Assembly: GCF_017876815.1 (NCBI RefSeq)
Contig: NZ_JAGIOS010000001.1
Location: 2,970,001-3,002,000, forward strand
Source of the DNA: Sinorhizobium meliloti
GTDB taxonomy: Bacteria > Pseudomonadota > Alphaproteobacteria > Rhizobiales > Rhizobiaceae
Direction of reading: 5' to 3'
Length of the DNA: 32,000 bases
Made by a program: the position numbers and the translations under genes. A model generated the notes under the pieces. The model worked only from the letters and a program-made list of their open reading frames with translations, made no database searches and had not been told where the DNA came from. Each line of letters opens with the position of its first letter. The stretch's first letter is position 1. This document shows, piece by piece, positions 1 through 32,000 of this stretch.

Positions 1-1
1 C

Positions 2-337
2 GCGTTCTCGTTGAGCGTCGCCATTCCGAGCGAAGGCTTCGAGGTCACACGCGGCGAGCCTGTCATCGGCGGCCTTCACGGCGCAACGCGCCACTATTTC
101 TGTCCTCATTGCATGAGCTGGATGTTCACGCGCCCGGAAGGCATGGACTGGTTCGTCAATCTCCGCGCGACCATGCTCGACGATCCCAGTTGGTGCAGGC
201 CGTTCATAGAAACCTGGACCAGTGAAAAGCTGCCGTGGGTGAGCACATCCGCCGTTCATAGCTACGCGGCGTTGCCACCGCTGGAGAGTTACGAGCAGTT
301 GCTGGCGGACTATGCCAGGCATTCCGAAGAGGATTGA
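2..337 (+). CDS. GFA (glutathione-dependent formaldehyde-activating/CENP-V-like) family protein, 5' end outside window
   Basis: The frame is open to the window edge. The translated part carries a GFA-type Cys cluster (HYFCPHCMSWMF). The N-terminal Cys cluster expected for the family is absent, so the gene starts upstream. Confidence 0.65.
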   Translation, partial: AFSLSVAIPSEGFEVTRGEPVIGGLHGATRHYFCPHCMSWMFTRPEGMDWFVNLRATMLDDPSWCRPFIETWTSEKLPWVSTSAVHSYAALPPLESYEQLLADYARHSEED

Positions 338-376
338 GCCGCGAGACGATTCAGATCAGCCTGGATCTCAGAGGAT

Positions 377-3034
377 TTGCATCTTTTTGCCGTTATGCAT
401 GTGCAGACCGGCAACTGGCAAAGCTCGGAGCGGTTCTGCGCGGCGCAGGGATTATCGAAGGGTAGGAAATTGCATCTCCTGGAAAAACTGAGGGCGCTTT
501 CGATCGCCCTGTCTTTCGGTGCGCTGACGCTCGCTGCCGGCGGATCCGCAGTTGCGCAGGAGCCCGAGCCGAGCGTTGAGCAAACCCGGCCGGCCCAACA
601 GGCGGCGCCTGCCCAGCCTCTCCAGCCTGCCCAATCCGTCCAGCCCGCGCCGCAGGCCGAACCGGCACAGCCGGCGACGCAGACCGGGACGGGTCAGGCG
701 CCGGATGCCGCATCGCCGGTATTGCAGCAGGCGGAGGATCAGCTTGCCCAGGCCGACCGGGAGCTGAAGCGTCTCATCGAGCGTACCAATGCCGTCGAGG
801 ACGACGACGCCATGCTCGCCGAACTCAGGGTGCAGGTCGACGAGCTTTCGAAGCAGATCATCGCCGCCTCCGTCCCCACCCGTCCGAGGCTCGACGAAAT
901 CAAGGCGAGGCTCACGGAGCTCGGCGATCCTCCCGGTGAGGGGCAGCCGCCCGAAGACGCGGTCATCACCGATGAGCGCAAACGCCTCCTGGCGGAACGC
1001 GGGGCGATCAATGCTCTGACGGGCAGGGCGGAGAACCTCTCGGTCGAGGCGAGGAAACTTGCCAACCGGATCACCGCGACGCGCCGGGCGATCTTCTCCA
1101 ACACCCTGCTGAGACATACGGATGTCTCGGCGGCGATGTTGAGCGAAGCCGTCACTGCAACGATGCACGAAGCGATGGCACTGTCGCGCAGCATCGGCGG
1201 TTGGCTGACATTCGCCTGGAATTACAAGCGCGTGCCGCTGCTGAGCGCGATCTTCCTTTCGCTCTGCGCCGCGCTGCTCTTCCTGGTCGGCGGTTACAGG
1301 CTTTTTTCGCCGGTCCTCATGCGCCACGAGGAAGACGACGAGCCCACCTATTTCCGGCAGCTTTCGCTTGCGTTCTGGTCGACACTCATCCCGACTCTGG
1401 CGCTCGCCGCCTTCGCTATGTCGAGCTACTTCTTCCTCAGTAGTTTCAACGTCTTGCGGCCGGATATTGCTCCCATAGTTGCGATCACGCTCGCCATGGG
1501 CGTCGTGCTGTTCTTCATAGCCAGGCTGGCAGGCGCGGTGCTATCGCCGAACCGATCGAGCTGGCGGCTCGTGCGCGTTTCGGATCGCGGCGCGAAAATG
1601 CTGATGGTGCCGATCTTCGCGATGGCGCTCGTCAACGGGCTCGACTATCTGCTCGGCAGCATCAGCGAGTCTCTCGGTTCTCCGGTGGTGCTGACGATCG
1701 CCAAAAGCTTCGTGGCATCGATCATCATCGGTCTCATTCTCATGTCGATGGCGTGGATCCGGCCTGTGCTGAGGGCCGATGAACCTTACGATGCACCGGG
1801 ACGTCCCTGGCCGCGGGTTATTTCGCTCTCGTTTCTCCTGCTGGGCGCGGCGCTCATCGCGACTGCATTGTCGGGCTATGTCGGCCTGGCGCGCTTCATC
1901 GCCACGCAGATCACGGTAACGAGCGCGATCCTGGTGACGGTCTATATCGGCCTCCTTACGGGGAAGTCCGTGTCCAAGCAGGGCGCCTTTGCCGAAACGG
2001 TAGCCGGACGCTATCTGGAGCGCCGCTTCCATCTGGAGCCGGTTGCGCTCGACCAATTCGGCCTTTTTGCCGGTCTCGGCATTTATGTGCTCGTTCTCTC
2101 CTTCTTCATCCCGCTGATATTGATGCAGTGGGGCTTCAAGACTGCGGACATAGAGTCCTGGGCCTATCAGGTGCTGACCGAAATCAGGATCGGCACGATC
2201 ACGATTTCGCTGGTGGGCATTCTCGCGGGGGTACTGCTCTTTGCCCTCGGCTTTCTCGTCACGCGTTGGGTGCAGCGCTGGATCGACGGCAACGTCATGG
2301 CGCGCAGTCGCGTCGACGCCGGCGTGCGCAACTCCATACGTACCGGTATCGGCTATATGGGCGTGGGCATTGCCGGCCTTATCGGGTTGTCGGCCGCCGG
2401 CATCGATCTTTCGAGTCTCGCCCTCGTTGCCGGCGCCCTCTCCCTCGGCGTCGGTTTCGGCCTGCAGAACATCGTCTCCAATTTCGTTTCGGGTCTGATC
2501 CTGCTGGTGGAGCGTCCCTTCAAGGTGGGCGACTGGATCGTCAGCGGTACGACCGAAGGCTTTGTGCGGCGAATCTCCGTCCGCGCGACCGAGATCGAGA
2601 CCTTCCAGCATCAGTCGATCATGATGCCGAATTCTCTGCTCATCAACGCCTCGGTCGGAAACTGGACGCACCGCAACAAGCTCGGCCGGTCGGAAATTGC
2701 AGTGACGGTGACCTATGCCAGCGATCCGCGCCGGGTTATCGAACTGCTCTACGAAATCGCCGCAGCCCATCCGATGATCCTCAAGAACCCGGCTCCCAAT
2801 GTCGGCTTCACGGCCTTCGAAGACGAGCGAATGACGTTTGAATTGCGCATCTATGTCGCGGACGTGCTGACGGCCGGCGGTGTTCGCAACGACCTTCGCG
2901 TCTCGATCTACGAGCGCTTTCGTGACGAGGGAATCGGCGCGCCGTTCCCGATGAAGATCGAGGATGTAACGCCTGAGGAAGAAGCCGGAAGCGCCGGACC
3001 CGAACCTTCGGTTATGGAGAAAGAGAAGGCCTGA
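377..3034 (+). CDS. Large mechanosensitive ion channel, MscK/KefA-like (periplasmic coiled-coil domain + multi-TM + MscS core)
   Basis: 885-aa ORF. It has a signal-like segment (LRALSIALSFGALTLAAGGSAVAQ), a Pro/Gln/Ala-rich segment and a coiled coil. About 10 hydrophobic helices follow, then the MscS signature LGVGFGLQNIVSNFVSGLILLVERPFKVGDWI. The true start may be TTG at 470, preceded by GGTAGGAAA. Confidence 0.9.
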   Translation: MHLFAVMHVQTGNWQSSERFCAAQGLSKGRKLHLLEKLRALSIALSFGALTLAAGGSAVAQEPEPSVEQTRPAQQAAPAQPLQPAQSVQPAPQAEPAQPATQTGTGQAPDAASPVLQQAEDQLAQADRELKRLIERTNAVEDDDAMLAELRVQVDELSKQIIAASVPTRPRLDEIKARLTELGDPPGEGQPPEDAVITDERKRLLAERGAINALTGRAENLSVEARKLANRITATRRAIFSNTLLRHTDVSAAMLSEAVTATMHEAMALSRSIGGWLTFAWNYKRVPLLSAIFLSLCAALLFLVGGYRLFSPVLMRHEEDDEPTYFRQLSLAFWSTLIPTLALAAFAMSSYFFLSSFNVLRPDIAPIVAITLAMGVVLFFIARLAGAVLSPNRSSWRLVRVSDRGAKMLMVPIFAMALVNGLDYLLGSISESLGSPVVLTIAKSFVASIIIGLILMSMAWIRPVLRADEPYDAPGRPWPRVISLSFLLLGAALIATALSGYVGLARFIATQITVTSAILVTVYIGLLTGKSVSKQGAFAETVAGRYLERRFHLEPVALDQFGLFAGLGIYVLVLSFFIPLILMQWGFKTADIESWAYQVLTEIRIGTITISLVGILAGVLLFALGFLVTRWVQRWIDGNVMARSRVDAGVRNSIRTGIGYMGVGIAGLIGLSAAGIDLSSLALVAGALSLGVGFGLQNIVSNFVSGLILLVERPFKVGDWIVSGTTEGFVRRISVRATEIETFQHQSIMMPNSLLINASVGNWTHRNKLGRSEIAVTVTYASDPRRVIELLYEIAAAHPMILKNPAPNVGFTAFEDERMTFELRIYVADVLTAGGVRNDLRVSIYERFRDEGIGAPFPMKIEDVTPEEEAGSAGPEPSVMEKEKA

Positions 3035-3090
3035 TCTCGCCGAAGACAAGGCCTGACGCGCCGGCGCCATTGGCGAAGGCAGGAAAGAGA

Positions 3091-3117
3091 AGAAGGAGCG
3101 GTAATACCGCTCCTTCT
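3091..3117. terminator. 11-bp-stem hairpin between convergent genes (agaaggagcgg-taata-ccgctccttct)
   Basis: Perfect inverted repeat read directly. It is T-rich on the minus-strand side (tctctttcc). Confidence 0.45.
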
Positions 3118-3158
3118 ATCGGCCGAACCCCGGCCGCACGTTGAAACTGCGCACTTCC

Positions 3159-3187
3159 GCCCGGAAACGGTTACACACCGTTTCCGG
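3159..3187 (-). terminator. 11-bp-stem hairpin just after the TerC-family stop (cccggaaacgg-ttacaca-ccgtttccggg)
   Basis: Perfect inverted repeat 9 nt downstream of the minus-strand stop at 3196. Confidence 0.5.
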
Positions 3188-3195
3188 GGAGTGCT

Positions 3196-3837
3196 CTAAA
3201 GCCCGGCCAGAGCCTGGGCCACCGGCATAACGTGTGGCCACACCTCCATTGCCCCGCGATAGATCATGTCGAGTGCGACGTAGAAGATGATCGCCAGGCC
3301 GATGTAAGCGATCCAGTGGTACCGGCTGAGCAGGCGGGCGATAAAGCCCGCGGCGATACCCATCATCGCGATAGAGAGCGCCAGACCAAAGACGAGCACG
3401 GTTGGATGCTCTCGGGCGGCACCGGCGACGGCGAGGACGTTGTCGAGCGACATGGACACGTCCGCTATCACGATCTGTGTTGCCGCCTGTTTGAAAGTCT
3501 TCTTTGGGGCCGAGGCGTCCGCATTTCCCAGGCCGTCAACGCCTTCGTGACCGCCAGTGCGAATCTCGCGCCACATCTTCCAGCAGACCCAAAGCAGGAG
3601 GAGCCCGCCGGCGAGCAGGAGCCCGATGATCGCAAGCAGTTGGACCGTGAAGATGGCGAGCACGATGCGAAGCACGGTTGCGGCGAGAATGCCGACGAGA
3701 ATAGCCTTCTTGCGCTGCTCCAGCGGCAAGCCGGCTGCTGCAAGGCCGATAACGACGGCGTTGTCGCCGGCAAGCACCAGGTCGATCACAATGACCTGCA
3801 GCAGTGCCGTCAGGCCGGCGGAAGTGAAAATCTCCAT
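3196..3837 (-). CDS. TerC/YjbE-family integral membrane protein
   Basis: The translation from the internal ATG at 3837 begins MEIFTSAGLTALLQVIVIDLVLAGDNAVVIGLAA. It also contains the second TerC repeat, ADVSMSLDNVLAVAGAA. Multi-TM, ~213 aa. Confidence 0.85.
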   Translation of the reverse strand: MEIFTSAGLTALLQVIVIDLVLAGDNAVVIGLAAAGLPLEQRKKAILVGILAATVLRIVLAIFTVQLLAIIGLLLAGGLLLLWVCWKMWREIRTGGHEGVDGLGNADASAPKKTFKQAATQIVIADVSMSLDNVLAVAGAAREHPTVLVFGLALSIAMMGIAAGFIARLLSRYHWIAYIGLAIIFYVALDMIYRGAMEVWPHVMPVAQALAGL

Positions 3838-4040
3838 GTGTGGTAACCCTTCTTGTCCCCGAAACGCCTGCGGCGTTGCAAAACGCATAGACCGCGAACA
3901 ATCGACGGATCAAGTGGGCCGGGACAACTAATCGGCATTTTCGAAGGACACAGGAACGCCGAGCAGCTTCCGGTGTTCTGACGCGGCTCGAGCCGCCGCA
4001 TTGTTTTTCCTGCACGGCGTACGCTTCGAGAAATTCTGGG

Positions 4041-4349
4041 CTACGGCGCCGCGCGTCTTATCAGACGCGCAAAGGTCGCTGTAGCGCTTTGATCTGCTGC
4101 ATGTTTTTGACCTTTGATCGGTTACGATCAAAGGAAACATGCACTACAGCGCCGCGCGTCTTATCAGACGCGCAAAGGTCGCTGTAGCGCTTTGATCTGC
4201 TGCATGTTTTTGACCTTTGATCGGTTACGATCAAAGGAAACATGCACTACAGCGCCGCGCGTCTTATCAGACGCGCAAAGGTCGCTGTAGCGCTTTGATC
4301 TGCTGCATGTTTTTGACCTTTGATCGGTTACGATCAAAGGAAACATGCA
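4041..4349. repeat. Tandem array of three 103-bp units, each made of two composite hairpins (RIME/REP-like rhizobial intergenic element)
   Basis: Units lie at 4041-4143, 4144-4246 and 4247-4349. Units 2 and 3 are identical, and unit 1 differs at one base (G for A at unit position 5). Hairpin A is ctacagcg..gcgcgtct-tatc-agacgcgc..cgctgtag. Hairpin B is gcatgttt-ttga-cctttgatcg-gtta-cgatcaaagg-aaacatgc. Confidence 0.95.
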
Positions 4350-4446
4350 GTAGGCTGGCCGTGGCTAGAGGGGTGGCCGGCGTCTTCCTTTTCGCGACGG
4401 GAAGGCGGCCGGCCGAAACGGGGGCGGCGCTCGAGCGCCGAATGTG

Positions 4447-4710
4447 ATGAAGACGTATGCTGTCGTTATGGTGTCCGCAATGCTGTGGGCTGGCGTGGCC
4501 TATGCCGCGACCGTTACAAACAAGGATGGCGAGGCCGCTGTTCTGGTGATCGTCGAAGGGGAGAGCCGGATCGAAGTGGCAATCGATGCAGGTGCGACGG
4601 AAGTGATCTGCCCCGGCGGCTGCTTCGTCACTGCGCCGAGCGGCGACCGTGTGGGGCTCCAGGGCGACGAGACGATCGAAATCGTCAACGGCTCCGTCGT
4701 TGTGAAGTGA
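4447..4710 (+). CDS. Small secreted hypothetical protein (signal peptide, CPGGC motif)
   Basis: Sec signal peptide MKTYAVVMVSAMLWAGVAYA|ATV. The mature part is ~67 aa with two Cys. GC3-rich frame. No family recognised. GTG at 4444 is an alternative start. Confidence 0.6.
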   Translation: MKTYAVVMVSAMLWAGVAYAATVTNKDGEAAVLVIVEGESRIEVAIDAGATEVICPGGCFVTAPSGDRVGLQGDETIEIVNGSVVVK

Positions 4711-4772
4711 CGCCACGTGCGGCTATCCTCCGGGAGCGGAAGGCCGCCGGAAGTTGGGCCTTTCAAAGATAA

Positions 4773-4792
4773 TGCGGGGCCGTAGCCCCGCA
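4773..4792. terminator. Hairpin tgcggggc-cgta-gccccgca between convergent genes
   Basis: 8-bp GC-rich stem, followed by ccgtgttt on the + strand and ttatctttgaaa on the - strand. Confidence 0.5.
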
Positions 4793-4826
4793 CCGTGTTT
4801 GGCGACGGCACGTGCAAAGCGGAAGA

Positions 4827-5486
4827 TCAGCTCAGCTTTCTTCGCCGCTCCAGTTCCGCTTCGGTCGGCTGCTCGAACTCGAACGAACCTGTTACGACAG
4901 GGCCGCTGCGGACGTATTTGTTGGCGGTGACGCCCGTCCCGGAGACTTTTGAACCGAGGAGTTTCATGGCCATCGGCATGGCGCCGTGACCAAAGAGCCG
5001 CTTGCCCTTTCCGAGCACAACCGGAAAGTACGAGATGTACATCTCGTCTACCAGATCGTTGCTGAACAGGGTCTGCAGGAAGTCGGTCGAACCCTGGGTC
5101 AAAAGATCGGGACCTTCCTCGCTCTTCAGTTTCTTAAGCATTGCAACTGGGTCGGAGCCGAGAGTACGGCTGTTTTGCCAGTCGAGCCTCAGATCGGGGT
5201 TGCGCGTGGCGACATATTTGGTGATCCGGTCAAAGAGCGGACCGATCGGATCGTCAGGGCCGGCATAGGGCCAGTGTGCGGCGAAGATGTCATAGGTCTT
5301 CCGCCCAAGCAGAAGATCGAACGGCTTGGAAAACATCTCGTCCACCGCTTGTCCCATGGTCTCGTCGAAATAGGGGGCGGCCCAGCCGCCATGGTCGAAG
5401 CCGCCGACCGGGTCCTCGTGCGGTCCGCCCGGCGCCTGCATGATTCCGTCAAGGCTTACGAATGCGCCAACGATGATCTTTCTCAT
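4827..5486 (-). CDS. Dihydrofolate reductase-family protein (RibD C-terminal domain type)
   Basis: From ATG 5486 (RBS GGAGAG) the translation reads MRKIIVGAFVSLDGIMQAPGGPHEDP...LLLGRKTYDIFAAHWPY. This is typical of the YwjB/RibD_C family. Confidence 0.85.
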   Translation of the reverse strand: MRKIIVGAFVSLDGIMQAPGGPHEDPVGGFDHGGWAAPYFDETMGQAVDEMFSKPFDLLLGRKTYDIFAAHWPYAGPDDPIGPLFDRITKYVATRNPDLRLDWQNSRTLGSDPVAMLKKLKSEEGPDLLTQGSTDFLQTLFSNDLVDEMYISYFPVVLGKGKRLFGHGAMPMAMKLLGSKVSGTGVTANKYVRSGPVVTGSFEFEQPTEAELERRRKLS

Positions 5487-5594
5487 TCCGGCTCTCCTCG
5501 TTCGTGGTGTTACCGAACCCAGGACGCTGGACGATACCGACAGCAACGCCACAAGCTGCAAGAATTTCCTTGAGAACTTTGGCGTAAGAGCGGC

Positions 5595-7010
5595 TCACGG
5601 GATCGCGAAAATGCTGATCTCGTTGGCAATTCCTCTTAGCGTCACGTTGTGCGCCATCGGACTTAGGCCCCGATCAGAGAGCACACCGGATGCTCGAGGA
5701 TCCTCGAGGACGGAGCCGGTCGCGAAGATCTCACGCGAGGTGGCGAGATGTTGCACGCGCGAGGCGATGTTGACGGTCTGGCCGAAATAGTCCTGCCGGT
5801 CGTTCAGGTTGACAGCGATGCACGGCCCCTCATGGATGCCGATCTTGAGGAGCAGGTCCTCGCTGCCGCGCTCTTCGTTGAGTTCGCGCATTGCCTCGCG
5901 CATCCGCATTGCCGCAGTGACAGCCCGGTCGGGCGTCGGGAAAGTCGCCATAACCGCATCACCGATCGTCTTGACGACGGCGCCGGCCTCGGCCGCGACG
6001 ATTTCGTTCAAGACGTTGAAATGCGTTCTTACCAGGTCGAAGGCCGCGAGGTCGCCGACGCGCTCGTAGAGTTCCGTCGAGCCGCGCAGGTCGGTGAAGA
6101 GGAAAGTAAGGCTGGTGATCTTCAGCCGTTGGTCCACATCGAGCGTGTCGGTGCGGTAGATGTCGCGGAAAGTCTGGTTGGAGAGCAGCCGCTTGGCGGT
6201 GAGAAATGGCCGACGGCGGCCGAGCAGGGCATGCAGCGCTTCGCCTGCCACGCAGATCGAGGGCAGGGTACGAACCTCGGCGTGGTTCTCCACCGAGACG
6301 CGCAAGGGGCCGGGCGGCAAGCTCAGCGTCTCGTGATGGCGGTGCGAGCGATCGAAGACGAGCCCGAGATTCCTCCTTTCCCTTGTCGGTTCGCCGCTCA
6401 CATCCAGGAATTGCGCGGCATGCGTCACCGGCTCGAAGATGATGACGAATTCCGCGGGAAGCTGCAGCGAGATCACGGCTTTCTCGCCTGGCGGCAGTTC
6501 CAGTGCCTCCAACAGGAATTCGTCGACCTTTGCTTCGTAATCCTCTTCCGGCAGGTCGATGCCGGAACCCCAATAGATCTGGCGGAAATATTCGGCCGGC
6601 GGCAATTCATGCGGCGTATGTGCTCCGATGCGGCGCACGCGCGGACTGACCGTGAAGGTGACTTCGACCATCTCGTCGAGCGTCGGCTCGTAACCGGCGG
6701 CACAAAGCGCGCAGGTATACTCCGTGCTCTGCACCGTCTTCAGGGACGTGTTGGCATCGAGTACACCGCCGCAACCCGGACAGAGCACATTCCAGGAAAG
6801 CTCGAAAATGCCCAGGCGCGACGCATGCAGAAAGCCTGCGATCGTCTCTTCCTCGTCGAGGCCCTCGCGCGCGGCAAAGGCGAGCGCATTGATCCGGCAA
6901 AGCCTGTGATCGGGTGCATCCCGAACGAGCCGCTCGAATGCATCGGCGACCTCCGTCCTTGCCGAATGGCGCAGCACATCGAAAAGGGGTTGGGCTTCGC
7001 TCATGAACAC
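5595..7010 (-). CDS. Class III adenylate/guanylate cyclase with a Cys4-containing N-terminal sensor-like domain
   Basis: The C-terminal catalytic core reads LTFLFTDLRGSTELYERVGD...VVKTIGDAVMATF...IGIHEGP...DYFGQTVNIASRV. The N-terminal ~290 aa contain CPGCGG...CALC. Confidence 0.9.
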   Translation of the reverse strand: MFMSEAQPLFDVLRHSARTEVADAFERLVRDAPDHRLCRINALAFAAREGLDEEETIAGFLHASRLGIFELSWNVLCPGCGGVLDANTSLKTVQSTEYTCALCAAGYEPTLDEMVEVTFTVSPRVRRIGAHTPHELPPAEYFRQIYWGSGIDLPEEDYEAKVDEFLLEALELPPGEKAVISLQLPAEFVIIFEPVTHAAQFLDVSGEPTRERRNLGLVFDRSHRHHETLSLPPGPLRVSVENHAEVRTLPSICVAGEALHALLGRRRPFLTAKRLLSNQTFRDIYRTDTLDVDQRLKITSLTFLFTDLRGSTELYERVGDLAAFDLVRTHFNVLNEIVAAEAGAVVKTIGDAVMATFPTPDRAVTAAMRMREAMRELNEERGSEDLLLKIGIHEGPCIAVNLNDRQDYFGQTVNIASRVQHLATSREIFATGSVLEDPRASGVLSDRGLSPMAHNVTLRGIANEISIFAIP

Positions 7011-7060
7011 ATTCTATACGGAAATCGGCTGGCGGTCAGGCCGCATTTCGGTTTGGGTGC

Positions 7061-7103
7061 AATGTAATTTTATATTTGAAGTAATGTAATTTATATTTGT
7101 AGT
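7061..7103. promoter_or_regulatory. Tandem 22/21-bp AT-rich direct repeat inside a ~145-bp AT-rich divergent promoter region
   Basis: The two units are aatgtaattttatatttgaagt and aatgtaatttatatttgtagt. The interval 7011-7155 is far more AT-rich than its surroundings. Confidence 0.45.
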
Positions 7104-7179
7104 ACGAAAATTATTTTTAGCCGTATCTCGATTTGTTCTTTGGAATTTAATATTAGTGGCCTTCTTCGCAACTCAGGGG

Positions 7180-8802
7180 ATGAGCGACATGACTACAGTC
7201 GTGGGGACGGCCGGAAACGATACGCTATCTGGAACCGAGGAGAAGGATCGCATCTGGGGTCTAGCCGGCGCCGATGAGATCGATGCCGGCGGCGGCGATG
7301 ACCTCGTCGACGGCGGGGCTGGAAACGATCGTCTGACAAGCAGGAGCGGGTATGACCGGCTCGACGGCGGCGAGGGAGATGATCTCATCAGCCTGATCGG
7401 GACCGGCGGCGCGGTTACAGGCGGTGCCGGCGTCGATACGCTGGTGGTCGACCTGTCGAACGTCAGCTCCGACGTCCGGTTCAGCGGCGAGCACGGTCAC
7501 GGCATCATCGGCTACAACACGGCGAACTGGGAACACATCTTCTTCAATCGCATCGAGAGGCTGGTCCTGACGACCGGCAGCGGCAACGACCGGATATTCG
7601 GCGCCGCCACCGACGACATCATCTCGACCGGCGCCGGGAACGACGTCGTAGGCCCATATGGCGTCGACGGCGACGACGGCACCAGCATGCTGGGCGACGA
7701 CGCGATCGACACAGGCAGCGGCGGCGACATCATCAACGACACTGTTGGCGCGAACCGGATCTTTGCCGGAGACCATAACGACATCATCATCACCACGCTT
7801 TCCTCCGCGGTGATCGACGGCGGTAACGGCTGGGATAAACTCTCCATCTTCGATGAAGGACGAACCGACGGCGTCACTATCGATTTCGGACAGGGGTTTG
7901 CCTCGACGGGCACTCTGATCAGCGGGATCGAGGTTGCAAGCGTGGATCTCGGCGGCGGCAGTGATACGCTGATCGCCGGAAATCTGTCTTCGCTCACCGC
8001 CCATATGGGCGACGGCGACAATTATGTCGCCGGCGGCAGCGGCAGGGACTATGTCGCCTCCGGAAGCGGCGACGATGCCCTTTATGGGGGCGCTGGCGAT
8101 GACATCCTGATCAGTGCCGGCGGGAACGACGTGCTCGCCGGCGGCGATGGGAACGACGAGATTTACGACGGCGGAACGAGTTTCGGCGACGGAGAGACAT
8201 ATATAGACGGCGGCGCAGGCGACGACCTCATCCAGGTGGTTGCGCCATCCGGCTTTATCGATGGCGGTGGCGGCAGCGATACGTTGCGCGTCGTCGATCC
8301 CCTGCCGGGCACGAATTTCGACGCTTCGACCGGCACGCTGGGTACGACGCTGATCTTCACCAATATCGAGAGATTCGAGCTGTCCGGCGGCTCGGGGAAC
8401 GATAGCATCCGCACGCTTGCAGGCGACGATCAGCTCGCCGGCAACGACGGCAACGACCGGCTGGACGGCGGCGCCGGAAACGACGTGCTTTGGGGCGGCG
8501 CGGGTGACGATGTCATGACGGGCGGAGCAGGCGCAGATACCTTCCTGTGGTCGTCCGATACGTTTTCGTTCGCAGGTGTGGATCGCATCACGGATTTCGA
8601 TGCGGACGGCGGCGACCTGCTGCGCTTTACCGGATATGCACCCGACACCACGCGCATCGACAGCTTCGCCGACCTGGTTGCCGCCGCGACCGAGACGGAA
8701 GACGGGCTCTACATCGCCTTCAATGGATCCGATACATTCGGTCTGCTGCTGGACAAGGTCGCACTTGCCGACCTTTCGGCGGATGATGTCGTCTTCGTTT
8801 GA
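7180..8802 (+). CDS. RTX-type (hemolysin-type) calcium-binding repeat protein, probable type I secretion substrate
   Basis: Many GGxGxDxUx nonapeptides are present (GGAGNDRL, GGEGDDLI, GGAGDDILISAGGNDVLAGGDGNDEIY, GGAGNDVLWGGAGDDVMTGGAGADTF). No signal peptide. Acidic/hydrophobic C-terminus (DDVVFV). The start could be 7156 (GTG), 7180 or 7189 (ATG). Confidence 0.85.
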   Translation: MSDMTTVVGTAGNDTLSGTEEKDRIWGLAGADEIDAGGGDDLVDGGAGNDRLTSRSGYDRLDGGEGDDLISLIGTGGAVTGGAGVDTLVVDLSNVSSDVRFSGEHGHGIIGYNTANWEHIFFNRIERLVLTTGSGNDRIFGAATDDIISTGAGNDVVGPYGVDGDDGTSMLGDDAIDTGSGGDIINDTVGANRIFAGDHNDIIITTLSSAVIDGGNGWDKLSIFDEGRTDGVTIDFGQGFASTGTLISGIEVASVDLGGGSDTLIAGNLSSLTAHMGDGDNYVAGGSGRDYVASGSGDDALYGGAGDDILISAGGNDVLAGGDGNDEIYDGGTSFGDGETYIDGGAGDDLIQVVAPSGFIDGGGGSDTLRVVDPLPGTNFDASTGTLGTTLIFTNIERFELSGGSGNDSIRTLAGDDQLAGNDGNDRLDGGAGNDVLWGGAGDDVMTGGAGADTFLWSSDTFSFAGVDRITDFDADGGDLLRFTGYAPDTTRIDSFADLVAAATETEDGLYIAFNGSDTFGLLLDKVALADLSADDVVFV

Positions 8803-8903
8803 GGGATGCCTTCGCGGACATTTGGATGAGCGCGCCATTAACACCGGATAAAGCGTTTTGCTCATAGGGTGCCTTCCGGGGACACTCTATTCATAGGCGA
8901 TCA

Positions 8904-9737
8904 ATGTCATTCTTCGGCATTTCCGGAATGTACTTTTCCGGTGAATCCCTCGGCGAGCACCGTATCGTGCTTGCCGAGGACTCCAACCTCTTTGCTTCGA
9001 TGGTCTCGAAGCGGCTGAAGGAGCTTTTCGATATCGATGTGATCGTCTGTCGTGACTACGAGGACTTGCAGTTCGCGGTCGAAAACGCTTCCTTCGCGCC
9101 ATCTCTCGCCATTTCCAATATCAACCTTCCAGGCGCAGAGAACGGAGAGGCACTCACCTACCTGATCGAAATGAGCGTGCCGACGATCGTCTTCACCGGT
9201 TCGTTTCAGGAGAGCACGCGCGAGACGATCCTCGCCAAGGACATTGTCGATTATGTCATCAAGGACAGCGTCTTTGCTGTCGATATGCTGGCAGAGTCCG
9301 TCTGCCGATTCCTGACGAACCAGCAGCATCACGTGTTGATCGTCGACGATAGCGCGACGGCCCGGGCCGTGTTGACGACGCAGTTGAAGCGCTACAATTT
9401 CAGAACGAGCTCGGCGGAAAACGGCTCTGCGGCGCTGGAAATCCTGAAGAACAATCCGGACATCGCCCTCGTCATAACCGACTACAATATGCCCGATATC
9501 GACGGTTTCGAGCTTACGCGGCGAATCCGCGCCGCCCACGGCCCGCATCAGCTAAGGATCATCGGTGTGTCGTCGTCGAAGGACCGGCTGCTTTCCGCCC
9601 GGTTCCTCAAAGCCGGCGGCAACGATTTCGTCGTTCGCCCCTTCGTCAACGAGGAATTCTACTGCCGCGTCAATCAGAACCTCGATACGCTCACCAAGGT
9701 GAGAACTTTGAACGCGAGGACCAAGATCCCGGCCTGA
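8904..9737 (+). CDS. Stand-alone response regulator with two receiver domains (REC1 degenerate, REC2 with acceptor Asp)
   Basis: REC1 reads IVLAEDS...LAISNINLPG...IVFTGS...YVIKD. REC2 reads VLIVDDS...LVITDYNMPDIDG...IIGVSS...DFVVRPF. There is no output domain. Confidence 0.85.
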   Translation: MSFFGISGMYFSGESLGEHRIVLAEDSNLFASMVSKRLKELFDIDVIVCRDYEDLQFAVENASFAPSLAISNINLPGAENGEALTYLIEMSVPTIVFTGSFQESTRETILAKDIVDYVIKDSVFAVDMLAESVCRFLTNQQHHVLIVDDSATARAVLTTQLKRYNFRTSSAENGSAALEILKNNPDIALVITDYNMPDIDGFELTRRIRAAHGPHQLRIIGVSSSKDRLLSARFLKAGGNDFVVRPFVNEEFYCRVNQNLDTLTKVRTLNARTKIPA

Positions 9738-9742
9738 AGGAC

Positions 9743-9788
9743 GACCGCCATTCGGGCGGTCCGGGCGACCGGCGCCGCCGGTTGATTT
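9743..9788 (+). terminator. Two successive small hairpins after the response regulator gene, ending in tgattt
   Basis: The hairpins are gaccgcc-attcg-ggcggtc and accgg-cgccg-ccggt. Confidence 0.4.
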
Positions 9789-9917
9789 GGGCCGGTTTCA
9801 GGAGAAAACGCCGGCGCGGATGACGCAGGGTCCGTCATGGGCGTTGACGTGGCACCGGCAGTTGCCGGTGCCGCCCGATGAAGGCCTCGCCGTTCAATCG
9901 TTCCGAAACGCGGCGAT

Positions 9918-10922
9918 CTACCGCGCCATCTGCAGCGTCAGCTTTCGCTCGGCGCGTTCCTGTTGCGGCGAGCGGTTGTAAAGCTCGCGGTAACACTTCG
10001 AAAAATGCGAAGCGGAAACGAAGCCGCAGGCGACGGCGACTTCCACAACCGGCATGGACGACTGGATAAGCAGGTGCCGGGCGCGGTCGAGGCGGATTTC
10101 CAGATAATAGCGGGCAGGCGATCTGCCCATCTCCTGGCGGAAAAGCCGCTCGATCTGACGGCGAGACAGGTCCGCGCTTTCTGCGATCTCCAGTAGCGAC
10201 AGCGGCTCGGAGAGGTTGCTCTCCATCAGTTCGATGATCGACAGGACCTTGGCGTTCTGGACGCCGAGACGCGCTCTCAGCGGCAGCCGCTGGCGGTCGT
10301 GCGGCCCGCGCACCCGATCGGTGAGCGCTTGTTCGCAGACGCGGTTGACGAGGTTCTCGCCGAAATCCTGATCGATCAGGTTCAGCATCATGTCGAGCGA
10401 GGCGGTGCCGCCGGCGCACGTATAGATGTTGCCGTCGATCTCGTAGAGGTCCGCATATACATCGGCCTGGGGGAAGCTCTCGGAGAAGCCCGGCAGGTTT
10501 TCCCAATGGATCGCGCAGCGCTTGCCCGTGAGCAGGCCCGCCGAGGCGAGCACATGGGCGCCCGTACAGAGACTGCCGACGGCGATGCCGCGGTTATAGG
10601 CTTCGCGCAGCCATGCATTCACCGACTTGTTCTGGAAGTCCTCGACATAGACGCCCGAACAGACCAGCACCATGGATGGGCGGCTTTCTCCGCCGAGATA
10701 TTTGCGTTCGTCGGCGAGCGAGGTGTTGACTTCGAGCGCAATGCCCGCCGACGAATAGACCTTTTGGCCGTCGGTCGAGGCGAGACGCCACGTGTAGGCT
10801 TCGTAACCGAGCATCCGGTTGGCGATGCGGAGCGTCTCGATCGCCGCCGAAAAGGGCAGCATCGAAAAGTTTGGCACCAGAAAGAAGACGAGCGAACGCT
10901 TCTTCGTCAGCGGTTTGTGCAT
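9918..10922 (-). CDS. GlxA-family transcriptional regulator (DJ-1/PfpI-like domain + AraC HTH), GbdR/CdhR-like architecture
   Basis: From ATG 10922 (RBS GGGAGG) the translation reads MHKPLTKKRSLVFFLVPNFSMLPFSAAIETLRIANR. The C-terminal AraC HTH reads LSLLEIAESADLSRRQIERLFRQEMGRSPARYY...VACGFVSASHFSKCYRELY. Confidence 0.9.
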   Translation of the reverse strand: MHKPLTKKRSLVFFLVPNFSMLPFSAAIETLRIANRMLGYEAYTWRLASTDGQKVYSSAGIALEVNTSLADERKYLGGESRPSMVLVCSGVYVEDFQNKSVNAWLREAYNRGIAVGSLCTGAHVLASAGLLTGKRCAIHWENLPGFSESFPQADVYADLYEIDGNIYTCAGGTASLDMMLNLIDQDFGENLVNRVCEQALTDRVRGPHDRQRLPLRARLGVQNAKVLSIIELMESNLSEPLSLLEIAESADLSRRQIERLFRQEMGRSPARYYLEIRLDRARHLLIQSSMPVVEVAVACGFVSASHFSKCYRELYNRSPQQERAERKLTLQMAR

Positions 10923-11066
10923 GAAACCTCCCAGGCTAAAGCACGTTGCATAGATCGAATTCATGCGACGCACTTCAGGTCGTCGCTTTCGTGCATGTCG
11001 TCAGCCCCAAACCGCTGCGCACTTTTGGCGACATGCATTAAGGCTCGCATATTCGTCGCTTGGAAT

Positions 11067-11231
11067 ATGCGCTTCAGCTTGTCGAATTGCGACATTGGCA
11101 TGGAAAGCCGCGACTGGGAAGAGATTTCGCATTGCGACATCCCTCCGCCCGGGCCTGTCGCGTGCCGGGTCGACGAGTGTATGAAATGCGACAAGATCAT
11201 GGACCGCGATGACGTAATCGAGCAAAAATGA
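11067..11231 (+). CDS. Candidate 54-aa Cys/Asp-rich small ORF (very uncertain; overlapping minus-strand small ORFs are equally possible)
   Basis: The translation is MRFSLSNCDIGMESRDWEEISHCDIPPPGPVACRVDECMKCDKIMDRDDVIEQK. My hand count of GC3 is ~73%. There is no clear RBS. The repeated TGCGAC reads as Cys-Asp in this frame. Confidence 0.2.
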   Translation: MRFSLSNCDIGMESRDWEEISHCDIPPPGPVACRVDECMKCDKIMDRDDVIEQK

Positions 11232-11407
11232 GGCAAACTGAGCGAAAGTTGCGCAGGTGCGCTTGAGCTGCGGCTTTACCGCTAGCGACTTTTCACCTTT
11301 GCAGAATTCGGATGTCGGTATCTGACAAGACGCATTGGAGAGCGCGCAGCTTCAGGGCCTGTCCCCAATGCAACGCAGCGACGGTGCGGCTTGCATGGGC
11401 GTTTAAA

Positions 11408-11424
11408 ATAGGGTACCCCCCTAT
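11408..11424. promoter_or_regulatory. Probable DmeR/RcnR-type operator (ATA-GGGTACCCCCC-TAT)
   Basis: AT-rich inverted arms flank a G/C tract, the architecture known for RcnR/DmeR sites. The site ends 3 nt before the dmeR ATG, and a TAAAAT hexamer overlaps its left edge. Confidence 0.6.
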
Positions 11425-11427
11425 GCT

Positions 11428-11700
11428 ATGTCCCATACGATCAGAGATCAGGAAAAGTTGCTCGCCCGTGTCCGTCGGCTAAAGGGGCAGATGGAGGCGG
11501 TCGAGCGTGCGCTCGAAGCCCGCCAGCCCTGCGGCGATATTCTCAACCTCGTCGCCTCCGTGCGTGGTGCGGTCAACGGGCTGACGATCGAGCTGATAGA
11601 AGATCATATTCGCGGGCACGTAGCCGGCCACGAAACCCAGGGAGAGCGCGAAGAGGGCGCTGCCGAACTGATCGAAATCGTCAGGAGATACCTGAAATGA
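11428..11700 (+). CDS. dmeR: CsoR/RcnR-family metal-sensing repressor, Ni/Co type
   Basis: 90 aa. The RcnR fingerprint residues fall exactly at H3, C35, H60 and H64 by my count. An ATGA overlap joins it to the downstream CDF gene. Confidence 0.85.
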   Translation: MSHTIRDQEKLLARVRRLKGQMEAVERALEARQPCGDILNLVASVRGAVNGLTIELIEDHIRGHVAGHETQGEREEGAAELIEIVRRYLK

Positions 11701-12662
11701 GCGAAACCCATTCACCGGCGCCCGCAGGCCATGATCATGTATTCCTCGGCGACAATCACCAGCGCAACGAAAGGCGAACATGGTTCGTCATCGCACTGAC
11801 TGCGGGGATGATGGTCGCGGAGATCGCCGCGGGTACCTTTTACGGTTCCATGGCGTTGGTCGCCGACGGCTGGCACATGTCGACGCACGCCGCGGCCCTG
11901 CTGATCGCGGCGCTTGCCTATCTCTACGCCCGGCGCAACGCCCGCAACCCGCGCTTTACCTTCGGTACGGGCAAGCTTGGCGATCTCGCCGGTTTCTCAA
12001 GCGCGATCGTACTTGCCTTGATCGCTCTGCTGATAGGCTGGGAAAGCCTTCTGCGCCTTGCCAATCCGGTGGCGATCAGTTTTCCGCAGGCCATTTCGGT
12101 GGCCGTGCTCGGACTTGCGGTCAATCTCGCCTGTGCCTGGCTGCTTCGCGAGGATCATTCACATCACCACCACGGTCACCATCACCACGGCCATCATCAC
12201 CATCACGAGCACCACCATAGCGTCTCGGCCCACGGCCGGGACAACAACCTGCGTGCTGCCTACCTGCATGTGCTGGCGGACGCGCTCACCTCGGTCCTCG
12301 CGATCGTCGCGCTTGCAGCCGGCAGCGTCTATGGCTGGATATGGCTCGATCCGATGATGGGCATCGTCGGCGCGCTGGTGATTGCCCGCTGGTCATGGGG
12401 CCTGATACGGGACAGCGGCAGCGTGCTGCTCGATTACATCCCGCCGGGCGAGGACCTGCCGGACGAAATACGCGCGGCGATCGAGCGGGACGGGGATCGG
12501 ATCACCGATCTGCACGTGTGGCAGCTTGGGCCCGGCCACCACGGTGCCATCGTTTCGCTGGTGACGAAGAATCCGCAAAGCCCGTCGACCTACCGCCGCA
12601 AGCTCGAGCACATCCACGAGCTTTCGCACGTGACGGTCGAGGTCGAGCCGCTGGCGGCCTGA
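11697..12662 (+). CDS. dmeF: Cation diffusion facilitator Co(II)/Ni(II) efflux transporter
   Basis: CDF TM motifs are present (MVAEIAAGTFYGSMALVADGWHMSTH; HVLADALTSV). The cytoplasmic loop is His-rich (HSHHHHGHHHHGHHHHHEHHH). The gene is paired with dmeR. Confidence 0.9.
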   Translation: MSETHSPAPAGHDHVFLGDNHQRNERRTWFVIALTAGMMVAEIAAGTFYGSMALVADGWHMSTHAAALLIAALAYLYARRNARNPRFTFGTGKLGDLAGFSSAIVLALIALLIGWESLLRLANPVAISFPQAISVAVLGLAVNLACAWLLREDHSHHHHGHHHHGHHHHHEHHHSVSAHGRDNNLRAAYLHVLADALTSVLAIVALAAGSVYGWIWLDPMMGIVGALVIARWSWGLIRDSGSVLLDYIPPGEDLPDEIRAAIERDGDRITDLHVWQLGPGHHGAIVSLVTKNPQSPSTYRRKLEHIHELSHVTVEVEPLAA

Positions 12663-12675
12663 GAGGCAGGTCGAT

Positions 12676-13275
12676 CTATCGCGCCTTGCGCCGCGGATAG
12701 GGCGTCTCGCCCCGGGCGAGCATGCCGACATATTTTTCGATGCGCGCGGCGCGCGTCTCGCTCTTCTTCGCGTCGTGAATGCGGAAGAGGATTGCATAGC
12801 GATTTCGGCTGTCGAGTTCGTCGAACAGCATCTTAGCGGCTGCATTCTGCGCGAGCGCATCGTGAAGATCGTCAGGAACGGTCGCCTTGCTCGGCGGTGG
12901 CGCGGCGGCATCCCATCGGCCGTCGGTCCTGGCGCGTTCAACTTCGGCAAGGCCGCGCGGCGTCATGCGCCCCTCGGCGATCAATTCGGTCGCCCGAGCG
13001 CAATTCACCTGCGACCATCGGCTGCGCGCACGGCGCGGCGTGTATTTGTTCAGGTAGAAGTCGCTGTCGGATCCAATACGCTGACCGTCGATCCAGCCGT
13101 AACAGAGCGCCACATCGAGCGCCTCCCTCGGCGTGATGCTCGCTATCCCGGACGCTTTCTTGGCGAATTTCACCCAGAGCCCTTTGCAATCGGAGCCTTG
13201 CTCCGCGATCCACGTTTCGAAGGTCTTTGCGTCCGCAAAATGGATCACCGGCAATTGGGCTTCAATTTCACTCAT
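12676..13275 (-). CDS. YdeI/OmpD-associated family protein
   Basis: From ATG 13275 the translation reads MSEIEAQLPVIHFADAKTFETWIAEQ...WVKFAKKASG...ALCYGWIDGQR...RYAILFRIHDAKKSETRAARIEKYV. Confidence 0.8.
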   Translation of the reverse strand: MSEIEAQLPVIHFADAKTFETWIAEQGSDCKGLWVKFAKKASGIASITPREALDVALCYGWIDGQRIGSDSDFYLNKYTPRRARSRWSQVNCARATELIAEGRMTPRGLAEVERARTDGRWDAAAPPPSKATVPDDLHDALAQNAAAKMLFDELDSRNRYAILFRIHDAKKSETRAARIEKYVGMLARGETPYPRRKAR

Positions 13276-13509
13276 GAGGATTACCGATCTGCTGGGAGCT
13301 CTTGGCACGGGCCGCTTTTACGAAAGCAAAAACCTACCGCTGACGCCAGCTGCAAATTTTACCAGGAGGCGAGGGTCGTCCGAGCAAAGGCAGTCACAGG
13401 CCGCGCGCATTGCTGAAAAAATTGCGTTGATCAATGTCGGAGACCGGGAGCTCCGCTCGTCTTATCATCGAAACCGGCATAGGCCGGCCGCAAACCGAGG
13501 AGAAGACCT

Positions 13510-14373
13510 ATGTTCCGCATCGCACTGATTGCCGCGACCCTGCTTGTTGCGGGCGCCACGCTTGCCCGATCCGAACCGGCGGGCAATCGGGTCAAGGTCA
13601 ACGGCATGGAAATGTATTACGAAGTCTCGGGCGAGGGCGACCCGCTCATCGTGCTGCACGGCGCCTACATGAACATCCCCTCGATGGGTACGATCATCCC
13701 GAAGCTCGCCGAGACCCACAAGGTCTATGCGATCGAGTTCCAGGGCCACGGCCGCACCACGGATATCGACCGGCCGATCACCTATCCCAATCTGGCCGAT
13801 GATGTCGCGGCCTTCATGGATGCCGTGAAGATCGAAAAGGCCGATGTCTTCGGCTACTCCATGGGTGCGGCTGCCGGTCTGCAGCTTGCCATCCGCCACC
13901 CGGAAAAGGTCGACAAGCTCGCCGCCGCCTCCGTCGCCTATGATGCCGAGGGCTGGCAGCCGGCGTTCAAGGCCTTCATTCCCCAGATGTCGGTCGAGAT
14001 GTTCGTCAACATGCCGTTTGCCGAGGACTATCGCAAGCTCGCGGCCAATCCCGACGGTTTTCCCGAACTCGTCAGGAAGCTGATCGCGCTGGAGAAGGAG
14101 CCGATGGCATGGGAAGCGGACGTCAGGGCGCTGAAAACCCCGGTTTTGATCATCACCGGCGATGCGGACGTGGCGACGCTCGAACATTCGGTCGCTCTGT
14201 TCCGGCTGCTCGGCGGGGGCGTCATGGGCGACATGGGCAAACCGCTGCCCGCCTCGCGCCTTGCCGTCCTCCCGGCGACGTCGCATACCGCCGTCATCAG
14301 CCAGCCCGAGTTGCTTCATGCGTTCGTCGAACCATTTCTGAAGGGCAAGACGCCGAAGGGATTCTTCGAGTAG
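13510..14373 (+). CDS. Secreted alpha/beta-fold hydrolase
   Basis: RBS GAGGAG. Signal peptide MFRIALIAATLLVAGATLA. The translation also has an HG oxyanion motif (LIVLHGAY) and the nucleophile elbow GYSMGA. Confidence 0.85.
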   Translation: MFRIALIAATLLVAGATLARSEPAGNRVKVNGMEMYYEVSGEGDPLIVLHGAYMNIPSMGTIIPKLAETHKVYAIEFQGHGRTTDIDRPITYPNLADDVAAFMDAVKIEKADVFGYSMGAAAGLQLAIRHPEKVDKLAAASVAYDAEGWQPAFKAFIPQMSVEMFVNMPFAEDYRKLAANPDGFPELVRKLIALEKEPMAWEADVRALKTPVLIITGDADVATLEHSVALFRLLGGGVMGDMGKPLPASRLAVLPATSHTAVISQPELLHAFVEPFLKGKTPKGFFE

Positions 14374-14417
14374 GGAGCACTGCTGACGGCGACTGTTTAG
14401 CGCTCCCTCGAAACAAG

Positions 14418-14445
14418 AAGGGCATTCCGTTGCGGGAATGCCCTT
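14418..14445. terminator. 11-bp-stem hairpin aagggcattcc-gttgcg-ggaatgccctt between convergent genes
   Basis: Perfect inverted repeat read directly. Confidence 0.55.
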
Positions 14446-14496
14446 ATAGTCTGGTCTTGCGGTCAATGCCGGGAGGGTGGCATCTGCAGTCTTTAA

Positions 14497-14697
14497 TCAT
14501 TGGTCCGTCTTATGTACTGCATCATCGACGGAGGGGAAGCCGATATCCTTCAACGTGTCGTAGGAGAGGTTCTCCAGGACACGTTCGTTGCGGTGCCGCT
14601 TCCAGGCTGCCCAGGCACGGGCCCGCAGGTTGAAAAGTCCGGGCAGGGCTGCAAGACCCTGGCTCGATGCGGATGACGAATGCTCGTTCATAGACAT
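14497..14697 (-). CDS. DUF1127 domain-containing small protein
   Basis: 66 aa. The Arg-rich segment plus C-terminal motif WKRHRNERVLENLSYDTLKDIGF is characteristic of DUF1127. RBS AGAAGGAA. Confidence 0.8.
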   Translation of the reverse strand: MSMNEHSSSASSQGLAALPGLFNLRARAWAAWKRHRNERVLENLSYDTLKDIGFPSVDDAVHKTDQ

Positions 14698-14775
14698 TGC
14701 TGGTTCCTTCTGAGTTCCTCAAAAGGTCGCGACCATGGACGTTATGGTGCAACGCGATTGATCATTCAAACGAAT

Positions 14776-14800
14776 ATGTTTGATGTAATTCATCAAACAT
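14776..14800. promoter_or_regulatory. Perfect 10-bp AT-rich inverted repeat (atgtttgatg-taatt-catcaaacat) between the two small genes
   Basis: It overlaps the stop codon of the upstream minus-strand gene. It could be an intrinsic terminator or an operator for the DUF1127 gene. Confidence 0.45.
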
Positions 14801-15122
14801 CGTGATTGATTTCGCCCGCTATAGCCTTTCTATCGGATGCTCTGATCGGCTGCTGTTCCGCGGGTAACAGGTCGTTTCGCACCCTGGCTGGAAGTCTCGC
14901 CAATTGCCGGCGTGTTTCCACCCGATTCCTGACCAGATTGCCGGCACGCCGCCGCTCGGCAATCAGTTCAATAAGAGATCGGGCATGCCACAGCATCGCC
15001 AGAACGATGTCCCCCTCATCGATGGATCGAGCCTGCCTGGGCGCCCGATCGGTGGGTGCGGCGCTCGGGGCCGGTCTTTCATGAGGGGCGCCATTATTGA
15101 TCGCCAACGTCAGAGCGGACAT
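14793..15122 (-). CDS. Hypothetical small protein, possibly a divergent DUF1127-like protein
   Basis: From ATG 15122 with strong RBS AAGGAGAAGG, 109 aa. An Arg-rich segment (RNRVETRRQLARLPARVRNDL) weakly resembles the DUF1127 core. Confidence 0.5.
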   Translation of the reverse strand: MSALTLAINNGAPHERPAPSAAPTDRAPRQARSIDEGDIVLAMLWHARSLIELIAERRRAGNLVRNRVETRRQLARLPARVRNDLLPAEQQPIRASDRKAIAGEINHDV

Positions 15123-15187
15123 AGCCTTCTCCTTCTGGTTCAGGGCGTTTCCGTCCCTTGCAGCTTGACTATCGCGCATGCGTGATG

Positions 15188-15206
15188 TTCAATCAAACGA
15201 AATGAA
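15188..15206. promoter_or_regulatory. Candidate LysR box TTCA-N11-TGAA in the divergent promoter region
   Basis: It fits the generic T-N11-A LysR-type binding pattern and lies between the LysR gene and the small-protein genes. Confidence 0.3.
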
Positions 15207-15246
15207 GTTAAGCTATCTTTCAGTTTTTCTGATCGAGGATGCCGCC

Positions 15247-16143
15247 ATGAACATGATGATGCGCCACGCGCTTCCGCTGCTCGAAATGGACGTGCTCAAG
15301 ACTTTCGTCGCCATTGCCGAGACCGGTAACTTTACGACCGCCGCGGAGACGGTCTACCGCACGCCTTCGGCGGTTTCGATGCAGATCAAGAAGCTCGAGG
15401 AAATGCTTGGCTGCACGTTGTTCCTGCGCGACGCCCGCTCGGTGTCGCTGACGCCGAAGGGCGAGCTCCTGCTCGGCTATGCCCGGCGGCTTCTGTCGCT
15501 CAATAACGAGACGGTGTCCCGCTTCCTGTTGCCCGACATGAACGGTGTGGTGCGGGTCGGTGCGCCGGAGGATGTCGGCGAGCGAATCCTGCCTGATGTA
15601 TTGAAGCGCTTTGCCGAGACGTATCCGAACGTCACCATCGACGTTTCGATCGGCATGAGCAACGCGATGCGCAAGCGGGTCGACGAGCACCGCCTGGACA
15701 TCGCCGTGTTCAACAGCCTTTCCGAGGAATCTGCCAAGGGCGCCGAAATCCTGATGCAGGAGAAACTGGTCTGGGCAGGTGCGAAATGCGGGAACGCGCA
15801 TCTGCGCGATCCTCTTCCGGTTTCCATGTGGGAGGACGGCTGCGTCTGGCGTGCCGATGCGGTCGAGAAGCTGTCGCGTGCGGGCCGCAAGTTCCGCGTC
15901 GCCTTTTTGAGCGCCTATACCACCGGACAGCGTGCGGCTGTTCTCGCCGGGCTCGCGATCGCGCCGCTGCCGCGCTACCTCGTCCAGGGCGAGATGGTCC
16001 AGCTCGGCGAGCGTGACGGCCTGCCGGATCTCGGTCACTACAACATCGGCCTCAAGGTCATCGAAGATGCGCCGGCGCCGGTTCTGGCGGTCGCGGAGCA
16101 TGTTCGGGCTGCCTTCGCCGAGCTGCGGATGCAGGCGGCATAA
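15247..16143 (+). CDS. LysR-family transcriptional regulator
   Basis: From ATG 15247 (RBS GAGGA). The N-terminal HTH reads LKTFVAIAETGNFTTAAETVYRTPSAVSMQIKKLEEMLGCTLFLR, followed by a typical substrate-binding domain. Confidence 0.9.
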   Translation: MNMMMRHALPLLEMDVLKTFVAIAETGNFTTAAETVYRTPSAVSMQIKKLEEMLGCTLFLRDARSVSLTPKGELLLGYARRLLSLNNETVSRFLLPDMNGVVRVGAPEDVGERILPDVLKRFAETYPNVTIDVSIGMSNAMRKRVDEHRLDIAVFNSLSEESAKGAEILMQEKLVWAGAKCGNAHLRDPLPVSMWEDGCVWRADAVEKLSRAGRKFRVAFLSAYTTGQRAAVLAGLAIAPLPRYLVQGEMVQLGERDGLPDLGHYNIGLKVIEDAPAPVLAVAEHVRAAFAELRMQAA

Positions 16144-16217
16144 TTGCGCAAGCGGCTTCCCGGGACCGCCAAACGACCCGAGAAGCAAACGTCGCGCTGA
16201 AATTGGGGTGGACGATG

Positions 16218-16250
16218 ATAAGTTATGGCTTATAATAAGCTATGACTTAT
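16218..16250. promoter_or_regulatory. 33-bp imperfect palindrome overlapping the ArsR-family start codon (probable autoregulatory operator)
   Basis: The sequence is ataagttatggcttat-a-ataagctatgacttat, with 14 of 16 arm positions complementary. Confidence 0.5.
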
Positions 16251-16571
16251 GATCAGGACAGAGCCTTTATTGCCCTTGCCGATCCAACGCGCCGTGCCAT
16301 CTTCGAGAAGGTGGCCGAGCGGCGGCAGTCGGTCGCCGAGATCGCCCGGGCGATGCCGGTTTCACAGCCGGCGATCTCACAGCATTTGAAGATACTCAAG
16401 GAGGCACACCTCGTGCGCGATGTGCCGTCGGGTGCGCGGCGAATCTATTCGATCGATCCGAACGGGCTGGGGCCGCTCAGGAAATGGCTCGACCGATTCT
16501 GGGACGATCAGCTCGCCGCTTTCAAGCAGGCGGCCGAGGGGGCCGAGCGTTCCGAAGAAGCCGAAGAGTAA
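16242..16571 (+). CDS. ArsR/SmtB-family transcriptional regulator
   Basis: The translation reads FIALADPTRRAIFEKVAERRQSVAEIARAMPVSQPAISQHLKILKEAHLV. Confidence 0.9.
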   Translation: MTYDQDRAFIALADPTRRAIFEKVAERRQSVAEIARAMPVSQPAISQHLKILKEAHLVRDVPSGARRIYSIDPNGLGPLRKWLDRFWDDQLAAFKQAAEGAERSEEAEE

Positions 16572-16602
16572 CTTTATCGCGATCTCACGGGAGGAGGACC
16601 TC

Positions 16603-17073
16603 ATGAACATGATCGAGCCGGCACCGGTCCGCAAGTCGGTTACGGTGCGTACATCGCCGCAGCAGGCGTTCGACGTTTTCGTCAGCGGAATGGGGACGTG
16701 GTGGATCAAGGGCCACAGCCTCACGCAGTCCGGCCAAAAGACGGTTGTGGTGGAGGCCGTCGCGGGTGGCCGCTGGTACGAGATCGGCAACGCGGGAGAG
16801 GAGTGCGAGTGGGGGCGTGTCATCGCTTGCGACCGACCGAACCGAGTTCTCTTCGACTGGCAGCTCAACGCCGATTTCGACTACGATCCCGGCCTGCATA
16901 CCGAAGTGGAGGTCCTGTTCGAGGCAAATGGGGAAGGTGGCACAACCGTCATTCTCGAGCACCGCCATCTTGAAAAATACGGCGTGAAGGCCAAGGAAAT
17001 GCGCGGCATTTTCGATTCGGAGAATGGCTGGGGCGGCCTGTTGGCGTCCTATATGGAGAAGGCAGCAGCTTGA
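16603..17073 (+). CDS. SRPBCC (AHSA1/START-like) family protein
   Basis: RBS GGAGGAGGA, 156 aa. The translation reads VTVRTSPQQAFDVFVSGMGTWW...GGRWYEI...WGRVIACDRPNRVLFDWQ. The ArsR+SRPBCC pairing is typical. Confidence 0.8.
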   Translation: MNMIEPAPVRKSVTVRTSPQQAFDVFVSGMGTWWIKGHSLTQSGQKTVVVEAVAGGRWYEIGNAGEECEWGRVIACDRPNRVLFDWQLNADFDYDPGLHTEVEVLFEANGEGGTTVILEHRHLEKYGVKAKEMRGIFDSENGWGGLLASYMEKAAA

Positions 17074-17150
17074 GTTCACGCGGGTTCCCGGACGCGTAGG
17101 GATGAGGAAATCAAGCAGGCCGCGGCGGGTATCCCGAAGCTCAACAGACC

Positions 17151-17813
17151 TTAATCCGGCTGCGAAATGCTGGCCATTCTGGCCAGCCGTTGGAATGCCG
17201 TCGGAGCCATGGGCTCTGCTTCGAGCCGCTTGCGGATGAGCGCGGCGCATTCGTCAGGCGTCATCATGGACGTGTCGACTGCGAGATCGTAGATACCGGG
17301 GCGATGCACCTCTCGCTGCCATGCGAGCACCTGGCGCGGAACAGGCTCCGCCTCGCTACCGGTGAGGTAACCGCCTTCGCGACCGGGCTGGCCGCGATTG
17401 CGTCGCTCCATTATCGTCTCGACCGGACACCGCACCCCGACGAAGAGGACGGGAAGGCCGAGAAGCCGGCGAGCGCAGTCGGGAAGGATATGGCGCGGTT
17501 CGCCATAGGCGTCGTGATGCCCGACATCGGCGACAACGTTCAGACCCAGCCGGCTATGCGCGGCAACGGACTCGTAGAGGGCAGCGTAGAAGAGAGGTAC
17601 GAGCGCTTCGATTTCAGGTAATTCACCGCCGGGCCGCAACCCGATACCCGGCAGGCAGCGGCGAGGCATTACTCGCTCCATGTAGGCGTCGACGCCAAGG
17701 TTCATCCATGGTCCGTCGAATGTCTCCTGGATCGCCTCGGCTATGCTCGACTTGCCGGATCGTGGCGCCCCGTTGAGGATGACGATCCGTCCAGGATTGC
17801 AGCCGCTTTTCAT
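17151..17813 (-). CDS. Chloramphenicol phosphotransferase-like P-loop kinase family protein
   Basis: Walker A motif in IVILNGAPRSGKSSIA. The overall CPT-like pattern follows (WMNLGVDAY..., VGVRCP). RBS AAGGAG. Confidence 0.75.
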   Translation of the reverse strand: MKSGCNPGRIVILNGAPRSGKSSIAEAIQETFDGPWMNLGVDAYMERVMPRRCLPGIGLRPGGELPEIEALVPLFYAALYESVAAHSRLGLNVVADVGHHDAYGEPRHILPDCARRLLGLPVLFVGVRCPVETIMERRNRGQPGREGGYLTGSEAEPVPRQVLAWQREVHRPGIYDLAVDTSMMTPDECAALIRKRLEAEPMAPTAFQRLARMASISQPD

Positions 17814-17867
17814 CGGATCTCCTTGGCCGTCGACACAAGGTTCGGCTATTCGAAGCGGTGAGACGGA

Positions 17868-19919
17868 CTACTCCCTGCTGCGTCGCCGCCTGCGGCCGCT
17901 TCCTTCGCCACCGTCATCGGTCAATGACTTGCGCGCCGGCAGGGTAACCACTTCGGCGAGTTTCGGGAAGGCATCCACCTTGTTCGGCATCGCCATGGCG
18001 TTGACGAAATGCTCCTGAAACTTCGATTCAAGCGCCGTCTCTATCTTCTCGATTTTCCTCACTGTTTGCTCGATCTCGCGGCGGTGACCGCGATTGAGGA
18101 GCGCCATCAGCGCGCCTGTGCCGGCGGCATTGCCGACCGCCTTCACCTCAGTGAGGTCGCAATCGGGGATCAGGCCGAGCACCATGGCATATTTCGGATC
18201 GATGAACGAGCCGAAGGCACCGGCAAAACGGATCGTGTCGACGTGATCGACACCTTGTTTCTCCATGAGCAGCTTGATGCCGGCATAAAGCGCCGACTTG
18301 GCGAGCTGGATCGCTCTGATATCGTTCTGCGTCACGGTGATGCGCTGTTCGCCTTCGTGGAGCAGATAGGAGAAGGTGCGGCCGTTCGGGATGATGCGCG
18401 GGCTCTTCGCGACCATAGCGCCGTCGACGACGCCGTCCTGCGAAATGATGCCAGTGAGGTACATCTCCGCGACGACTTCGATGATCGCCGAGCCACAGAT
18501 TCCTGTGACACCGACTGCTGCAGCTGCCTCGGCGAAGCCTTCTTCATTCGACCATTTGTCGACGCCGATTACCCGGAACCGCGGCTCCAGCGTCTCGGGA
18601 TCGATGCGGACGCGCTCGATCGCTCCGGGTGCGGCTCGTTGACCGGAGGAGATCTCTGCCCCCTCGAAGGCCGGGCCGGTCGGCGATGAGGCGGCGACGA
18701 CGCGCTCCCTGTTGCCGAGCACGATCTCGGCATTGGTGCCGACATCGACGAGCAGCATCATCTTGTCCTGACGATGCGGCCCTTCGGAAAGCGTCGCACC
18801 CGCGGCGTCCGCTCCGACATGGCCGGCGATGCAGGGGAGCATATAAAGGCGCGCGCCGCGATTGACCTCTATGTCGATTTCGTGCGCCCAATATTGCAAG
18901 GCGCCGGATACGGCCAGCGCGAATGGCGCCTGTCCGAGCTCCGTCGGATCGATCCCGAGGAACAGGTGATGCATGATCGGATTGGCGACGACGACCATGT
19001 CGAGAATGTCGTGGCGGTCGACCTCGCCCTCAGCGCAGACCTTGCCGATCAGGCCGTTCAACGCTTCGCGGACCGCCTTGGTCATCGCCTCGCGGCCATC
19101 CGGATTCATCATCACATAGGAGACGCGGCTCATCAGATCCTCACCGAAGCGGATCTGCGGATTCGATGTGCCGGAGGAGGCCACGATGCGTCCGGAGAGC
19201 AGCGATACGAGATGCATCGCGATCGTCGTCGAGCCAATGTCGCAGGCGACGCCATAGGCCTCGTTCTTCAATCCCGGCCAGAGAGCGACAATGAAGGGAC
19301 GGGAGGAGTCCATGTCGCGGTGGATCGCCGCAGTCACGGCCCAATTGCCCTTGCGCAATATGCCTTGGACCTGGGGGATCAGGTGGGGGGCGATCAGAAG
19401 GTCCTTCCAACCCCAGTCCTTTTCCAGGACGGCCTTCATCCGATCGAGATCGCCGAGCGGCTTATGCATGTCCGGTTCGTCGATCTCGACATAGCACAGT
19501 TGCACCGCCGCGTTGCGCTCGATCACACGATCGCTTGCGGCCTTGCGCACCACCTGCGCGTTGATGACGGTGTCCTGCGGGACGTCGATGACGAGATCGC
19601 CGAGAATCTGGGACGAACAGGACAGCCGCCGCCCGTCCGGCAATTCGCGCACGCTCGCGTAACGCTGCTCCTTGGGACCGATCGGCGAGATATGGTCGCT
19701 GGACGAAACGATCTTGTGCTTGGCGAAATTGCCTTCCTGGACGGAAACCTGGCAACGTCCGCAGGTGGCGCGGCCGCCACAGACGCTTTCGACATAGACC
19801 CCGAGCGAACGTGCGGCGTCGAGGATCGGCGTACCGACGGGGAAACGGCCGCGTTTGCCGGAGGGCATGAAGAGCACCAGCGGATCGTTCTTTTCGTCCT
19901 TCGAGGGCACGTTCAACAT
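17868..19919 (-). CDS. Corrinoid reductive activase (RACE/AcsV-like): N-terminal [2Fe-2S] ferredoxin + ASKHA ATPase (DUF4445)
   Basis: From ATG 19919 the plant-type ferredoxin motif CGGRATCGRCQV...SC is present. ASKHA phosphate motifs follow (GVACDIGSTTIAMHL, LLVDVGTNAEIVLG). Confidence 0.85.
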   Translation of the reverse strand: MLNVPSKDEKNDPLVLFMPSGKRGRFPVGTPILDAARSLGVYVESVCGGRATCGRCQVSVQEGNFAKHKIVSSSDHISPIGPKEQRYASVRELPDGRRLSCSSQILGDLVIDVPQDTVINAQVVRKAASDRVIERNAAVQLCYVEIDEPDMHKPLGDLDRMKAVLEKDWGWKDLLIAPHLIPQVQGILRKGNWAVTAAIHRDMDSSRPFIVALWPGLKNEAYGVACDIGSTTIAMHLVSLLSGRIVASSGTSNPQIRFGEDLMSRVSYVMMNPDGREAMTKAVREALNGLIGKVCAEGEVDRHDILDMVVVANPIMHHLFLGIDPTELGQAPFALAVSGALQYWAHEIDIEVNRGARLYMLPCIAGHVGADAAGATLSEGPHRQDKMMLLVDVGTNAEIVLGNRERVVAASSPTGPAFEGAEISSGQRAAPGAIERVRIDPETLEPRFRVIGVDKWSNEEGFAEAAAAVGVTGICGSAIIEVVAEMYLTGIISQDGVVDGAMVAKSPRIIPNGRTFSYLLHEGEQRITVTQNDIRAIQLAKSALYAGIKLLMEKQGVDHVDTIRFAGAFGSFIDPKYAMVLGLIPDCDLTEVKAVGNAAGTGALMALLNRGHRREIEQTVRKIEKIETALESKFQEHFVNAMAMPNKVDAFPKLAEVVTLPARKSLTDDGGEGSGRRRRRSRE

Positions 19920-19938
19920 TTTCTGTCTCGCCAGCAGT

Positions 19939-20277
19939 TTATTTCGCGAGCCGGCGGGCGTTTGCCCGCACGCGCTTGGCATAGGGCCGAACTGCGGCCG
20001 CCGCTATCCGGTTGTGCGCGGCGGCAGAGCCCGGCTTTCCGGCGGCAAGTGCCGCGGCCGCACTCATTCCTTCCTTCACCAGGGCGACATTGGCGGCGAC
20101 GACGCTTTCGGCGACGGCCGCCATTTTTTCAGTCACCATCCGGCTTGCCTCGACATAGTCGGTTGCCGAGCCGGTGATAGCGGCGACGGCCATGGCCTGC
20201 GTACGCGCGGCGATGACCATCGGAGCCTGAAACCAGAGTGCCGCCAGGTCGCTGGCGAAGGAGTGGTGCTTGGCCAT
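19939..20277 (-). CDS. Ala-rich hypothetical protein, tightly coupled to the upstream methyltransferase gene
   Basis: 112 aa. Its start lies 2 nt after the stop of the upstream gene (TAAAAATG). No domain recognised with confidence. Confidence 0.5.
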   Translation of the reverse strand: MAKHHSFASDLAALWFQAPMVIAARTQAMAVAAITGSATDYVEASRMVTEKMAAVAESVVAANVALVKEGMSAAAALAAGKPGSAAAHNRIAAAAVRPYAKRVRANARRLAK

Positions 20278-20279
20278 TT

Positions 20280-21242
20280 TTACTCCGCCCGTGCGACGCC
20301 GGCGCGCGCCGCGCGTCCGCCGCGCCGCCCGCCGGCACCCGCCGGTGCTGCCGCAGCGGCGACGGCATGGCCGCCTTCGGCCGGCTTGTGGTCGCGATAG
20401 GTCATGATCCAGTTTGTGCAGTTCGGGTCGGTGCCGTTAAGCACGTTTGCGGCTCGAACCGCCTCCATCTCCTGCGGACGGCAGGGGTTCATGATGGCCG
20501 AGGTCATACCGGCGCCGATAACCATGGGGATGAAGCCGGCGTTGATGCCGTGGCGGTGCGGCAGGCCGAAGGAGATGTTGGAGAGGCCGCAGGTGGTGTT
20601 GACCTTGAGCTCTTCGCGAAGGCGGCGAAGCAGCGCGAAGACCTGCTGGCCCGCAGATCCCAGTGCGCCGATGGGCATGACGAGCGGATCGACGACGATA
20701 TCGTGCGGCTTGATGCCGTAATCGGCGGCGCGCTCGACGATCTTCTTGGCGACCGCGAAGCGGACGTCCGGGTCCATCGAAATGCCGGTCTCGTCATTGG
20801 AGATCGCCACCACCGGAACGTCGTATTTCTTGCAGAGCGGCAGGATCGCTTCGAGCTTTTCCTCCTCGCCGGTCACCGAATTGACGAGCGGGCGGCCCTT
20901 TGCAACGCGCAGGCCGGCTTCGATGGCGGCGGTAACCGAACTGTCGATCGACAGCGGCACGTCGACGAGGCCCTGAACGATCTCCAGCGTCTTGACGAGG
21001 AGCGGCGGCTCGGTCTCGTTCGGGTCGACGGCCGTCACGCCCGCATTGACGTCGAGCATCGTCGCGCCGGCGGCAACCTGCTCCAGCGCATCCTTGATCA
21101 CGGTGTCGAAGTTGCCCTCGATCATCTCGGCGGCGAGCTTCTTACGGCCGGTCGGATTGATGCGTTCGCCGATGACGCAGAAGGGCTGGTCGAAGCCGAT
21201 GATGATCTCGCGTGTGGCGGAGGCGACGATGGTGCGGGTCAT
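20280..21242 (-). CDS. Pterin-binding methyltransferase (methyltetrahydrofolate:corrinoid methyltransferase, AcsE/MtrH/CmuB-like)
   Basis: The translation reads FCVIGERINPTGRKKLAAEMIEGNFDTVIKDALEQVAAGATMLDVNAG...LSIDSS...LVNSVTGEE...TCGLSNISFGLP. Confidence 0.85.
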   Translation of the reverse strand: MTRTIVASATREIIIGFDQPFCVIGERINPTGRKKLAAEMIEGNFDTVIKDALEQVAAGATMLDVNAGVTAVDPNETEPPLLVKTLEIVQGLVDVPLSIDSSVTAAIEAGLRVAKGRPLVNSVTGEEEKLEAILPLCKKYDVPVVAISNDETGISMDPDVRFAVAKKIVERAADYGIKPHDIVVDPLVMPIGALGSAGQQVFALLRRLREELKVNTTCGLSNISFGLPHRHGINAGFIPMVIGAGMTSAIMNPCRPQEMEAVRAANVLNGTDPNCTNWIMTYRDHKPAEGGHAVAAAAAPAGAGGRRGGRAARAGVARAE

Positions 21243-21362
21243 ATAAGATCCTCTGAACCTTGAGCGTTGGCCTATGTAATAGGGCCGTTCTGTGTTTGTA
21301 AGGCGCTGGACGAGCAGGAGCGCCGGTTATCCTCTGCTAAAGCCGCCGATCACGGCTTTGTC

Positions 21363-22454
21363 TCAATGCGGGTGGTGCGCGGCGGCCTCGGCCATCTGCT
21401 GCTGATTTTCTTCTTTGCCTTCGCGGATATGTTCCAGCCGCTCGGCAACCAGCGCGTCGGTCGGCGCGGCTTCGCGCGTCCAGGGTTTACGGCCCCTCAG
21501 GACACCTGATTCATGGACGATTTCGGCAACGTATTCCTCCTGGCGATAGGCCATGACGTGGACGCCGGAGACGCCCTCGATCTCCTTCACCTCGTTCATG
21601 ATGTCGATGCAGAGTTGCTTACCTTCCTTTTTCTGGTCCTGGGCGCCCTCGAGCCGTTTGATGATGCTGTCCGGAATGTGGATTCCCGGAACATTGGAGC
21701 GGATCCAGCGGGCAGTCTTGGCGGATGCCATCGGCCCGACGCCCACCAGGATGTAGCACCTCTCGTGAAGACCGAGATCGCGCACCTTCTTCATGTATTC
21801 GCGAAACATCGGAACGTCGAAGCAATACTGGCTCTGCACGAACTGTGCGCCGGCCTCGATCTTCTTGGCGAGGCGATAGGGGCGGAAATCATAGGGCGGA
21901 GCGAAGGGGTTGATCGCTGCTCCGAGGAATACCTGGGGCGGCGTCGTCAGCTTGCGGCCCGAAAGGAACTTGGAATTGTCGCGCATGATGCGCACCGTCT
22001 CGAGCAGGGACATGCAGTCGAGATCGAAAACCGGCTTGGCCCCGGGCTGATCGCCCGCCTGCACGCCGTCGCCGGTGAGGCACATGATGTTCTGGACGCC
22101 CATGGCCGAGGCGCCGAGCACGTCCCCCTGAATCGCGATGCGGTTCTTGTCGCGGCAGGCGATCTGCATGATCGGCGCATAGCCCATGCGCGTCAGGAGC
22201 GCGCAGATGCCGACGGATGACATGTGGCAGTTGGCGCCCGAAGCGTCGACCGCGTTGATGCCGTCCACCCATCCGTCGAAGATTGCCGCGCGCTCGTAGA
22301 CGTCCTGGGGATCGGCGCTGTCCGGCGGATTGAGCTCGGCCGTCACTGCGAACTCGCCGCGGCGCAGCACGCGCTCCAACCGCCCGCGCGAGGAATGGCC
22401 GGGCAGGGGGTCGAGCGGAGCGCCTGGATCGTGGGGATTGATGTCCGGGCTCAT
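21363..22454 (-). CDS. metF: Methylenetetrahydrofolate reductase (MetF-like catalytic subunit)
   Basis: The MTHFR TIM-barrel pattern is present: FAVTAELNPPDS...INAVDASGANCHMSS...IMQIACRDKNRIAIQGDVLGA...IMCLTGD. Confidence 0.85.
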   Translation of the reverse strand: MSPDINPHDPGAPLDPLPGHSSRGRLERVLRRGEFAVTAELNPPDSADPQDVYERAAIFDGWVDGINAVDASGANCHMSSVGICALLTRMGYAPIMQIACRDKNRIAIQGDVLGASAMGVQNIMCLTGDGVQAGDQPGAKPVFDLDCMSLLETVRIMRDNSKFLSGRKLTTPPQVFLGAAINPFAPPYDFRPYRLAKKIEAGAQFVQSQYCFDVPMFREYMKKVRDLGLHERCYILVGVGPMASAKTARWIRSNVPGIHIPDSIIKRLEGAQDQKKEGKQLCIDIMNEVKEIEGVSGVHVMAYRQEEYVAEIVHESGVLRGRKPWTREAAPTDALVAERLEHIREGKEENQQQMAEAAAHHPH

Positions 22455-23038
22455 TGCTGCGGGCCTTCCTTCTTCGCCGCTTCGCGGGCGGCCGCGGCCT
22501 CGGCCGTTACCCGCAACCAGGACGAGGTTTCGCGCAGCGACTGGTTGACCGGCTTCTGCACGTTCATGATCGCATCACCCTTCACCATGTTCTGCGAGCC
22601 CTTCCACGCCTGCACCCAGACACAGGGCATGTCCGGCTCGACTTCGCAATTGCCGTTTGCGCGTACGCCGCCGCAGGGCCCGTTCCTGAGCTGCTTCGGA
22701 CAGTTCATGGGGCACGACATGCCGGTTGAGGACAGCGCGCACTGCCCGCACATGCGACAGTCGAAGAGGAAGCCCTTGACGTGGCGCTCGACGAATGTCA
22801 CGGGCCTTTCAACCCGGTTGTAGCCAATTGCGTTCCACAGAGGATGGAGAAGCAGGAACATGTCGGCGAAACGGTTGTAGAACCACTCGAGGAAACGCGA
22901 ATTGCGTACGGCCCAGAGACGCACCGTGTATTTGTGGCGCGAGCGGCGGCTGGGCGACACGCCCTGGGGTGTATAGGCGCCCGTCGCCGCCTTCCTGGCG
23001 GACTGGGCGTTGCCGGTCACGACCTTCGGGTCAGGCAT
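22451..23038 (-). CDS. MTHFR C-terminal-domain (MetV-like) Cys-rich protein
   Basis: From ATG 23038 (RBS GGAGG). The Cys-rich core reads CRMCGQCALSSTGMSCPMNCPKQLRNGPCGGVRANGNCEV. An ATGA overlap joins it to metF. Confidence 0.8.
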   Translation of the reverse strand: MPDPKVVTGNAQSARKAATGAYTPQGVSPSRRSRHKYTVRLWAVRNSRFLEWFYNRFADMFLLLHPLWNAIGYNRVERPVTFVERHVKGFLFDCRMCGQCALSSTGMSCPMNCPKQLRNGPCGGVRANGNCEVEPDMPCVWVQAWKGSQNMVKGDAIMNVQKPVNQSLRETSSWLRVTAEAAAAREAAKKEGPQQ

Positions 23039-23333
23039 TGTCCCGGCCTCCGGCCTTGATGAGTGCGACGAGGCGCTCCCGGTCAAAGGCGGCTTCCAAT
23101 TCGGCCGCCGCCCTGTCGGCTTCCGCCTCGAGGTCGTCGGAGACTGGAACGGGATCGGCCTTGCGCCATTCGGCAAGGTAGTCGTCGGTCTCGGCGGCGC
23201 CGGTGCGCATGGCGCACATGTCGATCGCCTCGGTGAAGCGCAGCGAGAGCTCGCGCTTGGCGGTCTTGCGGCCCTGCTTGATGATGACTTGCGCGGGGAT
23301 ATCGCGCCAGTAGACGATAATGCGGTCTGCCAT
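23031..23333 (-). CDS. 'Virulence factor'-family small protein (PF13769-like), first gene of the THF operon
   Basis: 100 aa beginning MADRIIVYWRDIPAQVIIKQGRKTAKRELSLRF. An 8-nt overlap joins it to the downstream MetV-like gene. Confidence 0.65.
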   Translation of the reverse strand: MADRIIVYWRDIPAQVIIKQGRKTAKRELSLRFTEAIDMCAMRTGAAETDDYLAEWRKADPVPVSDDLEAEADRAAAELEAAFDRERLVALIKAGGRDNA

Positions 23334-23639
23334 CGGATTCCTGTTCTCCTATAAGGGCGACAATGCGCATGTCCACGCGCCGTGGCTCACCTTGCCACGA
23401 CGTCCGATATGTCCAAAAACGACGCTGCACAATCACGCATCCGAACCTTGCGCTCGCGGAGCGCGCCGCTTGCGCCGGCGCGGCGAAATGCCTGCCTTAT
23501 CGGCGGCGACAAAGGACCGGGAACACGCGTGCACCGGCGCCTCGGATGGTCCTTAAGAATATCATGAATCTTGCATTCACTGCGCGTTCACCTGGCCGGC
23601 GGCAAAAGCTCTGACCTATTCGAACAGATAGGTGTGGAG

Positions 23640-24107
23640 ATGAAGAAGATTGGGATCCTGTTCCTCGCGGCTGTGACGGCTTTCACCGGCTATGCGCCTG
23701 CGCAAGCCATGCCCGTCCCAACCGTTCCGGTGTCGCAGACGATCGACGTGCAGATGGTCGACCACCGCGGCTGGCATGGTCACCGGCATCGCCCGCGGCA
23801 CGGCTGGCGCCGGCACGGCCATCGACACTGCTGGTATAACGGGCATCGCGGCTACAACTATCGCCGCCACGGCTACCGCCGGCACAGCGACGGCTGGTGG
23901 TATCCACTGGGAGCCTTCGGTGCCGGTATGATCATCGGCGGCGCCATCGCCCAGCCGCGTTACGCAGAGCCACGCTATGCGGCGCCGGGAATGCCTGCCA
24001 GCCACGTCAACTGGTGCTATGACCGCTACCGCTCGTACCGCGCTGCGGACAATTCCTACCAGCCCTATGGCGGCCCAAGACAGCAGTGCTATTCGCCTTA
24101 CTACTGA
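23640..24107 (+). CDS. BA14K-family secreted protein with a His/Arg-rich central region
   Basis: Signal peptide MKKIGILFLAAVTAFTGYAPAQA. The C-terminal BA14K motif reads HVNWCYDRYRSYRAADNSYQPYGGPRQQCYSPY. Confidence 0.8.
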   Translation: MKKIGILFLAAVTAFTGYAPAQAMPVPTVPVSQTIDVQMVDHRGWHGHRHRPRHGWRRHGHRHCWYNGHRGYNYRRHGYRRHSDGWWYPLGAFGAGMIIGGAIAQPRYAEPRYAAPGMPASHVNWCYDRYRSYRAADNSYQPYGGPRQQCYSPYY

Positions 24108-24120
24108 GGTCGTCGAGCAT

Positions 24121-24148
24121 TGTCCCTCCGGCAACGCACGGAGGGACA
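24121..24148. terminator. 10-bp-stem hairpin tgtccctccg-gcaacgca-cggagggaca between convergent genes
   Basis: Perfect inverted repeat, followed by a T-rich run (cccttctttcat). Confidence 0.55.
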
Positions 24149-24199
24149 GCCGGCCCTTCTTTCATCGGACGATGACTTCAGATCCGACCGAAGATCCGC

Positions 24200-24373
24200 T
24201 CAGTAGCCGGAGCTGCCGCCGCCGGAACCGCCCATGCTGCCGCTACCGGCGCCTTCGCCGGAGCCGCCGCTTTGTTGAGGGCTGTTGCTGTTCCGGGCCG
24301 ACTGGCTGCTCATGCAGCCTGCCATCGTCAAAAGGGCGAGCGCGGCTGCGACGATCGATGATCTGCCGGTCAT
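24200..24373 (-). CDS. 57-aa Gly/Ser-rich putative lipoprotein (below the ORF-track size cut-off)
   Basis: Hand translation gives MTGRSSIVAAALALLTMAGCMSSQSARNSNSPQQSGGSGEGAGSGSMGGSGGGSSGY. RBS GGAGAA is 5 nt upstream. Lipobox-like LTMAGC. Confidence 0.55.
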   Translation of the reverse strand: MTGRSSIVAAALALLTMAGCMSSQSARNSNSPQQSGGSGEGAGSGSMGGSGGGSSGY

Positions 24374-24517
24374 GACGTTCTCCGATCACCGGATTTGACA
24401 TGAGGAATATCTAATATTCTCTCATCTGTCGGCTAAAGACAAGATTCCCACCACGCTTGATTTCTCGCAGGCATGCATCATCTTTTCTTGGATTGCCGGG
24501 CTGTCTCCGAGGGTGTC

Positions 24518-24664
24518 ATGTCGAAGACCGTATTTGCAGTTCTAATCCTGATCTTCGCTTCGTCCTGCGCCAACACGGCACGGGGATTCAGGGAAGACGG
24601 AACGCAAACTGGCCATGCCGTCGACCGGGCGACCCATCGGGTCTTGAGCGCGGGGGCGCAGTAG
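24518..24664 (+). CDS. Entericidin A/B-family lipoprotein
   Basis: From the internal ATG at 24518 (RBS GAGGG) the translation reads MSKTVFAVLILIFASSCANTARGFREDGTQTGHAV. It resembles EcnA/EcnB (C-NT-x-RG-x-G-x-D). Confidence 0.75.
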   Translation: MSKTVFAVLILIFASSCANTARGFREDGTQTGHAVDRATHRVLSAGAQ

Positions 24665-24681
24665 CAGGCAGGTCCCTCTGT

Positions 24682-25491
24682 CTACCACCTGCCGTGCCGC
24701 AGGCCATTCCAGAACCAAGTCCAGACCGGGGGATGGTACCACTGCCGCGACGGGGCCGCGATGGCGATCGGGCGCAGTTTCCCGGCAAGGGCGTCCTCGA
24801 CCGCACGGATGGCGATGTCGGTTGAGGCGGCCGTCTGGAGAAGGGGGTAGGTGTGGATCGTGTCGGCGCGGCGCGGCGTCTGCCGCGATTGATAGAGGAT
24901 GCCGCCGGTGTCGACGCCTTCGTCGACGAGATGGACGGTCGCGCCGAAATTCTCGGGATCGTTGTTGGCCAGCGCCCAGTAGCCTCCCATCAAGCCGCGA
25001 TATTGCGGGTTGATGCCGGCATGGAAATTCAGAATCGGACAATTGACGGCAGCAAGCGTTTCCGGCTTCAACATGCGGCAACTGATTAGGAAGAGGACGG
25101 CGGGTTTCAGTAGCTGAAGCATTGCATGGCCGTCCGCGTCGTTGATCGAGTCAACGCGGTGGACGGGCACCGTCCGGTTGGGCGCGGCGGACGCATCATT
25201 CTCGCGAAGAATCTCGGCTGCCCGACGCCGGGTGAAGCGCTTGCCGATGCGGGAGACGAACATCGTCGCAAGTTGCCCGAGTGCCATTACCCATCCGAGT
25301 TTGCGCGCACGCCGCATGACGAAGAGCGCCTTTGATTCCGGCTCCTCCTGCAAAATTGCAACATTCGTGAAGCGCGCAGCCAATGCGTTGATCATGATGT
25401 TCGCATTGTCGCCTCCGGCGGTCACCACGACGATGCGTCCCTTGTGCTCGGCGCTCGACAGCGCCCCTTTTTCAGATTTCACGTTACACAT
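24682..25491 (-). CDS. Formyltransferase-family protein (THF-binding fold), atypical N-terminal region
   Basis: The formyl_trans_N motifs ILNFHAGINPQYRGLMG and VHLVDEGVDTGGIL are present. The start is uncertain: ATG 25491 has no clear RBS, and upstream in-frame starts exist up to 25680. Confidence 0.75.
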   Translation of the reverse strand: MCNVKSEKGALSSAEHKGRIVVVTAGGDNANIMINALAARFTNVAILQEEPESKALFVMRRARKLGWVMALGQLATMFVSRIGKRFTRRRAAEILRENDASAAPNRTVPVHRVDSINDADGHAMLQLLKPAVLFLISCRMLKPETLAAVNCPILNFHAGINPQYRGLMGGYWALANNDPENFGATVHLVDEGVDTGGILYQSRQTPRRADTIHTYPLLQTAASTDIAIRAVEDALAGKLRPIAIAAPSRQWYHPPVWTWFWNGLRHGRW

Positions 25492-25676
25492 CAGCGGATC
25501 GCGACAAGAATTTGCGCCAGATGGGATTTGAGGTGCGCTGCGCGGCAGGTCAGCGCAGGAAATATGCCGTCGATACGTTAGTACAGCCTTAAGCTGTGCC
25601 CTGCAAACGATCCCGAAGGATCGCGGGGCCATCGCACCGCCGACGAGGCGTGAGTGCCGGGACCGGAGAGAGCGGA

Positions 25677-26297
25677 TCAAACCTCGATCAGCGATGTCGT
25701 AAGATCGCCATAGCCGGTATAACGGTACTCATATTCGAGCCCGAGAGTAACGGCGGCGCGCCGGGCCTTTTCCTGCAACGCGGCGTCCTCCTGCTGGGAG
25801 AGATAGACGAGCTTGCGGTAGTGGCCGAAATACATGTCGCGCAGTTCAGGGTGCCGGTCGAGGCCGAGCGGCTCGATGACGAAGGCTTCGAACTGCCGGG
25901 CAAGGAAATCCGTCAGGAAGAAAGCTGTGATGTCATCGTCCCAGCGGGCTGCGAAGTCCGCGTTTCCGGCGAAGAACGAGTAGCAATGCGGACCCGGGAT
26001 GCGCGTCACCCCTTCCTCTTCGCAGAGTCGGTCGATAAGCCCGCCGGTGCCGCAATCGGCATAGGCGATGAAGATGCGCTCGAAACCGTTGGCGCGCGCC
26101 CGGGTGATAGCCTCACGCAGGCCCGGAGTGATCTTCTCCGGCGTGTTGTGCCAGATGGCCGGCAGACAGTTGAGCTCGATGTGATCAAGCCCGTTGGCCG
26201 CGCAGACGGCAAGAATTTCGCGCGCGATCGCGCCGCAACCAATGACATGAACTTTCTTCGGTTGTGCACGTTCTCTTGCCGACGTTGCGTTTTCCAT
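25677..26297 (-). CDS. DUF1638 domain-containing protein
   Basis: From ATG 26297 the translation reads KKVHVIGCGAIAREI...LPAIWHNTPEKI...FIAYADCGTGG...IPGPHCYSFF. This matches the DUF1638 pattern seen next to corrinoid methyltransferase genes. Confidence 0.75.
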   Translation of the reverse strand: MENATSARERAQPKKVHVIGCGAIAREILAVCAANGLDHIELNCLPAIWHNTPEKITPGLREAITRARANGFERIFIAYADCGTGGLIDRLCEEEGVTRIPGPHCYSFFAGNADFAARWDDDITAFFLTDFLARQFEAFVIEPLGLDRHPELRDMYFGHYRKLVYLSQQEDAALQEKARRAAVTLGLEYEYRYTGYGDLTTSLIEV

Positions 26298-26336
26298 CTT
26301 TATTCCGCCTTGCATCAACACAAAGGAATCACGGTC

Positions 26337-26495
26337 ATGACGACAAAATCCATCGCGACCATCGGAGCCGTTCTGATAGCGCTGGCAGCCCTGAGTTCCT
26401 GCGCAAATACGATCCGCGGCGCAGGACAGGATACTGCAAACGCAGTCAACGCGACACAGGGAGCCGGCCAACGGGTCGCCAAGGCCGCCAACTGA
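26337..26495 (+). CDS. Entericidin A/B-family lipoprotein (second paralogue)
   Basis: RBS AAGGAA. The translation is MTTKSIATIGAVLIALAALSSCANTIRGAGQDTANAVNATQGAGQRVAKAAN. Confidence 0.75.
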   Translation: MTTKSIATIGAVLIALAALSSCANTIRGAGQDTANAVNATQGAGQRVAKAAN

Positions 26496-26526
26496 CGGCA
26501 CCCGGTAAGTGCTCTTTCCGAAAAAC

Positions 26527-26568
26527 AAAAAGCCGGCTGCTCGTTTCACACGGGCAGCCGGCTTTTTT
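26527..26568. terminator. Strong bidirectional rho-independent terminator (14-bp stem with flanking A and T tracts)
   Basis: The stem is aaaaagccggctgc-(13 nt)-gcagccggcttttt(t). It lies between the entericidin stop (26495) and the corrinoid protein stop (26583). Confidence 0.8.
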
Positions 26569-26582
26569 CATGTCAGATCGTC

Positions 26583-27281
<699 letters not shown>

Positions 27282-27804
27282 AGTTGGGTTCCTCGGTTCC
27301 TGGCACAGTCATTTCGCACGGGTGGCACGAGAGATGGCACAATCCGGACGCGTTGCCCAATCCTTAGCGGGCTACACCTAAAAATCTCTTGTTGAAAGCG
27401 ACGTCGCATATGATGAAAAACGACGGCGCCCCGCGTAAATGCTCCCATGCGACAGCGGTAGCGCATTATTCCGCGGTTCGGAATCTGCCGCCTGCAAAAT
27501 TATGCAGCACTTCAAGGCGTTAGAGTGGCGCTTGCGCGGTCCCGATCTGAAGCAGCGAAAGACGCACGCTCGACGCACTGCAATGGGAGCGACCGCAGAC
27601 CGAGTGTCTAAGATGCGCCAGCCGTTGGCGCATTAAGACCCGTACCGGTCCGGCGCCTTGGTAGCATTAGGCTAAATCGACTACCGGATGCATATGCCCG
27701 CCGCTGGATTTAGCCTCGCGAAAGGGGTATGCGCCCACCCATCAAAGTGTTGCGGCGTTCATCGCGCATGATGCGCGGAGCACCGCGGGAAGAGGAATGA
27801 GCGA

Positions 27805-29379
27805 ATGAGCGACGTTACAGAACAAGGTGCGGCCGAAGGCGGCGGACGCCGCGCGCGTGGTGAGGGGCGGGGAGCGGCAGCGCGTCGCGCTTCCCGCACC
27901 GGCGGTGGCCCGGGACCGTCTCTGCCCTATATCCAACGCAGGATTCGCGAATACGAAGTTCTTGACGAGGAAGGGCTGCAGCTCATCGAACGCAACGCCG
28001 ACGTCGTTCTCGAAGAGATCGGCATCGAGTTTCGCGACGATGCCGAAGCGCTCGATCTGTGGAAGGCCGCTGGTGCCGACGTGCGCGGTCAACGCGTGCA
28101 TTTCCCCAAGGGACTTTGCCGCGAGCTCTTGAAGACGGCGCCGAAGGACTTTACCTGGCACGCGCGCAACCCGGAGCGCAACGCTCAGATCGGCGGCAAG
28201 GCGACCGTCTTCGCGCCGGTTTACGGCCCGCCCTTCGTGCGCGATCTCGACGGCAACCGCCGCTATGCGACGATCGAGGATTTCCGCAACTTCGTGAAGC
28301 TCGCCTATATGGCGCCGTCGATGCACTCATCGGGCGGCACGGTTTGCGAGCCGGTCGATATCGCCGTCAACAAGCGCCACCTCGATATGGTTTATAGCCA
28401 TATCCGTTATTCCGACAAACCCTTCATGGGGTCGGTCACCGCGCCCGAGCGCGCCGAAGACACGGTCGCAATGGCGAAGATCCTTTTCGGCGACGATTTC
28501 GTCGAGAACAATGCGGTGACGTTGAACCTCATCAACGCCAACTCGCCGCTGGTCTTCGACGAGACGATGCTCGGTGCCGCGAAGGTCTACGCCCGCCATA
28601 ACCAGGCTTGCGTCGTTTCGCCCTTCATCCTGTCGGGCGCGATGAGCCCAGTCACGGTCGCCGGCACACTGACGCAGATCCTCGCCGAAGTGCTGGCAGG
28701 CGCGGCCTTTACCCAGCTCATCCGCAAGGGCGCGCCGGTGCTGTTCGGCACCTTCGCCGCGTCGATTTCGATGCAGTCGGGCGCGCCGACCTTCGGCACG
28801 CCGGAGCCGTCGCTCGTCTCCTACGGCGCTGCTCAGCTTGCTCGCCGCCTCGGCCTGCCGTTCCGTACCGGCGGTTCGCTCTGCGGCTCGAAGGTTCCGG
28901 ATGCGCAGGCCGCGCATGAATCGGCAAATACGCTGAACATGACGCTGCTTGCCGGCACCAATTTCGTGCTGCATGCGGCCGGCTGGCTCGAGGGCGGTCT
29001 CGTCTCATCCTACGAGAAGTTCATGATCGACCAGGATCAGCTCGGCATGATGCAGAAGATGGCCGAGGGCGTGGACCTTTCCGAAGACGCGCAGGCGCTC
29101 GACGCCATCCGCGAAGTCGGCCCGGGCAGCCACTATCTCGGCTGTGCACATACGCAGGCGAACTTCCAGAGCGCCTTCTATCGCTCGCCGCTCGCCGACA
29201 ACAACTCCTTCGAGCAGTGGGAGATCGAGGGCGAAAAGCGGATCGAACAGCGCGCCAACGCGCTCGCCCGCTCGTGGCTCGAACATTATGAGGCGCCCTA
29301 TCTCGATCCGGCGATCGACGAGGCGCTGAAGGAATTCATCGCGAAGCGCAAGGACTCGATGCCCGACGCCTTCACCTGA
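27805..29379 (+). CDS. MttB-superfamily (trimethylamine methyltransferase family) protein, non-pyrrolysine type; substrate:corrinoid methyltransferase
   Basis: Uninterrupted 524-aa ORF with no in-frame TAG. The N-terminal pattern is typical of the family (YEVLDEEGLQLIERNADVVLEEIGIEFRDDAEALDLWKAAGADV) and the length fits. It is divergent from the corrinoid protein gene. Confidence 0.85.
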   Translation: MSDVTEQGAAEGGGRRARGEGRGAAARRASRTGGGPGPSLPYIQRRIREYEVLDEEGLQLIERNADVVLEEIGIEFRDDAEALDLWKAAGADVRGQRVHFPKGLCRELLKTAPKDFTWHARNPERNAQIGGKATVFAPVYGPPFVRDLDGNRRYATIEDFRNFVKLAYMAPSMHSSGGTVCEPVDIAVNKRHLDMVYSHIRYSDKPFMGSVTAPERAEDTVAMAKILFGDDFVENNAVTLNLINANSPLVFDETMLGAAKVYARHNQACVVSPFILSGAMSPVTVAGTLTQILAEVLAGAAFTQLIRKGAPVLFGTFAASISMQSGAPTFGTPEPSLVSYGAAQLARRLGLPFRTGGSLCGSKVPDAQAAHESANTLNMTLLAGTNFVLHAAGWLEGGLVSSYEKFMIDQDQLGMMQKMAEGVDLSEDAQALDAIREVGPGSHYLGCAHTQANFQSAFYRSPLADNNSFEQWEIEGEKRIEQRANALARSWLEHYEAPYLDPAIDEALKEFIAKRKDSMPDAFT

Positions 29380-29486
29380 AAGGCTCCCGAGCGAGCCAGG
29401 GAGCAAGGCGGCGCGGCGCAGGTGGCCGATATGATACAGAAAGAGGTCTGGCGCCCGCATTACGAAACTCAAGGGCCGAAACCGAA

Positions 29487-30191
29487 ATGACGGCTCCTTA
29501 CGCATCGGAAAGCGATGTGCTTGAAACCATCCGTGCGGCGCTTGCGCCGCACGGTCTTTTTTTGCGCGGAACCATCAATTTCGCGCCGGGCGAGGCGGGA
29601 CCAACGCTCGAAGGCGGCAAGCCCGCAGCGTGCGTGGTGCTGATCGGCAATGTCGGCGGCTCGGTCTGGGAGCCTTTCCGCCGGTGGCGCGAAGGCGAAC
29701 CCGACGGCGGCGGTGCGGAGCCGCTCGACAACTGGTCGAAACAGGTCATCCGCCCGGCGGCTGCGGCAGCAGGCGCCTCGGCGTATTTTCCGTCCGATCC
29801 CCCTTGGCAGCCCTTCCAGCAATGGGCAATGCGTGCCGAAGGGCTGAAGCCGTCGCCGCTCGGCATCCTCATTCATCCGCTCTACGGTCTATGGCACGGC
29901 TATCGCGGCGCGCTTGCGTTCGATCGAGCCATGCCGGTGACGGGCGAGCCGGCGGGTGGCCACCCCTGCGAAACCTGTGTTGGAAGGCCCTGCCTTTCCA
30001 CCTGCCCGGCGGATGCTTTGGCAGGCGCTACATTCGATATCGGGCGCTGCCGCGCGCATCTGAGAACCGGGGAAGGGGTGGCCGGCTGCCTTGCTCACGG
30101 CTGCCTGTCGCGCGATGCCTGTCCGGTTGGGCGCGACTATCGCTATCCGGTGGGGCAGTTGCGTTTCCATATGGCGGCGATCGAGTTTTAA
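29487..30191 (+). CDS. Ferredoxin-like Cys-rich protein (QueG/reductive-dehalogenase-related [4Fe-4S] C-terminal region)
   Basis: 234 aa. C-terminal Cys motifs are CETCVGRPCLSTCP and C..HL..G....C...GC.SRDACPVG. It starts 107 nt downstream of mttB on the same strand. Confidence 0.55.
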   Translation: MTAPYASESDVLETIRAALAPHGLFLRGTINFAPGEAGPTLEGGKPAACVVLIGNVGGSVWEPFRRWREGEPDGGGAEPLDNWSKQVIRPAAAAAGASAYFPSDPPWQPFQQWAMRAEGLKPSPLGILIHPLYGLWHGYRGALAFDRAMPVTGEPAGGHPCETCVGRPCLSTCPADALAGATFDIGRCRAHLRTGEGVAGCLAHGCLSRDACPVGRDYRYPVGQLRFHMAAIEF

Positions 30192-30264
30192 TCAGAGCGC
30201 GCCCACATAAATCCGCTGCAATCCATGCGATGCTACGTCGTATGATTCCCTCCGGGTCTGTTCG

Positions 30265-31017
30265 ATGCCGCTGTTTACAAGAGCCTTCATCGCCGGCGCC
30301 GCCCTTCTATCCGCCGGTCTCGCTACACCCGCGTTCGGTGCCTGCCGCGATGTTCGCCACCTCGGCGAAACCTACCTCGCCTGCAGCTTCGACCCGGCGA
30401 CGAGCGACATACGACTCTACAACAAGGACCAGGCGGGCGTGCCGTTCAGGTCCTTCAGAGCGCTGTCGCTCGAACTTCGTCGTCGCGAACAGTATCTCGT
30501 CTTCGCAATGAACGGCGGCATGTACCACGAGGACCTCGCTCCGGTCGGGCTGCATGTGGAGGAGGGCGCGGAGCAGGCGCCGCTCAATACAAATCCGGGT
30601 TGGGGCAACTTTCACATGCTGCCGAACGGCGTCTTTTATGTCGGCGACGGCAAGGCCGGGGTCATGGCTGCGGAGGCCTATCGCCTTGCCGGCATCGAGC
30701 CGCGTTTCGCGACGCAATCCGGTCCGATGCTCGTCATCGACGGTGCGCTGCATCCCCGTTTCCTGCCGGATAGCGACAGCCTCAAGACCCGCAACGGCGT
30801 CGGGGTGACGCCCAATGGCCAGGTGGTCTTCGCCGTGTCGAAACGGCCGGTGCGCTTTCACGATTTCGCGACCTTGTTTCGCGACGCGCTGGATTGCCCC
30901 AATGCGCTCTTTCTGGATGGCACGATCTCGAGCCTTTATGCGCCGGAGATCAATCGGCACGACCGGCTGTTTCCGCTCGGCCCGATCATCGCTGTCGTCG
31001 CGAAGTTTCCGCGCTGA
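30265..31017 (+). CDS. Phosphodiester glycosidase-family (DUF2233/NAGPA-like) secreted protein
   Basis: A signal peptide is present. The translation also contains FAMNGGMY, NFHMLPNGVF, QSGPMLVIDG, RNGVGV and ALFLDGTISS. Confidence 0.75.
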   Translation: MPLFTRAFIAGAALLSAGLATPAFGACRDVRHLGETYLACSFDPATSDIRLYNKDQAGVPFRSFRALSLELRRREQYLVFAMNGGMYHEDLAPVGLHVEEGAEQAPLNTNPGWGNFHMLPNGVFYVGDGKAGVMAAEAYRLAGIEPRFATQSGPMLVIDGALHPRFLPDSDSLKTRNGVGVTPNGQVVFAVSKRPVRFHDFATLFRDALDCPNALFLDGTISSLYAPEINRHDRLFPLGPIIAVVAKFPR

Positions 31018-31081
31018 CTTGCGATCGGATGTATTATAAGTCTAATATTGACAAAATATACAAATCCCGTCAGATGCCTGC

Positions 31082-31720
31082 ATGAAGACTGAACCCATCA
31101 TCCCCCAGAGTCTCGCGATCCACGCGCCGTCAGCCGCGGCGATTAATGCGCTGCTCTATCCCCATGCCGAGATCGTCCTGCACGATCTTGCGAGCGGGCG
31201 GATCGCCGCGATCTGGAATGCTTTTTCCGGCCGGGGCGTGGGCTTGGTATCGCTCATCGAGGATGGCCTCGGGGACATCGTTGAGGGCGCCTCCGTGCTT
31301 GGGCCCTACGAAAAGACGGGTGCGGATGGGCGGCGGCTGAAATCCGTATCCGCGGTGCTGCGCGACGGCGAAGAACGTGCCGTCGGGTTGCTCTGCATCA
31401 ATCTCGATGTTTCCCGTATCGACGACGCCGTGAGGCTGCTCGCGGCCTTTGCCGGCACGCCGGAACGACGGCCGCAGGCATTGTTTTCGCGCGACTGGCG
31501 CGAGGAGATCAATGCAGCGCTGCACGCTTGGCTAAAGGTGAGGGGCCTTGCGCTTTCCGCCTTGAAGCGCCCGGATCGCGTGGCCCTGGTTGCGGCACTC
31601 GAAGAGCAGGGGCTCTTCAAGACCCGCAACGCCGTCGACCATCTGGCAAGCCTGATCGGCACCTCGCGCGCATCCATCTACAACTATCTCTCAGCCGCGC
31701 GCGACGAAGGCGCCGCCTGA
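31082..31720 (+). CDS. YheO/DauR-like transcriptional regulator (PAS-like N-domain + C-terminal HTH)
   Basis: The translation reads LYPHAEIVLHDLASGRIAAIWNAFSGR...LGPYEK...GLLCINLDVS and ends with the HTH segment AVDHLASLIGTSRASIYNYL. Confidence 0.75.
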   Translation: MKTEPIIPQSLAIHAPSAAAINALLYPHAEIVLHDLASGRIAAIWNAFSGRGVGLVSLIEDGLGDIVEGASVLGPYEKTGADGRRLKSVSAVLRDGEERAVGLLCINLDVSRIDDAVRLLAAFAGTPERRPQALFSRDWREEINAALHAWLKVRGLALSALKRPDRVALVAALEEQGLFKTRNAVDHLASLIGTSRASIYNYLSAARDEGAA

Positions 31721-31758
31721 ATGAGCACCGAGCCTCGCCTTCAAAGGGAAGAACGACC

Positions 31759-32000
31759 ATGACGACCTTGCCGGCCTTCCGCCTCGAGACGCATTTCTCG
31801 CGCTGGGAGTTCACGGCGCGCCACCACATGACCGCGAGCGACAGCGAAACCATGTCGATGGCCGAACTTCTTTCGCTTGCCGACGAGGCCGATCGCGACG
31901 CGTGGGAGCGGCTGACGCTCGGCTATACGGAGACCCATGGCGCTCCGGCGCTCCGCAAGGCGATCGCCGCGACCTACGAAGGGCTTGAGCCGGAAGATAT
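31759..32000 (+). CDS. PLP-dependent aminotransferase (class I/II), 3' end outside window
   Basis: Hand translation gives MTTLPAFRLETHFSRWEFTARHHMTASDSETMSMAELLSLADE...LGYTETHGAPALRKAIAATYEG. RBS AGGGAAG. The frame is open to the window end. Confidence 0.75.
   Translation, partial: MTTLPAFRLETHFSRWEFTARHHMTASDSETMSMAELLSLADEADRDAWERLTLGYTETHGAPALRKAIAATYEGLEPED

Follow-up and report, generated by a model that had tools for sequence, protein, structure and literature searches.

We have found that the tandem array at positions 4041–4349 of the window (the whole analysed stretch of 32,000 nucleotides from Sinorhizobium meliloti) is, judging from the sequence of its 103-bp unit, made of RIME1, a known Rhizobiaceae-specific intergenic repeat; the assignment is made via the type locus of the family and not via a published consensus. 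Among S. meliloti strains the array behaves as a minisatellite, and its three-unit allele is a common one rather than a private recent event. Most likely, it should be regarded as selectively neutral selfish or structural DNA. As for its origin, we give about an even chance to a neutral minisatellite that would have been built from the 103-bp mobile unit of RIME1 and first doubled by slippage or illegitimate exchange.

Structure and genomic context of the array

Tandem Repeats Finder reports for positions 4041–4349 a period of 103 with 3.0 copies, 99% matches, no indels and a score of 611, and a direct comparison of the units agrees with the near-perfect head-to-tail triplication described in the original prediction. 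On the plus strand, unit 1 occupies 4041–4143 (hairpin 1 at 4041–4084, hairpin 2 at 4098–4143), unit 2 occupies 4144–4246 (hairpins at 4144–4187 and 4201–4246), and unit 3 occupies 4247–4349 (hairpins at 4247–4290 and 4304–4349, the latter extending to 4300–4353 together with GTAG). Units 2 and 3 have the same sequence, while unit 1 differs at unit position 5 only, with G for A; both points had been read correctly before. The junction between units is ATGCA/CTAC (a slash marks a junction here and below), that is, the end of one unit is joined exactly to the start of the next. A lone GTAG follows the array at 4350–4353 on the plus strand, and is present already at RIME-free orthologous sites.

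Folded as RNA, a single unit forms two composite hairpins on either strand, with −54.0 kcal/mol for the plus strand and −54.5 for the minus strand. The corresponding z values against dinucleotide shuffles are −8.5 and −9.2, and none of 200 shuffles was equally stable. When folded as DNA, the S. meliloti units show z values of −9 to −10 (one unit value is −10.3), and the fold of the full array reaches −177 kcal/mol with z = −15. The two long hairpins proposed for each unit are thus present, but we count 9 bp in the outer stem of hairpin 2 where 8 had been given originally. In the last unit this stem grows to 13 bp by borrowing the GTAG at 4350–4353. Since dispersed copies also carry a terminal GTAG, the feature effectively ends at 4353; with this GTAG a unit is 107 bp long, as against 103 bp for the units inside the array. 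In unit 1, the G at position 5 forms a wobble pair with T40 on the plus strand, where the proposed preservation of structure holds, and a C-A mismatch on the minus strand.

The array sits between divergent genes, both transcribed away from it. On the left, the gene of a TerC/YjbE-family membrane protein (3196–3837, minus strand) was recognised from the open reading frame list, the annotation of its ortholog in CP090106.1 and a Pfam PF03741 match of the product; its start, at 3837, lies 203 nt away from the array. The left spacer (3838–4040), delimited by alignments, ends with TGGG in the window and with TGCG in the Ak57 haplotype and all related species. On the right, a gene at 4447–4710 (plus strand; open reading frame list and annotation of S. 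meliloti records) encodes an 87-aa protein that begins with a signal peptide. This gene starts at 4447, or at a GTG at 4444, 97 nt past 4349. The between-gene setting had thus been given correctly, while the distances of 200 and 95 nt needed small corrections. The 87-aa protein is conserved across Sinorhizobium and Ensifer, and S. meliloti records label its gene either hypothetical or 'putative signal peptide protein'. Immediately 5' of this gene lies a GC-rich leader (4354–4446, plus strand), with the RIME1 insertion site exactly at its 5' edge. The leader is conserved from S. meliloti to E. adhaerens, its long stem is kept by compensatory changes, and a comparison with Rfam gave no match for it. 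The 4-kb neighbourhood as a whole is 98.4% identical to CP090106.1, the 3.7-Mb chromosome of strain Ak57, which is listed among the plasmids in PLSDB.

The unit belongs to the RIME1 family

The 1995 abstract by Osteras, Stanley and Finan reportedly describes RIME1 as an element of 108 bp that lies between chvI and chvG and contains two large palindromes, and notes its duplication in strain NGR234. A tblastn search placed chvI on the Ak57 chromosome, and the chvI-chvG (exoS) spacer of this strain contains a repeat (L166 4895–5001, minus strand) to which the unit with its GTAG is similar over positions 1–107 with E = 5.5e-27. From the abstract and the title of the paper, we take the element at this spacer to be RIME1 specifically. 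As far as the title tells, RIMEs were defined within that two-component system (Osteras et al. 1995, J Bacteriol 177:5485, via PMC2573895 and PMC2245857). The RIME-type rhizobial palindrome suspected in the original prediction is, by this full-length match, shown to be RIME1.

The element is widely dispersed. A single unit, compared with plasmid and chromid records, matches 2,315 places in 428 records (Rhizobium 243, Sinorhizobium 161, Ensifer 19, and five others), and many of these matches span unit positions 1–103 at 75–95% identity. Metagenome contigs contain at least 110 loci with the exact hairpin-1 20-mer, among which are about 110 independent full-length copies. Unit 1 matches positions 1–105 of a RIME1 profile built from dispersed copies, with E = 9e-31. 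The pairing of hairpin 2 is kept by compensatory changes across 35 diverse copies, and nine hairpin pairs covary among copies; at one of them, for example, C-G is found in 16 copies and U-A in 15. In S. meliloti 2011, 209 RIMEs are annotated and described as transcribed (PMC3738161). We file the unit as RIME1 on the basis of the type-locus match, the rhizobial dispersal, the annotated RIMEs and the hairpin covariation. Homology to the type locus, a length of ~108 bp with two palindromes, dispersed multi-copy intergenic occurrence and restriction to Rhizobiaceae are all found. The chvI-chvG spacers of S. sojae and Ensifer sp. LCM 4579 are without an intact RIME1, and neither pckA nor chvI was found when sought by protein motifs beside the metagenome copies.

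Single copies are the rule, as had been expected for elements of this type. Among the matches listed, none of the about 110 independent metagenome copies abuts another one. Two metagenome loci have direct neighbours 12–30 nt apart, one of them being a RIME1 nested inside a RIME1, and a small number of further copies lie inverted or in loose clusters. We also searched all plasmid records with 44-nt junction probes at a strict E-value, and found the ATGCA/CTAC junction only in the Ak57 chromosome, at the TerC locus and at one more. The latter, a dimer of 2 × 103 bp, is flanked by the genes of a sugar-binding protein and an oxidoreductase. GTCG comes after it, and the sequence on its left (...CCATTAC) is unlike the unit end, with no microhomology. 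In addition, three units abut in S. chiapasense, with a period of 101 bp and the junction GCAGTAG/CGCCGCG. Over the more than 2,300 places matched on rhizobial replicons, these two were the only other abutted arrays found. The unit had also been considered as an ordinary repeat that is common, dispersed and often tandem with variable copy number: it is indeed common and dispersed, and its copy number varies at this locus, but tandem copies are occasional and not frequent.

Two further searches carry little information on this point. A contig scan with CGGTTACGATCN{10,40}CGCGCGTCT gave 43 matches, all in unrelated taxa, where about 34 are estimated by chance; this null result weighs little, since the GGTTAC loop is locus-specific and tandems of other RIME1 variants are nearly unseen by it. 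The '80% covered' counts that were obtained with 100-nt junction-centred and 206-nt two-unit queries against the plasmids are artefacts, because one element can match each half of such a query, and the two stretches are then counted as a single place.

Copy number varies among S. meliloti strains

Starting from the small protein encoded next to the array and from variants of this protein, we have collected about 24 S. meliloti assemblies. Three units are present in 14 assemblies, most of them with the same array sequence as in the window. Two units are present in six, including the Ak57 haplotype and the similar haplotype of L192 with a diverged first unit, and one unit in four. Several of the one- and two-unit alleles come from short-read drafts, which may collapse tandem copies; complete genomes show all the states, namely three units in many, two in CP090106.1, CP130051.1 and CP130057.1, and one in a 3.8-Mb contig. 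One, two or three head-to-tail units are thus found between identical flanks at one orthologous locus, as in a variable-number tandem repeat. The idea that the array is simply a mis-assembled repeat has next to no chance: short-read drafts do break or may collapse here (L167 and L196 end inside the array), but more than ten independent S. meliloti assemblies, complete or megabase-scale, contain the identical array of three units.

The haplotypes also differ within the units. They include [5G][=][=], [5G,94A][31C,53C][31C], [5G][31C] and [1a][=], and G5 is always in the leftmost unit while A5 is always in the other units. The first unit of the Ak57 haplotype has eight differences. In CP021829.1, which has three units, an IS21-family element lies in the hairpin-2 loop of unit 1. 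These haplotypes lend good support to expansion, contraction and homogenisation through slippage, conversion and unequal exchange. The very recent amplification or selection that the original prediction had read from the perfect phasing is not borne out, as the identical three-unit allele is the commonest and coexists with one- and two-unit alleles and with unit variants. With one, two or three units and with unit variants, the TerC locus offers a ready strain-typing marker for S. meliloti. It should also be handled with care in genome projects, where it breaks or may collapse short-read assemblies and attracts spurious gene calls of 57–69 aa.

The inserted unit and its target

Comparison of orthologous sites tells what was inserted. 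In S. medicae and in an S. arboris-like genome the element is absent, and the site reads ...TTCTGCG/GTAGGCTGG...; S. fredii-group strains and E. adhaerens have no element at the orthologous site either. Sinorhizobium sp. K101 and Ensifer sp. MMN_5 have one decayed copy there, and S. numidicum has a different RIME1 variant at the orthologous GTAG, so that either the site was used more than once or the element was lost precisely in other lineages. As these alignments indicate, the inserted DNA is exactly the 103-bp unit, placed 5' of a pre-existing GTAG. From the filled and empty sites, the array is then three complete mobile units plus one GTAG.

The dispersed copies have an uninformative left flank, start with CTAC and end with ...ACATGCA followed by GTAG. 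An exact GTAG follows 48 of 88 independent copies, with G, T, A and G at 98, 81, 76 and 84%, respectively. A second filled/empty pair is provided by a RIME1 inside another palindromic repeat (RIME2-like), compared with nine uninterrupted copies of the latter; the net gain is 103 bp, equally compatible with a TA duplication. The K101 ortholog of the second dimer locus is without the RIME, but several junction bases differ, and it is not a clean empty site.

Two known types of insertion were considered and rejected. A TA-duplicating (IS630-like) insertion fits the RIME2-like pair, but mispredicts one base at the TerC locus and at each array junction, so that it cannot explain the array by re-insertion. 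A classical MITE derived from a DDE transposase, with terminal inverted repeats of at least 15 bp and a target-site duplication, does not fit either, as the ends share only CTAC(A/T)GC, 4–7 bp, and there is no duplication beyond a possible TA. No homologue of a Y1 (HUH) transposase was found in about 1.1 Mb around roughly 110 RIME1 copies. A tblastn search with an IS200 transposase against all plasmids returned 3,597 records with all genera pooled, which is uninformative for Sinorhizobium.

It is rather doubtful, though conceivable, that RIME1 is a still or recently active site-specific mobile element, which would insert 5' of GTAG without target duplication. The reaction may be a single-strand (HUH-type) or another hairpin-guided one. 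If RIME1 is active, exactly abutted arrays would be footprints of repeated insertion at a retained target, and there would be a first mechanistic handle on the spread of RIMEs as well as a locus to watch.

How the array may have arisen

We propose that the array arose in three steps. First, as filled and empty sites show, one RIME1 unit inserted immediately 5' of the pre-existing GTAG, in the spacer of the divergent TerC-family and small genes, in an ancestor of S. meliloti and its closest relatives, with a flanking duplication of no more than 2 bp, if any. Second, the insert would have been doubled in place in the S. meliloti lineage. The likeliest route for this should be replication slippage or illegitimate exchange between TGCG, which ends the left flank, and TGCA, which ends the unit; these short repeats lie 103 bp apart and bracket the hairpin-rich insert. 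Third, with support from the population data, unequal homologous exchange, slippage and gene conversion would have led to three units, would have reduced the array in some strains to two units or one, and would have kept the units nearly identical.

The second step is the one where different readings have to be weighed. For the first doubling, slippage is about an even call, and re-insertion is the less probable of the two. In favour of slippage, the ancestral left flank TGCG is exactly 103 bp upstream of the TGCA of the unit, and TGC at that register is found in only 3 of 99 independent copies. On the other hand, two single copies with a TGCG left flank stay unduplicated, and slippage via TGC predicts ...ATGCG/CTAC while every allele has ...ATGCA/CTAC, so that slippage needs one further change or conversion. 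The S. chiapasense array indicates that slippage-type reiteration does occur in the RIME1 family. The second dimer of Ak57, with the same junction and no flank microhomology, suggests that something intrinsic to RIME1 can join unit end to unit start.

Re-insertion would mean that further units insert at the GTAG retained beside the resident copy, with the newest unit next to GTAG; a new unit may be copied from the resident, and copy number would change later by unequal exchange. We regard this transposition-linked origin as possible but not the favoured one. It agrees with the equality of array period and net inserted length, with the single GTAG that ends the whole array, and with the exact end-to-start junction, which recurs without microhomology at a second S. 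meliloti locus. The use of the same orthologous GTAG by a different RIME1 variant in S. numidicum and the nesting of one RIME1 copy inside another also agree with it, and the covariation of the hairpins fits structure-specific recognition. In Ak57, moreover, the decayed unit is on the left and the intact one beside GTAG, and the decayed unit has C42 in common with the K101 and MMN_5 orthologues. Against these points stand the Y1 (HUH) search without a hit described above, the second filled/empty pair that also fits TA duplication, the third pair that is not clean, and the S. chiapasense junction, which is different and slippage-like. The TGCG microhomology at the TerC locus would have to be a coincidence of roughly 3%. 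Furthermore, the added units carry a locus-specific hairpin-2 variant, so they should derive from the resident and not from a distant master copy. Overall, we continue to prefer doubling in place, followed by minisatellite-type change, as the working account of the array.

Function or neutrality

Neutrality is suggested by the behaviour of the locus in strains and relatives. The range of zero to three copies, the decay and the tolerated IS element argue against a required function of the array. The original prediction had noted that the change in unit 1, from an A-U pair to a G-U wobble, preserves the structure; as a sign of selection, this change is not supported. The first unit of Ak57, with its eight changes, is weakened in hairpin 1, where changes in the outer stem are uncompensated, and the single copies of the sister lineages K101 and MMN_5 have lost most of the structure (z = −1.5 and −3.9, vs −9 to −10 in S. 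meliloti). An effect on the expression of the small gene may still exist, modulatory rather than required, since RIMEs are reported as transcribed (PMC3738161) and the insertion abuts a conserved structured leader.

An improbable alternative is a functional element that acts in cis and is maintained by selection: the array would then be a hairpin-stack leader, a transcription barrier or a BIME-like protein-binding array. In the leader version, the mRNA of the small gene would carry six stacked hairpins in its 5' leader, which would serve stability or processing. The very stable structure on both strands speaks for such an element, as do the much better preservation of the S. meliloti units than of the orthologous single copies in K101 and MMN_5, the three-unit allele being the commonest, the reported transcription of RIMEs and the adjoining conserved leader. 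The array is, however, present in 0, 1, 2 or 3 copies among close relatives with conserved flanks; it has decayed without compensation in sister lineages and in the Ak57 first unit, and one strain tolerates an IS21-family insertion in unit 1. Both flanking genes point away from it, and the same element occurs in hundreds of unrelated spacers. A scan for promoter-like sites at the array found none, and no U/T tract directly follows either stable hairpin of a unit, as an intrinsic terminator would have. All that the terminator scan flagged was a weak alternative stem of 7 pairs, which precedes TGTTTTTG within hairpin 2 and is missing from the minimum-energy fold.

Still far less credible is an array of small-RNA genes related to the Brucella sRNA CI27 (Rfam RF02600). 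The minus strand does match RF02600 with 43.6 bits and E = 1.5e-7, in the same two-hairpin layout. As this score is below the gathering score of 59.8, the array units are not RF02600 members; the best match spans a unit junction (4199–4360, minus strand), and the units are flanked by neither promoter-like site nor terminator. The match is better explained if the Brucella entry itself resembles a RIME-like (Bru-RS-like) repeat, and sRNA screens in S. meliloti purposely excluded RIMEs as repeats (PMC2573895, PMC2245857).

The importance of the array is therefore limited in one respect, since its striking structure is that of an ordinary member of a repeat family of 1995 and its locus is a minisatellite. 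On the other hand, a comparison of filled with empty sites defines a RIME1 mobile unit of 103 bp that is placed 5' of GTAG, and this defined unit, together with the second identical abutted dimer, makes RIME mobility experimentally approachable.

Comparison with known repeat systems

Mycobacterial MIRU-VNTR loci and pneumococcal BOX elements (boxB) consist of intergenic units of 45–100 bp, arranged head to tail in a strain-variable number that changes by slippage or unequal exchange. They are tandem at most loci, while RIME1 is single at nearly all of its loci, and the RIME1 array differs from them also in that its unit coincides exactly with a mobile unit.

Non-autonomous derivatives of IS200/IS605-type elements, the palindrome-associated transposable elements, resemble RIME1 in having hairpins at both ends and no long terminal inverted repeats. 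At the TerC locus, RIME1 is also like them in its insertion beside a fixed tetranucleotide without target duplication (the empty site is TGCG/GTAGG), a target rule that rests on two filled/empty pairs, one of them ambiguous. The hairpins of RIME1, however, are terminal and not subterminal, and no Y1 transposase is linked to it.

The Bru-RS repeats of Brucella are targets of IS711, much as the RIME1 array is the target of an IS21-family element. Bru-RS1 and Bru-RS2 (Halling and Bricker 1994) and RF02600 (BASRCI27) have, like RIME1, a length of ~103–105 bp and two composite hairpins, and the hairpin corresponding to RIME1 hairpin 2 is similar in sequence in the Rfam alignment; they belong, however, to another genus.

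The REP, BIME and REPIN elements of gamma-proteobacteria (GTAG-tagged and RAYT-linked; PMC3733652, PMC3116915) are likewise extragenic palindromes with GTAG beside a hairpin. REP and BIME elements occur singly, as dimers and as tandem-reiterated clusters, as RIME1 does, and REPs are known as insertion hot spots of IS elements (PMC1525189). The roles proposed for REP and BIME elements match those listed in the original prediction for this array. REPs, however, are single hairpins of 20–40 bp, and their clusters are typically inverted dimers or contain flanking DNA, unlike the RIME1 array. The RIME1 units are in direct orientation and are not inverted REPIN doublets, and no RAYT gene was found near the copies (about 1.1 Mb). 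The S. meliloti repeat class in the survey of PMC3733652 is CGTC-tagged and different from RIME1.

With RIME1 itself the array shares the family sequence, the length of ~107–108 bp with GTAG, the two large palindromes and the multi-copy intergenic range within Rhizobiaceae. In the literature examined we found no published description of the TerC-locus array or its polymorphism. The array departs from typical RIME1 in that three units abut at a 103-bp period, the inner two without terminal GTAG, and in that copy number at the TerC locus is polymorphic. It is a tandem, polymorphic new instance of a repeat family known since 1995.

Abutted and nested copies of RIME1

A second exactly abutted RIME1 dimer (2 x 103 bp) has been found on the chromosome of S. 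meliloti Ak57, at 1116-1321 of the retrieved locus L199 (CP090106.1 3544749-3544954), with a sugar-binding-protein gene on one side and a Gfo/Idh/MocA oxidoreductase gene on the other. Its junction, ATGCA joined to CTAC, is the same as in the window array, GTCG directly follows the dimer, and no flank microhomology was seen at this site. In S. chiapasense (NZ_CP133152.1, ~121360-121667; L200 1116-1423), we have observed a three-unit RIME1 array with a period of 101 bp, in which units 2 and 3 both start at element position 7, with the previous unit's GTAG directly before them.

Nested copies exist too. At 1090-1310 of locus L078 (minus strand), one RIME1 is inserted into an older one, within its hairpin 2, and this nesting is evidence that RIME1 moves as a discrete unit. 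In another locus, L089, RIME1 sits within a copy of a second dispersed palindromic repeat with the core GATCACGTTCATGTTTTTAGGTCGACCCGACCTAAAAACATCGTGATC. The latter, which may be RIME2, also adjoins RIME1 in the chvI-chvG spacer of Ak57 (L166 4789-4874), and is present in five more loci (L003, L068, L077, L147, and L154). Within the window itself, a degenerate RIME-like remnant lies at 27467-27539 on the minus strand, with a weak nhmmer match to the unit (E = 0.0035).

Leader of the small secreted-protein gene and other repeats

The small secreted-protein gene is preceded by a GC-rich leader of ~93 nt (window 4354-4446), whose conservation extends from S. meliloti as far as E. adhaerens. This leader contains a long stem, GGCCGGCG...CGGCCGGCC, with covariation in the apical part, and a second hairpin, GGCGC-N-GCGCC, immediately 5' of the start codon. 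The leader matches no Rfam family, and may be an undescribed cis-regulatory element. The runs with a 27-nt period rich in GGCGACGAC at window ~7260-8620 are ordinary RTX-type nonapeptide repeats. They are located within a gene that the orthologous record annotates as a calcium-binding protein, with a HemolysinCabind domain in relatives.

Annotation and record problems

Repeated open reading frames of 57-69 aa arise from the array (minus strand of the window at 4061-4243 and 4164-4346; L183 918-1100, L187 835-1044, and L192 886-1059). Several assemblies list them as proteins predicted by gene callers, and these annotations are almost certainly spurious. In addition, PLSDB classes four records of 3.5-3.7 Mb as plasmids (CP090106.1, as 'pSymB', NZ_CP104131.1, NZ_CP104135.1, and NZ_CP104127.1). 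They carry the chromosomal core genes recA, rpsD, and chvI-chvG, and are mislabelled chromosomes.

An insertion sequence in the orthologous array

In S. meliloti CP021829.1 (L185), an IS21-family element with an IstB gene (locus positions ~113-975) has inserted into the orthologous three-unit array, where it interrupts unit 1 within the hairpin 2 loop. This agrees with published reports that palindromic repeats of S. meliloti are targets of insertion sequences (PMC1525189).

Follow-up and report, generated by a model that had tools for sequence, protein, structure and literature searches.

Which compound donates the methyl group to the corrinoid-dependent gene set on the Sinorhizobium meliloti chromosome, and is the set a new system? 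In the window, the whole 32,000-nucleotide stretch of S. meliloti DNA analysed here (99.1% identity to S. meliloti CP090106.1), the original prediction had placed a complete corrinoid/C1-tetrahydrofolate (THF) gene set within about 12 kb. It was found that every listed gene is an uninterrupted ORF with the claimed domain at the predicted coordinates (Table 1), and the assigned roles (substrate:corrinoid methyltransferase, carrier, THF methyltransferase, activase, and MetF/MetV) are backed by domain searches and synteny. A full B12-dependent gene set for methyl transfer from betaine to folate is thus present on the chromosome, broken up by unrelated small genes (a BA14K gene, two entericidin-like ORFs, and one hypothetical gene). 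Judged by its homologues, its conserved residues, and its gene order and neighbourhood, the cluster likely encodes an aerobic cobalamin-dependent glycine-betaine demethylase, MtgBCD, together with its support genes.

Table 1. Features of the S. meliloti cluster and its candidate regulator (positions in the window).
Feature	Position	Strand	Basis
GlxA-family (DJ-1/PfpI + AraC) GbdR-like regulator	9918..10973	-	best NCBIfam match GbdR
RamA/RACo-like activase ([2Fe-2S] + ASKHA)	17868..19919	-	Fer2 + RACo_linker + Raco_middle + RACo_C_ter
mtgD, predicted methylcorrinoid:tetrahydrofolate methyltransferase	20280..21242	-	Pterin_bind; NF005719 401 bits (cutoff 259)
metF2, methylene-THF reductase, predicted oxidative direction	21363..22454	-	PF02219 E 7e-34
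MetV-like MetF partner (MTHFR_C/DUF5981, Cys-rich)	22451..23038	-	PF12225 E 9e-28
PF13769 ('virulence factor') small protein	23031..23333	-	PF13769 E 3e-26; overlaps MetV start
Formyltransferase-family protein	24682..25491	-	Formyl_trans_N E 4e-13
DUF1638 protein, SMc04333	25677..26297	-	PF07796 E 7e-26
Entericidin-like lipoprotein ORF, 52 aa	26337..26495	+	'entericidin' in CP090106.1; between DUF1638 and mtgC
mtgC, corrinoid (cobalamin) carrier, divergent from mtgB	26583..27281	-	B12-binding_2 + B12-binding
mtgC/mtgB divergent control region	27282..27804	.	conserved motifs
mtgB, non-pyrrolysine MttB-family methyltransferase, 524 aa	27805..29379	+	PF06253 775 bits, no in-frame TAG
'Ferredoxin', 234 aa, downstream of mtgB	29487..30191	+	eight invariant Cys; fold model

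The substrate methyltransferase gene, mtgB, is probably SMc04331, judging from the locus tag numbering. Its product differs by one residue from PDB entry 4YYC. The next-best match is Desulfitobacterium hafniense MtgB (DhMtgB; 2QNE/9YCE) with an E-value of 1e-125 and 45% identity, while the pyrrolysine (Pyl) enzyme MttB (7XCL) matches far more weakly (1e-39), and the TIGR02369 score of 286 bits is below that model's cutoff of 525. Membership of the MttB family and the lack of an amber codon were borne out (Table 1), and the position of Pyl334 is occupied by Leu359 (CTC codon). DhMtgB has four betaine-binding residues, which the JBC paper on that enzyme regards as a likely minimum set. Three of them are kept, with Y140, R354, and H390 in the places of Y97, R312, and H348. 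The fourth, F356, aligns to G398 and is not conserved; W394 lies four residues upstream and may stand in for it. Every one of the 85 orthologues at 75% identity or more has the pattern Y-R-H-W-G-G. Ser or Ala replaces the Tyr in three paralogues at 39-43% identity (L062, L063, and L085/L086), and the Tyr is likewise replaced in an S. meliloti plasmid copy (L093) and kept in the truncated pSymB copy (L094). The chromosomal copy scores 402 bits with DhMtgB, more than either of the two plasmid-borne copies (320 and 195 bits), and is the S. meliloti paralogue nearest to that enzyme. These comparisons suggest that the chromosomal MtgB uses glycine betaine. The substrate had been called unknown in the original prediction; the paralogue nearest to the characterised glycine-betaine enzyme and its genomic context now point to glycine betaine.

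Is the gene set conserved as a unit? I surveyed 80 loci, each from another species of the Rhizobiaceae, Phyllobacteriaceae, or their relatives, and counted companions within 10 kb of the MttB orthologue, which has 82-97% identity; several of the misses are due to contig ends. The companions are MtgC (78 loci, adjacent to the MttB orthologue, 85-100% identity), DUF1638 (77), PF13769 (75), the pterin methyltransferase (73), the 'ferredoxin' (73), RACo (67), MetV (61), MetF (60), and the formyltransferase (59). The co-conservation expected in the original prediction was therefore found across these 80 species, and the arrangement is far beyond chance. The gene set is also together in Paracoccus. 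Within 40 kb of the cluster are the cob genes, bmt/mtgE, and a gene for a glycine betaine/proline ABC ATPase; MtgE (Bmt, SMc04325) is encoded about 3 kb past the window end. A dimethylglycine-dehydrogenase-type gene and mtgE adjoin the cluster in L085, and carnitine dehydrogenase genes are located about 10 kb from it in Paracoccus. These neighbours, together with the regulator described below, fit glycine betaine.

In the proposed mechanism, glycine betaine would enter the TIM-barrel pocket of MtgB, where Co(I) of MtgC would attack one N-methyl group to yield dimethylglycine and methyl-Co(III)-MtgC. MtgC has a His-on motif, DIHDIG, at residue 112, and its best NCBIfam matches are MtgC models, under their cutoffs. 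MtgD would pass the methyl group from methyl-Co(III)-MtgC to THF; its role is taken from PMC12478193, where R. pomeroyi genetics indicate a bidirectional enzyme. MetF2 and its MetV-like partner, in which residues 94 to 139 include eight Cys and whose gene overlaps metF2 by 4 nt, would convert methyl-THF into methylene-THF, feeding C1 oxidation and assimilation. In reverse, MtgC and MtgD with MtgE would methylate homocysteine, a route that would couple the breakdown of betaine to the making of methionine. The same single MtgC/MtgD/activase set may also serve the other MttB paralogues of S. meliloti.

Oxidised Co(II)-MtgC would be returned to Co(I) by the RamA/RACo-like activase with ATP. The activase has Cys47/53/56/101 and a strongly matching C-terminal domain (RACo_C_ter, E 5e-90), and in Phaeobacter inhibens its homologue shows cofitness with the split methionine synthase (PMC5764234). 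The DUF1638 protein, whose gene is named SMc04333 in PMC12542648, would aid the reactivation of MtgC. On genetic evidence, DUF1638 is a second factor that the corrinoid system requires; a P. inhibens DUF1638 mutant has a phenotype (PMC5764234).

The 234-aa 'ferredoxin' gene lies directly 3′ of the MttB orthologue gene in 73 of the 80 loci, in Paracoccus, and in four of five further contigs. No Pfam family matched the protein at gathering score; below threshold there were faint matches to MMACHC (E 0.25), QueG, and NapG. In an AF2 model (pLDDT about 90 for residues 11-110), Foldseek against the PDB gave human MMACHC as the best match (E 3.5e-4, TM 0.54), followed by NpRdhA, QueG, and PceA. The protein thus models as a CblC(MMACHC)/QueG/RdhA-like B12-binding fold at the N-terminus with an eight-Cys C-terminal region (invariant C161, C164, C169, C173, C188, C201, C206, and C212). 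It may serve cobalamin handling, such as B12 processing, loading, or sensing, and is one part of the cluster that looks undescribed. The PF13769 gene is kept even in loci where MetF/MetV was not found in the flank. The formyltransferase-family protein, which contains the stretches NFHAGINPQYRG and HLVDEGVDTGG, is poorly conserved (41-77% identity). The entericidin-like ORF, on the strand opposite to DUF1638 and mtgC, is a conserved companion; tblastn located it in 58 of the related loci, mostly in the same slot.

The mtgC/mtgB spacer contains a direct repeat, GAAAGCGACG / AAAAACGACG, at 27394 and 27416, and a palindrome, ATGCGCCA-n5-TGGCGCAT, at about 27610-27632. When 10-mers were sought with at most one mismatch in 77 orthologous spacers, those of the direct repeat recurred in up to 63 and those of the palindrome in 39-46. 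No Rfam family, the cobalamin riboswitch included, scored in the window. A GlxA-family regulator matches the GbdR model (E 9e-106, 354 bits, under the cutoff of 480) and is 72.5% identical to a regulator directly after the cluster in Paracoccus aminovorans. The same DJ-1/PfpI + AraC architecture also adjoins the cluster in L088, and an orthologue lies beside RACo in eight loci. It is a candidate betaine-responsive controller of the cluster.

The locus had also been proposed as undescribed and poorly characterised. The system is not new: the MtgBCD glycine-betaine demethylase was published in 2025, in a paper that refers to the S. meliloti locus itself. Working with Ruegeria pomeroyi, Mausz et al. 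(PNAS 2025, PMC12478193) established genetically that aerobic demethylation of glycine betaine requires MtgC and MtgD, and the same two proteins are used by a split methionine synthase. Glycine betaine induced MtgB, MetF2 (which showed the strongest induction of any protein on N-osmolytes), the RamA-like activase, and DUF1638; the mtgB assignment came from this proteomics and not from mutation. They stated that MtgBCDE (mtgE = bmt), the two reactivation modules, and the cob operon are all colocalised in S. meliloti, and gave a new interpretation of what Barra et al. 2006 had observed with a bmt mutant. A 2025 preprint (bioRxiv 10.64898/2025.12.19.695462) lists S. meliloti with mtgBCD, reports gbcAB in it as well, and describes a P. 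inhibens mtgB1 gbcAB double mutant that does not grow on glycine betaine. Earlier, Price et al. 2018 (PMC5764234) had linked B12 reactivation to the RamA-like and DUF1638 genes, noting both in S. meliloti along with a complete MetH, and a crystal structure of the S. meliloti MtgB protein itself, 4YYC, exists. As S. meliloti also has MetH and, according to the preprint, gbcAB, the MtgBCD route may be of greater or lesser physiological weight.

Could the same machinery serve another quaternary amine, such as proline betaine (stachydrine), hydroxyproline betaine, carnitine, gamma-butyrobetaine, or a choline derivative, with glycine betaine handled by Bmt and/or GbcAB? This is rather unlikely. In its favour, F356 of the DhMtgB motif is not kept, and since R312 and, less strictly, H348 are common to members with other acidic quaternary-amine substrates, these two alone do not specify glycine betaine. 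Genomes carry several MttB paralogues, presumably with different substrates, and the literature searched gave no expression, mutant, or enzyme data for the cluster genes in S. meliloti. However, the Tyr equivalent to Y97 is confined to the orthologous group and gone from most full-length paralogues, and the chromosomal copy is the one nearest to DhMtgB. The context of another S. meliloti paralogue, which adjoins a gene of the mandelate racemase family, a gene for a betaine ABC binding protein, and its own GlxA regulator gene, suits proline or hydroxyproline betaine better. The neighbours of the pSymB copy are CaiB-type and acyl-CoA dehydrogenase genes. The neighbours in other taxa, namely mtgE, the dimethylglycine-dehydrogenase-type gene, and carnitine-to-betaine genes, also argue for glycine betaine.

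It is still less probable that the core (MtgC, MtgD, the RamA-like activase, and DUF1638 with Bmt/MtgE) is mainly a split B12-dependent methionine synthase, with MttB an accessory of little catabolic role in S. meliloti. The P. inhibens genes were first found for methionine synthesis (PMC5764234), and R. pomeroyi MtgC and MtgD mutants are methionine auxotrophs (PMC12478193). On the other hand, the S. meliloti MetH is complete with its own reactivation domain, a case that Price et al. (PMC5764234) called 'unexplained' if methionine synthesis were the sole role, the MttB gene is the tightest partner of mtgC, and the cluster includes MetF2/MetV for methyl-THF oxidation. The catabolic and methionine roles are compatible in the published model (PMC12478193). 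The likeness to the cmu pathway drawn in the original prediction holds only for the downstream C1 logic (corrinoid, methyl-THF-forming methyltransferase, metF, and a formyl-THF-related gene), and roseobacter MtgC is reportedly near the CmuA corrinoid domain in phylogeny (PMC12478193). It fails at the methyl donor: the ORFs scanned contained neither a CmuA-type fusion of an MtaA/URO-D-like methyltransferase with a corrinoid domain nor CmuB. With a PF06253 protein as the sole substrate methyltransferase, a cmu-type pathway for chloromethane or another non-amine donor is contradicted by gene content and hardly credible.

As a glycine-betaine demethylase, the S. meliloti cluster most resembles MtgBCD(E) of R. 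pomeroyi and P. inhibens, which comprises the same PF06253 MtgB, MtgC, MtgD, MetF2, RamA-like activase, and DUF1638, with MtgE/Bmt nearby, in a like host, an aerobic B12-producing alphaproteobacterium. The genes are scattered there but clustered in S. meliloti, which has kept MetH. The PF13769, formyltransferase-family, and CblC/QueG-like Fe-S proteins, co-conserved here, are not discussed in the text of Mausz et al. or the preprint. The P. inhibens split methionine synthase (PMC5764234) has homologous corrinoid, pterin-binding, RamA-like, and DUF1638 genes; that work addressed methionine synthesis only, leaving aside the MttB-family partner and the catabolic direction. D. hafniense MtgB/MtgC/MtgA (DSY3156; 2QNE, 9YCE), for whose MtgB the biochemistry and a substrate-bound structure are established (PMC13080624), shares with S. 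meliloti the Leu at the Pyl position, Y97/R312/H348, a separate corrinoid protein, a THF methyltransferase, and a RamA-type activase. In contrast, its host is an anaerobic Firmicute, its F356 is Gly398 here (with Trp394 nearby), and MtgC of the aerobic roseobacters is phylogenetically distinct from that of the anaerobe (PMC12478193). Methanosarcina MttB/MttC/RamA (7XCL) likewise combines a TIM-barrel methyltransferase of the PF06253 superfamily with a corrinoid protein and an activase, whereas the S. meliloti enzyme has Leu359 instead of an amber-encoded pyrrolysine, and the acceptor is THF, not coenzyme M. The cmu pathway of Methylobacterium/Hyphomicrobium shares corrinoid-mediated methyl transfer to THF and subsequent MetF-type oxidation, while the methyl donor enzyme of the S. 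meliloti cluster, which is without CmuA/CmuB, belongs to a different family.

All of the genes of the predicted corrinoid-dependent demethylation cluster were found as ORFs at every coordinate that had been given for them, with the claimed domains, according to an ORF check and Pfam and NCBIfam scanning. The functions originally assigned gene by gene were also found to be right, as judged from domain profiles and synteny. Over its entire length, the 11.6-kb region shares 99.1% identity with the S. meliloti record CP090106.1, whose annotation names the same genes. The activase has the domain order Fer2, RACo_linker, Raco_middle, and RACo_C_ter, with cysteines at positions 47, 53, 56, and 101. 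Since it stays under the equivalog cutoffs of both AcsV and RamA, it is a member of the RACo/RamA family and the equivalog of neither. The formyltransferase-family protein, which carries the stretches NFHAGINPQYRG and HLVDEGVDTGG, shows the lowest conservation in the cluster (41-77% identity). A DUF4893 gene takes its position in a metagenomic contig (L085) and adjoins the formyltransferase gene in another comparison locus (L092). A proteomics paper of 2025 on S. meliloti gives the DUF1638 gene the name SMc04333 and lists its product in a PhaR/AniA-dependent proteome module (PMC12542648). Counting from bmt (SMc04325), the MttB-family gene is probably SMc04331. A literature search for the locus tags SMc04329-SMc04335 gave no match.

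Features of the cluster region (window positions); the last column gives the number of the 80 comparison loci with the companion within 10-kb flanks
Feature	Position	Strand	Description	Loci of 80
GlxA-family regulator	9918-10973	-	best NCBIfam match GbdR, E 9e-106, below equivalog cutoff	
Metal-sensing repressor and dmeF	11424-12664	+	Co(II)/Ni(II) efflux gene (dmeF)	
RACo/RamA-type activase	17868-19919		N-terminal [2Fe-2S] domain (Pfam/NCBIfam)	67
112-aa ORF	19939-20277	-	weak phasin (PhaP6) match, E 9e-12, below cutoff	12
Pterin-binding methyl-THF:corrinoid methyltransferase (MtgD)	20280-21242		NF005719, 401 bits vs cutoff 259	73
MTHFR (MetF)	21363-22454		Pfam/NCBIfam	60
MTHFR_C/DUF5981 partner (MetV-like)	22451-23038		Pfam/NCBIfam; eight Cys	61
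PF13769 protein	23031-23333		Pfam/NCBIfam	75
Entericidin-like small lipoprotein ORF	24518-24664	+		
Formyl_trans_N protein	24682-25491	-	Pfam/NCBIfam	59
DUF1638 protein	25677-26297		Pfam/NCBIfam	77
Entericidin-like small lipoprotein ORF	26337-26495	+		
Corrinoid protein (MtgC)	26583-27281		two domains; DIHDIG at residue 112	78
mtgC/mtgB spacer	27282-27804		523 bp	
Direct repeat in spacer	27394, 27416		GAAAGCGACG / AAAAACGACG	
Palindrome in spacer	about 27610-27632		ATGCGCCA-n5-TGGCGCAT	
PF06253 protein (MttB family)	27805-29379		full-length, 775 bits vs cutoff 25; zero in-frame TAG	
N-terminal extension of mtgB	27805-27920		first ~38 codons	
234-aa 'ferredoxin'	29487-30191	+		73
Terminator-like hairpin	29531-29554	+	10-bp stem, 9 GC, -21 kcal/mol, then TCTTTTTTTG	

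Is this gene set kept together in other species? One genome per species was scanned, which gave 80 loci with an MttB orthologue of 82-97% identity, and the window proteins were compared with these loci by tblastn. The companion counts indicate that the gene set is real, far beyond chance. Thus, the expected co-conservation was borne out for MtgB, MtgC, MtgD, MetF2, the RamA-like protein, and DUF1638 across the 80 species. A compact set exists in Paracoccus aminovorans, where RACo-MtgD-MetF-MetV-DUF1638-MtgC faces the MttB orthologue (79.6%), a 'ferredoxin' homologue, and a regulator, with carnitine dehydrogenase genes about 10 kb from the cluster. In the metagenomic contig L085, the cluster is followed by a PF02574 gene of the MtgE type and then by a gene with the DAO-FAO_M-GCV_T architecture, which is of the dimethylglycine/sarcosine dehydrogenase type.

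Two candidates were rejected as parts of the cluster: a chloramphenicol-phosphotransferase-like (CPT-like) kinase, found in 1 of the 80 loci, and the 112-aa phasin-like ORF, which lies between the activase gene and mtgD. Two entericidin-like ORFs lie on the opposite strand inside the cluster. The one between the DUF1638 gene and mtgC was detected by tblastn in 58 related loci, at this same position in most of them, and its homologue lies directly upstream of a stand-alone 'ferredoxin' homologue in one comparison locus (L091).

The MttB-family protein matches PF06253 above the gathering score over its full length (residues 22-520 for profile positions 3-500), which confirmed its placement in the MttB superfamily. 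An all-PDB sequence search revealed that it differs by one residue from 4YYC, a 'putative trimethylamine methyltransferase'; thus, purification and crystallisation of the protein have been achieved before. A literature search for '4YYC' gave no match. The next PDB matches are the glycine-betaine methyltransferase MtgB of Desulfitobacterium hafniense (DhMtgB), 2QNE and the substrate-bound 9YCE, with an E value of 1e-125 and 45% identity over 467 positions, while the pyrrolysine MttB 7XCL matches with an E value of 1e-39. The original prediction of a non-pyrrolysine enzyme also held: there is no in-frame TAG, and the 'X' at position 334 of 7XCL (Pyl334 of M. barkeri) aligns to Leu359, and DhMtgB likewise has a leucine at the Pyl position. 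Together with a TIGR02369 score of 286 bits against a cutoff of 525, these features exclude a pyrrolysine-dependent trimethylamine methyltransferase. It was also noticed that the protein starts with a Gly/Arg/Ala-rich extension (MSDVTEQGAAEGGGRRARGEGRGAAARRASRTGGGPGP) that is absent from DhMtgB, while a similar one is present in Paracoccus; in many MttB orthologues, the tblastn match starts only at query residues 30-38.

The original prediction left the substrate of this enzyme as unknown, which is now superseded by the closeness to DhMtgB and by the literature on glycine betaine and MtgBCD. The glycine-betaine-binding residues of DhMtgB were established by mutagenesis and a substrate-bound structure in a 2026 JBC paper: Y97 and F356 make cation-pi contacts, and R312 and H348 hold the carboxylate (PMC13080624). 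After correction of a +2 numbering offset in chain 9YCE, it was found that Y97, R312, and H348 are kept in S. meliloti as Y140, R354, and H390. On the other hand, F356 is replaced by G398, and W394 lies four residues upstream of this glycine, where DhMtgB has Ile352; this tryptophan may take over the aromatic role. The loss of the F356 position leaves a modest probability for another betaine as the substrate. By sequence similarity, the window protein (402 bits, 45% identity) is closer to DhMtgB than the other S. meliloti paralogues (320 and 195 bits), in a comparison that covered these paralogues and the pyrrolysine MttB. Action on glycine betaine in S. meliloti is the predicted function of the MttB-family protein.

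Among the comparison loci, every one of the 85 orthologues that reach 75% identity or more has the pattern Y-R-H-W-G-G. In three paralogues with 39-43% identity (in L062, L063, and L085/L086), R-H-W-G-G is kept and the Tyr is changed to Ser or Ala. The same holds for a copy on an S. meliloti plasmid (L093), while a truncated copy on pSymB (L094) retains the Tyr. These patterns show W-x-x-G-G to be characteristic of the alphaproteobacterial branch, and the Tyr to mark the orthologous group of the window protein among full-length copies. The neighbours of the plasmid paralogue (L093, 6935-8470) are a GlxA regulator of its own, a gene of the mandelate-racemase family, and a betaine-binding protein, a context that suggests proline betaine or hydroxyproline betaine. 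The pSymB copy (L094, 6935-8188) has CaiB-type and acyl-CoA dehydrogenase genes as neighbours. No corrinoid protein gene adjoins either of these two paralogues, in agreement with the published proposal of a single MtgC that serves several MttB-like enzymes (PMC12478193). Among the plasmid sequences searched for MttB relatives, only paralogues and the Paracoccus orthologue were found.

The genes around the cluster were also inspected. The best NCBIfam match of the GlxA-family regulator is GbdR, the Pseudomonas regulator of glycine betaine and choline metabolism. About 7 kb of unrelated genes separate this regulator from the cluster in S. meliloti, while its 72.5%-identical orthologue directly follows the cluster in Paracoccus aminovorans. 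The metal-sensing repressor gene and dmeF lie in this interval, so that cobalt homeostasis genes adjoin a cobalamin-demanding pathway. In CP090106.1, bmt (MtgE, PF02574) lies about 3 kb past the position of the window end and is thus not inside the window; bmt, a glycine betaine/proline ABC ATPase gene, cobU/W/N/O, and cobA/cbiB/cobD all lie within 40 kb beyond that end. This 3.72-Mb record is labelled 'plasmid pSymB', a label that looks wrong because its size and gene content (cob genes and bmt) point to the S. meliloti chromosome.

The spacer between mtgC and mtgB is longer in S. meliloti than in most relatives, which have about 250-300 bp. Its direct repeat occurs in up to 63 of 77 loci and its palindrome in 39-46 of 77. 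An Rfam scan of the whole window found no cobalamin or other riboswitch at the gathering score, and a sigma-70 promoter scan found no site. Terminator-like sites are not enriched (11 found against 11.6 expected) and were thus not used to define operons. One such hairpin, strong and 45 nt inside the 'ferredoxin' ORF, is conserved in the Sinorhizobium, Ensifer, Shinella, and Pararhizobium loci, where its inner stem shows compensatory changes and protein identity goes down to about 50%; it is absent from the Mesorhizobium and Aminobacter loci. Between mtgB and the gene that follows it, this hairpin may serve as an attenuator.

The gene immediately after mtgB encodes a 234-aa protein whose only annotation is 'ferredoxin', and no Pfam family was found for this protein. 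In 73 of the 80 loci, in Paracoccus, and in four of five further contigs, the gene comes after the MttB orthologue; in the fifth contig, it stands alone. The family comprises about 1,780 clusters (50% identity, E values up to 1e-3), and eight cysteines are invariant across 30 homologues. Faint matches were found to MMACHC (Pfam E 0.25, and 0.0027 in a fused relative), QueG, and NapG. The AlphaFold2 model has a pLDDT of about 90 at residues 11-110 and a poorly modelled Cys-rich tail. A Foldseek search of the PDB with this model gave human MMACHC/CblC as the best match (E 3.5e-4, TM 0.54), followed by NpRdhA, QueG, and PceA, proteins for which the QueG structure paper describes a common cobalamin-binding domain. 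A sequence profile search of the PDB gave ferredoxin-like matches only and did not recover MMACHC; thus, the link to CblC rests on the model.

It is possible, if somewhat less than probable, that the 234-aa protein is a relative of CblC/MMACHC that has gone unrecognised in bacteria, with the build of a miniature QueG or reductive dehalogenase, and is dedicated to cobalamin handling for MtgC in aerobes. On this reading, its B12-binding fold would be followed by two [4Fe-4S]-type Cys motifs. Such a protein might remove the upper ligand from newly made adenosyl- or cyanocobalamin, reduce or load the cofactor, or sense B12 or the redox state. The sensing idea comes from relatives fused to an XRE-type helix-turn-helix, which was found at the N-terminus of six of the nine longer representatives scanned; these fusions hint at a ligand- or redox-sensing module. 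Since a 2016 paper described bacteria as being without CblC homologues, a B12-handling role would be a hypothesis of some interest. The protein is unmentioned in the text of the two MtgBCD papers (PMC12478193; 10.64898/2025.12.19.695462).

How does the cluster relate to known systems? The cmu chloromethane pathway, to which the original prediction had likened it, was rejected on gene content: neither CmuA (a methyltransferase-corrinoid fusion) nor a CmuB architecture was found among the ORFs scanned from 15178 to 31720. It is known that the methionine synthase of Phaeobacter inhibens is split into three genes and requires RamA-like and DUF1638 proteins, and that S. meliloti has the latter two despite a complete MetH, which was left unexplained (Price et al. 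2018, PMC5764234). In Ruegeria pomeroyi, both methionine synthesis and growth on glycine betaine need MtgC and MtgD, and glycine betaine, choline, and carnitine induce two PF06253 proteins, MetF2, RamA, and DUF1638 (Mausz et al., PNAS 2025, PMC12478193). The authors of that study named the system MtgBCD(E) and reported colocalisation, in S. meliloti, of the MtgBCDE ORFs with the two reactivation modules and the cob operon. With this colocalisation they explained why a bmt mutant of S. meliloti (Barra et al. 2006, as cited there) still grows on glycine betaine if methionine is given. The cluster is likely the 'second' route of glycine-betaine demethylation whose existence in S. meliloti was inferred by Barra et al. 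(2006), as represented in that citation. A preprint of December 2025 further reports that a P. inhibens mtgB1 gbcAB double mutant does not grow on glycine betaine, and lists S. meliloti with both mtgBCD and gbcAB (10.64898/2025.12.19.695462).

Thus, the system, its mechanism, and the S. meliloti locus are already in the literature, and the claim of an undescribed system gives way to the published MtgBCD(E) (PMC12478193). The steps of the mechanism proposed here are taken from the MtgBCD papers and from biochemical work on the D. hafniense enzyme. In a plant symbiont that encounters betaines both in nodules and in the rhizosphere, the cluster would connect the catabolism of betaine with methionine synthesis and with the demand for B12; since this link is already in print, the cluster is not a new kind of system. 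Rather, in gene content it corresponds to the aerobic MtgBCD(E) of Mausz et al., with MtgB, MtgC, MtgD, MetF2, the RamA-like protein, and DUF1638 all in the window (17868-29379), and with MtgE near the cluster in S. meliloti (CP090106.1) and adjoining it in the metagenomic contig L085.
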